NCBI GenBank assembly: GCA_030041155.1 | Contig: JASHOJ010000157.1 | Span: forward strand, 8,328-72,327 | DNA: 64,000 nt | Source: Candidatus Binataceae bacterium | GTDB lineage: Bacteria > Desulfobacterota > Binatia > Binatales > Binataceae | Direction: 5' to 3' | Part shown: one piece after another, positions 1-64,000 of the stretch | Layout of the letters: each line of letters starts with the position of its first letter | How positions within the stretch are numbered: position 1 is the first letter of the stretch | Notes under the pieces: model-generated | Seen by the model: only the letters and a program-made list of their open reading frames with translations | Told to the model about the DNA's origin: nothing | Databases searched by the model: none | Made by a program: the position numbers and the translations under genes

Positions 1-163
1 CACAACCGTAAATTATTCTGGACCGGCGGTTGACCTACAGCGGCGAAAGTTGACAATAGTTGCCGCACGTGTCGCCTAATCTTATGGCGTGATGCCGCCA
101 CACTGTGCGAAGGATGCCGCTCACCGACGATCATCGCCCCTTAAGGAAGCTAGGGAATTTGGT

Positions 164-179
164 TGGCATAAAGCCTGCT
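164..179 (+). promoter_or_regulatory. candidate sigma-54 (-24/-12) promoter
   Basis: TGGCAT-AAAGC-CTGCT. GG (165-166) and GC (177-178) are at canonical spacing. GC lies 50 nt upstream of ATG 228. The -12 element CTGC is weaker than TTGC. Confidence 0.4.
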
Positions 180-227
180 CATGATTCCGCGACGCTTCAC
201 GAAATTTGAAGCGAACCAAGGTGTAGT

Positions 228-728
228 ATGAACCTGACCGGATCGCAAAAAGATTTTCGCCCCGACCAGACCGGCGACCAGTTTCGCGCCGAGTGCAATC
301 GCCCCGACCCGTGGCTGAGCGTCGGTTTCGCTCCGGATTTCCTGGTACCCGCTCAGTTCTATGACCTGACGCGCCGGCGCGCCGCGATGAACGGCGAAAC
401 CAGGCTCGTCTACGCGGTGCTGGAGGATGCGGTCCGCTGCTACGTGCGCAATGCGAAGGCCTCGCGCGGGATGCGCCGCCAGCTATTTGACGAAGTGGAA
501 GGATGGTTTCAGGCCCGCGCAATGACGCCCTCGCTATTCTCATTCGCGCACGTATGCGAGGTGCTCGAGATCGATCCCAACGTGATTCGCCGCCAACTGC
601 GAAACCTGCGTCCCGAAGATCTGCCGACCAAGCAGAGCCGCTCGGTTGGCCGCCGCCACCTGGTGCGCGCTCGCAGACGCGGTGGCAGCCACTCGCGCGG
701 CTCGATTCGCCAGGCGATCGATGCGTGA
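228..728 (+). CDS. hypothetical protein (166 aa)
   Basis: ATG with AAGG about 7 nt upstream. Balanced composition and G/C-rich third positions in this frame. The longer antisense ORF 121..975 is an Arg-rich shadow. No family recognised. Confidence 0.6.
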   Translation: MNLTGSQKDFRPDQTGDQFRAECNRPDPWLSVGFAPDFLVPAQFYDLTRRRAAMNGETRLVYAVLEDAVRCYVRNAKASRGMRRQLFDEVEGWFQARAMTPSLFSFAHVCEVLEIDPNVIRRQLRNLRPEDLPTKQSRSVGRRHLVRARRRGGSHSRGSIRQAIDA

Positions 729-844
729 GGACTGGCGAGTATTGGCGCGCGCGCCGCGTGGGCGAGCAAATATCGCGGGACTGTAGCCTCGGTTCGACAT
801 ACCATCGAATCAGGATTGGCGCAGCTCGTTCGGGAGGCGCTCTG

Positions 845-1054
845 ATGAAAACGATCGCACCGGGCCTCGTACGTTTGATCGCGCGTCTGCTCCTGCTGGC
901 TTCCCTTACGCTCGCCTGTGGATGCGCACAGGCGGCAAGCACCACCAACAACATCACGGATACGACCGCGAGCACGACCAGTTCAGTGCTCGGCGGCGTT
1001 GAATCGGTAATCCTCTATCCCTTCCGTCTGATTGGGGATCTTTTCTCGTCCTAA
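845..1054 (+). CDS. small putative lipoprotein (69 aa)
   Basis: Internal ATG at 845 of ORF 503..1054. Signal peptide MKTIAPGLVRLIARLLLLASLTLACGC has a lipobox-like LACGC. Thr/Ser-rich mature part. Confidence 0.5.
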   Translation: MKTIAPGLVRLIARLLLLASLTLACGCAQAASTTNNITDTTASTTSSVLGGVESVILYPFRLIGDLFSS

Positions 1055-1208
1055 TTATTCTCCGGCTTGTGATTTTGTTCGCGTTAAGTCCTCAGTAATC
1101 TCGTTGGCCGAAAGGATCATCGGCGGGCGCCGATCGCTCGGCACGCAGCTCCTATGGGACGGCCTCATCTTGAATCTTTAGAGCGGACCTAATAACCGTT
1201 TAATTCCT

Positions 1209-2390
1209 ATGAGCGATCTCGAAACCTTTCGCCGTGAAACCCGCGCCTGGCTTGAATCAAATTGCCCGCCCGAGATGCGCCGGGCCTCGCAAGGCGAGTC
1301 GGATACCTGCTGGGGCGGGCGCAAATGGAAGTTCCAGTCCGACGCGCAGCGGATATGGCTTGAGCGGATGGCGGAAAAAGGCTGGACGGTGCCCGATTGG
1401 CCGCGCGAGTACGGCGGCGGCGGACTTTCGCACGACGAGGTGAAAATCCTGCGCCAGGAGATGCGCGCGCTTGGATGCCGCTCGCCGCTCGATAGCTTCG
1501 GAATCTGGATGCTCGGTCCGGCGCTGCTCAAGTATGGTTCCGATGCCCAAAAACGGGAGCATCTGCCGAAAATCGCGCGCGGCGAAATCAGATGGTGCCA
1601 GGGCTATTCGGAACCAGGTTCCGGCTCCGATCTCGCCTCGCTTCAGACCCGCGCCGTGGATCATGGCGATCACTACGTCGTAAACGGCTCGAAAATTTGG
1701 ACCTCCTATGCCGACAAGGCGGACTGGATCTTCTGCCTGGTCCGCACCGATCCCGACGCGCCAAAGCACGAAGGTATCAGCTTCCTGCTCTTCGACATGG
1801 AGAGCCAGGGCGTCTCCACCAAGCCGATCACGCTAATCTCGGGCGCGTCGCCGTTCTGCCAGACTTTCTTCGACGACGTCCTGGTGCCGAAGGCGAATCT
1901 GGTCGGAGAGCTCAACAAGGGCTGGACGATTGCCAAGTATCTGCTGACGCACGAACGCGACATGATTGGCGGGATGGGCCAGACGTCGGAATCGCGCTCA
2001 CTCGGCCAGACCGCGGCGGAGAGCGTCGGCCTGGAAAACGGAATTCTGGCTGACACGGTTCTGCGCGGGCAAATCGCAGCATATGAGATTGACGCGTGGG
2101 CATTTCGCCTGATGATGGAGCGGGCGGGAGACATGGCCAAAGCCGGCCAGGCGCATCCCGCAATTTCCTCTCTGCTCAAATATTACGGCACCGAACTCAA
2201 CAAGCGGCGGATGGAGCTGGTGATGTCAGCCGGCGGCACCGACGCGCTCGAATGGGAAGGCGCGCGGACTCGCGACGGCTCCCAGGTGCGCGCCTGGCTG
2301 CGCTCCAAGGCGAACTCAATCGAAGGCGGCACCAGCGAGGTGCAGCTCAATATCGTCGCCAAGCGAATTCTCGGATTGCCTGACGCTTAG
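1209..2390 (+). CDS. acyl-CoA dehydrogenase family protein
   Basis: 393 aa. Motifs GYSEPGSGSDLASL and C-terminal SIEGGTSEVQLNIVAKRILGLP are typical of ACADs. Confidence 0.85.
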   Translation: MSDLETFRRETRAWLESNCPPEMRRASQGESDTCWGGRKWKFQSDAQRIWLERMAEKGWTVPDWPREYGGGGLSHDEVKILRQEMRALGCRSPLDSFGIWMLGPALLKYGSDAQKREHLPKIARGEIRWCQGYSEPGSGSDLASLQTRAVDHGDHYVVNGSKIWTSYADKADWIFCLVRTDPDAPKHEGISFLLFDMESQGVSTKPITLISGASPFCQTFFDDVLVPKANLVGELNKGWTIAKYLLTHERDMIGGMGQTSESRSLGQTAAESVGLENGILADTVLRGQIAAYEIDAWAFRLMMERAGDMAKAGQAHPAISSLLKYYGTELNKRRMELVMSAGGTDALEWEGARTRDGSQVRAWLRSKANSIEGGTSEVQLNIVAKRILGLPDA

Positions 2391-2427
2391 GTTCTTAAGT
2401 CACCCTGAAAGGCCGGCCCGATCACGC

Positions 2428-3567
2428 ATGTCATTAGTGCTAACTTCCGAACAGACGATGCTCCGCGACAGCACGCGGAGCCTGCTCGTTAAAAGCGCCC
2501 CGATATCGCATCTGCGCCGCCTGCGCGACGAGCGCGACCCGGTCGGATTCTCGCGCCCGCTCTGGAAAGAGTTTGCCGCACTCGGACTGCCGGGAATTCT
2601 GGTGCCGCAACAGTACGGCGGCATGGGACTCGGCCACGTCGAGGCAGGAATCGTGATGGAAGAGCTGGGGCATACGCTTGCCCCCTCGCCTTTTCTTTCG
2701 ACCGCGGTGCTCGCGGCGACCGCGATCGCGCGCGGCGAGAACGAAGCGCAAAAACAGGAGTATCTGGAACGTATTGTCGCGGGCGATCTTATCGCTACGG
2801 TTGCGATCGACGAAACCGGCAAGCATCGTCCGGAAAAGATCGCGCTTTCCGCCGCGCGCTCGGAAAATGGCTTCGTTTTAAACGGCGCCAAAACGATGGT
2901 GCTGGACGGGCACGTAGCCGACCTTTTGATAGTTGCGGCCCGAACCGCCGGAACTCCCGGCGAGATACGCGGAATCACCCTGTTTCTTGTAAATGGCGGG
3001 TCAGGTGGGCCGCGCGCCGAACGGACCGTGATGGTGGACAGTCATAACGCCGCGCGGCTCACCTTCGACAACCTCAAGGTGCCTGGCAGCGCGGTGCTCG
3101 GAACTGTGGACGGCGGATGGACGCTCCTCGACGGCGTGCTGAACGCGGGCCGCGCCGCGACCGCGGCGGAGATGGCGGGCGCAAGCGAAGAAGCGTTCGC
3201 GCGCACGGTCGCGTATCTGAAAGAGCGCCGCCAGTTCGGCAGGCTAATCGGCGAGTTCCAGGCGCTGCAACATCGCGCCGCTCATCTCTATTGCGAGCTC
3301 GAAGTCACCCGCGCCGCTATTCTGAAGGCACAGCAGGCGCTCGACGAATCCTTCGACAAGGCAGGCCCGATTGTCGCGATGGCCAAAGCGCGTGCGGGCA
3401 AGAGTGCGACGCTTGCGGTGCAGGAAGGCGTGCAGATGCATGGCGGAATCGGGATGACCGACGAGTTCGACATCGGCCTGTTCATGAAACGGGTGCGCGT
3501 GATGCAGGAGCTGTTCGGGGACTCGAATTTTCACGCCGATCGCCTGGCGCGTCTGGGCCATTATTGA
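2428..3567 (+). CDS. acyl-CoA dehydrogenase family protein
   Basis: 379 aa. QMHGGIGMTDEFDIGLFMKR and RQFGRLIGEFQALQH are ACAD C-terminal motifs. Adjacent to a second ACAD, so a heteromeric pair is possible. Confidence 0.85.
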   Translation: MSLVLTSEQTMLRDSTRSLLVKSAPISHLRRLRDERDPVGFSRPLWKEFAALGLPGILVPQQYGGMGLGHVEAGIVMEELGHTLAPSPFLSTAVLAATAIARGENEAQKQEYLERIVAGDLIATVAIDETGKHRPEKIALSAARSENGFVLNGAKTMVLDGHVADLLIVAARTAGTPGEIRGITLFLVNGGSGGPRAERTVMVDSHNAARLTFDNLKVPGSAVLGTVDGGWTLLDGVLNAGRAATAAEMAGASEEAFARTVAYLKERRQFGRLIGEFQALQHRAAHLYCELEVTRAAILKAQQALDESFDKAGPIVAMAKARAGKSATLAVQEGVQMHGGIGMTDEFDIGLFMKRVRVMQELFGDSNFHADRLARLGHY

Positions 3568-4301
3568 TGGGCGAGGCCACGCAAGCAGGCGACGAATTTC
3601 TCGATAGTGCCGAGCTTTACGACGCGATCTACAGCTTCAAGGATTACGCGAAGGAGTGCGAGCGCCTGCGCGCGATAATCAATGTAGCCGCGCCCGGCGC
3701 CAAGACGCTGCTCGATGTCGCCTGCGGCACCGGATCCCATTCCCAATTCTTAAAGAAGTACTTTAAGGTCGATGGAATCGACCGCAACGAGGATTACCTG
3801 CGCGCGGCGCGGCGCAAAAATCCGGCCGGCCATTACCGGCGCGCCGACATGACCGGGTTCGATCTCGGCGCCACCTATCACGCGATTACCTGCCTGTTCA
3901 GCGCGATCGGTTATGTCGGCACAGTCGAGCGCCTGGGCCGCGCTATCGCCGTGATGGCGCGGCATCTTGCGCCCGGCGGCGTGCTTATAGTCGAACCGTG
4001 GCTTACGCCGGATCGCTGGCAGATCGGCACCCAGACCATAAACGGAGGCGAGTTGAGCGACGGCAAAGTCGTGCGGCTGGCGCTTTCCGGACGCGAGGGC
4101 AATCTGTCGGTAATCGCCCTGCACTATCTGCGCAGTAATCAAACCAGCATTCGTCATTACGTCGAGCGGATGGAACTGGGGCTTTTTACCCGCGACGAAA
4201 TGACGCGCGCGTTCACCGATGCGGCGCTCGATCTCGATGTCCGTTACGACGATAAGGGACTTATCGGGCGCGGCCTCTATATCGCCCGACTCCGAAGTTA
4301 A
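3567..4301 (+). CDS. class I SAM-dependent methyltransferase
   Basis: ATG 3567 overlaps the upstream TGA (TGATG). Motif I is LLDVACGTGSH. The upstream 150 codons of ORF 3117..4301 are an Arg-rich overlap with the ACAD gene. Confidence 0.8.
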   Translation: MGEATQAGDEFLDSAELYDAIYSFKDYAKECERLRAIINVAAPGAKTLLDVACGTGSHSQFLKKYFKVDGIDRNEDYLRAARRKNPAGHYRRADMTGFDLGATYHAITCLFSAIGYVGTVERLGRAIAVMARHLAPGGVLIVEPWLTPDRWQIGTQTINGGELSDGKVVRLALSGREGNLSVIALHYLRSNQTSIRHYVERMELGLFTRDEMTRAFTDAALDLDVRYDDKGLIGRGLYIARLRS

Positions 4302-4310
4302 TCAGAGACT

Positions 4311-5606
4311 TTAGGAAGTAACCGCGATCGCGGCCGGCTCCGGCCGCGGTGCGAACTGCGCCTGTTCGCTTTCGAGCGATCGCACTCCGAGCATCGCGAC
4401 CGCGGAAAGCGCGAGCACGGTCATGAAGGTCAGGATTGCGATCATGTAGCTGTGGGTTACATCGAAGATTTTACCGGCAGCAATCGGACTGAACGCCGCG
4501 CCGAGCGTATAAAACACGCCGCAAATTCCCATCACCGAACCAAGGCGGCGCATGCCGAGCGATTCAATCATCACCAGCGGAATCTGCACCGCAAACGCCC
4601 CAGCCGCATAGCCGCCCGCCACGATAAAAACGATCAGCCAGAACAGATGGCCCGCACCTGCCATCCCGATCATCCCGATCGTGGAAAGCACAAAAGTTCC
4701 CACCATTGCCACGCGCGCTCCGAAACGATCCGCTGCCGGACCGCCAAAAAGCGTGCCCGCGGTCGTGCCGATCAGGTAAAGACTGATGACTGAAGCGGCA
4801 ATCGTCGCCGTGTAGCCGATGCCGGTCAGGTATGCGATCACATGCGGAGCCATCCCGATACTGGTGCCGGCGAACAACTCGATGACACACAGCAGCAAGA
4901 ACGAACGCGTCCGCCAGGCCTGCGAGATTTCCAATCCCGGCAGGACGATGGACGGCGAAGCAGTACCTGACGGAGGAGCAGTCGGACGGCCAAGCGCGGC
5001 TTTTTCCACGCGAGCCGCATCGCGCTCCGCGGCGGATTTGCTGGTATGCACCACGATCATAATCGCGGGCACGACAGCGAGCAGGATCGGCAGCGCGAGC
5101 ACTACGTAGCCAATGCGCCAACCGCCGGACTGGACCGCAAAGCTCGCGACCATCGTCATCACCGCGCCGCCGATAGTCGCACCCGCAAACGCTATGCCCA
5201 TCGCCAGGCCGCGGCGCTGCTCGAACCATCCCGCGATAATCAGCGACATCGGAATGGTGGTGGAGGCGCCGACGCAGATTCCGAACGCGCCGTTGATGGC
5301 AAGAAATTCCCCGAACGTGGTCGCGCGGCTGAGCGCCAGCCACAAGAGGCCGGTGATCGCCGCGCCGAAGATCATCATCTTTTTCGGGTTCACGCGATCG
5401 GCGATCCATCCGATCGCGGGTCCCGCGGCGCCGCCGGTGATCCATCCGATCGACAGTGCCACGGAAAGTTTCTCGCGAGTCCATCCGAAGGTCTTGAGCA
5501 CTGGGACGAAGAACACCGCGCCGGAATTTATTCCGCCCCAGATAAAGAACATCGCGACGAAAATTGCGCCGACGACGAACCACGCCTGCCGCTCGCGTTT
5601 ACTCAT
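4311..5606 (-). CDS. MFS transporter
   Basis: 431 aa, about 12 hydrophobic helices, central charged loop (TSKSAAERDAARVEKAA). Confidence 0.8.
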   Translation of the reverse strand: MSKRERQAWFVVGAIFVAMFFIWGGINSGAVFFVPVLKTFGWTREKLSVALSIGWITGGAAGPAIGWIADRVNPKKMMIFGAAITGLLWLALSRATTFGEFLAINGAFGICVGASTTIPMSLIIAGWFEQRRGLAMGIAFAGATIGGAVMTMVASFAVQSGGWRIGYVVLALPILLAVVPAIMIVVHTSKSAAERDAARVEKAALGRPTAPPSGTASPSIVLPGLEISQAWRTRSFLLLCVIELFAGTSIGMAPHVIAYLTGIGYTATIAASVISLYLIGTTAGTLFGGPAADRFGARVAMVGTFVLSTIGMIGMAGAGHLFWLIVFIVAGGYAAGAFAVQIPLVMIESLGMRRLGSVMGICGVFYTLGAAFSPIAAGKIFDVTHSYMIAILTFMTVLALSAVAMLGVRSLESEQAQFAPRPEPAAIAVTS

Positions 5607-5709
5607 CTAATGAGCACCGACTCGCCCGCTATGCCGGCGCATACTACCATTGCGCCGCCATCTCACCAGCCCGAACCGATTATAGCCAAGCCGCGGCGAA
5701 ACACCCCTA

Positions 5710-6786
5710 TCAAATCCGCTTGCCGGTCTCCGGCTCGAAGTTATGAACCCGCGCCGGATCGAAGTAGAAGCGTCGATTCTCCCCCGGCGCGATCCGCTCC
5801 GCCACCTGCGCGACGACTTCGATGCCGGTCATTTCGCTGCCGGCCATCGAAGCCCGAACCACCGACGTTGCGCCGGTATATTCGACGCTCTCGACCTCGA
5901 CATCGATCGCACACCATCCCTCGCACGGCTTAAGGGTCAGGTCGCGCGGCCTGATTCCGATGATCACCGCGCCGGATAGATTCTCCGGCGGCTTCAGCGC
6001 AAGCCGAACGCCCGCGATCGACACGCCCAGGCGGTCCCGATCGACCTCCGCGCGCAGCAGGTTCATTGAAGGCTCGCCGACGAATCTTCCGACGAACGAG
6101 GACGCGGGATGATCGTAGATTTCCTTCGGAGTTCCAAGCTGTTGGATTTGCCCTTCGCGCATCACCGCCATTCGGTCGGCAAGGCTCAACGCTTCGAGTT
6201 GATCGTGGCTGACATAGATGAAGGTTCTCTCAGTGCGGCGTTGAAACTCCTTTAGTTCGCGGCGAACACCGGCGCGCAGTTGCTCGTCAAGGCTGCCGAG
6301 CGCCTCGTCCATCAGAATAATATCCGGCTCGCGTACCAGGGCGCGCGCGAGCGCGACCCGCTGGCGTTCACCGCCCGAGAGTTCGCGCGGATAACGCGAG
6401 AGATCGAGATTGAGTCCGGCCTTGCGCGCGCTCTCCGCGACCCGGCGACCGATTTCGGAGCGCGGAACTTTCCTAAGTTTCAGCGGAAAGGCGATATTCT
6501 GGAACACGCTCATGTGCGGATAGAGCGCGAAGTTCTGAAACACCATCGCCACGCGATCCCGATATACGGGATCAGTTACGCTGGCGCCGCCGTCCATTTC
6601 GATGGTTCCGCCGTCCGGCCGATCGAGCCCGGCGATAAGCCTGAGCAGCGTGCTCTTGCCGCATCCCGAGGGTCCAAGCAGAACCAGAAACTCGCCGCGC
6701 GCAACTTCGAGCGAAATTTCGGACACCCCGCCACCGGAGGGAAACCTTCGCGTGAGCTTTTCAATCGACAGAACTTTGCTTGCCAT
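5710..6786 (-). CDS. sugar ABC transporter ATP-binding protein (MalK/UgpC-like)
   Basis: Walker A GPSGCGKST, signature LSGGERQRVALARAL, Walker B IILMDEA. C-terminal regulatory-type extension. Confidence 0.9.
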   Translation of the reverse strand: MASKVLSIEKLTRRFPSGGGVSEISLEVARGEFLVLLGPSGCGKSTLLRLIAGLDRPDGGTIEMDGGASVTDPVYRDRVAMVFQNFALYPHMSVFQNIAFPLKLRKVPRSEIGRRVAESARKAGLNLDLSRYPRELSGGERQRVALARALVREPDIILMDEALGSLDEQLRAGVRRELKEFQRRTERTFIYVSHDQLEALSLADRMAVMREGQIQQLGTPKEIYDHPASSFVGRFVGEPSMNLLRAEVDRDRLGVSIAGVRLALKPPENLSGAVIIGIRPRDLTLKPCEGWCAIDVEVESVEYTGATSVVRASMAGSEMTGIEVVAQVAERIAPGENRRFYFDPARVHNFEPETGKRI

Positions 6787-6811
6787 CGAAATTGCGGCTT
6801 AAGCGGCGCGC

Positions 6812-7648
6812 TCAGCGCGTTCCCGTCGCAAGGGTCGATCCGCGCAGCACCGGACCGAGCGCAATCACCACGATGACGGCGGGAATCATCATCAGCACCG
6901 CCAGCGCGCTTGCGGGGCCGACGTTGCCGAAGGTCGTATAGTAATACAACAGCGGCGGGAGTGTGCGATTGGTCTGCTGCAGCAAAAGCGCGAACCCGAA
7001 TTCATCCCAGCTCAGGATAAAGCAGAGGACGAACGCGGCGGCGATCGCTCCACGCGCCATCGGCAGATCGACGCTCAGGAAAATCCGCAGTGGGCTGGCG
7101 CCGTCGAGCCAGGCTGCTTCCTCGATTTCGGGGGCAATCGCGGCAAATGCCGCATACAGGGTCAGCGCGGCGGTCGGAACCGCGATTGCGCAGTGAACGA
7201 TCGCAAGTCCGATTGCGCTCGGCTGATCGTAGAGATCGAGCATCGCGAGCGCGATACCGAGCGGGATTGCCACCGATATCATCGGCAGCAGGCGGGTGCC
7301 CGAGACCGCCGCGAAACCGATTTTTCTTCCGCTCGGTCCGCGCGCCATCGCATACGCGAGCATCGCGCCGAGTATTGTCGCCGCGGCGGCCGAGCCGACT
7401 CCCACCCCGATGCTCCTGATTAGCGCACCGCGCAATTCGCCCACCGCGAAGATGGTTTCGAAGTGCGCGGGCGTTAGATGGTGCGGATACCATTTTGGCG
7501 GCCATGCAAACGTCTCCAGTTCCGGAGTGATCGACTGCTTTACGAGCAGATAGAGCGGCACCAGCGCCGCGATAATCGCGAGCGCACTGAGAATCCAGCG
7601 CGCTGCCTCCAGCGCGGCGCGCGTGCGCCGCTGCGTGAGCGCGCTCAT
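6812..7648 (-). CDS. carbohydrate ABC transporter permease
   Basis: ATG 7648 overlaps the stop of the upstream permease (ATGA). EAA loop is EAAWLDGASPLRIFLSVDLPMARGA. Confidence 0.8.
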   Translation of the reverse strand: MSALTQRRTRAALEAARWILSALAIIAALVPLYLLVKQSITPELETFAWPPKWYPHHLTPAHFETIFAVGELRGALIRSIGVGVGSAAAATILGAMLAYAMARGPSGRKIGFAAVSGTRLLPMISVAIPLGIALAMLDLYDQPSAIGLAIVHCAIAVPTAALTLYAAFAAIAPEIEEAAWLDGASPLRIFLSVDLPMARGAIAAAFVLCFILSWDEFGFALLLQQTNRTLPPLLYYYTTFGNVGPASALAVLMMIPAVIVVIALGPVLRGSTLATGTR

Positions 7649-8499
7649 GCCAGCCCCGTTTGCCGCGGCGCCCATTTGCGCGCCGCCGCAAGCCCGCCGA
7701 TGCCGATTATCGTGACCAGCAGCGCAAGGATCATCGAGGCCGCCATCGCCTCGCGCGGAAGCTGCGAATCGCTCCACAGCCCGTATGCGTACGTGGAGAG
7801 AACGGGAACTCCCTCGGCGCCGGTCAGAACCAGCACGGTGGAAAAAATCCGCAGCGCGTCGATTCCGCGCAGCACCAGGGCTCCGATTATCGCCGGCGTC
7901 AGCATCGGCAGCGTCACGTAGCGAAACGCCGCAATCGGACCCGCGCCATCCAAGGCTGCGGCCTCATAGAGCTCCGGCGGAATGGTTTCCAGGCCAGCGA
8001 TCAGCATCAGCATCACAATCGGCGTGACATGCCACGCATCGACGACGATCACGCTCACCATCGCAAGCCAGGCGCTCGGGCTTATCCACGGCAGCGCGTG
8101 CAGATGCGCGGCCACCAGCGCGGCGTTGACATATCCGCGCGGCATCAGCAGGTAGCGCGCCAAAGTGAGGATCACGATTTCGGGAATCGCGAACGGCAGA
8201 ATGGCGGCCACTTCCACCAATCGCGATCGTTTAGGCCGCGCGGTCAACACCAGCGCGAGACCGAGGCCTACCGCAAATTCGACAATAAGGCTTCCGATCG
8301 GCAGGATAAGGTTGTTGATCAGCGCCCGCCAGAACATCGCGTCGCGGAACATCTCCCGATAGTAATGCAGCGACGCCGCGCCATTGTGATCGAACGAAAG
8401 CCTGAGTCCTCCTATCGCCGGCAACACCAGGACCGCGACCATCGTCAGCGACGGCACGGCGATGAAGATCGCGCGAAGGCGGCGGGACGCCTGGTTCAT
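7645..8499 (-). CDS. carbohydrate ABC transporter permease
   Basis: ATG 8499 overlaps the SBP stop (ATGA). EAA loop is EAAALDGAGPIAAFRYVTLPMLTPA. Confidence 0.8.
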   Translation of the reverse strand: MNQASRRLRAIFIAVPSLTMVAVLVLPAIGGLRLSFDHNGAASLHYYREMFRDAMFWRALINNLILPIGSLIVEFAVGLGLALVLTARPKRSRLVEVAAILPFAIPEIVILTLARYLLMPRGYVNAALVAAHLHALPWISPSAWLAMVSVIVVDAWHVTPIVMLMLIAGLETIPPELYEAAALDGAGPIAAFRYVTLPMLTPAIIGALVLRGIDALRIFSTVLVLTGAEGVPVLSTYAYGLWSDSQLPREAMAASMILALLVTIIGIGGLAAARKWAPRQTGLA

Positions 8500-9761
8500 C
8501 GCGATAGACTCGCGCAGCAGCGCGCCTGCGACGCTTCGAGCGAGGCGGGATACGCGCCGCCGGGCATAATCCAATTTAGTTGCTGGCGCGGCGCTTTATC
8601 GTCGAACAGGACAGCGCGAATTGCGCGCTGCCATCTGTTACTCAGATCCGCGTAGCAATCGACCGCCGGACGCGCGCGTACATACGGCTGCATCGCGGTG
8701 AATCCCGAGTAAATCTCCGCGTCGGCGCTGCCTGGCGGTGGCGGCACCGACCCATACCATCCAAGCTCTCGGCTTAGCTCCGTCTGAGTCTTTCGAGTGA
8801 GCAGCCAAGCAAGGAACTGGCGGGCGAGCTCGGGATGGGGCGCAGAGACTGGAATCGCCAGATATCCGCCGCCGAGCGGCGTTGCGCGTCCATCAGGTCC
8901 CGCGGGCAGCGGCGCGCTCAGATCGACCAGCGGCGAAAGCCCCTTCGACGCGAGATATTCCATCGCAAATGGCCAGTTGAAATGAATCCATACCGAGCCG
9001 CGCGCCTGCGCCTCGAGCACTGACATCTCGCGGTAGACGGCCGACTCGTCGCTTAAATCGGGCGCAAGCCGGGCGAGCATCGTAAGCGCTGCGATCGAAC
9101 CCGGCGAATCGGGTGTGCATTCGCTGCCGCCTGCGCTCCACACAAACGGCATGACATCGCAAATCGCGCCCTCATAACGCGCCGTCTTGAGCGCGAACTT
9201 GCCCGGATGCGCGCGCGCGAAGCGTTCTAGTTCATCCCAGGTGGAGGGCGGATTTGGCACTTCGATTCGGTTGTAGATGAGCGCCTGCCACATCAAACGA
9301 TGCGGCACGAAATAGATGTGGCCGTCGATGGTGGCGGCGGCCCACGCCTGGTCCGGGAAGAGCGCCCGCGCCTGCGGCGTGATCAAGTCGTCGACCACGC
9401 TCGCATATTTGCGCGCCTCGCCCAGCATCGCGAGGTCGAGTTCTACCAGATCAAGACTGCCCTGACGGCTACCACCTTGCACGCGGATTGCTTGCAGGAT
9501 GTCGGTGTAGCTCTGTGCGATAATATTGACTCGGACGTGATTGGCTCGCTCGAAAGCTGCGGTAAACTTGGCATAGCGATCCGCTTCGGAGGGAAACACC
9601 GCCAGCGCAACGGTGAGCGTTCCCGGTGCGGTCCTGCGCGGCGAGCATCCACACAGCCAGAGCATCCAGATGACAGCCAGGAGCAACGGCGCCTCCGCGA
9701 ACAGCAGGTGCCGGAATTCGGAACTATCGGACTCGGATCGGAGATGCAGGGATGACAGCAA
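8496..9761 (-). CDS. ABC transporter extracellular solute-binding protein (lipoprotein-type signal)
   Basis: 421-aa ORF from TTG 9761. Hydrophobic leader ends ...WMLWLCGCS. First gene of the SBP-permease-permease-ATPase operon. The exact start is uncertain (alternative ATG at 9665). Confidence 0.7.
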   Translation of the reverse strand: MLSSLHLRSESDSSEFRHLLFAEAPLLLAVIWMLWLCGCSPRRTAPGTLTVALAVFPSEADRYAKFTAAFERANHVRVNIIAQSYTDILQAIRVQGGSRQGSLDLVELDLAMLGEARKYASVVDDLITPQARALFPDQAWAAATIDGHIYFVPHRLMWQALIYNRIEVPNPPSTWDELERFARAHPGKFALKTARYEGAICDVMPFVWSAGGSECTPDSPGSIAALTMLARLAPDLSDESAVYREMSVLEAQARGSVWIHFNWPFAMEYLASKGLSPLVDLSAPLPAGPDGRATPLGGGYLAIPVSAPHPELARQFLAWLLTRKTQTELSRELGWYGSVPPPPGSADAEIYSGFTAMQPYVRARPAVDCYADLSNRWQRAIRAVLFDDKAPRQQLNWIMPGGAYPASLEASQARCCASLSR

Positions 9762-10426
9762 GCAACCCTCTGACCACGGCCAAGAAGTCGTTTGAATTCT
9801 ATTCCCGTCTGAATCTTACGCTACTTACGGGCCTGAAGGCCCATGATCTAGCGGAGATGGCGGCGATCCTGCGGCAGGTTCAAGGTTCAGTGATCTACCA
9901 TCACACGCACCACTTCCTCGTGCAGCATCAGCATCTCTCGCCCGAGCCGCCCAACGATTTCGCCTACTGGATTCGAAACATCCTGCTCGAGGAGCGGCTG
10001 GGCGAAGAATTGGCGGCAATCGACGTGATGCGCTTCTCGACCATTCGCGACCTGCGCGACGCAATCGTCGCGGTGATCGAAAACTTCATTGAGCGCACTG
10101 GAAATGTCCGCGCGGCGCCTGCCGGGCAGGAATTTCATTTCATGCGATCGGTTTCGTTTGTGATGCCGACCGGGCTTAGGGCGGCAAACCTGCTTGAGTT
10201 CCGCGACGCGCTGATGCAGGTGTCGCGGGGATCGATTGGTTATCACATGTTTGATGCCCGACTCCGCCTGGAACGCGACGACAATGATTTCGCGATGTGG
10301 CTGCAGGAGGAGCTCGGCGAAGACCAGCTCGCCGCCGCGCTTCGCAACCTCGATCCCTACACTCAGACCGAGCATGGGTTAAGGCGCAGGATGCTCGGGC
10401 TTATCAACCGGCGGTTGGAGAGTTGA
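9752..10426 (+). CDS. DUF5752-like protein built from two internal repeats
   Basis: 224 aa. Residues about 14-113 and about 128-222 are homologous to each other (F.F...TGL.A..L.E...L.QV..SI.YH...NDFA.W). Its TGA ends 1 nt before the treT ATG. The DUF5752 label is from memory and unverified. Confidence 0.6.
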   Translation: MTASNPLTTAKKSFEFYSRLNLTLLTGLKAHDLAEMAAILRQVQGSVIYHHTHHFLVQHQHLSPEPPNDFAYWIRNILLEERLGEELAAIDVMRFSTIRDLRDAIVAVIENFIERTGNVRAAPAGQEFHFMRSVSFVMPTGLRAANLLEFRDALMQVSRGSIGYHMFDARLRLERDDNDFAMWLQEELGEDQLAAALRNLDPYTQTEHGLRRRMLGLINRRLES

Positions 10427-10427
10427 A

Positions 10428-11654
10428 ATGGCGGCCACCTTGAAGGACTACATTCCGATCGTCGGCGAGGGCGTGGTGAGCGAGCTGGAGCTCCTTGGCG
10501 CGCGGCTGGCGGGCAAACGCGTGATCAACGTTAACTCCACGCGGGTGGGTGGCGGAGTGGCTGAAATCCTGGGACGGCTGATTCCGCTTCTGAACGAGGT
10601 CGGGCTCGATGCGCGATGGGAAGTGATTCAGGGCACCGAGGATTTTTTCGCTCTGACCAAGCATCTGCACAACGCGCTGCATGGCAAGTCGCACACGTTT
10701 ACCGCGCAGGACCACGCCGTATTCGACGACACGACCGCGCGCAATCTCAAGTCACTCGACCTGGACGGCGACATCATGTTCATCCACGATCCTCAGCCCG
10801 CCGGACTGGTCCGCAGGCGCGCCGAGGCTGGCGGAAGCTGGATCTGGCGCTGCCATATCGATCTGTCGGCGCCTGCGCCGGGCGCGTGGGAATTCATCGA
10901 GCCGCTGGTGCGCCAGTTCGACCTGAGCGTATTTTCATCGCCGCAATTCGCGCGCACTCTTTCGATTCCGCAGGTGCTGGTTTCCCCTTCCATCGATCCT
11001 TTGTCGGACAAAAACCGCGATCTCAGTCAGTCGGAGATAAACGACATCCTGTCGCGGCTGGGCGTACACAGCGACAAGCCGATTGTGACCCAGGTTTCGC
11101 GATTTGATCGTCTGAAGGATCCGGTCGGGGTGCTGGAAGCGTGGCGGCTGGCTCGCAGGCGGGTGGATTGCCAGCTAATTCTTGCTGGCGGCGGCGCCAC
11201 TGACGATCCCGAGGGCGCCGAGGTGCTGCGCGAAGTCCGCGAAAGGTCGGACAATGACCCCGACGTTCATGTGCTCGATCTGCCGCCGACCTCGAACATC
11301 GAAATCAACGCGATCCAGCGCGCCTCGACGGTGATTATCCAGAAGTCGCTGAAGGAGGGCTTCGGGCTCACGGTGTCGGAAGCGCTGTGGAAAGGCAAGC
11401 CGGTTATCGCCGGAGCGGCGGGCGGAATTCCCCTTCAAATCACGCACAAGTATTCGGGCATCCTGACCCACACCATCGAGGGTACGGCATTCTGGATAAA
11501 GCAGTTGTTATCGGAGCCGGAATTTGCGAATCGGCTCGGCACCAACGGACAAAATCACGTGCGCGCCAACTATCTGCTGACCCGGCACATGCGCGATTAC
11601 ATGCTCGCGTTCCTGTTCCTGGCAAATATCAACGAGGACGTCATCAAGCTGTAG
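10428..11654 (+). CDS. treT: trehalose glycosyltransferring synthase-type GT4 glycosyltransferase
   Basis: 408 aa. The N-terminus LKDYIPIVGEG...VINVNSTRVGGGVAEIL..LIPLLNEVGLDARWEVIQG..FF..TK.LHNALHG closely follows archaeal/thermophile TreT. GGAG RBS. Confidence 0.8.
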   Translation: MAATLKDYIPIVGEGVVSELELLGARLAGKRVINVNSTRVGGGVAEILGRLIPLLNEVGLDARWEVIQGTEDFFALTKHLHNALHGKSHTFTAQDHAVFDDTTARNLKSLDLDGDIMFIHDPQPAGLVRRRAEAGGSWIWRCHIDLSAPAPGAWEFIEPLVRQFDLSVFSSPQFARTLSIPQVLVSPSIDPLSDKNRDLSQSEINDILSRLGVHSDKPIVTQVSRFDRLKDPVGVLEAWRLARRRVDCQLILAGGGATDDPEGAEVLREVRERSDNDPDVHVLDLPPTSNIEINAIQRASTVIIQKSLKEGFGLTVSEALWKGKPVIAGAAGGIPLQITHKYSGILTHTIEGTAFWIKQLLSEPEFANRLGTNGQNHVRANYLLTRHMRDYMLAFLFLANINEDVIKL

Positions 11655-13470
11655 CGGTCGAGATGCTCTCGGGCATGTCGGATGAGCGATGGATGCATGG
11701 GCCCTCGTCGAGGGTCAGGTTATGCGCCGTGTTGATGAGCGACACGTGGGAGAACGCCTGCGGAAAGTTGCCGACCTGGCGTCCGAGCGCGAAGTCATAC
11801 TCCTCGGCTAAAAGGCCGACGTCGTTACGCAACGAGAGCAGCCGTTCGAAGATGTCTCGCGCCTCTTCGTATTGACCCGTCATCGCGAGATTGTCGGCTA
11901 GCCAGAAGGTACAGGCTAAAAAGGCGCCCTCGCCCGGCGGCAGTGTATCGATGCCCGACTCGGTGCCATAACGGCTGACAAGGCCGTCGTGCATCAGCTC
12001 GCGCTTGATTGCCTCCATTGTCGATACGACACGCGGATCCTTGGCCTTGAGGAAGCCGACCAGCGGGATCATCAGCAGCGAGGCGTCCAGTTCCTTCGCG
12101 CCGTAATACTGAACGAAAGCGCCACGTTCGGAGTCATAGCCGTGATTGCATACGTCGCGATGGATTTCCTCGCGGAGCGCGCGCCACCTCTCGGCGGGAC
12201 CGTCGAAGTGGAAGCGCTCGACCGCCTTGATCGCACGGTCCACGCCGACCCACGCCATCACCTTGGAATGGGTGAAGTGGCGCTTCTCACCGCGCATCTC
12301 CCAGATGCCGTTGTCCGGCTGCTTCCATCCGGTCTCCAGAAAATCCATCAACGCGCGCTGTACGCGCCAGATTTCGTCGCGCGGCTCAAGTCCACTGCGC
12401 ATCGCGACGTGCAGCGTATCCATCACCTCGCCGTAAACGTCGAGCTGTAGCTGAGAATGGGCCGCATTGCCGACACGAACCGGCTGGCTGTTCTCGTATC
12501 CGGGCAGCCACGGCACCTCGAATTCGGTGAGCATCCGATCTCCCATGATCCCGTACATGATCTGGGTTTCCTGGGGATGCCCGGCCACCGCCCGCACCAG
12601 CCATTCGCGCCACGCCTGGGCCTCGCCCGTGTAACCCGAGATGAGCAGGGCATAGAGCGTCAGCGTGGAATCGCGAAGCCAGCAGTAGCGATAATCCCAG
12701 TTGCGCGTTCCGCCCGGACTCTCCGGCAGCGAAGTGGTCGCCGCCGCCACCATCCCACCCGTCGGACCATAGGTCAGCGCCTTGAGCGTGATGAGCGATC
12801 GGAGCACAACCTCTCGCCATCGCCCCTGAGTGGTGCAGCGCGACGACCATTCTTTCCACCACGCCTCAGTCTCTTCGAGCGCGCGCAGGGGATGGCGCGA
12901 GCTGGGTTCCCTCAGATGCGACGGATACCAGGTGAGGCTAAATGGGATACTCTGGCGCTCGCGGACCTTGAACGTGGCGCACGTGGTGTAGTCCTCGCCG
13001 TGCAGCCGGGCCGGAGTGAGCAGCTTGATTCCATTGGGTCCGGCGATCGCTTTGATTGCATGGTCCTGCGACGTAACCCACGGCATCACGCGCCCGTAAT
13101 CGAATCGTAGCACCAACTCGCAGCGCATCGTAGGGTTTCCGGACACCCCCTGAACCACCCGCACCAGGTCAACGCGATCGCCTCGCTCGGCGAGCGGCAT
13201 GAAGTCGATTACCTTCGCGATCCCATCGTCGCATTCAAATTCCGTCTCCAGCACCAGAGTGTCGTCGCGATACTTGCGGCGCACCTGACGAACCGGACCC
13301 TCCGGCGCGATCAGCCATCTTCCGTGCTCGGGCTTGCCGAGAAGCGCCGCGAAACAGGCCGGCGAATCAAACCGCGGCATGCATAACCAATCGATAGACC
13401 CGTCGCGGCAGACCAGAGCGGCAGTGTGGGTGTTTCCGATTATCGCGTAGTCTTCGATTTTTCCCGGCAT
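11644..13470 (-). CDS. GH15 glycoside hydrolase (glucoamylase/trehalase-type)
   Basis: 608 aa. N-terminus IEDYAIIGNTHTAALV..GSIDWLC.PRFDSPA and WDYRYCWLRDS are typical of the GH15 family. 11-nt convergent overlap with treT. Confidence 0.8.
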   Translation of the reverse strand: MPGKIEDYAIIGNTHTAALVCRDGSIDWLCMPRFDSPACFAALLGKPEHGRWLIAPEGPVRQVRRKYRDDTLVLETEFECDDGIAKVIDFMPLAERGDRVDLVRVVQGVSGNPTMRCELVLRFDYGRVMPWVTSQDHAIKAIAGPNGIKLLTPARLHGEDYTTCATFKVRERQSIPFSLTWYPSHLREPSSRHPLRALEETEAWWKEWSSRCTTQGRWREVVLRSLITLKALTYGPTGGMVAAATTSLPESPGGTRNWDYRYCWLRDSTLTLYALLISGYTGEAQAWREWLVRAVAGHPQETQIMYGIMGDRMLTEFEVPWLPGYENSQPVRVGNAAHSQLQLDVYGEVMDTLHVAMRSGLEPRDEIWRVQRALMDFLETGWKQPDNGIWEMRGEKRHFTHSKVMAWVGVDRAIKAVERFHFDGPAERWRALREEIHRDVCNHGYDSERGAFVQYYGAKELDASLLMIPLVGFLKAKDPRVVSTMEAIKRELMHDGLVSRYGTESGIDTLPPGEGAFLACTFWLADNLAMTGQYEEARDIFERLLSLRNDVGLLAEEYDFALGRQVGNFPQAFSHVSLINTAHNLTLDEGPCIHRSSDMPESISTATA

Positions 13471-13637
13471 GGATTGATTTCAGCACATCAGGCGCGGTTA
13501 ACAACGCCAAATCTGCGCTGGAAAAACACGATTTTACCGTGAAAGAAATTGCTCGTAAAAACCCTTGTCCCTGAGTGATCGAGAGCGGAGCGAATCTTGC
13601 TCATTCCTTCGCGTTGCTGGCTTTCCCGAGGCAAAAC

Positions 13638-14315
13638 ATGAGCAGATTGCCGGCCTTCCCCTGCCCCGCCCTATTTGACTCTCTCAGTCACTCATCAATA
13701 CTCGCGGCCCGCAAGAGCTTGTCTGCCCTGCTTTGTTTATGCGTAACCGCATGCGCCTCGCAATCGAACTATGAGAATCGCAGGTTCTTCAGGCGGAGCG
13801 CGAGTTTATCGAGGGCCAATTTGTTTCAGGTCGACGCGGTTCTGAAGATGCACGGCATCGATGACGAGGCGAAGCTCGGGCGGGTTCCTCCGCAGACGCT
13901 CGGGCGATGGCTCGGCGTCGATGCGGTCGTGTACGGCAAGGTTATCCACTACGAGGCCTTCTATGCGCTTCTAGTCTCCGGATGGATACTCGGCGCCGAT
14001 GTGACGATGGTCTCGACGCACAATGGCGAACAATTATTTTACGCAACCGGCGACCGTTACGATGTAGACTTCGCACCCGCGTTTGACACACTCGATATTG
14101 CGATTAACTCGTGCCTGACGCTCCTGGAGCTGCGCGATGTGGTGCTGGCGCGCAACGAAGAGGAAGACGCGCGCGAGATTGTTCTTGGAATTCCGCGATC
14201 GAAGCGGCTGGAGGCGCAACTTATCGAGGAAGCCACCCGCGGCGAGGTGCGCTTCACGGATGATTGGCCTGACAAAGATCAGGAACTCGCGCGCGGGATA
14301 CCGCAGGGAGAGTGA
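13638..14315 (+). CDS. putative lipoprotein (DUF799/GNA1162-like)
   Basis: ATG 13638. Lipobox LCVTACAS. The central region ...LGVDAVVYGKVIHYE... resembles DUF799 lipoproteins, but the family call is weak. Confidence 0.5.
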   Translation: MSRLPAFPCPALFDSLSHSSILAARKSLSALLCLCVTACASQSNYENRRFFRRSASLSRANLFQVDAVLKMHGIDDEAKLGRVPPQTLGRWLGVDAVVYGKVIHYEAFYALLVSGWILGADVTMVSTHNGEQLFYATGDRYDVDFAPAFDTLDIAINSCLTLLELRDVVLARNEEEDAREIVLGIPRSKRLEAQLIEEATRGEVRFTDDWPDKDQELARGIPQGE

Positions 14316-14439
14316 CAGCGCGCGACTCCGCCATCGGGCGGGAAATTATTACTCCGTTCGCAGCCGATCCATTCGCGCTCGCGTTGTTATTCGGATGATT
14401 ACGCCGATTTCTCCGACTTGTGCCGCACAAGTTTGGCTG

Positions 14440-14455
14440 TGGCATCCGACTTGCT
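14440..14455 (+). promoter_or_regulatory. candidate sigma-54 (-24/-12) promoter
   Basis: TGGCAT-CCGAC-TTGCT, a full match to TGGCAY-N5-TTGCW. GC lies 59 nt upstream of ATG 14513. Confidence 0.55.
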
Positions 14456-14512
14456 GACCTAATGCTGTCCCTTACAGCTTCTCAGCCAGGATTTCGGGGA
14501 AAGGATATAGGC

Positions 14513-15484
14513 ATGTCAGTTTTTGCGGACGGGGCGGCGCTCAATCGCGCGGCGATAATCCTTGCGGGCGGCGACGGCACGCGACTGCGCGAACTAACTC
14601 GCTTCATCATGGGACACGATGTCCCGAAACAGTTTTGTGCTGTAACCAGTGACGAAACCCTGCTCGAGGAGACGCGGCATCGCGTTGAGCGCCTGGTGTC
14701 CCCGAAGAGGACTGTCGTTGTCGTCAACCGGCAGCATCAGTCATTTTACCAACCACTGCTGCCCGATCTGCCGCACTCGCTGCTAATCGAGCAGCCGAGT
14801 AATCGCGGCACGGCGACCGCAATCCTGTTCGGACTTCGGCGACTCGCATTTCTGGGGCGCGACACCGTAGTGGCAATCTTCCCTTCCGATCACTTTGTCG
14901 GTGACGATGAACGCTTCATGAGCCACGTCAGCAATGCGATGGCGGCGGTCGAGGACGCGCCGGACATGGCTGTCATCCTGGGTATCCAGCCCGACTCGCC
15001 CGAGACTTCGTTCGGATGGATCGAGCCGAACACCCGGCTTTCAATCTCGCGTTATGGCGTGTTAGGCGTGCGCCGCTTCTGGGAAAAGCCTCGCCCGGAA
15101 CTTGCTCAGCGCCTGTGGCGCGACGGATGCCTGTGGAACAGTTTCGTGATCATCGCGCGAGCGCCGCGCCTGCATGCGATGCTGGCGGAATGCACCTCGA
15201 AGCTGTTCGTGACATTCAACGCAGCGTTCGCTTCCACCGGCGAACGCCCGGAAGCCGCTATCGTAGAGGATCTGTTCAAGCGTCTGCCGGTCGTTGGATT
15301 TTCCGAGGAAGTGTTGTCGCGATGCCCCGCGAATCTGGCGGTTGAACCGGTAGAGGATGTGCGATGGAACGACCTTGGCGAGCCGGATCGAGTATTGCAC
15401 ACGCTGCGGACTATCGGTCACGAGCCGCAGTGGGTGAAATCTTACGTATATGAATGGCCCAGGGCTTTACGCGCGAACGTCTAG
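14513..15484 (+). CDS. sugar-1-phosphate nucleotidyltransferase (ManC-like, no isomerase domain)
   Basis: ATG 14513 with AAGGA RBS. N-terminus AIILAGGDGTRLRELT....PKQF is the NTP-transferase G-x-G-x-R-L motif. Confidence 0.8.
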   Translation: MSVFADGAALNRAAIILAGGDGTRLRELTRFIMGHDVPKQFCAVTSDETLLEETRHRVERLVSPKRTVVVVNRQHQSFYQPLLPDLPHSLLIEQPSNRGTATAILFGLRRLAFLGRDTVVAIFPSDHFVGDDERFMSHVSNAMAAVEDAPDMAVILGIQPDSPETSFGWIEPNTRLSISRYGVLGVRRFWEKPRPELAQRLWRDGCLWNSFVIIARAPRLHAMLAECTSKLFVTFNAAFASTGERPEAAIVEDLFKRLPVVGFSEEVLSRCPANLAVEPVEDVRWNDLGEPDRVLHTLRTIGHEPQWVKSYVYEWPRALRANV

Positions 15485-15496
15485 GCCATAAAGCGT

Positions 15497-15506
15497 CCCC
15501 CCCCCC
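15497..15506. repeat. homopolymeric C10 tract
   Basis: Ten consecutive C between convergent gene ends. Confidence 0.9.
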
Positions 15507-15510
15507 GCAG

Positions 15511-15546
15511 AGGTCGCGCCGCTTAGCCCCGCTGGCGGCGCGGCCT
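15511..15546. terminator. GC-rich hairpin between convergent genes (possible bidirectional terminator)
   Basis: AGGTCGCGCCGC / GCGGCGCGGCCT forms a 12-bp stem (one G:U) with a 12-nt loop. No clear U-tract. Confidence 0.45.
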
Positions 15547-17294
15547 CACTTTTTCTGAATCGGAACCAAAATCGCGACTGTTTCCGCCGGCATGACGGCG
15601 TGTTTGCCTGAAAGCGCGACTCCGTCCGTCGAGCTCGCTGCGATTTGAAGGTTGTAAATGTCGCTAGCAATTTCTATCTGCTGCGTGGATTGGGCAAAGT
15701 TACAGGCCACGTAACATCCGCCGCGCCGCACACACAGGCATCGCGCGGTTTCATCGAAGCGGATCTCGCTGTCGCCGAGGTCGGGATCGGTGAAATCGGA
15801 ATAGCGGCGGCGCAGCTCGATCATCGTGCGATACCATTCAAGGATCTCGCGATGAGCGGGGTTGAGTCGTTCCGACCAATTGAGCTTCGATCTTCTGAAA
15901 GTCTCCGGCTCCTGCGGGTCTGGAACTTGTTGGGCGTCCTGCGCCAGATATGAAAATTCCTTGCGGCGGCCGGCGGTGACCGCGGCGCCGAGGCGCGGAT
16001 CTGAATGATTGGTGAAATAAAGGAACGGGCTCGAAGCGTTCCACTCCTCGCCCTGGAACAGGAGGGGAACGTATGGCGACGTGAGAAGCAGCGCGGCGGC
16101 AATTTTGAGCATCGCGGGGCTGATCATCATGCCCAGCCGGTCGCCTTGCGCGCGATTTCCAACCTGATCGTGGTTCTGCAGGCATGCGACAAAGCGATCT
16201 GCCGGAAGCCCGGCGGCGGAGCGGCCATGAAGGCGTCCTCTGAACCTGGAGTAACGCCCGTCGTAAACGTAAGGCTGCACGAGCGACGTCGCTATATCGG
16301 CAAGGGCGCCAAAATCCGTGTAATAGTGCGCGCGATCGCCGGTCAGGTATGCATGGATCGCGTGATGAAAATCATCGCTCCACTGTGCGTCGATGCCGTA
16401 GCCGCCCGCCTCTCGCGCGGTCACGATGCGCGGCTGATTCAGGTCGCTCTCGGCAATGAGGACGAGCCGCCGGCCGAGATGCGCTTCGAGCGCGTGTACT
16501 TCCGTGGCAAGCTGCTCGAGAAAATGGATCGCCGACGAATCAAAGATGGCGTGAACCGCATCGAGCCTGAGCGCATCGAAATGATAGTCGCGCAGCCACA
16601 TCAGTGCGTTGTCGCATAGAAATCGCCGAACCTCCGCGGCATCCTCACCATCCAGATTTATCGCGTCACCCCATGGAGTCTTGTAGCGATCGGTCGCGTA
16701 CGGCCCAAAGATGCCGGTGTAATTCCCGTCTGGACCGAAGTGGTTGTAAACGACATCCAGAACGGCGGCCATGCCGCGAATGTGGCACTGGTTGACGAAG
16801 TTTTTAAGTCCGATTGGCCCGCCGTACTCATGATGGGGCGCGAACAGATCGACCCCGTCGTAGCCCCATCCATGCGCTCCCGGAAACTCAGCCACCGGCA
16901 TCAGTTCCACATGCGTGACGCCGAGATCTTTCAAATAATCAAGTTTTTCTATTGCGGATTCGAACGTGCCTTTGGGAGTGAACGTGCCTATATGGCATTC
17001 ATAGACAAGGGCGGAGGAAAGCGGCGGCGCATTCCATCCCGAGTCATTCCATTCAAAACATGAGAGGTCGAGCGGGCGCGAAGCGCCGTGCACACCATGC
17101 GGCTGCCACGATGATCTCGGATCTGGCACTGGATCGCGGCCGTCGAGGCTGAATGAGTAGTCGGATTGCGAAAGCTCGGGCGGTATTTCGCACGCCCACC
17201 ACCCGCCGCCGTGCTCGCTCATCGGCAGGCGCGCATCTCCGATAACCACTGCCGCGGCTTCCGCGCGCGGCGCCCATACCCGGCGGATACTCAC
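15546..17294 (-). CDS. treZ: malto-oligosyltrehalose trehalohydrolase
   Basis: 582 aa. GH13 motifs DVVYNHFGP, ALRLDAVHAI, LIAESDLN and QNHDQVGNR. 4-nt overlap with treY. Confidence 0.9.
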   Translation of the reverse strand: MSIRRVWAPRAEAAAVVIGDARLPMSEHGGGWWACEIPPELSQSDYSFSLDGRDPVPDPRSSWQPHGVHGASRPLDLSCFEWNDSGWNAPPLSSALVYECHIGTFTPKGTFESAIEKLDYLKDLGVTHVELMPVAEFPGAHGWGYDGVDLFAPHHEYGGPIGLKNFVNQCHIRGMAAVLDVVYNHFGPDGNYTGIFGPYATDRYKTPWGDAINLDGEDAAEVRRFLCDNALMWLRDYHFDALRLDAVHAIFDSSAIHFLEQLATEVHALEAHLGRRLVLIAESDLNQPRIVTAREAGGYGIDAQWSDDFHHAIHAYLTGDRAHYYTDFGALADIATSLVQPYVYDGRYSRFRGRLHGRSAAGLPADRFVACLQNHDQVGNRAQGDRLGMMISPAMLKIAAALLLTSPYVPLLFQGEEWNASSPFLYFTNHSDPRLGAAVTAGRRKEFSYLAQDAQQVPDPQEPETFRRSKLNWSERLNPAHREILEWYRTMIELRRRYSDFTDPDLGDSEIRFDETARCLCVRRGGCYVACNFAQSTQQIEIASDIYNLQIAASSTDGVALSGKHAVMPAETVAILVPIQKK

Positions 17295-19945
17295 GCCGCG
17301 GCGCCATCGCGCGCAACTAAAGCCACCGGAAACCGCGCGAACAGATCCGCGACGCGCGCATCCGCGGAAATTTCTTCATCGGTCAGACGATTGATCCATC
17401 TGCCCGGCGGCAGCCGCACCGAAGTATCCTGATAATCGCCTCCACTCCCCATCACGAGCCGCGGCATCACGGCCGCAACCCGTTCACCGCGCATAAAAGC
17501 CACTACATTGCCGGATTTGGGGCCGACCACCTCAATCGGCGTGAATGCCGCACCGGGTGTGAAACAATCGCTAAAGGACTTGCGCAGTTCGAGGCCGCGC
17601 TTGATAAGCCACATCTTTGGCGCTCCGGTATCGCCGCGCGCCATCACTTTTTCAGGTTCCAGGCTGTCAAGGCTTTGAAGCAGCTTGCGCCGCCGCTCAA
17701 AATCAACCGGCCTGCGATTGTCGGGATCTACCAGGGTGAGATTCCATAATTCGCAGCCCTGGTAAAAGTCCGGCACCCCGCAGGCGGTGATCTTGAGAAG
17801 CGTCATCGAAAGTGAGTTGATGCGCCCGGGTTCGACCAGCGACTGGGCAAATTCGCGAAGCGAGAACATAAATTCTTCGCTGTCGAACAGCGCGTTGATA
17901 TAGGAGTTGAGCGCGTCTTCGTATTGCTGATTCGGGTCAGTCCAAGTGGTGTAGACCTTGGCCTCGCGCACCAGCTTGCGCGCGTATTCGAGCATCCGCT
18001 CGCGTTCGATCGGCCACGCTCCGACCATGGTCTGATAGATATGGTATTCGGTGTTGCGATCGGGCATCGTACCAGTGCGCCACGGCTCGTTCATCGCGGA
18101 CCATTTCTGCACCGCGGCGCCCCACCTTTCGGGAATCTCTGACAGCAGGTAAAGCCGCGCGCGAACGTCCTCGCCGCGCTTGCTGTCATGGGTCGAGGTG
18201 CCGGCCATGGTGCGCGGCCATCGTGAATTCATCCGGCGGCACCATTCGTAAAAACATCGCGGCTCGATTCCGAACTGGTCGGGATTTCCGCCCACTTCGT
18301 TGAGCGCGATCAGGCGGTTGAACGTGTAGAAGGCCGTATCTTCAACGCCCTTCGCCATAACCGCGGCCGAGACCTGCTGAAACCGCATCGCCAGCTCCCG
18401 CGCAAGATCTCCGGCAACGTCTCGAACCAGGATGTCGCGCAGGAAGTCGAACAGCCGCTGGTCCAGATCCAAACGGTACGCCTTGGCATCCTCAATAGCT
18501 GACTCGATTTGCCGCCGATCCTCGGTCGAACGATCGCCGTTATCGCGGACATAAGTTCGGTAAACCTTGAAGCAGGCAAGCGCGGCGCGCAGCACCTCGT
18601 GACACTCGTGGCGCGTATAGTCGCGATGCAGCCGGTGATTCTCGCATACCGCGAGGAACAAGCCAGTCAGGCGGTTTACGTCGCTGCCGAGCGACTCGCG
18701 CATCGCTAGCTGCTTCTTGGCTTTTAGATAGGTCTGGAAATCGACCGATTCACCGGTGAAACCACGGTAAAGCTCGGTCATCGGCTCGGCGCCGGCGGGA
18801 TCGACAAACAAACCGCCCGCCATGTTCATGAAATCGTAGCCGGTGGTGCCATCGATCGGCCAGTTTTCGCGAATCGCCTCGCCGGTGCTAAGAATTTTTT
18901 CGGCAACAATCCACGCATCGGGGCACGCCTCTCGCAGTCGCTCGAAATACTCCAGCGGATCGCGCAGCCCGTCTGGATGATCGACGCGCAGGCCGGTGAC
19001 TTCACCGGTGGCGACCAGCTTGAGCGTCCTCGTATGAGTGGCGCGGAAGACAGTCGGGTCCTCCATCCTGAGCCCGACCAGAGAGTTGATATCGAAGAAG
19101 CGGCGGTAGCCGACATCGCGCGCCGCCATCCTCCAGTACGCGAGCCGGTAATTCTGTCGCTCCAGGAACTGATGCAAGCGGTCGGAATCGGAATTGAGCG
19201 CGGCCAGCACTCGATCGATTTCGGCGGCCAGATCCGGATTTTCCCCGATCAGCCGCTCCAGCCATCCGTACAGGACTTTCTTGTCGCGCTGGCGGCGAAC
19301 AATACTTCCTGCGTCGGTAACCGCGGGCGATGGCAGCTCGCTAAGTGCATCGGCCAGCGCGGCCAACTCTTCGTTGTGCGCCGCCGACGCGGCGGTGTTG
19401 AGGATTTCGTACAGCGACCGCGGCGCGACCGGAAATGATCGATCCTCGTAGCGGACCACGAAATCGGGCCCCTTCCGCACCACCGTAAACTTGTGGCTCT
19501 CGAGCAGCACCCCATACTGATCGGCAAGGACCGGCAAAAGGACAGTGTTATGGAGGCGGCGCTCCGGCGGTTCCCAATCGACATCGAAAAAGGCCGCGAA
19601 CGGGCTCGAAGGTCCGTTTTCCAGCACGTCCCACCACCATGGGTTTTCGCGGCCGGTTATCGCCATGTGATTGGGGACCACATCCAGTAGCTGACCCATC
19701 GAATGTTTTTTCAACGCCGCGACGAGTTTGGCGTACCCGCGTTCGCCACCCCACTCCTCGTTCATTCTCGAATGATCGGTCACGTCGTAGCCGTGAGTGC
19801 TGCCGGGCGCCGCCTGTGAGCATTGCGGACAATACAGGCAATCGATTCCGAGCGCCGCGAGATATGGAATGAGCTTCGCGGTCGCGGCGAAGTCGCAATC
19901 CGGATTTATCTGGACCCGATAGGTTGCGGTCGGTTCAAAGCGCAC
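17291..19945 (-). CDS. treY: malto-oligosyltrehalose synthase
   Basis: 884 aa. N-terminus ATYRVQ...YL..LGIDCLY.....A.PGSTHGYDVTDH and GLRVDHPDGL. Confidence 0.9.
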   Translation of the reverse strand: MRFEPTATYRVQINPDCDFAATAKLIPYLAALGIDCLYCPQCSQAAPGSTHGYDVTDHSRMNEEWGGERGYAKLVAALKKHSMGQLLDVVPNHMAITGRENPWWWDVLENGPSSPFAAFFDVDWEPPERRLHNTVLLPVLADQYGVLLESHKFTVVRKGPDFVVRYEDRSFPVAPRSLYEILNTAASAAHNEELAALADALSELPSPAVTDAGSIVRRQRDKKVLYGWLERLIGENPDLAAEIDRVLAALNSDSDRLHQFLERQNYRLAYWRMAARDVGYRRFFDINSLVGLRMEDPTVFRATHTRTLKLVATGEVTGLRVDHPDGLRDPLEYFERLREACPDAWIVAEKILSTGEAIRENWPIDGTTGYDFMNMAGGLFVDPAGAEPMTELYRGFTGESVDFQTYLKAKKQLAMRESLGSDVNRLTGLFLAVCENHRLHRDYTRHECHEVLRAALACFKVYRTYVRDNGDRSTEDRRQIESAIEDAKAYRLDLDQRLFDFLRDILVRDVAGDLARELAMRFQQVSAAVMAKGVEDTAFYTFNRLIALNEVGGNPDQFGIEPRCFYEWCRRMNSRWPRTMAGTSTHDSKRGEDVRARLYLLSEIPERWGAAVQKWSAMNEPWRTGTMPDRNTEYHIYQTMVGAWPIERERMLEYARKLVREAKVYTTWTDPNQQYEDALNSYINALFDSEEFMFSLREFAQSLVEPGRINSLSMTLLKITACGVPDFYQGCELWNLTLVDPDNRRPVDFERRRKLLQSLDSLEPEKVMARGDTGAPKMWLIKRGLELRKSFSDCFTPGAAFTPIEVVGPKSGNVVAFMRGERVAAVMPRLVMGSGGDYQDTSVRLPPGRWINRLTDEEISADARVADLFARFPVALVARDGAAA

Positions 19946-22067
19946 GGCACATCACGATTAGCGATCGAGGATTTACCTCAATCTTATCGCCCGCGTTGAC
20001 CGGACGCCCGGGTTTAACGGGTGGCCTACCGGACGTGTCCATCTCTTTTCTCCATCGCTTGCCCCATTTGTCGGAAGGCAGGACGAACTCAAGCGGCTCG
20101 TGGCCCGCGTGAAACATCAGGTAGAACGAGTCGTCGCGGACCTTGCGTCCATACTCATCCGAGCCCGCTATTTCGCCGTTATAGAACACCGCGAGCGACT
20201 TGGCATTGCCGTCGTTCCAGTCCACATCCGACATTTCGTTGCCATCCGGCCGAAACCATCCGATATCGCCGTTGACGGAGCCGCGAATCGCGCGCCCCTG
20301 AAGCCATCTGCGGCGCCGGAATACCGGATGCGCGCGGCTGAACGACGACATCCAGCGGCAAAACGCGAGCTGATCGCGATCGACGTGCTCCCAGTCAAGC
20401 CACGAAAGCTCATTATCCTGGCAATAGGTGTTGTTGTTGCCGGATTTGGTCTGTCCGATCTCATCGCCCGCGCGCAGCATCGGCACCCCCAGGGACAGGA
20501 ACAGAGTCGCGACAAAGTTGCGCATCTGGCGTTTGCGCAGGGCGTTTATCGCGGGATCGTCGGTTGGACCTTCCACGCCGCAGTTCCATGACCGATTATC
20601 CGAGGATCCGTCGCGATTATCTTCGCCGTTGGCCTCGTTGTGCCGATCGTTGTAGCTGACCAGATCTCTTAGCGTAAACCCGTCATGCGCGGTGATAAAG
20701 TTGATGCTCGCGTAAGGCCGCCGTCCGCCGCTTTCGTACAGATCCGAGCTGCCGGTAAGGCGCATTCCCAGTTCACTCAGGCTGCGATCCGCGCCGCGCC
20801 AATAATCGCGCAGACAATCGCGATATTTCCCGTTCCATTCCGACCACAACACGGGAAAGTTGCCGACCTGATATCCGCCGTCACCCAGATCCCACGGCTC
20901 GGCGATCAGCTTGACCTGCGAGAGAGTCGGATCCTGATGGATGATATCGAAGAACGCCCCCAGACGGTCAACCTCGTGCAGTTCGCGAGCCAGCGCCGAC
21001 GCCAAATCAAATCGGAATCCGTCAATATGGTATTCGATTACCCAATAGCGCAAGCTATCCATGATTAGCTGCAGCGACCGCGGATGACGCATGTTCAGCG
21101 TGTTTCCGCATCCGGTGTAATCGACGTAATAGCGCGGATTATCCTCGGCCGTGCGGTAGTACGCGAGATTGTCTATCCCCCTGAAGCATAGGGTGGGTCC
21201 GAGATGATTTCCCTCGGCGGTATGGTTGTAGACCACGTCGAGTATTACTTCGAGACCCTCGCGATGCAGCGCGCGGACCATCCCCTTGAATTCCGCCACC
21301 TGATCGCCAGCCGAGCCGACCGAAGAGAATCGGCTATCGGGCGCAAAGTATCCAATCGAGTTGTATCCCCAATAATTGGTCAGACCGCGATCGAGTAGCT
21401 GCCGGTCGGAAACCGAATGATGGATCGGCATCAATTCCACCGCCGTCACGCCGAGCGACTTGATGTACTCGATAGCGGAGGGCTGCGCGAGGCCGGCATA
21501 AGTTCCGCGCAGTTCCTCTGGTATTCCGCGATTTCTCGCGGTGAATCCCTTGACGTGGAGTTCGTAAATCACCGTCCGATGCCACGGAATTCGTAGCAGC
21601 GTGTCGCCGTGCCAGTCGAAATATGGGTCCGCGACAACGCTTTTGGGGACAAACGGCGCGCTATCGCGATCGTCACGGCTTAAGTCCTCGTCCTCGTTTC
21701 CGATCGTATAGCCGAACACCGCGTTGTCCCATCGCACTGCGCCGTCAATCGCCTTGGCGTAGGGATCGAGCAGCAGTTTTGCGGGATTGAAACGGTGTCC
21801 TTTGGCCGGATCGTAGTCGCCCTGAACCCTATAGCCGTAACGCAGGCCCGGCTTGGCGCGCGGCAGGTAGACATGCCAGACCAGGTCGGTCCGCTCTTCC
21901 AGCGCGATTCGCTCTGTCTGCTGATCAGGCTTTGAAGGATCTTCGAACAGGCACAACTCGACGCCGGTCGCGTTCTCGCTGAAGAGCGAGAAATTGACGC
22001 CCGCACCGTCCCAAATCGCGCCCTGAGGATACGGCGTTCCTGGCGTGATGCGCCGTGATTCGCTCAT
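19935..22067 (-). CDS. glgX: glycogen debranching enzyme GlgX/TreX
   Basis: 710 aa. VILDVVYNHTAEG, GFRFDLASAL, LIAEPWDLG and FITAHDGFTLRDLVSYN. Overlaps the treY start by 11 nt. Confidence 0.9.
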   Translation of the reverse strand: MSESRRITPGTPYPQGAIWDGAGVNFSLFSENATGVELCLFEDPSKPDQQTERIALEERTDLVWHVYLPRAKPGLRYGYRVQGDYDPAKGHRFNPAKLLLDPYAKAIDGAVRWDNAVFGYTIGNEDEDLSRDDRDSAPFVPKSVVADPYFDWHGDTLLRIPWHRTVIYELHVKGFTARNRGIPEELRGTYAGLAQPSAIEYIKSLGVTAVELMPIHHSVSDRQLLDRGLTNYWGYNSIGYFAPDSRFSSVGSAGDQVAEFKGMVRALHREGLEVILDVVYNHTAEGNHLGPTLCFRGIDNLAYYRTAEDNPRYYVDYTGCGNTLNMRHPRSLQLIMDSLRYWVIEYHIDGFRFDLASALARELHEVDRLGAFFDIIHQDPTLSQVKLIAEPWDLGDGGYQVGNFPVLWSEWNGKYRDCLRDYWRGADRSLSELGMRLTGSSDLYESGGRRPYASINFITAHDGFTLRDLVSYNDRHNEANGEDNRDGSSDNRSWNCGVEGPTDDPAINALRKRQMRNFVATLFLSLGVPMLRAGDEIGQTKSGNNNTYCQDNELSWLDWEHVDRDQLAFCRWMSSFSRAHPVFRRRRWLQGRAIRGSVNGDIGWFRPDGNEMSDVDWNDGNAKSLAVFYNGEIAGSDEYGRKVRDDSFYLMFHAGHEPLEFVLPSDKWGKRWRKEMDTSGRPPVKPGRPVNAGDKIEVNPRSLIVMCRAL

Positions 22068-22222
22068 TGTCGTATGCGTCCATGTGACTGGCCGTCGCCA
22101 CCATTTTGAGATGAGTCGCGCCTAAATCCGGCGTGAAACACGATTCGGCAAGCGCCGCTCCTCAGTGGGCTCGTCCGGAACGGTTCTTCCGGGTTGCGAC
22201 GGACAGAAACGCATTCAAGAAG

Positions 22223-22238
22223 ACGCAATTTCGAGGCC
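22223..22238 (-). promoter_or_regulatory. candidate sigma-54 (-24/-12) promoter
   Basis: The minus strand reads TGGCCT-CGAAA-TTGCG with exact spacing. It lies about 157 nt upstream of the glgX/treX ATG (22067). TGGCC rather than TGGCA. Confidence 0.4.
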
Positions 22239-22260
22239 ATGCACCGGTCGGATGCCTGCC

Positions 22261-22512
22261 TTATAGGTGCTGGCGAGAATTGAATACCCCTGCGGAAAGC
22301 AGAAATGCGCCAGCAATTATGGTTCCGGCGCTTATCGGAATTGGTATCGATCTGATGCTCTCGCGCTCGGACGGAACAGACATTGGACCGAGCTTCGCCA
22401 CGTGCGTGCTATCGTGTGTTACGAACGCGGGCGTCACCAAGCTTAGCACTCCAAGAACTATAAGAACCGCGCCGATTAGCGCGATGATCTTCACCGTCCC
22501 GGCCGCCGACAA
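22261..22512 (-). CDS. small membrane protein (83 aa, two hydrophobic helices)
   Basis: IIALIGAVLIVLGVLSLV and ISAGTIIAGAFLLSAGV. Last gene of the stress operon. Confidence 0.45.
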   Translation of the reverse strand: MSAAGTVKIIALIGAVLIVLGVLSLVTPAFVTHDSTHVAKLGPMSVPSERESIRSIPIPISAGTIIAGAFLLSAGVFNSRQHL

Positions 22513-22569
22513 CCCGGTCTTACAGCGCGCCGCTCGTGCGATGGCAGATAACTGGACCTCGGCGCGTAC

Positions 22570-22968
22570 TCACGCGGGATCGTTCTGCGGTGACGGCCGT
22601 TGCTGATACCCGGCCTGAGACGCACTTTTTCGATGGGTCGCGACCCAGCCAAGAATCGCGCCGACGATCACCGCGAGCAATCCGCTAAGCGCAAGCGACA
22701 GCCACCACGCAATCCAGATGTGCAGCAGAACGATCAATGCGCCGAACAGAAATACTCCGCCGGTGCTCAGCGCCGTTATCCCGAGCAGACTCGCCACCAG
22801 CCGGTCGGTCAATTCGGTAAACAGGAGCCCGAGCGCGTTCTCGAAGATACGCATCTCGGCCTTGCCAATCTCGGCCACGTCGTCGACCAGGCGCTCGGCC
22901 AGCGTCGTCCAATTGTTGTCCCCATCATGCGCAAGCGGATGATCCTGGCGCGATCTTTCAGTGTTCAT
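22570..22968 (-). CDS. holin-X / YqjE-like (DUF1469) membrane protein
   Basis: 132 aa. An amphipathic N-terminus is followed by two TM helices (LLGITALSTGGVFLFGALIVLL, WWLSLALSGLLAVIVGAILGW). Position after DUF883-type genes as in yqjD-yqjE loci. Confidence 0.55.
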   Translation of the reverse strand: MNTERSRQDHPLAHDGDNNWTTLAERLVDDVAEIGKAEMRIFENALGLLFTELTDRLVASLLGITALSTGGVFLFGALIVLLHIWIAWWLSLALSGLLAVIVGAILGWVATHRKSASQAGYQQRPSPQNDPA

Positions 22969-23254
22969 GCTCCAAGCTCTCGTCGTCCGCGGTCAGCATC
23001 CTTTTCCGAACCGCGCCCGACATCCCGCCGATCATTGCGCCCAGAATTATGAAGCGGCGATCCAGCATTCCGATCATAAAACCGGTCGCGCACGCGACAC
23101 AGATCGACGTGCCTAGATGACGTTTCAGCATCCGCTCCGGCGACAGGCGATTCTGAACCCTCTCGACTTTATTGTTGACCGCCTCGAGGGTTTCGTGGAG
23201 CCGCTCTTTAGCCGCTTCCAGATGCTGCTCCAGCTCGGCGCTCTCGTCTTCCAT
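22958..23254 (-). CDS. coiled-coil plus C-terminal TM protein (YqjD/DUF883-like architecture)
   Basis: 98 aa. Charged helical N-terminus (ELEQHLEAAKERLHETLEAVNNKVERV), then a TM segment. Overlaps the upstream ORF by 47 nt, so the start is uncertain. Confidence 0.45.
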   Translation of the reverse strand: MEDESAELEQHLEAAKERLHETLEAVNNKVERVQNRLSPERMLKRHLGTSICVACATGFMIGMLDRRFIILGAMIGGMSGAVRKRMLTADDESLEHEH

Positions 23255-23477
23255 CTCCGTTACCTTCGCTCAGGGCTTCGCGAATCAACTCGGGCATCGC
23301 GAGACGGATCGAGTAGATGAGCATGGTCCGCCCAATCCACGTATGCAGTCCGCCACCGACGAAAAATCCGGCGCCACACGCGATAGTCATCGACGTAAGC
23401 GGACGCTTCCTGATCCGCCGCGTAATCGCGGCCACTCCATATTCCGCCTCGGCTTGAGAATACGGCGACGCGGCCAT
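23208..23477 (-). CDS. small membrane protein (89 aa)
   Basis: RKRPLTSMTIACGAGFFVGGGL resembles the DUF883 C-terminal anchor. The tail overlaps the next ORF. Confidence 0.4.
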   Translation of the reverse strand: MAASPYSQAEAEYGVAAITRRIRKRPLTSMTIACGAGFFVGGGLHTWIGRTMLIYSIRLAMPELIREALSEGNGDGRRERRAGAASGSG

Positions 23478-23493
23478 CAGACTTTTCCTGTCT

Positions 23494-23748
23494 CTACGAT
23501 GAGAGCCGACGCAGCAGATGCGCCGCTATGTATCCGACCAGAAACGCGCCCGCCACCGCTATCAGCGGATCGCGCTTGACGAAGCTGGTCAACGTCTCGC
23601 TCAGTTCGCTCGCATACTCGAGCGACCTGTCACCATACTCGCGCACCGTGTCGTAGCTGTCCTCCATCATCCGACGGCCTCTGCGCCGAGCTTCGTGGAG
23701 AGCGTCACTCGCGGCGTTCCTTGCACCTTCCAAAGACTCATTGTCCAT
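23494..23748 (-). CDS. DUF883 (YqjD/ElaB-like) membrane-anchored stress protein
   Basis: ATG 23748 with AGAGG 8 nt upstream (TTG 23793 is less likely). C-terminus KRDPLIAVAGAFLVGYIAAHLLRR is the family-typical anchor. Confidence 0.65.
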   Translation of the reverse strand: MDNESLEGARNAASDALHEARRRGRRMMEDSYDTVREYGDRSLEYASELSETLTSFVKRDPLIAVAGAFLVGYIAAHLLRRLSS

Positions 23749-23816
23749 TTGACGAACCTCTGCTCTGAGAGATGACGTCACGGCAGGCAACAACCGCCCT
23801 GACGATACGAAAATCG

Positions 23817-23832
23817 AGCAAATCTGTTGCCA
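23817..23832 (-). promoter_or_regulatory. candidate sigma-54 (-24/-12) promoter
   Basis: The minus strand reads TGGCAA-CAGAT-TTGCT with exact spacing. GC lies 70 nt upstream of ATG 23748. Divergent from the sigma-54 activator gene. Confidence 0.6.
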
Positions 23833-24045
23833 CTTAACTATCCAAGTATGAATTGATGAAGTGCGCAGGCGGACGCGGACCGTGAAAAAATGTGAGGACG
23901 TGAACCTGCGAGCGGTCCCGAAATTCGGCTCGCTGCTTGCCCCGACGCCAACCGCAATTCCTGATTTTCGACTCCCTCGTTGTCGGACTCATACAGCGCC
24001 TCGGTTCGGCCGACCATAGCTGAAAGACTCACAGTTCCGGTAAAA

Positions 24046-24060
24046 TTTACATAATGTAAA
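24046..24060. promoter_or_regulatory. perfect 15-bp palindrome TTTACATAATGTAAA in an AT-rich divergent control region
   Basis: Read directly. It lies about 215 bp from the -24 element at 23832 and about 200 bp from ATG 24263. Confidence 0.35.
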
Positions 24061-24262
24061 CGAAATGAGGTATTTGACGAAATTCAGCTCGTGGCAGCCA
24101 TAGTTTCAGCTGTAAAATGCGCCTATCGCGGCTGCAAGATTGGTGATGTATTTTATTCAAAGTCGGTAAAAATTATAGGAGATTGCACTCAGAACGCGCG
24201 TAATCATCAGGATCTATATGGTACGATAATTGTTCATCTGACTGCGGAAGGATAGGCCTTAG

Positions 24263-25624
24263 ATGCCTCATCAGACGAGAATTCTGGTAGCGGAGGACGA
24301 CGTCTCGACACATGAATCCTGGCGCGAATCCCTCAATTCGTGGGGATATAAAGTCGATGTCGCCGAAGACGGCGTCCACGCTCTTGAGATAATCAAGACT
24401 TTCCAGCCCGATTTGCTGCTCGCGGATCTGAAGATGCCGCGCAAGAACGGTCTTGAGCTTCTGCGCGAGATCCGCGACATGGGCCTCAAGCTCTCGACGA
24501 TTGTCATTTCGGGCGAAGGCGATATCCCGGAAGCGGTTGAGGCGATCAAGCTCGGCGCGATCGATTACTTGCGCAAGCCCGTTGATCCGCCGCATCTGCG
24601 CCAGATGCTCCGGACACTGGCCGACAGTATCGAAATGCGCGAGGAGAACCTGACGCTGCGGCGACGGCTGGCCGAGGTCGGCGAATTAGGCCCGCTTTAC
24701 GGCCGCTCGCCCGCGATGCGCAAGGTGATAACCGCGATCGAGCGAGTCGCGCAATCGGCGGCCTCGGTGGTGATTTCGGGCGAAAGCGGAACCGGCAAAG
24801 AGTTGGTCGCTCGAACCATTCACGAGATGTCGCCGCGGCGCAATGCCGCTTACGTCGGCCTCAACTGCGCCGCTATTCCTGAAACGCTGATGGAGAGCGA
24901 GCTATTCGGGCATGAGCGCGGAGCGTTCACCGGCGCCGACAAGCGCCGCGAAGGATGCTTCGAAACCGCCAACGGTGGAACCCTGCTGCTCGACGAAATC
25001 ACCGAGATGAAGCCGGAGTTGCAGGCCAAGCTTCTGCGCGTGATCGAAGAGCAGCGGCTGCGCCGGGTGGGCGGAACCGCCGAAATCACCCTCGATGTTC
25101 GGGTGCTGGCCGCTTCCAATCGCGACATCGAACAGGCAGTGCGCGATGGCAAGCTGCGCGAGGATCTTTTCTATCGACTGAACGTCTTCTCTATAATGCT
25201 CCCGCCACTTCGCGAGCGCGGCGACGACCTGCCGCTGCTGGTCGATTCGTTTGTTCAGCATTATTCCGAGCGCAACAACAAACACGTAGTAGGCGTTGAT
25301 GAGGAATGCCTTGCCGCACTGCGGGCTCATCCGTGGCCCGGCAACGTGCGCCAGTTGCGCAACGTGATCGAACGCGCACTTATCGTGTGCGACGGCAAGA
25401 TGATCGGCAGACACGACCTGCCCGAGGAATTCCGCTCCGCCGCTCAGGGCGAAGCCGGTTACTTCAAGATAAGGCTCGGAACTTCGCTCGATGACGTGGA
25501 GCGCGAAGTCATTTCGCGCACCATCGAATTCACCGGCGGAAACAAGACCCGCGCCGCGCAAGTGCTCGGAGTGAGCGCCAAAACCCTCTATAACAAGCTT
25601 GATCGCTATCAGCAGGAAGGCTGA
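24263..25624 (+). CDS. sigma-54-dependent response regulator (NtrC family), no adjacent kinase
   Basis: 453 aa. Receiver domain (LLLADLKMP), AAA+ domain with GESGTGKE and GAFTGA, C-terminal Fis-type HTH (NKTRAAQVLGVSAKTLYNKL). Confidence 0.9.
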   Translation: MPHQTRILVAEDDVSTHESWRESLNSWGYKVDVAEDGVHALEIIKTFQPDLLLADLKMPRKNGLELLREIRDMGLKLSTIVISGEGDIPEAVEAIKLGAIDYLRKPVDPPHLRQMLRTLADSIEMREENLTLRRRLAEVGELGPLYGRSPAMRKVITAIERVAQSAASVVISGESGTGKELVARTIHEMSPRRNAAYVGLNCAAIPETLMESELFGHERGAFTGADKRREGCFETANGGTLLLDEITEMKPELQAKLLRVIEEQRLRRVGGTAEITLDVRVLAASNRDIEQAVRDGKLREDLFYRLNVFSIMLPPLRERGDDLPLLVDSFVQHYSERNNKHVVGVDEECLAALRAHPWPGNVRQLRNVIERALIVCDGKMIGRHDLPEEFRSAAQGEAGYFKIRLGTSLDDVEREVISRTIEFTGGNKTRAAQVLGVSAKTLYNKLDRYQQEG

Positions 25625-25768
25625 GACGAGTAAAGCTGACGCGCGAAGCGCATGCTCCTCCAGTAGAGCCCTGACCCTTTTCACGCTAACCCGCTCGCAA
25701 GGCGCTGGAAAAATATACTCACGTAACGGCGTTCCCCTGAGTTTCCGATACGCCAGAAAAATCACTGA

Positions 25769-25784
25769 TGGCCTCTCTCTTGCT
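25769..25784 (+). promoter_or_regulatory. candidate sigma-54 (-24/-12) promoter
   Basis: TGGCCT-CTCTC-TTGCT with exact spacing. GC lies 49 nt upstream of the csbD ATG 25832. Confidence 0.5.
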
Positions 25785-25831
25785 GCGATTACTGGCAGTG
25801 GAGGGTGCATTTTTCTCGAGGAGAATTAGTG

Positions 25832-26023
25832 ATGAACAGCGATATCATGAAAGGAAAACTCAAGCAGCTCTCGGGCGAAATCAAGCGCAAATGGGGCCAG
25901 GTAACTGACGATGATCTCACTGAGTCACAGGGTGACTTTGACAAGCTGGTCGGAAGAATCCAGCAACGCTCCGGTGAGAGACGCGAGGCGATCGAGAAAT
26001 GGCTCCACTCTGAAGGCATGTAA
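25832..26023 (+). CDS. csbD: CsbD family stress protein
   Basis: ATG 25832 after GGAG. KGKLKQLSGEIKRKWGQVTDDDL...GDFDKLVGRIQQRSG is the CsbD repeat signature. Confidence 0.8.
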   Translation: MNSDIMKGKLKQLSGEIKRKWGQVTDDDLTESQGDFDKLVGRIQQRSGERREAIEKWLHSEGM

Positions 26024-26085
26024 TCAGCCCGATCTGTGACGAAAACTCCCACTCTGGTAATACCTCTTCCTTACGACTGCGCTTT

Positions 26086-26106
26086 CCGGCAGCATCCTGC
26101 TGCCGG
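26086..26106 (+). terminator. hairpin downstream of csbD
   Basis: CCGGCAGCA-TCC-TGCTGCCGG, a perfect 9-bp stem with no U-tract. Confidence 0.3.
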
Positions 26107-26300
26107 GATGCGCCAGTCACTACTTTTCGGTTCCGTTCTGGTAGGCGAGGCCTTCGATCTCGCCGGACATAAAACCGCTTTCCTACATCATTACGCGAAA
26201 TCTCCGTTGAACCGGAGCAAACGGTTGTGCACGATCTGATTCTTATGATCGTGCGCTTCGCTACCGAATTACCTGCTCCTGCCCTACCGGTGTTTCCAGT

Positions 26301-27128
26301 GTGAGCCCGGCTGCGCCATTTGGACTCGCCGCGCTGGGCCTGTTGCTGGGAATGCGCCACGCGACTGATCCGGATCATGTTATCGCGGTAACAACTATTC
26401 TGAGCCGAGAGCGGCGCATCGCGGCCGCGATGCGTGTCGGTGTCATCTGGGGACTGGGTCATACCGCGACCGTGATGCTGGTCGGTGCGGCGATAATCAT
26501 CTTTAAGATCGCAATCCCCGCCCGAATCGGGCTTGCGATGGAATTTGCTGTCGCGCTGGTGCTGATTCTGCTCGGCGTGAACGCCGCGTCACGGATGCTC
26601 GCGCGTGCAACGTCGCGCTTTTCGGAGCCGGAGGCAGTGCCCGCCACGCTTTCGGTCCATAGTCATGCGCACAGTCACGGCGCTTTCACGCATACTCATC
26701 CGCACGCGCATCCTGGGTATCTTCACGAACCCATGATCGTACACGATGCGGATCACCTCATCCACGCGGCGAAGCACGATCCCGATCAGATGCGCCGGCC
26801 GCTGCTCAAGTCGTTCGGCGTCGGACTGGTGCATGGACTAGCCGGCAGCGCCGCGATCGCGCTGCTGGTCCTGAGCGCGATTCCCGAACCAATGTGGGCG
26901 ACTGTGTATCTGGTAGTGTTCTGCATCGGCGTGATCATCGGGATGGGGTTGATCACGAGCGCGATCGCGGCGCCTTTTATGTTCGCATCGCGCAAAATCG
27001 CGTGGCTGCATCAGGGATTCGTCACCGGATCGGGTCTGCTGAGCTTCGCATTCGGATTGTTTCTCGCTTATCACATTGGGTTCGTGGATGGGCTGTTCCG
27101 TTCGGTGCCGATTTGGATTCCGCACTGA
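26301..27128 (+). CDS. Ni/Co-type metal transporter with His-rich loop (NiCoT/UreH-like)
   Basis: GTG start, 275 aa. RHATDPDH resembles the NiCoT HAxDADH signature. Loop is HSHAHSHGAFTHTHPHAHPGYLH. About 6 TM helices. Confidence 0.6.
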   Translation: MSPAAPFGLAALGLLLGMRHATDPDHVIAVTTILSRERRIAAAMRVGVIWGLGHTATVMLVGAAIIIFKIAIPARIGLAMEFAVALVLILLGVNAASRMLARATSRFSEPEAVPATLSVHSHAHSHGAFTHTHPHAHPGYLHEPMIVHDADHLIHAAKHDPDQMRRPLLKSFGVGLVHGLAGSAAIALLVLSAIPEPMWATVYLVVFCIGVIIGMGLITSAIAAPFMFASRKIAWLHQGFVTGSGLLSFAFGLFLAYHIGFVDGLFRSVPIWIPH

Positions 27129-27240
27129 CGCTCCGCTCGACGTGAGATCGCGTTGTAGGTTTCGCATCTGAGCACCATCTGCTTGCCTCCGCTCCACTTG
27201 ATGATAATGTCGAGTGAATCATTCGGAGCGGGCGCCGAAA

Positions 27241-28026
27241 ATGGATCTGCAACTTCGCGGAAAAACCGCGCTGATTCTGGGCGGAAGCAAAGGCCTTGGC
27301 AAAGCTATAGCGATCGCGCTTGCCGCAGAGGGCGTATCAGTTGCGATGCTGGCACGGTCAAAGGACGCGCTGGATCGCTCGGTCGCTGAAATCGCGGCGC
27401 GCGGAGGACAAGCAATCGGCGTCGCCGGCGATCTCTCCAACTGGCCCAGCATCGAAAGCGCAATCGTCAATGCGCGCGGCAGCCTCGGCCGCATCGACAT
27501 TCTCCTGAACAATACCGGCGGCCCTCCTCCGTCGGGAGTAGCGGGAGTCAGTCCGGAGTTATGGGAAGCGCAGTTTCATACCATGGTGCTGTCCCTGTTT
27601 CGCACCACCGCGATGGTTCTGCCCGAAATGCGCCAGCGCAAATGGGGCCGTATTCTGAACATCACCTCTTATATAGCCGTCGAACCGAATCCGGTGCTTG
27701 GAATCTCCAGCACGCTCCGCGCCGCGATTCATGGCTGGGCGAAATCGCTTGCGGCGGAAACCGCGCGCGACGGAATCACGGTCAACACGCTCCTGCCCGG
27801 AGTTATCGCAACCGATCGGTCGAGACAGTTGAGCCGCGCCACTGCCGAGCGGCAGGGTATCTCTATCGAGGAAGCCGAGCGTCGCACCGGCGAAAGCGTT
27901 CCAGTCGGGAGAATCGGCACACCAGAGGAATTCGCGGCGGTTGCGACGTTTCTCGCGAGCCCGCTCGCGGCTTACGTAACCGGATCTCTCATCCGGATCG
28001 ACGGCGGGATGCTCCGCTCGATCTAA
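27241..28026 (+). CDS. SDR-fold oxidoreductase (BKR-like subgroup)
   Basis: GGSKGLGKAIA, NNTGGPPP, NITS. The canonical YxxxK is not evident at the expected site (ISSTLRAAIHGWAKSLA), as in a known BKR-like SDR subgroup. Confidence 0.8.
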   Translation: MDLQLRGKTALILGGSKGLGKAIAIALAAEGVSVAMLARSKDALDRSVAEIAARGGQAIGVAGDLSNWPSIESAIVNARGSLGRIDILLNNTGGPPPSGVAGVSPELWEAQFHTMVLSLFRTTAMVLPEMRQRKWGRILNITSYIAVEPNPVLGISSTLRAAIHGWAKSLAAETARDGITVNTLLPGVIATDRSRQLSRATAERQGISIEEAERRTGESVPVGRIGTPEEFAAVATFLASPLAAYVTGSLIRIDGGMLRSI

Positions 28027-28040
28027 GCCATCTGCCGATG

Positions 28041-28697
28041 CTAGGCCTCCGGGCGGCGATCGAAATTCAGTCCGGTCGCCTTTTCCAGATCGGCGAGAGC
28101 TTGTTCTTCGCTAACCAGCTTGATCGCGACCATCCCGAGTTGCGCCGCGGTTTTGCAATTTCGCCCCAGATCGTCGACATACACGCAGGCCTTGGGATCG
28201 ACCCGCAGCAGCTCGCACATCATCAGGTAGATTTTCGGATCTGGTTTACGGATTCCAGCTTTCGAGCTTTCGATCACCGCGTCGAAGTGCTCCATCACAA
28301 CCGCGGCGCGAGATACCTTCGGCGCGCTATCGGACGGTCCCGGCATTTCGGCAACGAAGTTATTGGTGATGCATCCGACCTTGAAATGTTTTTTGCAGGT
28401 CAGCAACGCCTGAAGCATCGCGGGCCTGAGTTCTCCGGAAAGCAGCGGCAGTATGTCGCCGCCGCGCACCGGATGGCCAAGCGCGGCGGATTCTTCGAGA
28501 AATTTAGCATCGAAGCCGCGGCTGTCGATCGCCGCGCGCTCGAAAAGCGCCCACGCGTTCGCGTCGGGATTGGTCGCGTTCACGCTTCGAATGAAATCCC
28601 TGGGTAGATTGTGCTGCACTTCGTAGCGGTTGAATGCCTCGAAGGGCGACGTTGTAAACACACCACCGAAGTCCCAGATCACCGCCTGAGTCGCCAC
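28041..28697 (-). CDS. HAD-superfamily hydrolase/phosphatase
   Basis: 218 aa. N-terminal VIWDFGGV (DxG), GCITNN, C-terminal VYVDDLG. Confidence 0.8.
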   Translation of the reverse strand: MATQAVIWDFGGVFTTSPFEAFNRYEVQHNLPRDFIRSVNATNPDANAWALFERAAIDSRGFDAKFLEESAALGHPVRGGDILPLLSGELRPAMLQALLTCKKHFKVGCITNNFVAEMPGPSDSAPKVSRAAVVMEHFDAVIESSKAGIRKPDPKIYLMMCELLRVDPKACVYVDDLGRNCKTAAQLGMVAIKLVSEEQALADLEKATGLNFDRRPEA

Positions 28698-28713
28698 TGT
28701 GCTGATTCTCCTT

Positions 28714-29640
28714 TCATCTGTTCAGGATCGATGCGTTCATATCCGACAGGATCGCTCGTGCAATCCTCAGATAATAATCGACTACTCGTTTTGGATGATG
28801 ACTTATCGACCACTCGAGTTGCCGAATAACCATATGGGCGAGATAGATCGCGACCGCCTCGCGCTCGGCTACAGCAAGAATCCGGGCCAGCAGAGCTTTG
28901 CGCACCGGAGCATTCAGATAGTCATAGAACAGCAGCGTCGCCAAATCGAAGGCGCGGTCTCCAGCGCCTGATCCTTCCCAATCGATAACGGCGTTGATAC
29001 TCCCGCGCTGGTCTACAAGCACGTTCGAGCCGTTGAAGTCGCCATGCATCGCATCGGATGTTCGAACAGCGACGCTAGCACTGGATCTTGCCCGCTCCTG
29101 CATTTCAGCAAGCATCGCGGCGGTCTCGTCCGAGTAATTGCGCAACGCGTCAAGTACGCACCACTGCCTGAAGCCAACAAGAATGCTTGTGAAAATCGTT
29201 TCGCGCCAACTGCTTTCCACCCCCGCTGCGGCACCGTTCTGCATCTCATTCAATTCGAACAGCCGCGGAAGATAGCGCTGGTCGAGCGGATGCATCGGCG
29301 TCGTCATCTGCTGGCCGGCCACGAGTTCGCGAACCGCGTAGCCGATCGCGTCATCGCGACCAGTGAGCAGGTATGCGGGAATCGGATAGCCGCGCTGCCG
29401 AAGCCGATTCGTAAGTGTCACCGCACGCTGGATATGAAAGTTCGGTCCGCTGCTCCATTTGAGCAGATAGCGACGCCCGTCTTTGTCTGTAACCATCCAC
29501 GGATGCGACTCGCCAGCCGGTGCTTGCTCGACGAGCCGTAGCGCGGCTCCGTGCCGCCGATTTACGATTTCGACAATCTCGCGTGCGCTGGCAATCGAGT
29601 CCGCAGTGTTATCGGTCATGGTTCCGCGCGCGATGCCCAT
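28714..29640 (-). CDS. APH/choline-kinase-fold phosphotransferase
   Basis: 308 aa. Catalytic HGDFNGSNVLVD and IDWEGSGAGDRAFDLA. Confidence 0.75.
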   Translation of the reverse strand: MGIARGTMTDNTADSIASAREIVEIVNRRHGAALRLVEQAPAGESHPWMVTDKDGRRYLLKWSSGPNFHIQRAVTLTNRLRQRGYPIPAYLLTGRDDAIGYAVRELVAGQQMTTPMHPLDQRYLPRLFELNEMQNGAAAGVESSWRETIFTSILVGFRQWCVLDALRNYSDETAAMLAEMQERARSSASVAVRTSDAMHGDFNGSNVLVDQRGSINAVIDWEGSGAGDRAFDLATLLFYDYLNAPVRKALLARILAVAEREAVAIYLAHMVIRQLEWSISHHPKRVVDYYLRIARAILSDMNASILNR

Positions 29641-29648
29641 CTCTGGCG

Positions 29649-30431
29649 CTAGGCAACCACCGCGCCGTAGCCGGTCCAGTAAATGAGGAAATAAAGCAGG
29701 CCAATCACGAACAGCGCCGCGAATGCCATCAGGTCCGACGCGAGGAACGGGTATTCGATATACGTCGTCGGCCGGCTTAGCCGTCCGAAGCCGCGCGCCT
29801 CGAGCGCCATCGCCATGTTGTTCGCCTTTCGCAACGCGCCCATGAACACGGGAATCGAAACCGTGGTGTAACGCCGTAGTCGCTCGATCAGGCCGCCGGT
29901 GCCGAACTCATAGCCACGCAAGCACTGCGCGTCCACGATCGTCAGCGCCGAGTCGACGAACAGCGGCGCAAGCCGGAATGAAAGCGAGATAGCGAATCCC
30001 ACCCGGTACGGCACCCGCAGCTTCGCAAGCCCCACCGTGAACTCCTCAACCTTGGTGGTGGAGATGAACAGCACCGAGGCCGCGAGCAGCTCCGCGAGTT
30101 TTAGTCCTTTGCCCAGCCCAAAAATGATCGAGGCCCTGCGAATAGCGACCTTAGGCACGTGTATCGCCGCGGGCCCCGGCTGATACGTCGCCATCCACAT
30201 CAGCGTGGTGGAGATGATCAGGATAATGAACAACCATCTGAGCGCATAGAAGTTTCCCCCCGATCCGGTCACGAACGCGGCGAACAGCAGCAGGAATCCG
30301 AGTGGCAGCAGCGCGAGCGGGTTGTCGACCCAATACACCGACCAGAACATCACGAACAGCGCGATCACCTTGACCGTGGGATGCAGCCGATGGACGAAGG
30401 TGTCGCGCTCGATATACCGGTACAGCGCCAT
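29649..30431 (-). CDS. ecfT: ECF transporter transmembrane (T) component
   Basis: 260 aa, CbiQ/EcfT-like. ALRKANNMAMALEARGF contains the conserved Ala-Arg-Gly coupling motif. Confidence 0.8.
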   Translation of the reverse strand: MALYRYIERDTFVHRLHPTVKVIALFVMFWSVYWVDNPLALLPLGFLLLFAAFVTGSGGNFYALRWLFIILIISTTLMWMATYQPGPAAIHVPKVAIRRASIIFGLGKGLKLAELLAASVLFISTTKVEEFTVGLAKLRVPYRVGFAISLSFRLAPLFVDSALTIVDAQCLRGYEFGTGGLIERLRRYTTVSIPVFMGALRKANNMAMALEARGFGRLSRPTTYIEYPFLASDLMAFAALFVIGLLYFLIYWTGYGAVVA

Positions 30432-32212
30432 CAGACGCGCTCCTTGACCCAGGCGGCGAATTCTTGCGGCGACAGCGCGATAGTGCCGAACCGCTGCGCA
30501 AGCCGCGTAACTTCGGGCGGACGAAACGACGACGCCTTCAGCAAATCCACGTCGGCGAAGAACTCCCGTACGCCGCCGTCGAACAGCTTGCGCCCCTTTC
30601 GAATCAGGACGGCCCGCCGCGCGTACTCAGCCACCAGCCACGGCGTGTGAGTGATGATAACGATCGCGATTCCCGACGCGTTGAGTTCCTTCACCAGCGC
30701 CATCATCCGCCGCTGCTCGCGATAATCGAGGCCGGTCGTCGGTTCATCGAGAATAAGCAGGCGCGGACGCAGTGCCAGCACACTGGCGACCGCAAGCCGC
30801 TGCCGCTCGCCCTTGCTGAGCAGAAACGGATCGGCGCTGCGCCGATCCGCAAGCCCAACCGCTTCCAGAACTTCGATACATCGGCGCTCGATTTCGCTGG
30901 CCGCGAGGCTGAAATTGCGCGGTCCGAACGCGACCTCGTCCCACACCGTCGCGGCGAATATTTGATGGTCGGGGTTCTGGAAAACGTAAGCGGCCTCTTT
31001 AGCGGTTTCCGACGCGCGCATACCCTTGCGGTCGCGACCGTTGAGCAGCACCGCTCCCGAAACCGGCTTGAGCAAGCCGACGATATGCTTGGCGAGCGTG
31101 GTTTTGCCCGATCCGTTCTGCCCAACAATCGCCAGGAAGTCGCCGGGCGCGATCGCGAGATTTATCGAATCGAGCACGCGCGGTCCGCCGGGATAATTGA
31201 ATGTGACATTCTCTATTTCCGCGATCGGAGCATCTGATGTGGCGGTGGAGGGACTCGGCAGCGTTGCCTCCACCGCCGGCTCGGCGATCGCCGGCGCGAT
31301 CGTCGGATGCGTCCGGCTTGCAAGCTGCGGATACGCGCGCGTTATCGCGGCGTAAGCTTCATCGACGCTCGCCGCATGACCGCCGATCCCAAGCAGCGCA
31401 AGGGCGCGATTGAGGCCGGGTGGTTGAACCCCGCACTCCTCCAGCAGATTTATTTTCGTCATCAACTCGGCCGGCGGCCCACTGAACACGATCGATCCTT
31501 CCTTCAACAGGATCACGCGGTCCGCGCGGCGAAGCTCGTCGCTTTCATGCTCGATGACGATAAGGCTCAGGCCCTGCTCGCGGAGGCGGCGAATGAGCGC
31601 AAACACCTCGGCCTTGCCCTCAGGATCGAGATCGGTCGTGGGCTCGTCGAGGACGATCACGCGCGGCCTGAGCGCCAAGACCGACGCGATCGCGAGCCGC
31701 TGCTTCTCACCGCCCGAAAGCGAAGTCGGGTCGCGATGCTCAAAGCCGGCAAGCCCGACCTCCTCGAGCGCCGGTTTCATGCGCGCGTTCATGGTGGCGC
31801 GATCGATCCCGATCTGCTCCATCGCAAACGCAACCTCATGCGCCACGTTGGTTGAGAAAAGCTGCGCCTCGAAGTCCTGGAACACCATCCCGACATCGGC
31901 GGCCACATCGGAGACGCGCACGCCGGTGAGATCGCGTCCCGCGACTGCAACGGTTCCGCTGAACACGCCGCCCTCGAATTCCGGGATGATGCGGTTCAGG
32001 CATTTCGCCAGCGTGGACTTTCCGGCGCCCGATGCGCCCATGACTCCAATCATCTCGCCCTGCGCCTGAACGAAGCTGAGACCGGCAAGTGCGGGCCGTT
32101 CGGCGTCGTGATAGGTGAAGCGGAGATTGGATGCGCTGAGCGCCGGCGTCGCAACCTCGGCGGCCGAGGGAGCGCCGATCTCGGTTTCCGATGGCTGCGG
32201 CTCCAGCTTCAC
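30431..32212 (-). CDS. fused tandem ECF/ABC ATPase (EcfA-EcfA')
   Basis: 593 aa with two ATPase modules. Module 1: Walker A GASGAGKST, signature LSGGEKQRLAIA. Module 2: Walker A GQNGSGKTT, signature LSKGERQRLAVA. Confidence 0.9.
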   Translation of the reverse strand: MKLEPQPSETEIGAPSAAEVATPALSASNLRFTYHDAERPALAGLSFVQAQGEMIGVMGASGAGKSTLAKCLNRIIPEFEGGVFSGTVAVAGRDLTGVRVSDVAADVGMVFQDFEAQLFSTNVAHEVAFAMEQIGIDRATMNARMKPALEEVGLAGFEHRDPTSLSGGEKQRLAIASVLALRPRVIVLDEPTTDLDPEGKAEVFALIRRLREQGLSLIVIEHESDELRRADRVILLKEGSIVFSGPPAELMTKINLLEECGVQPPGLNRALALLGIGGHAASVDEAYAAITRAYPQLASRTHPTIAPAIAEPAVEATLPSPSTATSDAPIAEIENVTFNYPGGPRVLDSINLAIAPGDFLAIVGQNGSGKTTLAKHIVGLLKPVSGAVLLNGRDRKGMRASETAKEAAYVFQNPDHQIFAATVWDEVAFGPRNFSLAASEIERRCIEVLEAVGLADRRSADPFLLSKGERQRLAVASVLALRPRLLILDEPTTGLDYREQRRMMALVKELNASGIAIVIITHTPWLVAEYARRAVLIRKGRKLFDGGVREFFADVDLLKASSFRPPEVTRLAQRFGTIALSPQEFAAWVKERV

Positions 32213-32994
32213 AGCAGCACCATCCCGGCGATCGCGAGAAACATGAACGGACTTACAATCACGGCCACGGATTTGTCATACGGCGCGGCATTCATCCACG
32301 CCGGAAGAAAAGCCGGCGTCCACCATCCGATCGAGAGCAGATTTCCGAGCACCCACGCAACCGCTTCTCCGCCCACCAGCATCGCAAGCCCGAGCCATCT
32401 GAGCGCCATCGGGCGCCGCTTGATCTCCGGCATCGCGTCGCTGTAGAGCAGCCGGCCTTGCCGCACTCGCGGATAGACGGCGATCAGGATAAAGGGCGAC
32501 AGGATGAGCGCGGCAAGCATGTTGTTCAGGATAATCACGTTGCCGAGCGCGGCGAATGGGCGCAGCGCAAGCAGATTTTCGCCCCATCCAACCAGATCCG
32601 CGCATAACACCGTGGCAGCCAGGCAGGTGAACACGAATTTCGCGATCGCGCGCGGAGACCGAGAAATGGGCGCGTCGCCGTGGCTAATCACTTCCCAAAC
32701 TTTATACGGAATCCATCCATAGGCGAGATTTGCGAAAAACCCGAAGATATCGGCTGGCGATGCGCCGCCAAAAAAATCTCCGATCGTGTTGCCGATAGCG
32801 CTTCCCCACGCTCCCGCGGGACCAAACAGGAACGAGCATACGACCGGAATCGCGTTGGCCGGGCGCAACTCGGTAACGCCTGGAATAAACGGCACTGCCT
32901 TGAAGGGAATAAGGACCGCCGCGTACAGCGCCGCAGAAATCGAACACAACACGACCATGCGCGTGTTGCGCCACATCGCGGTGAGGCCATTCAT
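32209..32994 (-). CDS. ECF substrate-capture (S) component, QueT-like
   Basis: 261 aa, polytopic. ...TELRPANAIPVVCSFLFGPAGAWGSAIGNTIGDFFGG... matches my recollection of the QueT family pattern. Extra C-terminal helices. 4-nt overlap with the ATPase gene. Confidence 0.55.
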   Translation of the reverse strand: MNGLTAMWRNTRMVVLCSISAALYAAVLIPFKAVPFIPGVTELRPANAIPVVCSFLFGPAGAWGSAIGNTIGDFFGGASPADIFGFFANLAYGWIPYKVWEVISHGDAPISRSPRAIAKFVFTCLAATVLCADLVGWGENLLALRPFAALGNVIILNNMLAALILSPFILIAVYPRVRQGRLLYSDAMPEIKRRPMALRWLGLAMLVGGEAVAWVLGNLLSIGWWTPAFLPAWMNAAPYDKSVAVIVSPFMFLAIAGMVLL

Positions 32995-33063
32995 CGGCGT
33001 CTAATCCGGGCCTGGGAGATATCGGTAATCATGCGGTAATAATCGGACATCGCGAGTCGTGCC

Positions 33064-33089
33064 GCTGACCAGTATGCTGACTGGTCAGC
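33064..33089. promoter_or_regulatory. perfect 10-bp inverted repeat upstream of hicB
   Basis: GCTGACCAGT-ATGCTG-ACTGGTCAGC. A second repeat, ATGCGCT-AAAC-AGCGCAT, lies at 33144..33161. Both share CAGTATGC. Confidence 0.4.
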
Positions 33090-33178
33090 AGCAATCAAGC
33101 GAGCCTCGGCGGATTGCAAGCGACCATTGCTGCCTCGATCAGTATGCGCTAAACAGCGCATCGGCTATTCTAGGTGCA

Positions 33179-33460
33179 ATGAAGGTTGAGAGCGGCAAGC
33201 ACGAGTTAGACAGGACGCGGCGAGACTCCTACCACTACACGGTTTATTTCGAGCCTCAGCCAGACGGCACCTTCGCGGTCGTTTTTCCCATGTTTCCAGA
33301 AATCGTCACATTCGGCAGAACGCTCGCAGAGGCGCGCGCAATGGCACGAGACGCGTTGCGTTGCCACTTGGAGGGACTGCGAAAGGACGGCGCGGGGATA
33401 CCGACTGAGACGCCACCTGCCGGCAGTCCGATTCGTGAAGAGGTCGTCATAGCCATTTGA
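33179..33460 (+). CDS. hicB: HicB family antitoxin
   Basis: 93 aa. YHYTVYFEPQPDGTFAVVFPMFPEIVTFGRTLAEARAMARDALRCHLE is the HicB N-terminal fold signature. Confidence 0.75.
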   Translation: MKVESGKHELDRTRRDSYHYTVYFEPQPDGTFAVVFPMFPEIVTFGRTLAEARAMARDALRCHLEGLRKDGAGIPTETPPAGSPIREEVVIAI

Positions 33461-33687
33461 GCCCGACCGTTCCGGTCCTAAAAGCGCGTGAAGTTGTACG
33501 TGCGCTTGAGTGAGCCGGCTTCTTTATTCATCATTCGACCGGTAGTCACGTTCAACTTAAGCATCGCCAGCGCCCCGAGCTTCGAATCACGGTTCCCAGT
33601 CACTCCGGCGACCTCCCGACCGGCACCCTTCGTTCAATCATCAGGCAGGCCGGTCTGACCGTTGAGCAATTCCGCTTGTTGTTGTAA
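33457..33687 (+). pseudogene. hicA: hicA toxin gene interrupted by an in-frame TGA
   Basis: TTG 33457 overlaps the hicB stop. Translation is MSPTVPVLKAREVVRALE*AGFFIHHSTGSHVQLKHRQRPELRITVPSHSGDLPTGTLRSIIRQAGLTVEQF, which is HicA-like throughout. TGA at 33511..33513. Absent from the ORF track because each piece is under 60 aa. Confidence 0.7.
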
Positions 33688-33732
33688 GCGACGAGCTAAG
33701 CAATCATTGAAGACGGACGTGGAAGGCTCGCG

Positions 33733-34092
33733 ATGCCGATTTACGAATATCAATGCACCAAATGCAATCGCCGCACGAGCGTGCTGACCACACGGATCAG
33801 CGAACGCGTGCGCGCTGTCTGCGAACATTGCGGATCCAAAAAGATGACGCGGCTCCTGTCGCGGTTCGCGATGCCCAGGTCCGAGGAGCAGCGGCTCGAT
33901 GCGCTTTCCGACCCGTCAAAACTGGGCGACATCGATGAACGCGACCCCGGCAGCATCGCGCGCGCGATGAAGAAGATGGGCCAGGAGATGGGCGAGGATT
34001 TCAGCGGCGATGACTTTGACGAAGCGGTCGAAGAAATGGGCTCCGATAGCGGTCCCGGCGACGACACCGGCGACACCGAAGACGATTTCTAG
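33733..34092 (+). CDS. FmdB-family zinc-ribbon protein with acidic tail
   Basis: MPIYEYQCTKC....CEHCGS has two CxxC pairs. Asp/Glu-rich C-terminus. Confidence 0.75.
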   Translation: MPIYEYQCTKCNRRTSVLTTRISERVRAVCEHCGSKKMTRLLSRFAMPRSEEQRLDALSDPSKLGDIDERDPGSIARAMKKMGQEMGEDFSGDDFDEAVEEMGSDSGPGDDTGDTEDDF

Positions 34093-34246
34093 CGATCAGG
34101 ATCAAAAACGGACGGGAACTGGGCGCGAAACGCTGAGCAGCGAATTCTGACCGCAGTCCCTCTAGCAGGAATTACACGACGCCAGCTCCGCGCTTTTTGA
34201 CTTATCCACGATCAGGCAAGAATCGCCTCGGAATTGCTAAACGCAG

Positions 34247-34726
34247 CTAATCGGCTTCCAGCAGGACGATGGCGGAGGCGGCCATCCCTTCGCCGCGGCC
34301 AAGTGCGCCCAGTCCTTCGGGATTAGACGCTTTCACGTTCAGGCGATCAGTCGGCGCTGAGATGACCGCAGCCATCTTCTCGCACATCGCGTTCAGATAC
34401 GGACTAAGCTTTGGCCTCTGCGCAAAAATCGTAACGTCAGCGTTTCCCAGCCTCCATCCGCGATCGCGCGCAAGCACCCATACGCGGCCGAGCAGAATCA
34501 GGCTGTCCGCGCCGGAATACGCCGGGTCGCTATCGGGAAAATGACGCCCTAGATCGCCCTCTCCTATCGCGCCGAGGATCGCGTTGGCGAGCGCGTGCGC
34601 GGCTACATCGGCGTCCGAATGCCCCTTCAGTCCCTTGTCGTGGACAATTTCGACTCCGCCCAGAACTAGCTTGCGTCCGGCAACCAGCCGATGGAAGTCG
34701 AAGCCCTGTCCGACCACGTGACGCAT
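34247..34726 (-). CDS. ispF: 2-C-methyl-D-erythritol 2,4-cyclodiphosphate synthase
   Basis: 159 aa. GQGFDFHRL, GHSDADVAAHAL. Confidence 0.9.
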   Translation of the reverse strand: MRHVVGQGFDFHRLVAGRKLVLGGVEIVHDKGLKGHSDADVAAHALANAILGAIGEGDLGRHFPDSDPAYSGADSLILLGRVWVLARDRGWRLGNADVTIFAQRPKLSPYLNAMCEKMAAVISAPTDRLNVKASNPEGLGALGRGEGMAASAIVLLEAD

Positions 34727-34860
34727 CAGGAAGCCGCCTCGCGCGGCATTCGACCTGCGCGCCAGTGGAGCCCGAAATCGGCTGCGTTGACAAGATTCAT
34801 CGCGGCAAGCAAGCTTTTGTCCAGTTTCCTGCTACGCCAACGAACAAGGAGTCTTCGGTC

Positions 34861-35136
34861 ATGCCGAAGTTTATAAAGAGTCCCAAGTTCATAATCGGCG
34901 CGATCGTCGTACTTTGGGTCGCTTACATTCTCTACGCTAACTTCCAGATGGATCCGGTTACGTTCTATCTGCTTCCGTTCAAAGTTCTTGAACTCAAGCT
35001 GCGCGTCTCCGCGGTGATAATCGCCGCGGCGATATTCGGCTCGATAGTGACGATCGTCATTCAATTCCTATGGAGCCGTTCCTCGAAGAAGGCTTCATCG
35101 CCCGCACCGGTTGTCAAAGTGAGCACGATCGCCTGA
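34861..35136 (+). CDS. LapA-domain-like small membrane protein
   Basis: ATG 34861. Two TM helices (FIIGAIVVLWVAYILY, VSAVIIAAAIFGSIVTIVIQFLW). The 3' 76 nt overlap the convergent moeA. Confidence 0.45.
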   Translation: MPKFIKSPKFIIGAIVVLWVAYILYANFQMDPVTFYLLPFKVLELKLRVSAVIIAAAIFGSIVTIVIQFLWSRSSKKASSPAPVVKVSTIA

Positions 35137-36317
35137 GCTCCACGCTTCAGAATCGATGACGCCGCGGGTCCGATGAGTAATCCCTCGGCGCGCGCGAGCG
35201 AGCTTAGGATTCCCGAGCCCTGATTTCCGGTCGGCGCGGCTGTATATTCGCCACCTTCGCGCGAGAGCGTTACCCGCACGAACTCGGTCAGATTCGGCGC
35301 AACACTGATGTCCACGGCACATCGCACGTCGAGCCGCGGCAGTCCGCATCGTTGCATACCCGCCATCCTGCGCAGCGCCGGCCACACATAGAGGTAAAAA
35401 CACACCATTGTGGATACCGGATTTCCCGGCAATCCGAAGACGGGGCGGGTTCCGATAACTCCGAACTTCAGTGGACGTCCCGGTCTCTGCGCGACACCGT
35501 GAAACTTTGTGCTCATTCCGAGCTCGTCCAGTACATCTTTTACATAATCGAATTGGCCGACCGATACCCCGCCAGTCGAGAGCACGACGTCGTAGGCGAG
35601 AGCCTCTTCTAGGCGCTCGCGTACTTCGCTCCTGGTATCGCGCGCCACCCGCAGAATCGCAGGGATTGCGCCCGCCTCGATTATCGCCGCTGCGAGCGCA
35701 TAGGCGCTCGAATTGACCACTTGCGCGCCGCTCGGAATCTGATCGACATCTACCAGCTCGTCGCCGGTTGCAACTATCGCGACTCGCGGACGCCGGTAGA
35801 CGTCAGCCATCGCACGATTCAGCGCCGCCAGCATCCCGATATCTGACGGCCTTAACGTTTTTCCTGGTAAAGCGACCAGCGCACCCGCGCAGACGTCTTC
35901 GCCGCGGGGACGAACAAAAGCACCCGGTGCAGCGCTCGCGAGAATTTCAACCGACTGGTCCGATTCGGCGCGCGTCTGCTCGATCGGTATGATCGCATCC
36001 GCTCCCGAGGCAATTGGCGCACCGGTCATCGTCCGCGTGCAGGTGCCGCGCTCGACCTTGTGCGTAGGCATCTGGCCCGCGCCGACCGTCTCTGCCACCG
36101 CCATGCGAACCGGGTGCTCCGCGCTCGCTGAAGCAACATCCGCTGCGCGCACCGCATATCCGTCCATCGCGGAGTTGTCGAATCCTGGGATGTCGCGCGG
36201 GGACCGGACCTCGGCGGCAAACACCCGGCCTAAAGCCTCGAGAATCGGCACCCGCTCGACGCCGAGGACGTCGACCGTATCAAGCACGGTAGCAAGAGCC
36301 TGATCGGGACTTATCAT
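35061..36317 (-). CDS. moeA: molybdopterin molybdenumtransferase
   Basis: 418 aa. FDNSAMDGYAV, TGDEL, STGGVSVG, GLPGNPVS. Confidence 0.9.
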   Translation of the reverse strand: MISPDQALATVLDTVDVLGVERVPILEALGRVFAAEVRSPRDIPGFDNSAMDGYAVRAADVASASAEHPVRMAVAETVGAGQMPTHKVERGTCTRTMTGAPIASGADAIIPIEQTRAESDQSVEILASAAPGAFVRPRGEDVCAGALVALPGKTLRPSDIGMLAALNRAMADVYRRPRVAIVATGDELVDVDQIPSGAQVVNSSAYALAAAIIEAGAIPAILRVARDTRSEVRERLEEALAYDVVLSTGGVSVGQFDYVKDVLDELGMSTKFHGVAQRPGRPLKFGVIGTRPVFGLPGNPVSTMVCFYLYVWPALRRMAGMQRCGLPRLDVRCAVDISVAPNLTEFVRVTLSREGGEYTAAPTGNQGSGILSSLARAEGLLIGPAASSILKRGAQAIVLTLTTGAGDEAFFEERLHRN

Positions 36318-36422
36318 CGATGCACCCGCGATCTGCCAGTCACGATCTGGAGAATACGCGGCCTAGGTCGCGATGAGAACCCGTCTGATTTTAGAGGGCA
36401 ATGATGGCGCGGTGCGCCGGGG

Positions 36423-37394
36423 TCAGCTCGACGAGGCGGTATCAATGAGCGGAACGCGAATCTGGTAGTTATGGGCGTACGGCGGCACACGATCGTGCAG
36501 AATGGCGGGATTCAACTCCCGAAGGCGATAGATCGTCGTATGCTGGCTGCGCGCGATCGTACTGAGCCTTGTGCCGCCCCGCACCTCCACGTGCCCATAC
36601 GAGGGCGGCGCGTCGTAATCCACGTCGCCAATCCCGTATGCCGCCGCGTTGTGCGCGATAAAATCCACCGCCATGAAGCGGGCCAGAAGAGTTCTGGTTC
36701 TCCGCGGCAGACGGCTCATGAACCGGGCGAAATTGTCGCCGCGCAAGCTCCAATAGCGATCGATCGCCAAGTCGCCGCCATTCCATCCTACTATTGCTAT
36801 CCGCCAGTCCGAGCCCGCTGCGTCGTGAAGATCGGCAAGATACTCGGCTGCCGCCCGGGTAGACAGAATAGGGTCGCGACGCTCATCGACCCAATGATTC
36901 ACGTGCAAGCCATACTTCTGGGCGGTCGCTTTGTTGAATTGCCACGGCCCTTTGCCGCGTCGGGTGAATTCGCTTTCTGCGAAGGCCAGGAAAATCAAGT
37001 CATCCGGCACGCCGTACGAGCGCAGCACCCGAACCATCTGAGGAAGGTACGGTCGGCTGCGGGCGAAGCCATCTTCCAGAGAATCGGGACGATTCAGAAA
37101 TGCGTCAACATATTCCTGGACTAAGTGATTTAGGATGATTGGGAAAGGCTGAACTTCCTTTGGCTGCGATAGGATAAAGGGTGAGCGAGCTGGTGTCGCG
37201 GCTGGCGCCGGTATCATGATCGGATCCGCGCCGAGCGCTGCGATAGCGCGCGACTGCGGTTCCCATCCGGGCGCTATTCCCGGATTCTCCGCAGCCAGAG
37301 CGGTCCCGACGCCAATTCCTATCAGGGCCGGAATCGCAAGCGCCGCTGCCGCCGCCGAGACGGCGGATAGTCTGCTTCGTCTGCTCAGATGCAT
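36423..37394 (-). CDS. lytic transglycosylase (SLT domain) with C-terminal LysM
   Basis: ATG 37394 followed by a signal peptide. LAFAESEF...GPWQF is the SLT catalytic-Glu region. C-terminal RGGTRLSTIARSQHTTIYRLRELNP is LysM-like. Confidence 0.75.
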   Translation of the reverse strand: MHLSRRSRLSAVSAAAAALAIPALIGIGVGTALAAENPGIAPGWEPQSRAIAALGADPIMIPAPAATPARSPFILSQPKEVQPFPIILNHLVQEYVDAFLNRPDSLEDGFARSRPYLPQMVRVLRSYGVPDDLIFLAFAESEFTRRGKGPWQFNKATAQKYGLHVNHWVDERRDPILSTRAAAEYLADLHDAAGSDWRIAIVGWNGGDLAIDRYWSLRGDNFARFMSRLPRRTRTLLARFMAVDFIAHNAAAYGIGDVDYDAPPSYGHVEVRGGTRLSTIARSQHTTIYRLRELNPAILHDRVPPYAHNYQIRVPLIDTASSS

Positions 37395-37646
37395 CCCCCA
37401 CCGAGAACGCGACCACCGTACCGGCAAAATTTTTCCAGATCAACCCGAATGCGGATCGCAAAAGCATTAAAAAGTCTAATTTAATATTTAAATACAATTT
37501 AGATGCGCTATTGTTCGAGCGTTTTCGAGTGCGACTGTTCGCGGAAAAAACCGCGCGTAGGCGAGTAATTTCACTCGGTATCTTCGATGCCTGCGGTAGT
37601 TTGTGATAGCGTCAGCGTACGGCAGCTTGCGATAACGATATAGCGA

Positions 37647-38765
37647 TTGAACCTTTGGCGCGACATCATCGATTCATTGCCGGACGCGATTATCGTCCTA
37701 TCCGGTAAATTTGCACCCCTTGCGATAAATCCCGCTGCCGAAACGATGCTTGCGGCCTCGACAATCGGCACGTCCCAGGTCTCCGACCTGCTGGAGCATA
37801 ATCCCTGGCTCGAACGAATGGTGCGTACGTGCCTTGAGACGGGCCAAAGCGTCGGCGACCCCGATACCGTCCTAGCGGTGTCTTCGAGGTCGGTTGCAGT
37901 GCGAGCGGAAGTGTCGGCTTTGTTGGAGGATAACGGTTCGCCCACCGGCGCAATTGTCCTGCTTCAGGATCTCTCCCATCAGAAGAGCGCCGCCAGCGCC
38001 AGCGACTCCAGCTCTTCGGGGCTGCGGCTGTCGCCGGCTGGTCTTGCGCATGAGGTGAAAAACCCGCTCACCGGCATCAAGGGGGCGGCTGAGCTGCTGG
38101 CCGCGATGTATCCCGACCAGACACGAGCGCAGCAGTACTGCGGCGTTATCCTGGACGGAGTCAATCGAATCGCGGCGCTGGTCGAGCAAGTGCTTGCGGC
38201 AAGCTCGCCGCAGCGGTTGGCCCGGGAATCGGTCAACATTCATCAGGTGCTGCATCAGGCGCTCAGGATGGCCGGGCTTTACCCGACGCCGCGCCAAGGC
38301 CTGCGCATCGATCAGGATTTCGACCCCAGCTTACCCGCCATAATGGGAGATTCGGCAGCTCTGGAGCGCGCTTTTCTGAACCTGATCAAGAACGCCCACG
38401 AAGCTATTGGGCAGACCGGCGCAATCCGCCTTGCTACAAGGATGGAAACCGAGTTCCGCATGACTGCCGAAGGGCGCCGCCGCCAATTCCTGCGGGTTGA
38501 TATCTGCGACAGCGGGATCGGGCTTTCGCCGGATGCGCTGGCACAGCTTTTCACGCCTTTTTTTACCACCAAGCCGTCGGGAACTGGCCTTGGACTTGTG
38601 CTCAGCCAGCGTATCATCGCGCTGCACGGCGGCCGACTATGGGCCGAGCGAGGCGGAATCGGAAGGCCGGACGACGCCGAGCAACTGCCCGCCGGGATGA
38701 CTTTCAAGGTAACCTTACCTATAGAGACTCAGGGTGACTCGCCCGCCGCGAGTCCCTACTGTTAA
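37647..38765 (+). CDS. PAS-domain sensor histidine kinase (NtrB-like, cytoplasmic)
   Basis: TTG start. H-box LAHEVKNPLTGI, N-box LIKNAHEA, G-boxes DSGIGL and GTGLGL. No TM segments. Confidence 0.85.
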   Translation: MNLWRDIIDSLPDAIIVLSGKFAPLAINPAAETMLAASTIGTSQVSDLLEHNPWLERMVRTCLETGQSVGDPDTVLAVSSRSVAVRAEVSALLEDNGSPTGAIVLLQDLSHQKSAASASDSSSSGLRLSPAGLAHEVKNPLTGIKGAAELLAAMYPDQTRAQQYCGVILDGVNRIAALVEQVLAASSPQRLARESVNIHQVLHQALRMAGLYPTPRQGLRIDQDFDPSLPAIMGDSAALERAFLNLIKNAHEAIGQTGAIRLATRMETEFRMTAEGRRRQFLRVDICDSGIGLSPDALAQLFTPFFTTKPSGTGLGLVLSQRIIALHGGRLWAERGGIGRPDDAEQLPAGMTFKVTLPIETQGDSPAASPYC

Positions 38766-38774
38766 ATACTCGCG

Positions 38775-40280
38775 ATGGCATCCGCTGAACCCAAATGCGA
38801 GGGCGACGAGAATCAGGCGACGAACCTGAATGCGGCGCGAGTATTAGTCGCCGACGACGATCCGGCAATCCGCCTCGTGCTGCGGCATCGGCTCGAAGCC
38901 GACGGCCATACAGTTGAGGAAGCCGTCGACAGCACCGCGGCGCTCGAGGCGCTTCGAACCAATCGCTTCGATGTCGCGCTGCTCGACGTGATTATGCCCG
39001 GCGCGGGCGGGCTCGAGGTTCTGTCGCTGGCGCGCGCCCAGGATCTGCGCACACTGATAATCGTGATCACCGCCGCAAGCACGATGAACAATGCGATCGA
39101 GGCGATGAAGCGCGGCGCGCACGACTATCTGACCAAGCCGTTTGCCAATCTCGATCTGGTTGCGGCCGCGGTCTCGCGCGCGATTGAAATCGCGGCGCAG
39201 GCTGCCGATCTCGATCGGCTTAAAAATGAGGTCAATCGCCAACTTGTGGGCGGCGAGATCATCGGACGCTCACCCGCGATGCAGACCGTCTACAAGCTGG
39301 TTGGCCGCGTGGTCACCAACGACGCGACCGTCCTGCTGAACGGAGAGAGTGGAACCGGCAAGGAACTGGTCGCGCGTGCGATTCACTTCAAATCTTCCCG
39401 ATGGCGCGCCCCATTCGTGGCGGTGAACTGCTCGGCAATTCCGCAGGGCCTGGTCGAGAGCGAGCTGTTCGGTCACGAGCGCGGTTCGTTTACCGGCGCA
39501 AACGAGCGGCGGGCCGGGAAATTCGAAATGGCCGACGGCGGTACGATTTTCCTGGACGAGATTGGCGACCTGCCGCTGGAATTGCAGCCTAAATTGCTGC
39601 GGGTCCTGCAAGAACGCGAGTTCAGCCGGGTCGGCAGCGTCGAGACGCTGAAGCTCGGCGCGCGAGTAATAGCGGCCACCAACCAGGATCTGCAAAGCCT
39701 GGTGGCGGCGCGGAAATTCCGCGAGGATTTGTATTTCCGCCTGCGCGTCATACCAATTCAGATGCCGCCGCTGCGCGACCGCCGCGAGGATATCGCCGAG
39801 CTGACCGATTATTTCGTGGCCAAGGTGGTGCGCGAGATGGGCGCGCGGGTGAGCGCGATCAGCCCCGAGGCGCGCGCCAAGCTTGCCGCGCACAACTGGC
39901 CCGGCAACGTGCGCGAGCTCGAAAACACCGTGATGAGAGCGGCGCTGCTCTCGCCCGGCAACTCGATTCGCGCAAGCGACATCGAGCTTGCGCGCGGCGC
40001 CGCGACAATCGAGCGCGAACCCGCTTCGGACGGCGCGACCCTCGCGCAGATTATCGCCGGACGCATCGGCGCCTGGCTGGAAGGCACTGAAGAAGGCGAG
40101 CCGCGCGACCTGTACGAAAAGCTAATTGGCGAAATCGAAAAGCCGCTTATTGAGATGGCGCTGCGGCGAACTGGCGGCAATCAGGTCAAGGCAGCGCGGA
40201 TGCTCGGGCTGAATCGCAACACTCTGCGAAAAAAAATCACAGATCACCGGATCGCACTCACCAAGTATCCGCCGGCGTGA
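38775..40280 (+). CDS. sigma-54-dependent response regulator (NtrC family)
   Basis: 501 aa. Receiver domain (VALLDVIMPG), GESGTGKE, GSFTGA, C-terminal HTH (NQVKAARMLGLNRNTLRKK). Confidence 0.9.
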   Translation: MASAEPKCEGDENQATNLNAARVLVADDDPAIRLVLRHRLEADGHTVEEAVDSTAALEALRTNRFDVALLDVIMPGAGGLEVLSLARAQDLRTLIIVITAASTMNNAIEAMKRGAHDYLTKPFANLDLVAAAVSRAIEIAAQAADLDRLKNEVNRQLVGGEIIGRSPAMQTVYKLVGRVVTNDATVLLNGESGTGKELVARAIHFKSSRWRAPFVAVNCSAIPQGLVESELFGHERGSFTGANERRAGKFEMADGGTIFLDEIGDLPLELQPKLLRVLQEREFSRVGSVETLKLGARVIAATNQDLQSLVAARKFREDLYFRLRVIPIQMPPLRDRREDIAELTDYFVAKVVREMGARVSAISPEARAKLAAHNWPGNVRELENTVMRAALLSPGNSIRASDIELARGAATIEREPASDGATLAQIIAGRIGAWLEGTEEGEPRDLYEKLIGEIEKPLIEMALRRTGGNQVKAARMLGLNRNTLRKKITDHRIALTKYPPA

Positions 40281-40282
40281 CG

Positions 40283-40924
40283 ATGCGGCCGCTGCCGTCG
40301 CACTTCTACGCGATAGCCGATCCTGCAGACCGCGGTTGCGATCCAATCGAGCTTGCGGCGGCGATGACGGGTGCGGGCGCGAAGATCCTTCAACTCAGGC
40401 TCAAGCATGCAAGCGGCCGCGACTTCCTGCTCGCGGCGCGCGCGGTATCGGCGATCTGCCACTCTCATGGGACCATTTTTATCGTGAATGATCGGGTGGA
40501 TATCGCGATGCTGTCGGATGCCGACGGCGTGCATCTCGGACAGAGCGACTTGCCGCTTGCGCAGGCGCGCGCTCTGCTCGGCGCTGAGAAAATAATTGGA
40601 ATATCTACTCACAAAATCGAGCAGGCGCGCGAGGCCGAGCGCGGCGGCGCGGACTATATCGGATTCGGTCCGATGTACCCCGGCGGGTTAAAGAATACTC
40701 GCGAAGCACAGGGAATCGAAAATCTGCGATCGATTCGCAAGGCGGTTGCCATTCCAATCGTTGCGATCGGCGGAATCGTGGAGGACCGGATTCCGGAAAT
40801 CCTCGCCGCAGGCGCAGACGCTGCCGCGATTATCACGGATGTCGTAACTTCGCCCAATATAGACGCGAAAATTCGCTCGATCCTGAATATACGCCGCCAG
40901 AACATAGCGTCGCTGAAATTTTGA
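40283..40924 (+). CDS. thiE: thiamine-phosphate synthase
   Basis: FYAIAD....ILQLRLK, DGVHLGQSDL, GGI. GTG 40277 overlaps the regulator's TGA. ATG 40283 is the likely start. Confidence 0.85.
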   Translation: MRPLPSHFYAIADPADRGCDPIELAAAMTGAGAKILQLRLKHASGRDFLLAARAVSAICHSHGTIFIVNDRVDIAMLSDADGVHLGQSDLPLAQARALLGAEKIIGISTHKIEQAREAERGGADYIGFGPMYPGGLKNTREAQGIENLRSIRKAVAIPIVAIGGIVEDRIPEILAAGADAAAIITDVVTSPNIDAKIRSILNIRRQNIASLKF

Positions 40925-41081
40925 TGACGTGGCGCAACAGATTTGACGCGCCGATCCGAAGACAACCCGAAGATAAATAGTTGATCATCTCTCGAAGTTC
41001 AGCCTAAAGTTTAAACTTGTTGTTAACCTCGATGTTTTAGCCTGCTGTCTGCGCGGGGACGAAGGGGATGAGTACACGATC

Positions 41082-41230
41082 GTGCAAAGGCGAATATCGA
41101 GGCGACGATCAGCTGCTGAATTGACTTCTGTCACGGCGCTTTATCTTCTCGCCTCGTTCCTCATATTCGCGCGCAAGCTTATGGGCGCGCACCAGCCGCT
41201 GCAAATCGGCCACGGTTCCGATCCGTCTCA
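41082..41230 (+). pseudogene. 5' remnant of a fourth copy of the tandem membrane-protein gene
   Basis: ...LTSVTALYLLASFLIFARKLMGAHQPLQIGHGSDPS matches residues about 10-48 of the paralogs. Homology stops at GATCCGTCTCA (41220..41230). The conserved intergenic leader (GCATAGGCAGGAGCATCA) then follows. Confidence 0.6.
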
Positions 41231-41291
41231 GTGCAAGAATTTGCCCACAGTTCCTCTCCCATTTATCGCATAGGCAGGAGCATCACCCTCA

Positions 41292-43640
41292 GTGCGGAAA
41301 TCCAAATCATCGATATCAGCCTCCGTGGCCTGCCTGATATTCGCGGCGCTCGTGTACTTGGTCGCGTCATTGCTCATATTCGGGCGCGGACTGGTAGGCG
41401 CGCACCAATTGATGCAGCTCGGCCACTCCAGCGACCCGACTCATGACATGTGGTTTCTGAAGTGGTGGCCGTACGCAATTTCCCACCACATCAATCCGTT
41501 CCATACGCGGCTCTTATGGTATCCGGTGGACACCACCCTGATGTGGACCTCGACGGTTTTCTTGCCGGCAATCGTGATGGCGCCGATCACCAGCGCGTGG
41601 GGCCCGGTAGTCTCGTACAACATTCTGATGCTCGCCGCGCCGGTCATCGCCGCGACCGCCGCGTTCATGTTGTGCTACAAACTCAGCTCCGCGTATTGGT
41701 CTTCGGTCCTCGGCGGGTTCATCTTCGGCTTCTCGCCCTACATGATGACGCACATGCTGGGGCATCTGGTGCTGGTGATGATCTTCCCGGTGCCGCTCGC
41801 GGTGCTGGTGACACTGTACCGTCTTGACGGAAGCCTTTCCCGGCGTGGATACGTGGCGGCGCTCACCGCGTTGCTGACGATTGCCTTCCTGTGCAGTCCG
41901 GAAATCCCAACTACTATGACTCTGTTCGGCGGCCTGGCGCTGGCGTTGGGGCTCGTGCTGTTCCCGGCTGAATATCAAATAAAAACACTGCTGCCGGAGA
42001 TTGGCATCGCGTACGGCCTGATGATTCTGATCATTTCGCCACTACTTGTGACGATGCTTGCCTATGGAATGCCGCACGGGATGCTCTGGTCCGCAAGCAA
42101 TTACTCGGCAGATCTAGTTGGATTCATAATTCCGGAGCGGACCACAGCGATCGGCACGATCCCCGCGATTGCAAAAATATCCAATCGATTTAGCGGAACG
42201 ATTTTTGAGAATAGCGCGTGCCTGACCATTCCACTGATTGTTATCGCCGCGATCTACCTCGCATCGACTTGGGAATCGGCGGGCACCAAGCTGCTCGCCC
42301 TGATGCTCGCGTGCATTTGTATCGCCGCAATGGGTCCGCGTCTGCATTTCATGGGCAAGATGAAGTTCTGGATGCCGTGGGCGATCGCCGAGCGAATGCC
42401 TTTTATCAAGCAGGCGCTCCCGCTGCGGATGATGCTGTATGCGTTTCTTGTGCTCGCAATCGTCACCGCCATGTGGCTTGCAAACTCTCCGGCCACCACT
42501 CGAATGAAGTCGATCGCGGTAATCTTTGTAATCGCATTCCTGCTTCCAAACCCCTCGTCGGCATTCTGGGTCTCGCCGCTGTCCGATCCGGCATTTTTCA
42601 AAGAGCGGATATATCAGCAGTACCTGACGCCGGATGATGTCGTGCTCACGCTGCCTTATAGCTTTTACGGATACGAGATGTTGTGGCATGCGCAGGCGGA
42701 TTTCTCATTTCGGATGGTCGGCGCATGGATCACCGAGGAGCCGTATCAGTTCCGCCGTCTGCCAATCGTGGGGTATTTTCAGCGCGTATTCGACCTGCCA
42801 GAGGCGCCCGAGCATCTGAAGGCCTTCCTCGCACGCTATCACGTCACCGTGGTGATAGTTGACCCGAGTGATATGGATGCCGATCGCTGGCGCGGTATTC
42901 TGGCCGACGTCGGTCTCAAGCCGATCGAGACCGGCGGTATTCTGCTCTATCGGGTTCCGCAGAACGCCTTTTCCGCCTACGCCAACATCAGCGCCGATCA
43001 ACTGGAGCAGCGAGCCGTCGCGATGCGATTTAAAATCGTCGTCAACGCGGTGAATAAATACTTGGATCACGGCGGACCGATCCGTCATCTAAAGAGTGAG
43101 GCTCTTTTTGACCGCGATCTACTTCCCGCTGACTGGCCCGATTACAGAAAGTTGCCGCCGGTGCGAATGGTCGAGCAGAGATATCGACACAGTTGGAGCG
43201 TCTGGAGCACCAGGGACAGAAACGTGACTATAACATTGCGCGGCACCAGCATTGCGGTTGAACCTCTGCGCGAGAAATATAGCTCCGCCGCCAGCCGAAT
43301 CGTCTTTCCATTTCTGTTTCATGATCGCGATCCCGGCTTTCCACCCAATGGAACGCCGCTAACTATGCTGATGGTCTTCAACATCGACAGCCTGCACGCG
43401 ATAGGACAACAGCTCTCGGCGCAGCGCGTCGCCGAAGTCGCCGATAAATTCTGGCCCAAGGGCAGCATTCCCATTTCAGCGCGGCAGCCAACGCCGGCAA
43501 GGTCAAAGATCTTGAGCATCATCTATGATCGCTCGGAAGATCCGCCGCGGCCCTCCATCCGGCCCGCGTCACCACGGGTACGCGCGCGATCGAATGCTGA
43601 AGCGCGGGGAAAACTTGATGGGACCGAAAGGTCAAACTAG
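41292..43640 (+). CDS. polytopic membrane protein with C-terminal soluble domain, paralog 1 (GT-C-like topology, function unknown)
   Basis: 782 aa, GTG start. About 12 TM helices. First loop HSSDPTHDMWFLKWWPY..INPFHT. About 300-aa C-terminal domain. Confidence 0.8.
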   Translation: MRKSKSSISASVACLIFAALVYLVASLLIFGRGLVGAHQLMQLGHSSDPTHDMWFLKWWPYAISHHINPFHTRLLWYPVDTTLMWTSTVFLPAIVMAPITSAWGPVVSYNILMLAAPVIAATAAFMLCYKLSSAYWSSVLGGFIFGFSPYMMTHMLGHLVLVMIFPVPLAVLVTLYRLDGSLSRRGYVAALTALLTIAFLCSPEIPTTMTLFGGLALALGLVLFPAEYQIKTLLPEIGIAYGLMILIISPLLVTMLAYGMPHGMLWSASNYSADLVGFIIPERTTAIGTIPAIAKISNRFSGTIFENSACLTIPLIVIAAIYLASTWESAGTKLLALMLACICIAAMGPRLHFMGKMKFWMPWAIAERMPFIKQALPLRMMLYAFLVLAIVTAMWLANSPATTRMKSIAVIFVIAFLLPNPSSAFWVSPLSDPAFFKERIYQQYLTPDDVVLTLPYSFYGYEMLWHAQADFSFRMVGAWITEEPYQFRRLPIVGYFQRVFDLPEAPEHLKAFLARYHVTVVIVDPSDMDADRWRGILADVGLKPIETGGILLYRVPQNAFSAYANISADQLEQRAVAMRFKIVVNAVNKYLDHGGPIRHLKSEALFDRDLLPADWPDYRKLPPVRMVEQRYRHSWSVWSTRDRNVTITLRGTSIAVEPLREKYSSAASRIVFPFLFHDRDPGFPPNGTPLTMLMVFNIDSLHAIGQQLSAQRVAEVADKFWPKGSIPISARQPTPARSKILSIIYDRSEDPPRPSIRPASPRVRARSNAEARGKLDGTERSN

Positions 43641-43688
43641 AATGCAGTTTTTCTCCGATTTGTTGCGTAGGCAGGAGCATCAAATCCA

Positions 43689-45980
43689 ATGCGGAAGTCC
43701 GACGCATCCCTGCTAACTTCCGCTGCGTGTCTGACATTCGCCGCGCTTTTGTACCTGATCGCGTCCTTGCTCTTATTCGGACGCGGACTCCTCGACTCAA
43801 ATCAATTGATGCAGCTCGGCCACGCGAGCGATCCGTCTCATGACATGTGGTTCTTGAAATGGTGGCCGTACGCATTTTCTCACCATATCAATCCGTTTCA
43901 TACCCGACTCCTCTGGTATCCGGTGGACACCACCTTGATGTGGACCTCGACGGTCTTTCTGCCAGCGGTCGTAATGACGCCGATTACCAACATTTGGGGT
44001 CCGGTTGCCTCTTACAACATCCTGATGCTTGCCGCGCCGGTCCTGGCCGCGACTGCCGCGTTCATGCTGTGCCGTAAGCTCAGCTCCGCGTACTGGCCGT
44101 CAGTGCTCGGCGGGTTCATCTTCGGTTTCTCGCCATACATGCTTACTCACATGATGGGGCATCTGGTGTTGGTGATGATCTTCCCGGTGCCGCTCGCGGT
44201 GCTGATAACGCTGTACCGTATTGACGGGAGCCTTTCGCGGCGCGGATATATCGCGGCGCTTGCCGCCTTGTTGGTGATAGCTTTCCTCTGCAATCCGGAA
44301 ATCCCGACCACCATGACCCTGTTCGGCGCTTTGGCGCTGGGGCTCGGGATGGTGCTGCTGCCGTCTGAATATGAGCTTAAGAAGCTGGTGCCGGAGATCG
44401 GTATTGCGTATGGCCTGATGATCCTGATTGTTTCGCCATTCATTGTGGCGATGCTCGCCTATGGAATGCCTCACGGGATGCTCTGGCAGGTGAGCGCGTA
44501 CTCGGCCGATCTTGTCGGGTTTGTGATTCCGGCACTGACCACCGCGATCGGTGCGATACCCGCCATTTCGCACATTTCCAATAAGTTTACCGGGACCATT
44601 TTTGAGAACACCGCCTGTCTGACTATTCCACTGCTGGTTATCGCGGCGGTCTATCTCTGGTCCACCTGGAGATCGGCCGGCAGCAAGCTTCTTGCACTGA
44701 TGCTCGTGTGCATCTGTATAGCCGCTATGGGACCGCGGCTGCATCTCATGGGTCAGATGAAGTTCTGGATGCCGTGGGCTATCGCTGAGCGAATGCCCTT
44801 CCTCAAGCAGGCGCTCCCGCTGCGGTTGATGCTGTACGCGTTTCTCGTGCTCGCGATTGTCACCGCCATGTGGTTTGCGAAGTCCTGCGCCAGCACGCGA
44901 ACAAAATGGATAGCGGCGGTTTTTGTGGTTGCGTTTCTGCTTCCGAACCCCTCGTCGGCATTCTGGGTCTCGTCGATCTCCGATCCGCCGTTCTTTTCCA
45001 AGCACATCTATCGGGACTATCTCACCCCGGATGACGTCGTGCTTCCCCTGCCCTGCAGGGACTACGGATACGAGATGCTATGGCATGCGCAGGCGGATTT
45101 CTCATTTCGGATGGTCGGCGCATGGATCACCGAAGTGCCGTATCAGTTCCGTCGCCTGCCAATCGAAGAGTATTTTATGCGCGTGTTCGACCTGCCAGAG
45201 GCACCCGAGCATCTGAAGGCCTTCCTTGCGCATTATCACGTCACAGCGGTGGTGGTTGATCAGAATAACATGGATGTCGATCGCTGGAGCAGTATCCTTG
45301 CCGATATCGGTCTCAAGCCGATCGAGACCGGCGGAATTCTACTCTATCGAGTTCCCCAAAGCGCCTTTTCCGCCTACGCCAGGATCAGCGCAGAGCAACT
45401 CGAGCAGCGTGCCGCCGAAATGCGATTTCAAATCGTGGTTAACGCCGCGAATAAATATCTCGAAGATGGTGGAGACATCTGCCGTCTAAAGAGTCAAGCT
45501 CTTTTCGATCACGATCTCCTTCCCGCCGACTGGCCCGATTACGGGAAGTTGCCGCCGGTGCGGTTGGTCGAGCCTAGATACCGGCATAGCTGGACAATCT
45601 CGGGCTCGAAGGCCGGGATCGTGATAATAACATTGAACGGCACCAGCATCGCGCTCGACCCACTGCGCGCCAAATATGACTGCGTTGCCAATCGAATCAT
45701 CTTCCCCTTTCCGTTTCGTGATCGCGATCCCGGTTTCCCCCCCAAGGGATTCCCGTTGACCATGCTGATGGTCTTCAAGACCGAAGCCTTGCATGTGATC
45801 GCCCAGCGGTTCTCGACCCAACGCGTCGCCGAGCCTGCCGATAAATTCTGGCCCCAAGGCAACATCCCCACGTCCACCCGCCGGCCCACACAGACCGGGG
45901 TCTTGAACATCATCTACGATCGCTCGCGCGATTTCGCACGACCCGCGATTGCGTCGGCACCAACCGCGAGTGGACGCTGA
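43689..45980 (+). CDS. polytopic membrane protein, paralog 2
   Basis: 763 aa, colinear with paralogs 1 and 3 over the full length. AGGAG leader conserved. Confidence 0.8.
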   Translation: MRKSDASLLTSAACLTFAALLYLIASLLLFGRGLLDSNQLMQLGHASDPSHDMWFLKWWPYAFSHHINPFHTRLLWYPVDTTLMWTSTVFLPAVVMTPITNIWGPVASYNILMLAAPVLAATAAFMLCRKLSSAYWPSVLGGFIFGFSPYMLTHMMGHLVLVMIFPVPLAVLITLYRIDGSLSRRGYIAALAALLVIAFLCNPEIPTTMTLFGALALGLGMVLLPSEYELKKLVPEIGIAYGLMILIVSPFIVAMLAYGMPHGMLWQVSAYSADLVGFVIPALTTAIGAIPAISHISNKFTGTIFENTACLTIPLLVIAAVYLWSTWRSAGSKLLALMLVCICIAAMGPRLHLMGQMKFWMPWAIAERMPFLKQALPLRLMLYAFLVLAIVTAMWFAKSCASTRTKWIAAVFVVAFLLPNPSSAFWVSSISDPPFFSKHIYRDYLTPDDVVLPLPCRDYGYEMLWHAQADFSFRMVGAWITEVPYQFRRLPIEEYFMRVFDLPEAPEHLKAFLAHYHVTAVVVDQNNMDVDRWSSILADIGLKPIETGGILLYRVPQSAFSAYARISAEQLEQRAAEMRFQIVVNAANKYLEDGGDICRLKSQALFDHDLLPADWPDYGKLPPVRLVEPRYRHSWTISGSKAGIVIITLNGTSIALDPLRAKYDCVANRIIFPFPFRDRDPGFPPKGFPLTMLMVFKTEALHVIAQRFSTQRVAEPADKFWPQGNIPTSTRRPTQTGVLNIIYDRSRDFARPAIASAPTASGR

Positions 45981-46020
45981 GGCGGAACAAAAAAATCGCT
46001 AGCGGCAAGAGTTCAATCTA

Positions 46021-48255
46021 GTGCGGAAGTCCGAAACATCTATACTAACTTCCGCTGCCCGGCTGATATTTGCGGCGCTTCTGTACCTTGTCGCGTCCCT
46101 GTTCATATTCGGACGCGGACTTCTAGACCCGCATCAATTGATACAGCTCGGCCATACCAGCGATCCCAACCAGTACATGTGGTTTTTGAAATGGTGGCCG
46201 TACGCATTTTCTCACCACATCAATCCCTTTCATACCCGACTCCTCTGGTATCCGGCGGACACCACCCTGATGTGGACCTCTAACCTGTTTCTGCTGGCAA
46301 TCGTGATGACGCCGATTACCAACATATGGGGTCCGGTCGTCTCCTATAACATCCTGATGCTCGCCTGCCCGGTATTGGCCGCGACCGCCGCGTTCGCGCT
46401 GTGCCGAAAGCTTAGCTCCGCCTATTGGCCCTCGGTGCTCGGCGGGTTCATCTTCGGTTTCTCGCCGTACATGCTGACGCACATGATAGGGCATCTGGAC
46501 CTGGTGGTGATTTTCCCAGTGCCGCTCGCGGTGCTGGTAACGCTCTACCGTCTTGACGGGAGCCTTTCCCGGCGCGGATACGTGGCGGCGCTTGCCGTAG
46601 TGCTGGCGATTGCTCTGCTGTGCAGTCCGGAAATACCAACCACCATGACCCTGTTCGGCGCTCTGGCGCTGGCCTTGGGGATCCTGCTGCTGCCGGCTGA
46701 ATACGGACTTAAAACGCTGGTGCCGGAGATCGGTATTGCGTACGGCCTGATGATCCTGATCGTTTCGCCGTTCCTTGTGGCAATGTTCGCCTATGGAATG
46801 CCGCACGGGGTGCTCTGGCCGGCGAGTTGGTACTCGGCCGATCTGGTCGGTTTCGTGATTCCGACAAAAGTCACGGCAATCGGCACGATTCCAGCGATCG
46901 CTCACATTTCCAGTGAATTGGGGGCGCTGAACGAGAACACCGCCTGTCTGACTGTTCCACTGCTGGTTATCGCGGCGGTCTATCTCTGGTCCACCTGGAA
47001 ATCGGCGGGCAGCAAGCTCCTCGGACTGATGCTCGTGTGCATCTGTATCGCGGCGATAGGCCCACGCCTACATTTCATGGGCGAGATCAAGTTCTGGATG
47101 CCATGGACCATCGCCGAGCGAATCCCCTTCCTCAAACAAGCCCTGCCGGTGCGTTTTACGCTGTACGCCTTTCTGGTGCTGGCGATCATCACCGCCATGT
47201 GGCTGGCTAACTCTCCGGCCACCACTCGGATGAAGTGGGTTGCGGTAATCTTTGTAATCGCGTTCCTGCTTCCAAACCCCTCGTCGGCGTTCTGGGTCTC
47301 CCCGCTGTCCGATCCGCCATTCTTTTCCAAGCACATTTATCAGGACTATCTATCTCCAGATGACATCGTGCTCACCCTCCCTTACAGCTACTACGGATAC
47401 GAAATGTTGTGGCACGCGCAGGCGGATTTCTCATTTCGGATGGTCGGCGCATGGATCACCGAGGAACCGTATCAGTTCCGCCGTCTGCCAATCGTGGGAT
47501 ATTTTCAGCGCGCATTCGATTTGCCGGAGGCGCCCGAGCATCTAAAGGCGTTCCTTGCCCATTATCACGTCACCGTAGTGATAGTTGACCCCAATGATAT
47601 GGATGCCAATCGCTGGCGCGGTATTCTGGCCGACGTCGGTCTCAAGCCGATCGAGACCGGCGGTATTCTGCTCTATCGGGTTCCGCAGAACGCCTTTTCC
47701 GCCTACGCCAACATCAGTGCCGATCAACTGGAGCAGCGAGCCGCCGCGATGCGATTTAGAATTGTCGTCAACGCTGTGAACCAATACCTGAAAGATGGTG
47801 GACAGATCTGTCATCTGAAGAGTGAGGCTCTTTTTGACCGCGATCTACTTCCCGCTGACTGGCCCGATTACAGGAAGGTGGCGCTGGTACGGATGATCGA
47901 GCCTAGATACGCACATAGCTGGAACATCTCGGGCTCAAAGCCCGGGATCGTGAGTATGACATTGAACGGCACCAGAATCGCTCTCGAACCGCTGCGCGAC
48001 GAATATAGCTGCGCCGCCACTCGTATCGTGTTTCCATTCCCATTTCACAACCCGGACCCCGGCTTTCCGCCCAAGGGATCGCCTCTGACCATGCTGATGA
48101 TCTTCAAGACCGAGGCTTTGCGTGAGATCGCAGGTCGGCTCTCGACTCAGCGCGTTGCTGAGTCAGCCGATAAATTCTGGCCTGACGGCAACACGTCCAC
48201 CTCCGTGCATCCGGTTGGATCCGACAATTTGTCTAATATCGGATACCATCAGTGA
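46021..48255 (+). CDS. polytopic membrane protein, paralog 3
   Basis: 744 aa, GTG start, colinear with paralogs 1 and 2. Confidence 0.8.
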   Translation: MRKSETSILTSAARLIFAALLYLVASLFIFGRGLLDPHQLIQLGHTSDPNQYMWFLKWWPYAFSHHINPFHTRLLWYPADTTLMWTSNLFLLAIVMTPITNIWGPVVSYNILMLACPVLAATAAFALCRKLSSAYWPSVLGGFIFGFSPYMLTHMIGHLDLVVIFPVPLAVLVTLYRLDGSLSRRGYVAALAVVLAIALLCSPEIPTTMTLFGALALALGILLLPAEYGLKTLVPEIGIAYGLMILIVSPFLVAMFAYGMPHGVLWPASWYSADLVGFVIPTKVTAIGTIPAIAHISSELGALNENTACLTVPLLVIAAVYLWSTWKSAGSKLLGLMLVCICIAAIGPRLHFMGEIKFWMPWTIAERIPFLKQALPVRFTLYAFLVLAIITAMWLANSPATTRMKWVAVIFVIAFLLPNPSSAFWVSPLSDPPFFSKHIYQDYLSPDDIVLTLPYSYYGYEMLWHAQADFSFRMVGAWITEEPYQFRRLPIVGYFQRAFDLPEAPEHLKAFLAHYHVTVVIVDPNDMDANRWRGILADVGLKPIETGGILLYRVPQNAFSAYANISADQLEQRAAAMRFRIVVNAVNQYLKDGGQICHLKSEALFDRDLLPADWPDYRKVALVRMIEPRYAHSWNISGSKPGIVSMTLNGTRIALEPLRDEYSCAATRIVFPFPFHNPDPGFPPKGSPLTMLMIFKTEALREIAGRLSTQRVAESADKFWPDGNTSTSVHPVGSDNLSNIGYHQ

Positions 48256-48283
48256 ACAGCGCTCGGCACCTAATCTAATCAGC

Positions 48284-49051
48284 TCACTCGGTTTGGGGAG
48301 GGATGTTTCGCTCGACCTCCGCCCATAGCTTGATTCCGCCAAGCAGGCCCTCAAGATTGCTTACGATCTTCACGTCGGACGGAAGCTTTATCTTGATGTG
48401 CTTCGTATTCCCGCCGCCGATATACAACCGATCGTAGTTGAACATCCTATGCAGGTCGCCAATCGCCTCCTCCAGCATCCGATTCCACCTTTTGCCGCCC
48501 TTCTTCTTTAACGCGCGCGCCCCGAGCTCATCCTCATAAGTCCGGCCTTTATGAAACGGATGATGCGCGAGCTCCAGATGGATCCGATGTCCGTCGACGA
48601 AGATTACCGATCCGACTCCAGTTCCCAGGGTGATCACCAGCTCGATTCCGGTGCCCTGCACGCTGCCGAGGCCCTGGATGTCGGCATCATTCGTGACCCG
48701 AGTGGGAGCGCTGAGCTTCTTCTTCAGCGCCGCGGCCAGGTCGAATCCTTTCCATCCTTTGCCGAGATTGGCCGCGGTATAGATGACGCCGTCCTTGACC
48801 ACGCCCGGAAATCCCGCCGAAACTCGCTGGAAAGGACTACACGCCCGCGCGAGCTTGCGAATAATTGCGACCACCTTGCGGGGCGTCGCATGCTTCGGCG
48901 TCGGGATTCGATGCCGGTCGGTGACCGGCTTGCCGCTCTCGTCCAGCGTCTCGGCCTTTATTCCCGTACCTCCGATATCGATCGCGAGAGTCAGGATCTG
49001 GCTGCTTTTCTTGTCCGAGGCGGTCTTCCTGGTTCTGGCCGGCGCTGCCAT
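48284..49051 (-). CDS. ppgK: ROK-family polyphosphate glucokinase
   Basis: 255 aa. IDIGGTGIK, NDADIQGLG, TLGTGVGS, and the HHPF...YE..LG tail typical of PpgK. Confidence 0.8.
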   Translation of the reverse strand: MAAPARTRKTASDKKSSQILTLAIDIGGTGIKAETLDESGKPVTDRHRIPTPKHATPRKVVAIIRKLARACSPFQRVSAGFPGVVKDGVIYTAANLGKGWKGFDLAAALKKKLSAPTRVTNDADIQGLGSVQGTGIELVITLGTGVGSVIFVDGHRIHLELAHHPFHKGRTYEDELGARALKKKGGKRWNRMLEEAIGDLHRMFNYDRLYIGGGNTKHIKIKLPSDVKIVSNLEGLLGGIKLWAEVERNIPPQTE

Positions 49052-49233
49052 CTTGTTCCTCCACTTAAGTTTCTGTGTGCGATGCGGATGTTATAGCGCA
49101 TCGTGGTTGCAGTTCGATCCCGAAGCGATCGCGCGATCGCCCACGATGCTTATAGCTCAGCCGGGCGAGCGTCCGCATTCGCGCGGGCACCCCACTTTCG
49201 AGGCTTGGCGCCGGCGTGCTAACTAGGCGCGGC

Positions 49234-50592
49234 ATGAATGACGTGCGAAATCCCGCCGGCGCCTTCGGCGTACGCAGGGTCCGCGGGATAGTTGAAAATC
49301 TCTTCCAATTGGAGGCGCACCGCACGACCGTTCGGCGCGAACTGGTTGCCGGACTCACCACGTTCGTGACGATGTCCTACATAATCGCGGTCAATCCCGC
49401 GATTCTCGCCGCCGCCGGAATCCCTGAAGGCCCTTCGATGGTGGCGACGATCGCAACCGCCGTGTTCGGCACGCTTGCGATGGGATTGTACGCAAATCGC
49501 CCGTTCGCGATCGCGCCCTACATGGGCGAGAACGCCTTTGTCGCCTACACCGTGGTGCGCGTGCTGGGCTATTCGTGGCAGACAGCGCTTGGCGCGGTTT
49601 TGATCGCGGGGATCATATTTTCCGCGCTCACCATCGCGCGCATCCGGCAGTGGATGGTCGAAGCGCTGCCAGCCGGCCTCGCCTACAGCTTCGCCGCCGG
49701 AATCGGCCTCTTTCTCGCCTTTATCGGGCTGAACGAATCGGGTCTCGTGCGGCTCGGGGTGGTGGGAGCGCCGGTCAAGATCGGAGATCTCACCTCGCCC
49801 GCCGCGATGATCGCGGTCCTGAGCTTCGCCGCGATTGCGACCCTGATGCTAAGAAAGGTGCCGGGCGCGATTCTGCTCGGAATTCTCGCCGCTTCTATCG
49901 TCGCGTTCTTAACCGGCGTGGCGCGTGCTCCCGCCGCATGGGTCTCGATGCCGCCGAATCCGGCGCCGATCATGTTAAAGGCGAGCCTTTCCAGCGCGCT
50001 CGACGCGGGCTTTTTTGGCGTCCTGCTTTCGATTTTCGTGATGGCGCTGATCGACACGATGGGGTCACTTATCGGCGTGTCAGCACGCGCCGGATTTCTT
50101 GACGAACGCGGCGCGCTGCCGGAAATCGAGAAACCGATGCTGTGCGACGCGCTCGCCACCATCTTCGCCGCGCTCGCTGGCACAACCACCTCGGGCGCGT
50201 ACGTGGAATCCGCCGCGGGAGTTCAGGCGGGCGGCAGGACCGGATTGACCGCCGTAGTCGTCGCGGCGCTGTTCGCTGCGACGCTGTTCTTCTCGCCGCT
50301 CGTGATGGCGATTCCGGCCGCCGCTTATGGGCCCGCGCTGGTGATCGTCGGCACTCTGATGATGGCGCCGATCGCGAAGATCGATTTCGATGATCCTACC
50401 GAACTGATCCCGGCGTTCACCGTGATTGCGCTGATGAGCTTTACCTACAACATCGGCATCGGGATTACCGCCGGTCTCGTGCTGTATCCGGTATTTAAGC
50501 TGATCGCGGGGCGCGCGCGTGAAGTCAGCTCTGGATTGTGGGTGCTTGCGGGACTCTCGGCGCTGTTCTTCGTCTTCTATCCTTACAAGTAG
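49234..50592 (+). CDS. NCS2/AzgA-family purine (adenine/guanine/hypoxanthine) permease
   Basis: FQLEAHRTTVRRELVAGLTTFVTMSYIIAVNP is the family N-terminus. About 12-13 TM helices. ATG 49234 preferred over GTG 49216. Confidence 0.85.
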   Translation: MNDVRNPAGAFGVRRVRGIVENLFQLEAHRTTVRRELVAGLTTFVTMSYIIAVNPAILAAAGIPEGPSMVATIATAVFGTLAMGLYANRPFAIAPYMGENAFVAYTVVRVLGYSWQTALGAVLIAGIIFSALTIARIRQWMVEALPAGLAYSFAAGIGLFLAFIGLNESGLVRLGVVGAPVKIGDLTSPAAMIAVLSFAAIATLMLRKVPGAILLGILAASIVAFLTGVARAPAAWVSMPPNPAPIMLKASLSSALDAGFFGVLLSIFVMALIDTMGSLIGVSARAGFLDERGALPEIEKPMLCDALATIFAALAGTTTSGAYVESAAGVQAGGRTGLTAVVVAALFAATLFFSPLVMAIPAAAYGPALVIVGTLMMAPIAKIDFDDPTELIPAFTVIALMSFTYNIGIGITAGLVLYPVFKLIAGRAREVSSGLWVLAGLSALFFVFYPYK

Positions 50593-50628
50593 CGGCTTGC
50601 GGATGCCGCAGTTCGTTCTGCTGGCGCG

Positions 50629-52695
50629 CTACTCCCGCTCCGCCATCAGCAAGGCGCCGGCGCGGCGCTGGGTATGAGTCTCAACCCTGAGCTTGCGCGC
50701 CTGCTCATTGAAAAGCTGCGCGTAGACGCCGCGGCGCTCGATCAACTCCGCGTGCGTGCCCGACTCAACCAGCCGTCCGCCGTCCAACACCACGATCACG
50801 TCCGCATCGACGGCGCTGGCGAGCCGATGCGCGATCAAAAACGAGGTGCGCCCCTTCATTAGGCGGCGAACCGCGTCGTGGATCAGATTTTCTACTTCCG
50901 AGTCGAGTCCCGAGGTCGCTTCGTCAAGAATCAGGATCGGCGGATTTTTGAGGAACACGCGAGCGAGCGCCAGCCGCTGACGCTGCCCGGTCGAAGGGCG
51001 CACTCCGCCCTCGCCAATCACGGTATCGAGCTTCTCGGGCAGCGACTCGACGAAATCGCGGATATTCGCGCGCTCCAGCGCGAGCCATACTTCCGCATCG
51101 CGCGTCCCCGGACGACCGTAGAGCACATTTTCGCGAATCGAGGCGCTGAACAGCACCGCATCCTGCGGCACGATCCCGATCGAATCGCGCAGCGACTTCT
51201 GAGTCACGGTCGAGATATCGACTCCGTCGATTTTGATCGTGCCCGCCGACGGCTCATAGAAGCGCGGAATGAGGCTCGCGAGCGTGGTCTTGCCCGCGCC
51301 GGACCGCCCGACCAGCGCGACCGTGGTTCCGGGAACGACGCGCAGGTTCACGTCATGCAGGACGATGCGCGCTGCGCCGCCTTCATACGGCTGGTAGGCG
51401 AAGCTCAGACGATCGATCAGCACCTCGCCGCGGCTGACCGTCAACTGTTTGGCGCCTGGCATATCCTTGACCTCGGGAGTCTCGTCGAAGAAGCGGAATA
51501 TCCGCTCGATCGCGGCAAGCGACGTCGCGACGATAATCGACAGTTCAGAGTAACGCTGCAGCGGCAGATACAGCGAGCTCAGGAATCCAAAGAAGGCCAC
51601 CATCGTTCCGACTGTCATCCGATGGTGCAGGATAAAGATCGCGCCCGCCCAGATGACAATTAGCGGCGCGGTGCGGCCGATAAATTCGCCGCACATCTGG
51701 TGAGTCGAGGCAAGCCGTACGTTGCGGATTGTCAGATCGTAGAGCTCGGTGGTGCGGGTGAAGAATCGGCTGGCCTCTTCCCGCTCGCGTGCGAACGATT
51801 TGACCGTGGCGACACCTGCCACCCGCTCGTGCAGTTCGCCCGAGAACGCTTCCACCGTCTCCTGCAAGTCGTGGCTCGCCTCCTTGATCCGCGGCGCGAG
51901 CAATCGAATGACCGCGATATAGAACGGCACGATGATGAGCGAGATCCACGCAAGCCGCACATCCAGCTTGAACATCAGGTACAGAACCGCTCCCAGCGAC
52001 GCCGCATCCATCCAGGTGTTGATCATCCCGGAGCCGACGAAGTTCTGCGCGCTTGCAATATCCGAGATGAAGCGCGAGACGATTCCGCCAGACGCGTTGC
52101 GGTCGAAAAACGAATGCGACAGGCGCTGCATGTGAATAAACAGCGCGTACCGGAGGTCGAAAATCAGGCGATGCCCCGCCATGCTCGCCCAGTAATTGCG
52201 AAAATACGTGGCGACCGACTGCAAGATGAAAATCAGGAACATCGCGGCGGTCAGCGCTTCCAGCTTGGGAATTGGTCCGGCGCCAAGATGTAGAGCAGCG
52301 GCAAGCGCGGTACAGCCGCTGTCGAAAAGCTTGTTCATGTGGTCGAGCTTCCCCTCGGGCACTAGCAGCACGTCGATTACGTACTTGAACGCGAGCGGGA
52401 ACATCAGGGGCAGCGTGAATTTCAGCACCCCCATGAATGCGCCGCCCGCTACCAGCCACGCATGCGGGCGCACGTAACTCAAAAAACGCCATAGCGCCGA
52501 GTTTGGAAACAGCCGCGAAAGCCATCCGCGGCGATTGGGCTCGGCCGCCGCCGGTGCGGGAGGCGGATCGGACTCGATCAGCGCCGCCATCGCGGCGTCG
52601 GGTTCGTCGGGGTCGTCGGCGAAGTCGTCCGGCAAATCGGAATTCTCCGGCATCGCCCCTGCTCCGGACGTTGCAGAAATTGATTTGTCAGGCAT
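50629..52695 (-). CDS. ABC exporter, fused permease-ATPase (MsbA-like)
   Basis: ATG 52695. Acidic/Pro-rich N-terminal extension, 6-TM domain, Walker A GRSGAGKTT, signature STGQRQRLALAR, Walker B ILILDEATS. Confidence 0.85.
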   Translation of the reverse strand: MPDKSISATSGAGAMPENSDLPDDFADDPDEPDAAMAALIESDPPPAPAAAEPNRRGWLSRLFPNSALWRFLSYVRPHAWLVAGGAFMGVLKFTLPLMFPLAFKYVIDVLLVPEGKLDHMNKLFDSGCTALAAALHLGAGPIPKLEALTAAMFLIFILQSVATYFRNYWASMAGHRLIFDLRYALFIHMQRLSHSFFDRNASGGIVSRFISDIASAQNFVGSGMINTWMDAASLGAVLYLMFKLDVRLAWISLIIVPFYIAVIRLLAPRIKEASHDLQETVEAFSGELHERVAGVATVKSFAREREEASRFFTRTTELYDLTIRNVRLASTHQMCGEFIGRTAPLIVIWAGAIFILHHRMTVGTMVAFFGFLSSLYLPLQRYSELSIIVATSLAAIERIFRFFDETPEVKDMPGAKQLTVSRGEVLIDRLSFAYQPYEGGAARIVLHDVNLRVVPGTTVALVGRSGAGKTTLASLIPRFYEPSAGTIKIDGVDISTVTQKSLRDSIGIVPQDAVLFSASIRENVLYGRPGTRDAEVWLALERANIRDFVESLPEKLDTVIGEGGVRPSTGQRQRLALARVFLKNPPILILDEATSGLDSEVENLIHDAVRRLMKGRTSFLIAHRLASAVDADVIVVLDGGRLVESGTHAELIERRGVYAQLFNEQARKLRVETHTQRRAGALLMAERE

Positions 52696-52902
52696 GCAGA
52701 CCAAGCTAGCAGCCCTGCACAAACGATTAAAGCAGCGAGGTTTTGTTCCAATCCACAGCCTCCGGCCCACGCTCCCCCGCCGTTGCGCCCGAGACGTTCT
52801 TTCGTCCAGGCGGCGATCGAACTGACCGGATTTTGGTCTCAAATCCTGGCGAAGATGCCGCAATATCAAGGAGCCGACGCGGCCACGCGCGCGCGGGTGG
52901 TT

Positions 52903-52926
52903 TGAGGCTGTCGATCGACAGCCTCA
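52903..52926. repeat. perfect 24-bp palindrome
   Basis: TGAGGCTGTCGA|TCGACAGCCTCA. Confidence 0.9.
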
Positions 52927-52949
52927 GAGATGGCCCTTAAAGGCCCCTG

Positions 52950-52979
52950 GAAGCGCTTCAAAAGCGTTGGCAACGCTTT
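52950..52979. repeat. two adjacent palindromes
   Basis: GAAGCGCTTC (52950..52959) and AAAGCGTTG-G-CAACGCTTT (52961..52979). Confidence 0.9.
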
Positions 52980-53216
52980 GCAGGAGCATGGATACCAGCC
53001 AGAGGCAAAAATCGCTCAGAACGCACGGAAAGGCCCTCCAATGCGAAAAATGCGTTTTTCGGCCACATTTTGCTATTTTTTGCTGACTAACTGTTAGTCA
53101 TCGCCTGATGTCACCGTGTCAGTTCGCTTTTCCTGCGCTTTTGCATTCTGCAAACCTCGCCATCGCTCAAGAGTCGGCTTATCATTGCGCTCGGCGGACC
53201 AGAGCCGCCCACGCTG

Positions 53217-54146
53217 GTGCAATCCGCGCAGCCATCTACCGAGCGATGCCTGGTGCTGAGGCTTAGGCCGTCGCGCCGCAAGGCTCGCGATCTCGCAATC
53301 GCCGAAGTCATGGCGATGCTGCGGGGTCTTGCCGCTCACCCGGCGGCAGGCGGGCCGTTTGCCTCGACCGGCGAAATCGCATGGGTAAACGTCGCCGAAC
53401 ATGACCTGGAGCGCGCCATCGCGCGGCTTTCCGGCCTCGGCTACAGCGGAGCGATCGAGCTTGTCGCACCAGTCAATCAGGAGTCGAGGCGAGTCCGGTC
53501 GCCAGTCACGCGATGGAAAGGGCGCGAGGTCACAACGATTCCGGTTTGGGCGGAAACAGACGAAGCGCTCAGGGGGAACGCACCGGATCGACGCAGGTTT
53601 CTGCTCGAATGCGCTGACGGAGTGACACGCCCGATCGTCGGTTATCGCGGCGGCGTCGGTCCGCTCGAGCATCGCGCGCTGCCAGTTGAGGATGCGCGCC
53701 TCCTGGTCAATCTGGCCGTGCCAGAAACCGGCGGCCGAATCCTCGATCCGTTCGCCGGCGCGGGCGCGGTAATTGTCGCGGCACGGGCCCGCGGACTAAT
53801 CACGGCAAGCGCGGACATAGATCGCGCGCTACGCTTCGGCCTGAGCGAGCTTTCGAACCATCATGTGGTTGCGGATGCGCGCGCGCTCCCGTTCGCTGCC
53901 GGTGCATTCGACGCGATCGCATCCGAGCCGCCGTATCATCCAGGCGCGCGCGACGCCGTCAGCGCCTCGATCGTGGAAGCCGCAAGAGTTGTTCGAAAAG
54001 GCGGCCGAATCGCGCTCCTGGTAGCCGCAGCCCAGGCACCGCCTATTCGCGACGCGGGCCCTCGTGCCGGGCTCGTGCTTGAAATCGACTCGGCGATCGA
54101 TCGCAAGGGGACGGCGGTCTCATGCCTGTGCTGGATCCGTCCGTAA
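53217..54146 (+). CDS. putative RNA/DNA (N6-A or N2-G type) methyltransferase
   Basis: 309 aa, GTG start. SAM motif ILDPFAGAGAV and catalytic EPPY. N-terminal non-catalytic domain. Confidence 0.6.
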   Translation: MQSAQPSTERCLVLRLRPSRRKARDLAIAEVMAMLRGLAAHPAAGGPFASTGEIAWVNVAEHDLERAIARLSGLGYSGAIELVAPVNQESRRVRSPVTRWKGREVTTIPVWAETDEALRGNAPDRRRFLLECADGVTRPIVGYRGGVGPLEHRALPVEDARLLVNLAVPETGGRILDPFAGAGAVIVAARARGLITASADIDRALRFGLSELSNHHVVADARALPFAAGAFDAIASEPPYHPGARDAVSASIVEAARVVRKGGRIALLVAAAQAPPIRDAGPRAGLVLEIDSAIDRKGTAVSCLCWIRP

Positions 54147-54176
54147 GATCCGTTCAGCGCCGAGCCGCGCGGCAAG

Positions 54177-55223
54177 TTATACGAAGCGCGACATGATGCG
54201 CTCGCCAAGAATCCGCATGTAATGAATCTGGCGATCGAGGTTTCCGCCCTCTGCGTTGATCCAGAGCCTGGTCGCCCCCGATGCCGCGAGCTCCTCAATC
54301 CGCGCGATCCAGTCTTCTGCGTCGCCCGCGAGCGCGAAGCGCCTGAGCGCATAGTCAGTAAGCCCAAGCTCCTCCATCCGACGCGGATTTGAGCCGCCTG
54401 AAAGCACGTGATCGTACAGCACGTATCCCTCCAGATACTGCTTAAGCTTAGGTTTAAGATCATCCGGCACCATCTTGCCGTCGAGGCTGAAGCGCATCGA
54501 ATGGTTGAGGATCGACGAGACCGATGCTTTCACGTTCTCGATCGCGCGTTCGCGATCCTCGTGGAGAGAGCTTCGGGTAGTGAACCATACCTCGACACCT
54601 ACCGGATCGCGGTCTGCCTCCGATGCCCCGGCTCTGACCCGCGCGATCGTGTCGGAGATAACCTCGGGCAATAGTCCTGTTCCGGCCGTCACAGCATCGC
54701 CAATCCGGCCGCCCAGGTGCAATATCTTGGGACCCTCGGCGCAAATCGAAATTGGAATCCGGGACCGAATCACCCGCGACGACCATCGCACCCGCTGCGG
54801 CCGCTTTTGATAGGTCGCCTCGCCGCTTGCGAGCAACGATCGCACGCACGCGACGTAATCCTCAATTCGCGCGCGACTTGCGATCTTGAAGCCGATATTC
54901 AGGACCGCGCTGTCGCCGCTGGCGATATCCATGAAAGCGCGCCCGCCGGTCATGGCGTCGATCGAGGCCAGGAACCCAGCCATAATCTGCGGCTCGCGGG
55001 TAAGCGGATTTGTGGGACGAAGGCCGACCCGGGCGCGGGTGGATGCGGACGCGAGCAGCGTGGTTCTTACAAAGGCATCGTCGCCGATAAACGAACTGTC
55101 GTAGGTGCCGATCGCGTCGGCGCCGTAGTCCTCGGCCATCTTGACCAGGTCGCCTATTCGACCAAGCTCGTCCCGGCGCGGTAACAGGCCGGGGGCGAGA
55201 TGGATACCGAATGAGATTTTCAT
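54177..55223 (-). CDS. LLM-class flavin/F420-dependent oxidoreductase
   Basis: ATG 55223. The MKISFGIHL... TIM-barrel luciferase-like pattern runs through the sequence. Confidence 0.7.
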   Translation of the reverse strand: MKISFGIHLAPGLLPRRDELGRIGDLVKMAEDYGADAIGTYDSSFIGDDAFVRTTLLASASTRARVGLRPTNPLTREPQIMAGFLASIDAMTGGRAFMDIASGDSAVLNIGFKIASRARIEDYVACVRSLLASGEATYQKRPQRVRWSSRVIRSRIPISICAEGPKILHLGGRIGDAVTAGTGLLPEVISDTIARVRAGASEADRDPVGVEVWFTTRSSLHEDRERAIENVKASVSSILNHSMRFSLDGKMVPDDLKPKLKQYLEGYVLYDHVLSGGSNPRRMEELGLTDYALRRFALAGDAEDWIARIEELAASGATRLWINAEGGNLDRQIHYMRILGERIMSRFV

Positions 55224-55287
55224 GCGGCGATGATAGTCGCCTCGCCCGCCGCCGTCACATCGCAATTGCGCGCGGTAGTCACGCCAG

Positions 55288-56214
55288 TTATTCGTCTGGG
55301 AAGGGCTTCTCTGGAATCGGCGCCTTGAACGCCCAGGTGAAGGAGCCTTGCTGGCGCATCAGTTGACCGCCTCGCTCCAGCGCCGGCCGCAGATGCCGCT
55401 CGAGCCGCTCCCGCTCGTGCGCAGTAAAGATCTTCGCGAAGATTTCCGCATTGGTCGGAAGCAGCGGATTCCCAGATGAGTTTAAGAACATGTCCCATTT
55501 TAGCGGTGGCATAGGGCCCGCGTTCAGATCCAGCTCGGTATGAACCCCGGCAAATCCCACCTCGATACACATCCGCATCAGGTCGCGCTCATTGAAATTA
55601 GTCATCGCCTCGTTGACCTGGAGATGCTCCTTCCAATACTCGCCGATGCGATCAAGTAGATCCTGGGCCGGCTCGTTCTCTTCGGATTTGGGATTCATCC
55701 ATTGCCTGCCCAGCCAGAACTTCGCGTCGTCAGCCATCCGTCGGTCGTCGATCGGCTCGAAAAGCGCGGTCCGTCCGCCGGGCTTGAGCACGCGCAAGAA
55801 CTCGCTGAGCGCGCGCGGCTTGTCATCGACGTAGATCAGCACCGATCGCGTGGTCACGAGATCGACTGACTTGTCTTCGATGCCCGCCAGGTCATCCGCG
55901 CTGGCCCTAATAAATGAGCATCGATCGACGACGCCCATCTGTTCGGCGGCAACGCGACAATGCTCCAGGAGCGCGTCCGAGATATCGGTGAAGACGACGC
56001 GGCCGGTCGCGCCCACCTTTTCCAGCGCGCCGAAGCCGATTAGACCTTCGCCCGCGCCAACGTCGAGCACGATCTTGCCCTCGGCGAGCCCGGATTTCTT
56101 AAGCAGGCGATCACGGAGGCGGCCCAGATGCTTCAGCATCAGCTCGGCCGCTTTCTCGTCGCCGCCGAAGCGTGTCTGCGCGAGCCATCGCGACCATTTA
56201 TCGGCTTCCGCCAT
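55288..56214 (-). CDS. class I SAM-dependent methyltransferase
   Basis: ATG 56214. Motif I VLDVGAGEGLIG, then VVFTDIS and LKPGGR. Confidence 0.8.
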   Translation of the reverse strand: MAEADKWSRWLAQTRFGGDEKAAELMLKHLGRLRDRLLKKSGLAEGKIVLDVGAGEGLIGFGALEKVGATGRVVFTDISDALLEHCRVAAEQMGVVDRCSFIRASADDLAGIEDKSVDLVTTRSVLIYVDDKPRALSEFLRVLKPGGRTALFEPIDDRRMADDAKFWLGRQWMNPKSEENEPAQDLLDRIGEYWKEHLQVNEAMTNFNERDLMRMCIEVGFAGVHTELDLNAGPMPPLKWDMFLNSSGNPLLPTNAEIFAKIFTAHERERLERHLRPALERGGQLMRQQGSFTWAFKAPIPEKPFPDE

Positions 56215-56378
56215 CGCTGGAGTGCCTCTTGGATCAGATGCTACCGGCGCTGCGTTTTGCGTCCAGTGTGGACCATGACAGCCCAACCCGGCAGCAGTCT
56301 TACCGGAATGCTAAGAACCCGATTGGTGACAAGGTGATTGAATCGCGCGAACCATCGTGGCAGCGGCATCGTGTGCGC

Positions 56379-56798
56379 TCATGCGAGGTCCCGCGGCACA
56401 AAACCTGGGACCCATTTCTCGTACTTGGGAAGATCGTCGTTGAGATCGACCCACGGGACCTTGGACGACGTGAACACATGCATCGAGAGGCGCACGCCCG
56501 GATCGCCGTCGAGCAATCCCGCCGGAACGCTCACCATCCCCGTTGCCTCCACGAACTTGGGCGCGGGAGAACCGCATCGGTTGCAGAAGCTCCGCGCATG
56601 GCCTGGCGTCCATTCGTATCCGGGGTTAATCAGATCCTCGCCGATCAGGAGCTTGAACCGCGCGGATCGGACGTGCGCAAACGTGGCGAACGAGGCGCCG
56701 GTCGTTTTCCGGCACACCGAGCAATGGCAGTTGGTCAGCGCCGTGACTTTCTCAATCTCGAACCTGATACCGCCGCATCCGCAGCTTCCCGTAATCAT
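56379..56798 (-). CDS. GFA/CENP-V family Cys-rich protein
   Basis: ATG 56798 after GAGGGA. CGCGGIRFE...CHCSVCRK...FCNRCGS zinc-ligand pattern. Confidence 0.8.
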   Translation of the reverse strand: MITGSCGCGGIRFEIEKVTALTNCHCSVCRKTTGASFATFAHVRSARFKLLIGEDLINPGYEWTPGHARSFCNRCGSPAPKFVEATGMVSVPAGLLDGDPGVRLSMHVFTSSKVPWVDLNDDLPKYEKWVPGFVPRDLA

Positions 56799-56894
56799 TT
56801 TTCCCTCACGCTTTCCGCTTTGTCGCGTAGCACGATCGATAGCACTTCGGCCGAATAGCGACAAAAGATGCTTTCGCGGCGCTTACTCCGGGGC

Positions 56895-57005
56895 CCTTCG
56901 ACTCAGGCAGCCTTCGCTCAGAGTGACGCGAGGAGTCCGCCTTACGTGAGCGAGCACGACCGCGCGTGTCATACCGAGCGAGCACCGCGCGAGTCGAGAG
57001 ATCCC
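56895..57005. repeat. cluster of REP-like GC-rich repeats (GTCAYnnnGAGCGA...GAGTCGArrG family)
   Basis: 56895..56927 (reverse orientation) reads GTCACTCTGAGCGAAGGCTGCCTGAGTCGAAGG. 56968..57005 reads GTCATACCGAGCGAGCACCGCGCGAGTCGAGAGATCCC. A partial copy lies at 56944..56966. Confidence 0.6.
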
Positions 57006-57070
57006 TAAACCAACGCCAAAGAAGAGATCGAGGTCGCGAGCAGACGCTCAGTGTGGCAGCATTCAATTTC

Positions 57071-57622
57071 ATGGAGCCGACCATAATCGCGCGGGGACCG
57101 CAGATTTTGATCGTCCAGTGCGACGAATGGGAGCGGTACTACGAGGACGCAAGGAGAGCGATCGAAGCGGCCGCGGGCGATTTGCTGCTAGCGTTCGAGC
57201 ACGTCGGCAGCACGGCGGTGCCGGGGCTCGCGGGCAAGCCGGTGCTGGATATTCTGGCTGGAACCGCAAGCCTTGATAATGGACCCGCGATCGCGGCGAG
57301 GCTTCAGCCACTCGGATTTATGCAGATTCCATTCATGACTCCGGACCGCCTGTTCTTCCTGAAACGGATGATCGAAGTCGCCGAAGGCGTCGACCTGAAG
57401 CATCCGGGATTCAACATCCATGTGGTGCCGATGGACCGGTTCCATCAAGATGAACAGTTAGTGTTCCGCGATTATCTGCGCGGCCATCCTGAGCTCGCTG
57501 CGCAATACGCGCAGCTCAAATGCGATCTCGCGGGCCGAATTAAAAGCTACAAAGAGTACATGCCGGCCAAGGCGGAGTTTGTCCAGCGTATCCTCGCCTC
57601 CGCTCGCGCCCCGTCCGGTTAA
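57071..57622 (+). CDS. GrpB family protein
   Basis: FEHVGSTAVPGLAGKPVLDIL and FRDYLRGHPELAAQYAQLK. Confidence 0.75.
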   Translation: MEPTIIARGPQILIVQCDEWERYYEDARRAIEAAAGDLLLAFEHVGSTAVPGLAGKPVLDILAGTASLDNGPAIAARLQPLGFMQIPFMTPDRLFFLKRMIEVAEGVDLKHPGFNIHVVPMDRFHQDEQLVFRDYLRGHPELAAQYAQLKCDLAGRIKSYKEYMPAKAEFVQRILASARAPSG

Positions 57623-57666
57623 CAGCCGTGGCGTCTGAGATGACGGAGCAGATCGCCAAGCTTCAC
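57619..57666 (-). pseudogene. 15-codon 5' stub of a HicA/YcfA-type toxin gene
   Basis: GTG overlaps the antitoxin TGA (GTGA). It encodes MKLGDLLRHLRRHGC, then TAA inside a TTAA shared with the grpB stop. Confidence 0.45.
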
Positions 57667-57878
57667 TTGACGATCACGGATTCTCGCAGTGCATCCGGAG
57701 GTAATCCACGCAACGCGTCGTCGCGACGATCTTGGAGAATCAGCTTGATAGCCTCGGAAAGGATCAAGAGGGCCTCGTTCTTGGTCTTGCCCTCACCGTT
57801 GGCGCCAGGAATTTCGGCGCAGTACGCAACGTATCAGTTGCCGTCTCGCTCGACGATGGCCGTGAACTCACTCGTCAC
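57663..57878 (-). pseudogene. HicB/UPF0150-type antitoxin gene with TGG->TGA nonsense codon
   Basis: The minus strand encodes MTSEFTAIVERDGN*YVAYCAEIPGANGEGKTKNEALLILSEAIKLILQD... The stop (57834..57836) sits where the family has the conserved Trp (DG.WYVA). Confidence 0.6.
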
Positions 57879-57959
57879 GAGGAAAGCTCGTGAATGAGCG
57901 TGGCACAGAGTTGCTGCTCTATATCAAGCTTGTATGCGGTTCCGCTTTACGGCTAAGGA

Positions 57960-58520
57960 TTATTCCCTCCAAATTTCCGCCTCGGTCCATCCGAGTTGCG
58001 TGAACTCGGCTGCTCGCAGCGGAGCTTCTGCGATAGAGAAAAACTCATCGAGCTGCGGCGGCGGAACGCTGGTGCCGGAGAGCATCGCGTGCGCTTGACC
58101 GCGATGATGAATCTGGTGCTGGAACAGATGGAGCAGTAATCGATCCGCGCGCTCAGTCTGCACGCGGGTCTCGCGATGCACTCGGATGGTCTGGCTTGGC
58201 CCGCCTTCATCCATCGCGTTGCACCATTTAACCAGCCGGCGATCAACCGCGGCCTGCGCAGGATGCAATTCCGCCAATGTTGGACACGGTACGGGATTCG
58301 CCCACGCAGCAGGCCCGAGCGTGCCGCCTTCGAGCGCATCAACATAAAAGTGATCGACAATAAGGATGTGATTCATCGTCGCCTGGATAGAGGGAAAGAA
58401 GCTCGTGCGAGGCGCCTCGAATTCGGCCTGAGATAACGCCGCGCAGGCGGAGAGTAGCCGATGATTCGCCCACGCGTTGTTGTACGCCATGACACGCAGC
58501 GTCAGCAGATTTGAAGGCAT
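57960..58520 (-). CDS. DinB family protein
   Basis: 186 aa. His triad context MNHILIVDHFY and HLFQHQIHHRGQ. Confidence 0.8.
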   Translation of the reverse strand: MPSNLLTLRVMAYNNAWANHRLLSACAALSQAEFEAPRTSFFPSIQATMNHILIVDHFYVDALEGGTLGPAAWANPVPCPTLAELHPAQAAVDRRLVKWCNAMDEGGPSQTIRVHRETRVQTERADRLLLHLFQHQIHHRGQAHAMLSGTSVPPPQLDEFFSIAEAPLRAAEFTQLGWTEAEIWRE

Positions 58521-58802
58521 GAAATCCTCCGCTATGGTCGAATACAGCCGTGGCCTTCGTACAATCGGGAATAATATCTACGTCGCCGTCGTTCAGCCGT
58601 AGCGTTTATTGGATGCGCTGTTCACTATCCTGCGGCGGTGGCCCGCTCACGCATCCAGGCGCTTCCAATACATCTCCTAATCCCGTTGCCAGGGTCAGCC
58701 TCGCCATCGGCCTCTTCAGGATCCAGCGTCTTGGCGATCTTAGCAACTCCCGCTCCTTCACCAATTCCCTGTATCGGCTCACCCCTTTTTGCGCTCCCTA
58801 GG

Positions 58803-59168
58803 CTAATTCGGAACCGGCGTTACTGACACGGCCACCGCTCGCCAAGTTCCGTCGCGCTTTGCAAACACGCGCAGGAATCTTTGGTCGGTGCGATGGTCAT
58901 CCATCTCCAATGTGAGGCGACCTCGGCTGATTGCCGTGTCTCCGAAAACGCGTGCCTCTTGTTCACTGAAAGATATCGATTTCACGACGCCGCCCGTGGG
59001 ATTGACTAACAGCTTGGCCTTGGTGATCGATTCGCCCCAAGGCATGAAGCCGGTGAAGTCATCCGCGAGAATTTCCGCCAGCGGCGCACGGTTTCGTCTT
59101 CGATAAGCATCGTTCCAAGCATCGTCCAATCGCAATATCTCCGCCCTATCGTCTGTTTGTGCCGTCAT
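58803..59168 (-). CDS. DUF4440/SnoaL-like (NTF2 fold) protein
   Basis: 121 aa. ILRLDDAWNDAY...LAEILADDF...FAKRDGTWRAVA. Confidence 0.7.
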   Translation of the reverse strand: MTAQTDDRAEILRLDDAWNDAYRRRNRAPLAEILADDFTGFMPWGESITKAKLLVNPTGGVVKSISFSEQEARVFGDTAISRGRLTLEMDDHRTDQRFLRVFAKRDGTWRAVAVSVTPVPN

Positions 59169-59283
59169 GATCCACCGCCGGATGTCCTTACAGTCGCGAG
59201 TTTATCTGCTACAGGACGCCGCTCGGATTGAACAGATAGTGCGCACATGTTCTCGTACCGGCCGCATCCGCAATTAAGCAAGC

Positions 59284-59312
59284 TTAGCAATCTAAGTCCA
59301 AGCGGCTAGAAT
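59284..59312 (+). promoter_or_regulatory. candidate sigma-70 promoter
   Basis: TTAGCA-17 nt-TAGAAT, 34 nt upstream of ATG 59346. Confidence 0.3.
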
Positions 59313-59345
59313 ACTTGACTGCGCGATGAGTGGATTGCGGCGAAT

Positions 59346-60545
59346 ATGAGCGAGCTCGACGATCTAAAGGTTTACGGCGAAAGCGACGTGGGCTGGTGCG
59401 AGTTAACGTTGCCGAACGAAACCGTCGACGATACGGGTCACCCGTTCGTGCAAGAGACGGGTTTCAGCGCGGCCGATCCGCGCGTGCCTAAGCGCCGGGT
59501 TTACGATGATCCCGCGGTGTGCGCGCTGCGCGAACATCTGCGGGCGCATAACGGAATTCGCGGGCTCGAAATCCTCGAACCGCGCGAAATCGAGAGAGCG
59601 GCGCGGATCTTCTTTCGCGACGGTTTCGTGGTGGTGAGAGATGTCCTCAACACTCACGAGCTCGCGCGATGGCGCGATGCCAGCGCCAGGGCGCTGAAGC
59701 AGATTCTCCAGATCCCAGGCGTTAACGGTCGGAAGTACCTGACTGAATCGTACCGGCTGCCTCATCGCTATAGCTACGGCACGTCCTCCGCGTCGCGGCA
59801 CCTATTGCACGATCCAGTCTGGGCATCGATGATCGATCTGCCGACCACGACTCCGATTCTCACCAGGCTTTTCGGCGGCCCCGATTATCACGTGCTTGGC
59901 GCCGGAGGCGACTTATGCCTGCCGGGCGCTATCGAGTATCAGGCGCTTCATTCGGACGGGGACCGCGAGCATTTTCAGATGCCGCCGCTGCGCGCCGAGC
60001 GGGCGCGGCGCCTTGGCGTCGAACCTCGTCTCCGCGGCGGTATCGAAGAGCAGCCCGCTCGAACGCTTCAGCTCGCCGTCGAACGAACGCCGCCAGTCAT
60101 CACGATTAACTTCCTGATGACCGATATGACGTGGGAGAACGGACCGATTCGGCAGATTCCCGGCACACAGATGCGTCCGGGCGCCGCGCCGGATCCCACC
60201 GATGAACCGGAATGGATGCGGCTTTCGACCTTGGTCGGCGCGCCTGCCGGCGCGGCGATCTTCCGTGATACGCGAGCATGGCACGGCGGAACGCCGAACT
60301 TGAGCCGCGAGATACGCGCGATGCCTAACGTCGAGTACATGGCACCTTGGTACCAGGAGGAACGAGGCTTTCGACCGGCGATGCCGTACGAAATCTGGGC
60401 CGGGCTCTCGCCGCATGCGCAGCGAATTTCGATGCTCACGCGCCTGCCAAAAGGAGTGTGGCCCGCGGGCGCGGGAGTGATGCATCCGCTGGCGAACGAG
60501 CGGCGCGCCGCCAAAGCATCCGGCGGCAAGCTCCCGCCCGACTGA
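59346..60545 (+). CDS. phytanoyl-CoA dioxygenase (PhyH) family Fe(II)/2OG oxygenase
   Basis: 399 aa. FRDGFVVVRDVL, facial triad candidates HSD (ALHSDGD) and WHGGTPN. Confidence 0.7.
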   Translation: MSELDDLKVYGESDVGWCELTLPNETVDDTGHPFVQETGFSAADPRVPKRRVYDDPAVCALREHLRAHNGIRGLEILEPREIERAARIFFRDGFVVVRDVLNTHELARWRDASARALKQILQIPGVNGRKYLTESYRLPHRYSYGTSSASRHLLHDPVWASMIDLPTTTPILTRLFGGPDYHVLGAGGDLCLPGAIEYQALHSDGDREHFQMPPLRAERARRLGVEPRLRGGIEEQPARTLQLAVERTPPVITINFLMTDMTWENGPIRQIPGTQMRPGAAPDPTDEPEWMRLSTLVGAPAGAAIFRDTRAWHGGTPNLSREIRAMPNVEYMAPWYQEERGFRPAMPYEIWAGLSPHAQRISMLTRLPKGVWPAGAGVMHPLANERRAAKASGGKLPPD

Positions 60546-60564
60546 CGAATGCCTGCGTCACAGC
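60509..60564 (+). repeat. 56-nt direct repeat, copy A (3' end of the PhyH gene plus 19 nt)
   Basis: CGCCAAAGCATCCGGCGGCAAGCTCC... aligns with 61371..61426 with about 7 mismatches. Confidence 0.8.
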
Positions 60565-60580
60565 ATCGCGGCGAACCTAA

Positions 60581-61267
60581 CTGTTTGGCGGCATCAAAAA
60601 GGCCGAGTTCGAAATCGAGCTTGCCCAACGGCTCGCGAAGACTGGAAGCCCTGTAGCGGGGCTGGAGCCTCGGGTCGAACCGGCAGCCTATCTTCGCGAC
60701 GGCTTCGTGGTCACGCTGTGGACCTATTACGAATCTGTGCCGTCCCGACGGTTCGGACCATCGGACTATGCGCACGCGCTCCAACAGCTACATGCCTGCA
60801 TGCGGCAGATCGATTTCCAAACGCCGCACTTCACCGATCGAATCACCGACGCCGAGCTGCTGGTCGGACACCGCGAGCAAACTCCGGAGCTTGCTGACGC
60901 TGACCGTGAGCTTCTGACCAACGTTTTACGAAGCCTCCGACAGGCGATTGCCGCCCGCGGATCGCCGGAGCAACTCCTGCATGGTGAACCACACCCAGGC
61001 AACCTGCTCAGGACGAAAAATGGGCTGCTGTTCACAGACCTCGAAACATGTTGCCGCGGGCCAGTCGAATTTGACCTCGCCTACGTACCCGATGGGGTGC
61101 TTGTGCACTATCCAAGCGCCGATCAACAACTCCTCCACCAATGCCGAATCCTGATGCTTGCGATGATCGCTGCGTGGCGTTGGGATCGAAACGACCGCTT
61201 CCCAAACGGGCGTCAAGTAGCACAAGAACTCCTCAACGAGCTCCGGGCAGCACTCTCTCGGTCATGA
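60581..61267 (+). pseudogene. 5'-truncated APH-fold phosphotransferase
   Basis: The frame is open only from 60581. It retains ...LHGEPHPGNLL...FTDLETCCRGPVEFDLAY (catalytic lobe) but lacks the N-terminal ATP-binding strands. No ATG until GTG 60707. Confidence 0.55.
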
Positions 61268-61370
61268 AACGAGACGGCTCCTTCCAGGCTCACACCGCTC
61301 AAGTTGAGTTCCATCACGCACCCTCGGCAAGAGGCCTTCCGGGAAGGCGTCTGAGTTGCACCCGCCGCAC

Positions 61371-61426
61371 CGCCAAAGCCTCCGGCGGCAAGCTCCTGGC
61401 CGCCTGAGGAATGCCCGCGTCGCAGC
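61371..61426 (+). repeat. 56-nt direct repeat, copy B
   Basis: In the same frame it encodes ...TAKASGGKLLAA*, compared with ...AAKASGGKLPPD* at the end of the PhyH gene. It lies 40 nt from tRNA-Gly. Confidence 0.8.
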
Positions 61427-61466
61427 CGCAGATCCTCGGACGCATTGATGTTAAAAGGAGAATCGG

Positions 61467-61541
<75 letters not shown>

Positions 61542-61636
61542 TCTGCCGCGAATCCTACGGTCCGTGTTTCCGGCTGTCAATTCGCTGTCCGCCCGCAATG
61601 GATCGCTGGGCGCAAGACAGGGCCGGGAAAAGAGCC

Positions 61637-61719
61637 GGGATTCCTCGCGCGTCAGGCAACCCAGGCGCACGGGAATGACAAGCAGCTTCGCTCGCGTTGC
61701 TCGCTGCGCTCGTAATGAC
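61637..61719 (-). repeat. two REP-like elements beginning TGTCATT on the minus strand
   Basis: Minus strand, 61719..61686: GTCATTACGAGCGCAGCGAGCAACGCGAGCGAAG. Minus strand, 61679..61637: GTCATTCCCGTGCGCCTGGGTTGCCTGACGCGCGAGGAATCCC. Confidence 0.5.
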
Positions 61720-61769
61720 ACAACCGAGGAACGCGTTGCTGGGTCATTTGTTGGATAGCACACTTTCTG

Positions 61770-62537
61770 TCACTGAACGGAAATTGGGATGCGGACCTCG
61801 AACTCCGAGTCCACCGCAATGCCGTCGCGCAGCGCCGGAAAGAATTTCCATCTTTTCAGCGTGGAGAGCACGATCTCGTTCAAGCGCGGATTCGGGGTGG
61901 GCTTGATCAGCATCACGATCACGTCTCCGTCCGCAAGCACTTTGAATTGAGCGACCGCGACGCTCTGGAAATCGCTCTCGCGCATATCATCCGGAATAAT
62001 CGGCAGCGGCGCGTAGATCGCGCGCGCACCGGCGCTGTCGGTGCCGAGTCCCGACCCGCTGCCGACCCCGGTGCTGCCCAGAGCGCCGACGCCCGTGCCT
62101 GGTTCCGCCTTTGCCGCGGTCGCCGGGGGCGCGGGAATCGCAATCGATCCGACCGCGCTGGTCGTCACCTGAGGCGGCGGATGCGGAGCCTCAACAATCT
62201 TATGATGCACGACCGGAGGCTTGCGCGCGATCCGCTTCGGCTTCGCATGGGGCGCAAGCGCCGCGCCGCCCTGAAGCCCGGCCGGCTTGGGCGGAGCCGG
62301 TTGAATCAGATGAACCTCGACCGCGCTGGTCGTGCGCGGGGTGGGAAGTTCGGGCCGAATGAACCGGGAGCAGAACAGCAGCAGCGCTATCGCGCTCGCG
62401 GCGGCGGGCCCGGCAATCGCAAATCGACGCCACGGCGGCACGAACCCAAAGCTGCCCTGGCCCTCGCCGTGGATATCCGCGAACTGCGTTATCAAATCGC
62501 CGGCCAAAGCGCCGTCATCAGGTTCAGAAACTCCCAT
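61770..62537 (-). CDS. tonB: TonB family energy transducer
   Basis: ATG 62537 (TTG 62558 is possible). TM anchor, Pro/Ala-rich spacer (PAPPKPAGL...KPPVVHHK), TonB C-terminal domain. Confidence 0.75.
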   Translation of the reverse strand: MGVSEPDDGALAGDLITQFADIHGEGQGSFGFVPPWRRFAIAGPAAASAIALLLFCSRFIRPELPTPRTTSAVEVHLIQPAPPKPAGLQGGAALAPHAKPKRIARKPPVVHHKIVEAPHPPPQVTTSAVGSIAIPAPPATAAKAEPGTGVGALGSTGVGSGSGLGTDSAGARAIYAPLPIIPDDMRESDFQSVAVAQFKVLADGDVIVMLIKPTPNPRLNEIVLSTLKRWKFFPALRDGIAVDSEFEVRIPISVQ

Positions 62538-62604
62538 CTTACTTCGGCGTATAATCAATCGACTTTAGCATCTTCACCAATCAACATTTCCGCAAATCGC
62601 GCGC

Positions 62605-64000
62605 TTAGCGCGTCGGGTTTGATCCTCCGAGTGGCGGAAGCGGCACTGTGATTCCGCCATAAACCGCGCGGCGCGGTCCGTAGCCAGGCTGAAAAATTCC
62701 GATTCCGGTGCCGTTGCGAAGCTCGTTGATATGATCGGTTACGTTGACCAGCACGACGCGAGTTTTGACCTCGCCGAGCTTGGGCACCTGCCATCCTTTC
62801 ACCGCCGCAAGATCGATTTCGTAGTTCTGCGGCAGCTCTTCGGTATTGGCAAAGCCGGCGCGCAGCCCGCTTCCATAGGTGCCGACGAGGCTGAACAGAT
62901 AGCTCCTCCATTTGTAGGTAATTCCGCCGGAAGCGGTGTAGAACTGCGAATGATCGAGATAGATATAATGATCTTTGATAAACGCCTGCTCAGCCGGAGT
63001 AAAGTTGAACTGGCCGCTTACGACGTCATTGCCCTGCGCGACCGAGTAAGTGAAGTTTGCGCGCACGGTCAGATTTTCCCAGGTGTAAACCGCGCTGCTT
63101 TCGGAGCCATAGATCCGCCCGTGCGCATAGTTGAATGGCACGAAAATCGGCACGAACCCGAACTGTCCCAGATCGATCAAATCCTGCGAGAGACGGAAAT
63201 ACGCATTCTCCTCGAGAGTCAGGTGAGGCCCGAAGTGATGCATCACGCCGGCGTCCCAGTAATAGTCCTTCTCCGGCAGCGGCGACAGTCCGCCCGGCTC
63301 GACCGCCGCGGTCGTATCCTTGAATTTGTCAAAGCTCTTGGGGGAAATAGTTTGAAAGTCCGGCGTCTGAAAATAGCGCGCGAATCCCGCATGCAGGGCC
63401 GTGTCACTCCTCGGCTGATAGAGCAGGTTGATTCGCGGGCTTAGCATGTTGTTGTTGATTATTCCGGTCACCGCGTCCCATCTAAGCCCTCCGGTCAGCG
63501 TCAACTGCTCATTTATCTTCCAGATGTCCTGCGCATAGACGCCATAGAGCATGTCGATGTTGTTGGAATTGTCCACGATCGAAATTGGGGTGTCGCTGAT
63601 TTGCTTGCCTGACGAGTCGGTCGGAAACGCAAGCGTCGTGTCGTCGAGCTCAACTCCGTACTCGCCGACGTAAAAGCCGGCGCCGATATTGTGCACGCCC
63701 CACTTGCCGAGATCGAAGTCGCGCGATACGTCCGTCTGCAGCGTGTTGTCGAATTCGCTGTGAAAGGTCGTTGACGCCGCGCCCTGGTAAATCAGGTCGC
63801 CGACTGGATCGGGATTGAACTTGATGGTGCTATAAGCGCTCGTGTATGCGACCTGGTAGTTGATGCCGGGGCCGATAACGCCGCTCAGCGCCAGCACTCC
63901 GAAGTAGTAATTCTGATCCAGACTCTCGTCGATAGCGGTCGGCGGATACGACGCCGGACTGACTCCGGACAGCGTATACAGCGGCGGTAGCCCGGGTTGG
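62605..64000 (-). CDS. TonB-dependent receptor, C-terminal barrel (5' end outside the window)
   Basis: The frame stays open to nt 64000. Alternating beta-strand pattern rich in Y/G/N/D. Adjacent to tonB. Confidence 0.8.
   Translation of the reverse strand, partial: QPGLPPLYTLSGVSPASYPPTAIDESLDQNYYFGVLALSGVIGPGINYQVAYTSAYSTIKFNPDPVGDLIYQGAASTTFHSEFDNTLQTDVSRDFDLGKWGVHNIGAGFYVGEYGVELDDTTLAFPTDSSGKQISDTPISIVDNSNNIDMLYGVYAQDIWKINEQLTLTGGLRWDAVTGIINNNMLSPRINLLYQPRSDTALHAGFARYFQTPDFQTISPKSFDKFKDTTAAVEPGGLSPLPEKDYYWDAGVMHHFGPHLTLEENAYFRLSQDLIDLGQFGFVPIFVPFNYAHGRIYGSESSAVYTWENLTVRANFTYSVAQGNDVVSGQFNFTPAEQAFIKDHYIYLDHSQFYTASGGITYKWRSYLFSLVGTYGSGLRAGFANTEELPQNYEIDLAAVKGWQVPKLGEVKTRVVLVNVTDHINELRNGTGIGIFQPGYGPRRAVYGGITVPLPPLGGSNPTR

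Follow-up and report, generated by a model that had tools for sequence, protein, structure and literature searches.

Which promoters serve the genes for trehalose synthesis and the ManC-like nucleotidyltransferase gene in this stretch of Binatia DNA, and do these genes belong to the same regulon as the stress genes beside them? We analysed the whole 64,000-nt stretch (the window) together with related loci. Both the ManC-like gene and glgX-treY-treZ are likely to be transcribed from sigma-54-dependent (-24/-12) promoters of their own, within a conserved Binatia-type regulon.

The genes and the elements that precede them

The preliminary description had named glgX/treX, treY and treZ, and all three products scored above the NCBIfam equivalog cut-offs (GlgX, 1019.6 bits against 640.9; TreY, 907.9 against 498.65; TreZ, 725.9 against 538.8). 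The reading frames overlap at 19935-19945 (glgX/treY) and at 17291-17294 (treY/treZ). The equivalog scores and the single operon together identified a TreX-TreY-TreZ pathway, which, judged by sequence, is one of trehalose synthesis from glycogen or maltodextrin. The ManC-like protein reached only 121.5 bits against TIGR01479 (cut-off 372.95), matching model positions 3-274 of 467, and it failed the ManC test of a TIGR01479/PRK15460 score plus a C-terminal isomerase domain. Because it is an NTP_transferase-only protein under the ManC cut-off, 'ManC-like' is the fitting level of name. Its nearest solved structures, 2cu2 and 2x5s, are both mannose-1-phosphate guanylyltransferases, and by homology it is a relative of these short enzymes. 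An identical 323-aa product is present in the protein database (P0001).

Table 1. Features of the window, with the distance from each -24/-12 element to the start codon.
Feature	Position	Strand	Distance to start codon	Basis
-24/-12 element TGGCATAAAGCCTGCT, orf166	164..179	+	49 nt (start 228)	generic score 15.7, rank 1 in window
orf166, predicted sigma-54 regulon member	228..728	+		homologue in L161
A/T-rich motif CGGGAAATTATTACTC, candidate activator or IHF-like site (tentative)	14339..14354	+		Gibbs motif
-24/-12 (sigma-54 type) element TGGCATCCGACTTGCT, ManC-like gene	14440..14455	+	58 nt (ATG 14513)	sequence check and matrix scans
ManC-like sugar-1-phosphate nucleotidyltransferase, 323 aa, NTP_transferase domain only	14513..15484	+		Pfam PF00483, 9e-24
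Operon of glgX/treX (19935-22067), treY (17291-19945) and treZ (15546-17294)	15546..22067	-		NCBIfam equivalogs
-24/-12 element TGGCCTCGAAATTGCG, glgX/treX	22224..22239	-	157 nt (ATG 22067)	sequence check and matrix scans
Five small proteins (84, 89, 98, 132, 83 aa), directly upstream of glgX	22261..23748	-		weak Pfam
-24/-12 element TGGCAACAGATTTGCT, operon of small membrane/stress proteins	23817..23832	-	about 69 nt (ATG 23748, 84-aa protein)	generic score 14.7, rank 3 in window
EBP1, response-regulator-type sigma-54 activator: REC, AAA+ with GAFTGA, HTH_8	24263..25624	+		Pfam
-24/-12 element TGGCCTCTCTCTTGCT, csbD	25769..25784	+	48 nt (ATG 25832)	clade matrix score 22.1, rank 1 in window
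csbD-like general stress protein gene	25832..26023	+		Pfam PF05532, 1e-14

The element before the ManC-like gene was verified in sequence and coordinates. It is a full match to TGGCAY-N5-TTGCW with exact GG/GC spacing, and its score with a generic sigma-54 matrix was 15.0, rank 2 in the window. The motif described before glgX also exists, lying one base from the position first given (22239-22224 of the minus strand, not 22238-22223). It reads TGGC-N7-TTGC with exact spacing and departs from the consensus at -22 (C) and -11 (G). With the generic matrix it scored 8.6, no better than chance, and about 20 coding-sequence matches score equal or higher. Two promoter subtypes were seen, TGGCAT at the ManC-like gene and TGGCCT at csbD and glgX. 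Neither a sigma-70-like promoter, as scanned for with the E. coli consensus, which says little for this phylum, nor a terminator-like site was found near the ManC-like or the glgX promoter. An Rfam search of the 157-nt glgX leader returned no RNA element, the sole match in the window being a tRNA elsewhere.

Three further elements precede orf166, the small-protein operon and csbD (Table 1). For the five sites, distances to the start codon of 49-157 nt had been reported; we measured 48-157 nt, the shortest being that of csbD. Most of the small proteins have a hydrophobic C-terminal segment, and the 132-aa protein resembles Holin-X/YqjE; their Pfam and NCBIfam matches were all sub-threshold (PF07332, 23 bits; DUF883_C, E=0.053). 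The product of orf166 matched nothing in Pfam or NCBIfam.

Placement and conservation of the elements

The pattern TGGC[AC][AT]-N5-[TC]TGC occurred six times on the two strands. Dinucleotide shuffles gave an expectation of 1.25, in agreement with the earlier rough estimate of about one chance occurrence, and six matches were reached in none of 100 shuffles. The five exact-spacing sites of the preliminary description were all intergenic and correctly oriented; it had missed the sixth match, at 40751-40737 of the minus strand, which lies antisense inside a thiE-like gene and was rejected as a promoter. With the generic matrix, 26 matches scored at least 8.5, against 27-28 expected from Markov-shuffled sequence, and three scored at least 14.5, against 0.5-0.65 expected, which is only a modest excess. 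Since the counts were not above the Markov-shuffle expectation, we dropped them as an argument and used placement and conservation instead.

Positions were called promoter-competent when they were non-coding and no more than 250 nt ahead of a gene in the same orientation, which holds for 4.7% of strand positions. The three best generic matches in the 128 kb of two-strand sequence all lay between genes, 49-69 nt ahead of the start codon of a gene on their own strand, and the chance that all three fall at promoter-competent positions is 1e-4. A matrix scan of hit density inside coding regions had been proposed as a check. The ManC-like site passed it, the top matches being all intergenic; the glgX site failed it, because coding DNA holds many equal or better matches. 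Three other candidates were rejected: 9776-9761 of the minus strand (score 10.7), which abuts the only plausible start codon of a sugar-binding protein gene; 20977-20992 of the minus strand (score 13.1), which codes for the conserved GlgX peptide ALARELH and recurs within the glgX genes of relatives; and 24219 of the plus strand, before EBP1, which has GT, not GC, at -12.

Informative relatives came from protein searches with the ManC-like protein and TreY. GlgX relatives from genome and metagenome contigs (at most 69% identity) were rejected as comparators; the closest GlgX matches are glycogen-type paralogues without treY/treZ and without an upstream site, and are therefore not informative. 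An exact-sequence look-up of GlgX gave no match. Orthologues of the ManC-like gene (43-61% protein identity) carried a -24/-12 element 32-107 nt upstream in eight further loci (L161, L163, L164, L165, L167, L169, L173 and L174), among which the DNA flanking the elements did not align. Because a score of at least 12 is expected at about 3e-5 per position, this recurrence is far beyond chance.

An unusual TGGCCY-N5-TTGC variant was found upstream of glgX-treY-treZ or csbD(-BON)-glgX-treY-treZ in six related loci. In L163, TGGCCTTGGTCTTGCG lies 164 nt before glgX and aligns with TGGCCTCGAAATTGCG of the window, which aligns also with the promoters of csbD in L165 and L167. In L173 and L174 the variant precedes glgX at distances of 67 and 91 nt, respectively; it also stands before csbD-BON-glgX-treY-treZ in L165 and L167, and before csbD-(BON remnant)-glgX-treY-treZ in L171. 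Because its position is conserved in these six loci, we retained the glgX site despite its chance-level score. The other elements recurred as well. In L171, TGGCCTCGCTCTTGCT precedes csbD (69% identity to the window csbD), likewise just after the EBP1 orthologue. In L161, TGGCGCATTTGTTGCA occupies the position equivalent to TGGCAACAGATTTGCT at a homologous small-protein operon (84-aa protein, 55% identity; Holin-X-like protein, 33%), and the orf166 homologue (36% identity) has TGGTACAGCCCTTGCT before it and a BON-domain gene after it. No homologues of BON, DUF1328 or DUF6496 proteins were found in the window. With a matrix made from the relatives' sites only, the five sites were the window's top five. 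With this clade matrix, which is somewhat circular in that it includes relatives' glgX and csbD sites picked partly by resemblance to those of the window, TGGCATCCGACTTGCT scored 18.9 and TGGCCTCGAAATTGCG scored 12.1 (rank 5 in the window; best coding match, 12.0).

A candidate activator and the alternatives

The EBP1 gene is located between two of the window's -24/-12 promoters. Its product matched Sigma54_activat (PF00158, 4.6e-70), Response_reg and HTH_8, with GAFTGA at residue 220. It reached no NCBIfam equivalog cut-off (best AtoC, 443 bits against 714), which means that no characterised activator is its orthologue. Orthologues were found in L171 (76% identity) and L161 (68%). In L171 the gene next upstream of csbD-(BON remnant)-glgX-treY-treZ encodes an EBP1 orthologue, and in L172 an orthologue likewise precedes treY; both support the earlier proposal that trehalose synthesis is linked to the adjoining sigma-54 stress module. 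In L161 the orthologue adjoins the small-protein operon. As no activator gene lies within 10 kb in L163, L165, L167, L173 or L174, the assignment of the promoters to EBP1 rests on three genomes. No cognate kinase is found next to EBP1 in the window. A second activator, EBP2 (PF00158, 3.7e-71; GSFTGA variant), and a kinase form a pair at 37647-40280, the kinase beside EBP2 being unrelated. The 64-kb window contains no rpoN, and the involvement of sigma-54 is thus deduced from EBP1 and EBP2, the two gene products that carry a Sigma54_activat domain.

A Gibbs sampler found an A/T-rich motif, CGTGAAWAAATTAC, recurring 55-180 nt upstream of -24 elements, with an information content of 14.1 bits against a null maximum of 11.2. 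Its instance CGGGAAATTATTACTC lies about 100 nt upstream of the ManC-like -24 element and scored 13.9 (rank 3 in the window) with a motif matrix from relatives only. This matrix placed the motif upstream of three of the five window promoters (ManC-like gene, 84-aa operon and csbD) and found none upstream of the glgX element. L173 and L174 have a single such motif between divergent ManC-like and glgX promoters. The motif could be an IHF-like site or simply A/T-rich intergenic DNA. A search for k-mers enriched upstream of the promoters returned mainly low-complexity, CG-rich words and was not informative.

What the analysis shows is the sequence of each element, where it lies, that it is conserved at orthologous genes and that the activator gene is syntenic; that the promoters depend on sigma-54, which activator serves them and what signal it answers to are inferred. 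Because distant relatives carry such elements at the same genes, the trehalose and ManC-like genes probably belong to one stress programme under a dedicated activator. Further members of the regulon would be csbD, the small-membrane-protein operon and orf166, joined in relatives by genes for BON-domain, DUF1328 and DUF6496 proteins. Sigma-54 RNA polymerase would bind the TGGCAT-N5-TTGCT elements and be held there as a closed complex, to be opened by a phosphorylated response-regulator-type activator, for which EBP1 is the likeliest candidate. EBP1 would bind upstream, possibly aided by DNA bending at the A/T-rich motif, and remodel the complex via its GAFTGA loop and ATP hydrolysis. A signal passed on by a histidine kinase would then lead to joint induction of trehalose synthesis from glycogen, NDP-sugar supply and general-stress proteins. 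The cargo alone points to the signal, suggesting osmotic, desiccation or stationary-phase stress.

It is highly improbable that the matches are a short G+C-rich pattern turning up by chance, without promoter function. Total matrix counts in the window are near the Markov-shuffled level and the pattern was defined after the sites were seen; against this, the probability of at least five of six pattern matches at promoter-competent positions is 1.3e-6, and orthologous genes in as many as eight other loci, with unalignable flanks, carry the elements too. A narrower doubt concerns glgX: the ManC-like promoter may be real and the glgX element a weak relic or chance match, with the tre operon served mainly by read-through from the strong sigma-54 promoter at 23832, across the small-protein operon, or by an unrecognised sigma-70-type promoter. 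The chance-level generic score speaks for this. So does the gene order: the small-protein operon shares its strand with glgX-treY-treZ, and the 190 nt that separate the two (22261 to 22067) hold no terminator-like hairpin. Moreover, glgX in L165, L167 and L171 has no element of its own and is apparently co-transcribed with the upstream csbD(-BON), so operon-style read-through would be the ancestral arrangement. We nevertheless judge it unlikely, since L163 keeps the element, with C at -22 and at a near-equal distance, though csbD-BON is gone, and since L173 and L174 have the element directly before glgX; read-through from 23832 would in any case leave the operon sigma-54 dependent.

Another possibility is that the five promoters are all sigma-54 dependent, yet trehalose synthesis on the one hand and csbD with the small-protein genes on the other answer to separate activators or signals, the proximity of EBP1 being incidental. 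The five relatives with conserved promoters and no activator gene within 10 kb, the two promoter subtypes, the weakness of the shared A/T-rich motif and its absence at glgX, and the second activator/kinase pair in the window are consistent with such a division. The TGGCCT subtype, however, is common to the csbD and glgX promoters, the EBP1 orthologue is the immediate upstream neighbour of csbD-glgX-treY-treZ in L171 and of treY in L172, and between the divergent promoters of L173 and L174 there is just one A/T-rich motif. Separate control is doubtful, and we prefer a single programme under EBP1.

Comparison with known systems

Binatia are abundant and dominant in soils and are uncultured, and we know of no experimental work on how they regulate stress protection. 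Searches of a literature collection found no paper joining sigma-54 with treY or Binatia with sigma-54, and nothing comparable on RpoN and trehalose or on sigma-54 and CsbD. The promoters of treXYZ, the NDP-sugar enzyme and csbD/BON genes provide a testable model, from a two-component signal through an AAA+ activator to sigma-54, which bears on desiccation and osmoprotection in a dominant soil lineage and would widen the known sigma-54 cargo to compatible-solute synthesis from glycogen. Promoters and activator alike are short and conserved, so a heterologous host would allow the model to be tested with no need to culture the organism. The clade matrix is usable for full regulon reconstruction across metagenome-assembled genomes. 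More tentatively, sigma-54 and one EBP1-family activator might act in Binatia, and perhaps in soil Acidobacteriota, as the master switch of a general-stress/desiccation regulon, in place of RpoS, SigB or EcfG. Such a switch would control CsbD, BON proteins, membrane-anchored small proteins, trehalose synthesis from glycogen and the NDP-sugar enzyme.

Alternative sigma factors of the sigma-70 family control general stress regulons in other bacteria, namely RpoS in E. coli (otsBA, osmY, yqjD/elaB), SigB in Bacillus (csbD) and EcfG in Alphaproteobacteria. The proposed regulon resembles them in its cargo of a trehalose pathway, CsbD, BON/OsmY-type and small membrane-anchored proteins. It differs in its -24/-12 promoters, a type that needs an ATP-dependent activator, and in its presumed switch, a two-component phosphorelay that would act on a closed complex, in place of sigma competition or an anti-sigma cascade.

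As in classical sigma-54 promoters (e.g. NtrC-glnAp2), GG and GC are exactly 10 bp apart within TGGCAY-N5-TTGCT, 30-160 nt before the start codon; the adjacent activator has the NtrC architecture (REC, AAA+ with GAFTGA, HTH_8), and by our own comparison the A/T-rich motif, a tentative upstream element, resembles the IHF site WATCAAN4TTR. The classical consensus, YTGGCACG-N4-TTGCW, was compiled from 186 promoters (quoted in PMC2725144), whereas this clade prefers T at -21 and T at -11 and has a TGGCCT subtype with C at -22. The cargo is also different, with TreX/Y/Z, an NDP-sugar enzyme, CsbD, BON and small membrane proteins in place of nitrogen assimilation, flagella and transport or catabolism. 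Geobacter sulfurreducens has a broad RpoN regulon with the consensus TTGGCACGGTTTTTGCT, and RpoN over-expression changed stress genes there; these genes have no recognisable RpoN element, and the promoter mapped for GSU2302, a trehalose phosphatase gene, is an RpoD one (PMC2725144). The proposed regulon is likewise a broad sigma-54 regulon in a deltaproteobacterium-like lineage, but differs from that of G. sulfurreducens in having -24/-12 elements directly on the trehalose and stress genes.

Gene content of the window and placement of the elements

The window had a G+C content of about 60%, and a large trehalose cluster occupied its first half. GlgX, TreY and TreZ passed their NCBIfam equivalog cut-offs. 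The ManC-like nucleotidyltransferase missed the NCBIfam ManC cut-off, and short mannose-1-phosphate guanylyltransferases were its nearest solved structures. Next to treXYZ lay genes for another route to trehalose and for its turnover (TreT-type, GH15 and ABC transporter; 5710-13470); matrix scans of the window revealed no convincing -24/-12 element at these genes. TreT requires an NDP-glucose, and the ManC-like enzyme might be its source.

Features of the window and of related loci (L-numbers), with -24/-12 elements and their distances to the downstream gene
Locus	Feature	Position or distance	Strand	Element or remark
Window	sugar ABC transporter, MalK-type	5710-9761	minus	
Window	DUF5752 and TreT-type trehalose synthase	9752-11654	plus	
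Window	GH15 trehalase-like gene	11644-13470	minus	
Window	lipoprotein gene	13575-14315	plus	
Window	ManC-like gene	14513-15484	plus	NTP_transferase domain only
Window	treZ	15546-17294	minus	convergent with ManC-like gene
Window	treY	17291-19945	minus	
Window	glgX/treX	19935-22067	minus	
Window	five small genes	22261-23748	minus	upstream of glgX, same strand
Window	EBP1	24263-25624	plus	REC, AAA+ with GAFTGA, HTH_8; beyond 430-nt gap after small genes
Window	csbD	25832-26023	plus	
L161	ManC-like element	46 nt to start		TGGCACTCCAATTGCT
L163	ManC-like element	47 nt to start		TGGCATTCAGTTTGCT
L164	ManC-like element	~32 nt to start		TGGCATCCAACTTGCT
L165	ManC-like element	47 nt to start		TGGCATTCGCTTTGCT
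L167	ManC-like element	48 nt to start		TGGCATTCACCTTGCT
L169	ManC-like element	38 nt to start		TGGCATCCGACTTGCC
L173	ManC-like element	71 nt to start		CGGCATAGCGATTGCT
L174	ManC-like element	107 nt to start		CGGCACATCCATTGCT
L163	glgX element	164 nt 5' of glgX (window 157 nt)		TGGCCTTGGTCTTGCG; elements align
L173	glgX element	67 nt 5' of glgX		TGGCCTTGCTCTTGCT
L174	glgX element	91 nt 5' of glgX		TGGCCCTGCTCTTGCT
L165, L167	element of csbD-BON-glgX-treY-treZ string	57 nt 5' of csbD		TGGCCTTGGTATTGCT
L171	element of csbD, uncalled BON-like remnant, glgX-treY-treZ	53 nt 5' of csbD		TGGCCTCGCTCTTGCT
L163	strong small-gene element	7796		
L165	strong small-gene element	9280		
L167	strong small-gene elements	9299, 1874		
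L171	strong small-gene element	12462		
L173	strong small-gene element	6		
L005-L008, L010, L012, L016, L020, L024, L027, L031, L037, L039, L042, L051, L052	stand-alone glgX elements			

The preliminary description had proposed -24/-12 promoters for the ManC-like gene and for glgX; both motifs were present in the window, but the minus-strand coordinates were off by one base. The ManC-like element, TGGCATCCGACTTGCT, was located at 14440-14455 (plus strand), 58 nt 5' of the ATG at 14513, which was preceded by an AAAGGA ribosome-binding site. The glgX element, TGGCCTCGAAATTGCG, was located at 22239-22224 (minus strand), 157 nt 5' of the ATG at 22067. The degenerate pattern put forward with them gave six matches versus 1.25 expected. 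Comparison with the gene calls bore out that the five proposed sites, 164 (orf166), 14440, 22239, 23832 (small-protein operon) and 25769 (csbD), were intergenic and correctly oriented; the sixth match (40751-40737) was antisense within a thiE-like gene.

The published consensus YTGGCACG-N4-TTGCW (as quoted in PMC2725144) served as the core of a generic sigma-54 weight matrix, for which we approximated the base frequencies ourselves. In the window this matrix scored highest at 164, 14440 and 23832, and each of the three sites is intergenic and co-oriented. The csbD site scored 11.2, and the glgX site scored 8.6, ranking under about 20 coding-sequence matches. At scores of at least 14.5, three matches were observed versus 0.5-0.65 in Markov-shuffled sequence, which was only somewhat lower; at the score level of the glgX site, 26 were observed versus 27-28. 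Because shuffled sequence yielded similar numbers, match counts alone were no proof. The non-random signal lay in placement, not in counts: promoter-competent strand positions made up 4.7% of the total, and the probability of finding all top three generic matches in them was 1e-4, while the probability of five or more of the six pattern matches lying there was 1.3e-6. Similar matches in coding DNA had been named as grounds for refutation; the ManC-like site withstood this comparison, but the glgX site, taken alone, did not.

One match inside glgX (20977-20992, minus strand, TGGCTCGCGAACTGCA, score 13.1) was rejected; it encodes the conserved GlgX peptide ALARELH. The same ALARELH-coding match occurred in glgX of relatives (L165 16423, L167 16421, L171 6962) and is a systematic false positive when GlgX genes are scanned for sigma-54 sites.

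Three successive large ORFs (782, 763 and 744 aa; 41292-48255, plus strand) showed strong coding statistics and no Pfam match; they may be paralogues. Positions 37647-40280 encoded a second two-component system, in which a PAS-HisKA kinase is paired with a sigma-54 activator whose loop has the variant form GSFTGA; no target promoter for this activator was recognised within the window.

Conservation of the elements in related loci

GlgX-based scans of genomes and metagenomes yielded distant relatives only: none exceeded 69% identity, and the closest ones had no treY/treZ. Searches with the ManC-like and TreY proteins identified relatives in Binataceae, Candidatus Binatus and Binatia (43-64% identity), and 14 loci carrying ManC-like or TreY relatives formed the comparison set.

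A -24/-12 element was found 5' of every ManC-like orthologue examined (eight loci tabulated), and it was the sole conserved block in the aligned upstream regions. We regard the ManC-like sigma-54 promoter as very probably real. A perfect palindrome, ACTTGTGCCGCACAAGT, was present at 14416-14432, 8 nt 5' of the -24 element, and differing palindromes occupied the equivalent place in relatives (L167, TTTTGCGCTTCGCAAAA; L161, TGCGCTTTTGCGCA; L164 and L169, TTGGCGCCAA). With its symmetry kept and its sequence changing, this palindrome may mark a site for a protein or form a hairpin.

The glgX element is an atypical variant with C at -22, and this variant recurred in six related loci, 5' of glgX or of the csbD gene heading a glgX-treY-treZ string. 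A generic score of at least 10 is expected about 1e-4 times per position, or about 0.02 times per 200-nt upstream region; recurrence in at least four independent genomes is therefore not due to chance. A clade matrix, built from the relatives' sites only, ranked the window sites 25769, 14440, 164, 23832 and 22239 as first to fifth, with the glgX site at 12.1 versus 12.0 for the next match, in coding sequence. This is supporting evidence rather than proof, because the matrix has some circularity where the TGGCCT subtype is concerned. Taken together, a functional glgX promoter is likely.

The 657 nt that separate csbD from glgX in L171 (5236-5892) contained a BON-like coding remnant missed by gene calling (…TIITAKVKKALHGQVPGSDIHVSTVAGEL…), which probably reflects a frameshift in the gene or a fault of the assembly.

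Promoter architecture and the candidate activator

Scanning with the E. coli consensus, which says little about this phylum, detected no sigma-70-like promoter near the ManC-like or glgX element; terminator-like hairpins were likewise missing from the vicinity of both, and the 157-nt glgX leader had no Rfam match. Because no terminator lies between the small-protein operon and glgX, read-through from the strong 23832 promoter may supplement or replace initiation at 22239. Whether by read-through or from its own promoter, glgX-treY-treZ would be sigma-54 dependent.

Gibbs sampling of the sequence from 25 to 200 nt upstream of each of 23 elements identified an A/T-rich motif, approximately CGTGAAWAAATTAC, whose information content of 14.1 bits compares with a maximum of 11.2 bits for shuffled controls. 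At csbD- and glgX-type promoters the motif was located 50-76 nt 5' of the -24 element, and at ManC-like promoters 100-180 nt 5' of it; in L173 and L174, where the ManC-like and glgX promoters are divergent, one copy lay between the two. With a relatives-only motif matrix, the top ten window matches included upstream copies at 14339-14354 (ManC-like), 23881-23896 (small-protein operon) and 25705-25720 (csbD), and none 5' of the glgX element. We take the motif to resemble the IHF consensus WATCAAN4TTR; it may serve activator binding or DNA bending, or be no more than A/T-rich intergenic DNA.

The 430-nt gap that separates the small-protein operon from EBP1, the response-regulator-type sigma-54 activator gene, contained a perfect A/T-rich palindrome, TTTACATAATGTAAA, at 24046-24060. 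This palindrome overlapped A/T-rich-motif matches and a sigma-70-like site (24028-24055), and is possibly an operator for the activator gene or its promoter.

The proposed link between the trehalose genes and the neighbouring stress module was supported by synteny of EBP1 orthologues in L171, L172 and L161. EBP1 shared 76% identity with its orthologue in L171 and 68% in L161, higher than for neighbouring genes. L171 carried, on one strand, the activator gene, a sigma-54 element, csbD, the BON remnant and glgX-treY-treZ. L172 (Candidatus Binatus) showed the C-terminus of the EBP1 orthologue followed by TGGCACTTCTCTTGCT, a 117-aa ORF and treY. The L161 orthologue and a PAS histidine kinase adjoined the homologous small-protein operon, and -24/-12 elements were present at this operon, the ManC-like gene and the orf166-BON pair. 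Judged from this gene order, EBP1 is the best candidate activator, and we give it an even chance of being the common one; because five relatives had no activator gene within 10 kb, we still only infer this assignment.

Possible wider regulon and comparison with known systems

Very strong -24/-12 elements (scores 15-18) were found in relatives upstream of small genes encoding DUF6496, DUF1328 and unknown proteins of 134 and 89 aa, which suggests a larger small-stress-protein regulon of which the window may show only part. Many Acidobacteriota (Thermoanaerobaculia, Vicinamibacterales) carried a stand-alone glgX, with no treY/treZ after it, and strong sigma-54-like elements upstream (e.g. TGGCACACCCCTTGCC; scores 11-15.5, at 16-83 nt from the GlgX match). 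Several of these loci had an additional element on the opposite strand, and in L051 a sigma-54 activator gene ran divergently. Among soil bacteria, glycogen debranching may widely be under sigma-54 control.

In studied bacteria, genes of the trehalose-from-glycogen, NDP-sugar-enzyme, CsbD, BON and small-membrane-protein types are typically under RpoS, SigB or EcfG. In the literature searched, we found neither a description of treY/treZ being controlled by sigma-54 nor one of sigma-54 in Binatia. In Geobacter, mapping assigned the trehalose phosphatase gene to an RpoD promoter, and RpoN elements were absent from stress genes (PMC2725144).

Overall, the promoter interpretation of the preliminary description was supported, and its main value is a testable, ready-made model of stress regulation for an uncultured soil phylum. 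The window elements appear to agree with classical sigma-54 promoters in sequence, placement, conservation and activator, but differ from them in the genes that they would serve, which are those for making trehalose from glycogen and those for an NDP-sugar enzyme, CsbD, BON proteins and small membrane proteins. The novelty is this unusual regulon content; the promoter class itself is well known.

Follow-up and report, generated by a model that had tools for sequence, protein, structure and literature searches.

The DNA analysed here (the window) is a 64 kb stretch of contig JASHOJ010000157.1 from Candidatus Binataceae bacterium, an uncultured soil bacterium of the Binatia. It carries the gene of an NtrC-family enhancer-binding protein (EBP), with csbD on one side and, on the other, an operon of small membrane proteins (sm1 to sm5) that is followed by trehalose genes:

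24263..25624, plus strand: NtrC-family EBP (the activator), 453 amino acids; receiver, AAA+ domain with GAFTGA, HTH_8
25832..26023, plus strand: csbD, 63 amino acids; PF05532 at 55.2 bits (cut-off 40), profile positions 1-53 of 53
23494..23748, minus strand: sm1, C-tail-anchored protein, 84 amino acids; DUF883_C-like (YqjD/ElaB-type) tail anchor
23208..23477, minus strand: sm2, 89 amino acids; glycine-zipper segment, DUF883_C at E 0.053
22958..23254, minus strand: sm3, 98 amino acids, from the list of open reading frames; coiled coil and membrane segment, overlaps sm2 by 47 nt
22570..22968, minus strand: sm4, YqjE-like membrane protein, 132 amino acids; PF07332 ('Holin-X') at E 8.6e-5
22261..22512, minus strand: sm5, two-helix membrane protein of about 77-83 amino acids, from the list of open reading frames; start uncertain, GTG at 22494 likely
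15546..22239, minus strand: glgX-treY-treZ, trehalose synthesis, from Pfam; directly downstream of the operon

The activator and its neighbors

The activator is a complete EBP of the NtrC class (receiver-AAA+-HTH) with intact catalytic motifs. Response_reg, Sigma54_activat, AAA_lid_14 and HTH_8 were all matched in Pfam, with scores of 97.7 bits for the receiver (PF00072), 235 bits for the AAA+ domain (PF00158) and 53.4 bits for the C-terminal Fis-type HTH (PF02954, residues 409-449). The GAFTGA motif occupies residues 220-225, and the Walker A (GESGTGKE) and Walker B (LLLDEI) motifs lie at 173 and 241. In the receiver, E11-D12-D13, D55, S83 and K105 were identified by eye against NtrC. An earlier reading made from the sequence only had described the gene as an NtrC-family activator with GAFTGA, and the coordinates and the motif it gave agree with these results. 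The protein scored below the cut-off of every named NCBIfam EBP equivalog (AtoC, PrsR, NtrC, ZraR, FlbD, LuxO, NtrX and GlrR among them) and of the PspF models. Among the best-scoring of these were AtoC (443 against a cut-off of 714) and NtrC (409 against 559). It is not a ZraR, since it reached 398 bits where 760 are required, and the PEP-CTERM regulator PrsR was ruled out as its identity (414 bits, cut-off 503). The nearest solved structures are Aquifex NtrC1/NtrC4 and ZraR, with 4L4U, 1NY5 and 3DZD as the top matches over the full length (E 2e-99 to 7e-84).

The Pfam score of CsbD bears out the sequence-only assignment of csbD downstream of a plus-strand promoter. Against the NCBIfam model PRK10428 (YjbJ type) the protein scored 55 bits, far below the cut-off of 113, so it resembles the YjbJ type at the family level only. 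The first gene of the operon had been called DUF883/YqjD-like, and this description probably holds for the C-terminal tail anchor: in hhalign a 47-sequence sm1 profile aligned with E. coli YqjD (probability 94.3%, E 9.9e-8), the alignment being confined to 31 C-terminal residues. The N-terminal part of the claim was not sustained. The window protein has no Pfam hit, including to the N-terminal DUF883 domain (PF05957), which was matched by 1 of the 47 homologues (E 5e-4). The C-terminal DUF883_C tail anchor was matched by four of the 47 at E up to 1e-3, and the homologues in loci L085 and L172 scored 22-24 bits, below the cut-off of 27, with PF19029, the model of this anchor with its proline and glycine-zipper helix. 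A word-indexed search returned sm1 alone, and an exhaustive HMMER search returned 57 representatives. The sm2 homologue in L085 reaches 27.7 bits with DUF883_C (cut-off 27), and a further homologue is found in L081. Homologues of sm3 occur in L081 and L085, the latter with a weak DUF883_C match.

A similar division applies to sm4, which had been described as holin-X/YqjE-like. The window protein scores 23 bits with PF07332, below the cut-off of 28.4. Its homologues in L081, L085 and L172 have a recorded PF07332 match, and E. coli YqjE belongs to this family. Direct comparison of sm4 with E. coli YqjE was negative both by BLASTP and by hhalign with a three-sequence profile; it is only through the Pfam model that sm4 is linked to YqjE. 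For sm5, a homologue is present in L081, and another was recognized by eye in L085 (4027..4254), where it has its own sigma-54 match of 15.5 bits. The genes sm1 and sm4 lie in one operon in the window, and likewise in L081, L085 and L172. YqjD, ElaB and YgaM are RpoS-controlled, C-tail-anchored, ribosome-inactivating proteins, and synteny with yqjE-like genes is typical of their family (bioRxiv 10.1101/2024.08.16.608256; PMC6389858).

Sigma-54 promoter matches and candidate upstream elements

Both flanks of the activator gene, and the DNA just before it, carry matches to the -24/-12 promoter type. A position weight matrix (PWM), our own approximation of the published sigma-54 consensus, was used for scoring:

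23817..23832, minus strand: sigma-54 -24/-12 match TGGCAACAGATTTGCT of the small-membrane-protein operon; exact pattern, PWM 16.0, the best in the window
25769..25784, plus strand: sigma-54 -24/-12 match TGGCCTCTCTCTTGCT of csbD; exact pattern, PWM 12.0
24219..24234, plus strand: sigma-54-like element TGGTACGATAATTGTT, 28 nt 5' of the activator ATG; PWM 11.6
22224..22239, minus strand, as for glgX-treY-treZ: weak element TGGCCTCGAAATTGCG, PWM 8.85
23877..23892, plus strand: candidate upstream element GGACCGTGAAAAAATG, lying some 60 nt before the -24 of the operon promoter; score 20.9 with a separate PWM of the upstream element
25678..25685 and 25701..25716, plus strand: candidate upstream elements TTTTCACG and GGCGCTGGAAAAATAT of the csbD promoter, weaker than the operon-side copy

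In the two flanking elements the GG and GC dinucleotides are exactly 10 nt apart, and each element is co-oriented with and upstream of its gene; the two outward-facing, exactly spaced matches noted from the sequence are where they were said to be. The end of TGGCAACAGATTTGCT lies 68 nt from the ATG at 23748, which is preceded by the Shine-Dalgarno sequence AGAGG, and the end of TGGCCTCTCTCTTGCT lies 47 nt from the ATG at 25832, with GAGGAG before it. The predicted transcription starts are near 23806 (minus strand) for the operon and near 25795 (plus strand) for csbD. The csbD promoter fits the general consensus weakly, with CCT in place of CAC after the GG. The element before the activator gene has T instead of C at -12 in the window copy. 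It aligns with GGYACG-N4-TTGC in L081, L088, L085 and L090 and is probably an autoregulated promoter of the activator gene. A simple sigma-70 scan gave no match before csbD or the operon, and an Rfam search found no RNA family in 21500..27000.

The number of matches is not in itself informative. The pattern TGGC-N7-TTGCW occurs three times in the 64 kb, including TGGCAACAGATTTGCT and TGGCCTCTCTCTTGCT, and this count alone is not significant because 1.17 are expected and 9 of 100 shuffles reached three. Five PWM matches of at least 12 bits were found against 3.8 in shuffled sequence; at 15 bits or more there were three against 0.3. Placement is more telling. Four of the five matches of at least 12 bits fall in promoter-competent positions, defined on a hand-curated gene map as intergenic and preceding a co-oriented gene by 20-150 nt, which make up 2.5% of strand-positions (binomial P = 1.8e-6).

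A search for a classical dyad upstream activating sequence by repeat analysis of the three intergenic regions gave nothing relevant, and in 22 promoter-upstream regions perfect 4-5-mer repeats, inverted or direct and separated by 0-15 nt, were not shared more often than in shuffles. The palindrome TTTACATAATGTAAA (24044..24058) resembled an operator but was set aside because the orthologues do not keep it. What k-mer counting and Gibbs sampling did bring out was a T-tract-CACG element, in the forms CGTGAAAAA and CGTGAAAAAA, which is a candidate binding site of the activator. Its operon-side copy, GGACCGTGAAAAAATG, was derived from 8-mer enrichment and the Gibbs motif and is conserved between the window and L081. 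The lineage-specific 8-mer CGTGAAAA/TTTTCACG lies upstream of 9 of 24 such promoters (0.34 expected). Among orthologous loci it precedes 6 of 29 promoters, and among non-orthologous ones 1 of 85. A PWM test of the upstream element was not counted as support because it is circular, 12 of its 16 positives being training sites.

Conservation at orthologous loci

The comparison set comprised 170-odd loci holding EBP homologues. Every csbD found beside a homologous EBP has a PWM match of at least 11.9 bits 46-63 nt 5' of its start. These are nine of nine loci (the window, L089, L091/92, L093, L096, L003, L136 and L174), or eight independent ones when the near-duplicate pair is allowed for. Homologues of sm1 have a sigma-54 match upstream in all four loci (window, L081, L085, L172). 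By chance, judging from the shuffles, such a match is expected about 0.007 times in 250 nt of one strand. In addition, TGGCCTC-N4-TTTGCT is kept just 3' of the activator stop codon in the window, L085, L088 and L089 in an alignment where the flanking DNA has diverged, and it also lies upstream of csbD in L089, L091/92 and L093. Close relatives have TGGCCTC..TTGCT as the csbD promoter, and the more distant orthologous loci have CGGCAC..TTGCT, a canonical sigma-54 promoter. As a positive control, the pipeline recovered type IV pilin and FlgB genes beside more distant EBPs. The central reading of the locus, a receiver-controlled sigma-54 activator with genuine -24/-12 promoters for csbD and the operon, is in this way backed by conservation and not by motifs alone.

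Sigma-54-type promoters near the orthologues also precede genes for BON, DUF1328, DUF3309 and DUF6496 proteins. BON genes lie near the orthologous activator in L085, L088, L089 and L172-174, and BON/OsmY-type proteins are its commonest neighbors. In L085, where DUF1328, DUF3309, DUF6496, YflT and Ku/LigD are neighbors, 12 PWM matches of at least 11 bits occur in 13.4 kb, mostly before such neighbor genes. Trehalose genes recur as well, with TreYZ in the window, L089 and L096, in the last of which glgX-treY-treZ lie near csbD, and TreT in the window and L081. The close orthologous loci L082 (85% identity) and L090 (75%) have no flanking match of at least 12 bits.

The activator had also been called an orphan. 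This is correct for the window, in which the open reading frames checked from position 1 to 37647 include no histidine kinase (HisKA/HATPase). A second, complete EBP at 38775..40280 is paired with the kinase at 37647..38765. The description does not extend to the orthologues, for at seven of their loci (L172, L173, L174, L128, L094, L098 and L081) a HAMP-HisKA-HATPase kinase adjoins the activator. A tblastn search of the window with the kinase linked to an orthologue gave as its sole match an unrelated gene (37662..38639, 25-28% identity). The orphan status is a gene-order feature of this genome, and the adjacent kinases at orthologous loci suggest that the cognate kinase is likely encoded elsewhere in it. 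A RpoN-box search of the window and all 170-odd loci did not find rpoN, so we infer the presence of sigma-54 from the two intact EBPs and the conserved promoters.

A probable sigma-54-dependent protective regulon

Since sigma-54 promoters precede stress genes and relatives have kept them, the set seems to be run by sigma-54 and a phosphorylation-controlled activator. In this member of the Binatia, the locus is probably the core of a protective regulon that depends on sigma-54 and is of the osmotic, desiccation or stationary-phase type. The domains and motifs of the activator, the promoter matches with their placement, and their conservation before the same families beside orthologous activators are observed; adjacency and conservation are what suggest that sigma-54 is required and that the adjacent activator works on the flanking promoters, and the transcription starts, kinase and signal are likewise put forward as predictions. 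A sensor kinase encoded elsewhere in the genome would phosphorylate the receiver at D55, upon which the AAA+ domain would assemble into a ring. Using ATP hydrolysis and its GAFTGA loops, this ring would open the closed complexes of sigma-54 RNA polymerase at both flanking promoters and probably also at the activator's own promoter. The plus-strand promoter would yield the csbD transcript, and the minus-strand promoter the transcript of the operon that encodes the small C-tail-anchored and YqjE-like membrane proteins. The latter transcript might extend into glgX-treY-treZ; these genes are possible members of the operon unit. Given the plan shared with the best-matching NtrC1/NtrC4, a receiver that restrains the ATPase until it is phosphorylated would be the likeliest mode of control.

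The signal could be narrower than general stress. If the regulon were a specific osmotic or desiccation (compatible-solute) response, the activator would serve mainly trehalose synthesis and a few osmoprotective envelope proteins, in keeping with the trehalose island of the window (TreT, DUF5752, GH15 and glgX-treY-treZ), the order activator-csbD-BON-glgX-treY-treZ in L089, the OtsA/OtsB genes that adjoin the activator on the P0050 contig, and the prevalence of BON/OsmY-type neighbors. However, the trehalose genes of the window lack a strong -24/-12 match (TGGCCTCGAAATTGCG being the best), and L085 adds the non-osmotic Ku, LigD, YflT, DUF6496 and DUF3309. Among these five, a sigma-54 match lies directly before DUF6496 and DUF3309 only, and the one before Ku lies some 460 nt off. 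We regard a purely osmotic regulon as somewhat unlikely; the osmotic and general-stress readings overlap and are not separable from sequence.

It is decidedly less likely that the promoters are genuine sigma-54 promoters activated by another EBP, either the second one of the window or one encoded elsewhere, with the adjacent activator serving other targets or only itself. The second EBP is complete and has its own kinase (37647..40280), the promoters share no classical dyad, and L082 and L090 lack a strong flanking match, all of which such an arrangement would accommodate. Yet csbD, BON or the sm operon lies 0.1-3 kb from the orthologous activator in most distinct loci examined, and this proximity, the usual signature of a regulator and its targets, holds over 58-87% protein identity and several gene orders. 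The candidate upstream 8-mer, moreover, is enriched only in orthologous loci.

That both matches arose by chance in AT-rich intergenic DNA, with sigma-70-type or other promoters in use and csbD expressed by read-through from the activator gene, would suit the unremarkable pattern count and the absence of a predicted terminator between the two genes but is very improbable in view of the placement of the matches, their recurrence at the right distance before csbD and sm1 homologues, and a 16-mer kept while its flanks diverged.

The sigma-54-dependent regulon proposed here resembles several known systems in part. In ZraSR-zraP of E. coli and Salmonella, ZraR is likewise a receiver-AAA+-HTH_8 activator and, comparably to what is proposed for the present locus, controls its own operon as well as the divergent sigma-54 promoter of a small envelope stress protein. 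There, however, the ZraS gene adjoins that of ZraR, the system responds to zinc, and what it activates is ZraP, not a CsbD, DUF883_C or YqjE-type protein. PspF, the sigma-54 activator of the phage-shock membrane stress response, is likewise encoded divergently from its target operon (pspABCDE), whose products are small membrane-associated stress proteins, but it has no receiver, is controlled by the binding of PspA and acts on unrelated protein families. The three-domain plan is that of Aquifex aeolicus NtrC1/NtrC4, whose targets and signals are different or not known, and the structural match says nothing about the regulon.

The gene content, on the other hand, is that of regulons with dedicated stress sigma factors. 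The E. coli RpoS regulon includes yjbJ (CsbD family), osmY (BON), yqjE, ytjA (DUF1328) and otsBA, and its core shares with the present targets and neighbors the CsbD, BON, DUF883, yqjE, DUF1328 and trehalose families. The promoters of the E. coli genes are of the sigma-70 family (sigma-S) and function without enhancer or ATPase, whereas -24/-12 promoters cannot open without an AAA+ activator. Genes of the CsbD, YflT and Ku/LigD types, such as occur here or at orthologous loci, are also regulon members in Bacillus subtilis (sigma-B; csbD, yflT) and in the EcfG/PhyR general stress response of Alphaproteobacteria. Those systems control a dedicated sigma factor by partner switching; here a two-component EBP and sigma-54 would take its place. 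Within general stress regulons, no members are more conserved or less understood than the CsbD, BON/OsmY, YqjD-type, YqjE, DUF1328 and trehalose-synthesis families, and to our knowledge every studied model ties them to a dedicated stress sigma factor. In the literature searched, which covers a minority of subscription journals, no report was found of sigma-54 or rpoN control of csbD or DUF883 genes, nor, in work on sigma-54 and osmY, trehalose, general stress or desiccation, of the wiring proposed here. A receiver-type EBP and sigma-54 do stand atop a stress and adaptation regulon in the Rrp2-RpoN-RpoS pathway of Borrelia burgdorferi (PMC1976401). In Borrelia the regulon is under RpoS, whose gene is driven by sigma-54, whereas here the stress genes themselves bear -24/-12 promoters. 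Overall the evidence favors a conserved protective regulon wired through sigma-54 and an EBP.

Enhancer-dependent -24/-12 promoters before stress families, conserved across an uncultured soil phylum, would mean that control of another mechanistic type has recruited this same set of protective genes, with a tight off-state, ATP-driven opening and two-component input. The module is compact and testable. Besides a single activator it comprises two or three promoters and one candidate upstream element, and it could be reconstituted in E. coli on behalf of an organism that cannot be cultivated. It also provides a sequence signature for the drought and starvation responses of Binatia in soil metatranscriptomes. 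More tentatively, and as something we hold possible rather than probable, the general stress or anhydrobiosis response of Binatia, and perhaps of neighboring soil lineages, may be run by sigma-54 and one dedicated NtrC-type two-component system in place of sigma-S, sigma-B or EcfG, with a direct regulon of CsbD, BON/OsmY, DUF883-type tail-anchored ribosome silencers, YqjE, DUF1328, YflT, trehalose synthesis and possibly Ku/LigD. As sigma-54 promoters are silent without their activator, such a stress response would be an all-or-none, ATP-dependent switch and, if true, would add a fourth to the architectures known for general stress responses in bacteria.

Sigma-54 matches around the activator gene

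The gene of the NtrC-family enhancer-binding protein (EBP), hereafter the activator, lies between two sigma-54 promoter matches proposed in the sequence-only reading, and both positions were confirmed exactly. Shine-Dalgarno sequences are present at both downstream start codons, 23748 and 25832.

23832..23817, minus strand: TGGCAACAGATTTGCT, operon promoter match, 68 nt before the ATG at 23748
25769..25784, plus strand: TGGCCTCTCTCTTGCT, csbD promoter match, 47 nt before the ATG at 25832

The same reading had proposed a comparison with shuffled sequence, the outcome of which is divided. TGGC-N7-TTGCW occurs three times in the window against 1.17 expected, a number reached by 9 of 100 shuffles, and an approximate sigma-54 matrix (PWM), self-built from the published consensus, gives five matches of at least 12 bits versus 3.8 in shuffles. 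The bare number of matches is not above chance; it is placement, not number, that sets them apart. All three exact matches are intergenic and aimed at a gene 47–68 nt away, and four of the five PWM matches fall within the 2.5% of strand-positions that are promoter-competent, i.e., intergenic and 20–150 nt upstream of a co-oriented gene (P = 1.8e-6). The gene map used for this test was hand-curated, and the sole choice that mattered, ORF 228..728 (+) over an overlapping minus-strand ORF, is supported by homologues at three other loci with EBP homologues (L001, L094, and L172).

This ORF encodes 166 aa without a Pfam family, carries the motif L-x-A-V-L-E-D-A-[IV]-R-C-Y, and is preceded at 48 nt by a 15.2-bit match, TGGCATAAAGCCTGCT (164..179, +). 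Its homologues (L001 ~7538..7891, -; L094 ~5237..5731, -; L172 7400..7858, +) directly adjoin an orthologous activator, each with its own sigma-54 match, and it is probably another regulon member. The third exact match, TGGCATCCGACTTGCT (14440..14455, +), stands 57 nt before an NTP_transferase gene (14513..15484; mannose-1-phosphate guanylyltransferase-like) on the margin of the trehalose gene cluster. In L088, the gene immediately upstream of the activator is a homologue of 51% identity, which has no promoter match.

In a simple scan, no sigma-70 match was found before csbD or the operon, only upstream of the activator gene. An RpoN-box search found no rpoN in the window or the ~170 loci examined.

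The activator and kinase genes

The window has a G+C content of ~60%, and the closest relatives of its proteins are MAG proteins labelled Candidatus Binataceae / Binatus, phylum Binatota.

24263..25624, plus strand: activator, 453 aa; Response_reg, Sigma54_activat, AAA_lid_14, HTH_8 (domain search)
37647..38765, plus strand: PAS-HisKA-HATPase kinase of a second, complete, NtrB/NtrC-like pair
38775..40280, plus strand: receiver-AAA+-HTH_8 EBP of the same pair

GAFTGA (residues 220–225), Walker A (173), and Walker B (241) are present in the activator, as are the receiver residues E11-D12-D13, D55, S83, and K105, and it is a complete EBP, apparently controlled by phosphorylation. Its best relatives of solved structure are Aquifex NtrC1/NtrC4 and ZraR; named NCBIfam equivalogs, including AtoC, PrsR, NtrC, and ZraR, all missed their cut-offs. 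The second pair shows that the genome employs sigma-54 in more than one circuit. Further along, 41292..48255 (+) is a paralogous membrane-protein array of three tandem ORFs (744–782 aa) with near-identical N-termini (…SLLIFGRGLL…QLGH.SDP…); a similar fragment of 63 aa lies before it (41082..41273).

The activator had been described as an orphan. Among the ORFs checked, there is indeed no kinase gene from position 1 to 37647 of the window; at seven orthologous loci, however, a HAMP-HisKA-HATPase kinase gene adjoins the activator. It follows the activator directly, encoding 580–600 aa, in L172 (9502..11247), L173 (9440..11248), L174 (9405..11210), L128, L094, and L098. The closest relative, L081 (87%), has it upstream (3593..5321), between the activator and the small-protein operon, broken across two reading frames by a frameshift or long-read error. 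The 430-bp spacer of the window holds no trace of a kinase-gene remnant. Since orthologues have an adjacent kinase and the spacer lacks such a trace, the activator appears to be an ordinary two-component family member whose kinase gene is unlinked in this genome. "Orphan" describes local gene order and does not point to a kinase-independent mechanism.

The flanking genes and their conservation

22261..23748, minus strand: operon of five small ORFs, sm1–sm5
8496..22067: trehalose/alpha-glucan island; sugar-binding protein, DUF5752, TreT, GH15 glucoamylase/trehalase-like enzyme, GNA1162-like lipoprotein, NTP_transferase, then treZ, treY, glgX
24219..24234, plus strand: TGGTACGATAATTGTT, sigma-54-type element 28 nt before the activator ATG

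The family of csbD, placed beside the activator by the sequence-only reading, was confirmed (PF05532, 55.2 bits versus a cut-off of 40), and by this match its identity is certain. The description of the operon as DUF883/YqjD-like and holin-X/YqjE-like stands in part. E. coli YqjD consists of DUF883 and DUF883_C, and E. coli YqjE is a PF07332 protein. No Pfam match was found for sm1 (84 aa), for which an exhaustive HMMER search gave 57 representative homologues. A 47-sequence profile matched YqjD (probability 94.3%, E 9.9e-8) solely over the C-terminal 31 residues, a proline/glycine-zipper tail anchor, and just one of the 47 homologues reached the N-terminal DUF883 model. Weak DUF883_C-like glycine zippers occur in sm2 and sm3. 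The window sm4 scores 23 bits against PF07332, under the threshold of 28.4, but its homologues in L081, L085, and L172 have this family on record. Genes resembling yqjE adjoin DUF883 genes as the archetypal arrangement, and YqjD/ElaB/YgaM are RpoS-controlled, tail-anchored, ribosome-inactivating proteins (2024 preprint, bioRxiv 10.1101/2024.08.16.608256). Given the tail anchor, the sm4 homologues, and this arrangement, "YqjD/YqjE-like operon" is fair as a description of architecture; from its sequence, sm1 is not demonstrable as a DUF883 member.

The operon is followed at once by glgX-treY-treZ and, further on, by the GH15 enzyme, TreT, and DUF5752; the activator is therefore at the edge of the trehalose island. 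The L081 activator is also adjoined by TreT, DUF5752, and a sugar ABC transporter. In the gap separating glgX from the last small ORF, TGGCCTCGAAATTGCG (22224..22239, -) scores only 8.85 bits and shares its -24 half, TGGCCTC, with the csbD promoter; it may act as an internal promoter of glgX-treY-treZ.

In soil metagenomes and MAGs of Binatia, the activator has a large group of orthologues (58–87% identity). The comparison took in ~20 distinct orthologous loci, with ~150 around more distant EBPs as background; several are MAG or metagenome contigs of uncertain completeness. Near the distant EBPs, the pipeline recovered type IV pilin genes in seven loci and flgB in three, textbook sigma-54 targets the recovery of which validates it. 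Every csbD homologue in the loci examined (n = 9: window, L089, the near-duplicate pair L091/92, L093, L096, L003, L136, and L174) has a PWM match of at least 11.9 bits 46–63 nt before its start. Close relatives keep the unusual TGGCCTC-N4-TTTGCT and the 58–59% orthologues carry the canonical CGGCAC-N5-TTGCT, so the promoter type is maintained despite sequence turnover and altered gene order and strand. The promoter 16-mer past the activator stop codon is nearly invariant in an alignment of the window, L085, L088, and L089, with flanks ~40% identical; in L088 it precedes a BON gene in place of csbD. Homologues of sm1 with a promoter match occur in the window, L081, L085, and L172.

The gene theme around orthologous activators is consistent. 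L085 has 12 PWM matches of at least 11 bits within 13.4 kb, preceding BON, DUF6496, DUF1328, DUF3309, and the sm operon; genes for YflT, Ku, and LigD are nearby. The order is activator-csbD-BON-glgX-treY-treZ in L089, activator-kinase-270 aa-csbD-BON in L174, and otsA-otsB-transporter-activator-small proteins-BON on contig P0050, a further relative. Linkage of activator and promoter is common, not universal, since no promoter flanks the activator in the close orthologous loci L082 and L090.

The element before the activator itself, TGGTACGATAATTGTT, aligns with GGYACG-N4-TTGC of L081, L088, L085, and L090, which makes positive autoregulation likely in the family. In the window copy, the -12 GC reads GT, a T replacing the nearly invariant C, so autoregulation may be weakened in this genome, the same one without an adjacent kinase.

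Upstream of the promoters, the 8-mer CGTGAAAA/TTTTCACG occurs in 9 of 24 regions of orthologous loci (~7 independent occurrences, as two pairs of regions overlap), compared with 0.34 regions expected for any one 8-mer and a maximum of 6 for any 8-mer across the shuffles. It precedes 6 of 29 promoters in orthologous loci versus 1 of 85 in non-orthologous ones. The 64-kb window contains four copies, two of them (23881 and 25678) on either side of the activator. A Gibbs sampler gave GRAnCGTGAAAAAAWT (11.5 bits versus 8.5–8.7 in shuffles), the sites of which, in both orientations, mostly lie 57–71 nt before the -24 element. This candidate element, kept between the window and L081, may be where the activator binds, or it may serve as an intrinsic bend or as a site for a co-factor. 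A search upstream of the promoters revealed no classical dyad. A perfect 15-bp palindrome, TTTACATAATGTAAA (24044..24058), occurs in the AT-rich spacer (44% G+C) before the activator gene and is not conserved in orthologous loci. In L085 (12950..13060), TACGTTGATT is present twice, 17 nt apart, once inside the sigma-54 match TGGTACGTTGATTGCT before the DUF3309 gene and once slightly upstream, beside TTTTCACG; the pair looks like a local duplication taking in part of the promoter.

Proposed mechanism and known systems

From these parts and their conservation, as found in the window and its relatives, we infer the phosphorylation, oligomerisation, and promoter-opening steps. A sensor kinase, its gene unlinked here, would phosphorylate D55 in response to low water activity, osmotic stress, or starvation, as gene content suggests. 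By analogy with NtrC1/NtrC4, the closest solved relatives, this would free the AAA+ domain to oligomerise. The resulting ring would bind upstream of the promoters, touch sigma-54 via GAFTGA, and open the closed complexes at 23832..17 and 25769..84, with transcription predicted to start near 23806 and 25795. This would yield CsbD together with the tail-anchored and YqjE-like membrane proteins, and transcription may also read through from the sm operon into the trehalose-synthesis genes. The basis for assigning the promoters to this EBP is their conserved adjacency.

The mechanism is the usual one for NtrC-class sigma-54 systems. In layout, its nearest counterparts are ZraSR-zraP and PspF-psp, in which the activator adjoins divergent small envelope-stress genes. 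The target set parallels the sigma-S core of E. coli, made up of yjbJ, osmY, elaB/yqjD/ygaM, yqjE, ytjA, and otsBA, as well as parts of the sigma-B and EcfG regulons. The nearest precedent is Borrelia, where sigma-54 acts on the stress regulon indirectly, via rpoS (PMC1976401); here, in contrast, the stress genes themselves bear -24/-12 promoters. Among the papers searched, none reports csbD or DUF883-type genes under sigma-54, and none deals with transcriptional regulation in Binatota. We rate the system as a known switch with a target set that is new, coherent, and conserved in an uncultured phylum.
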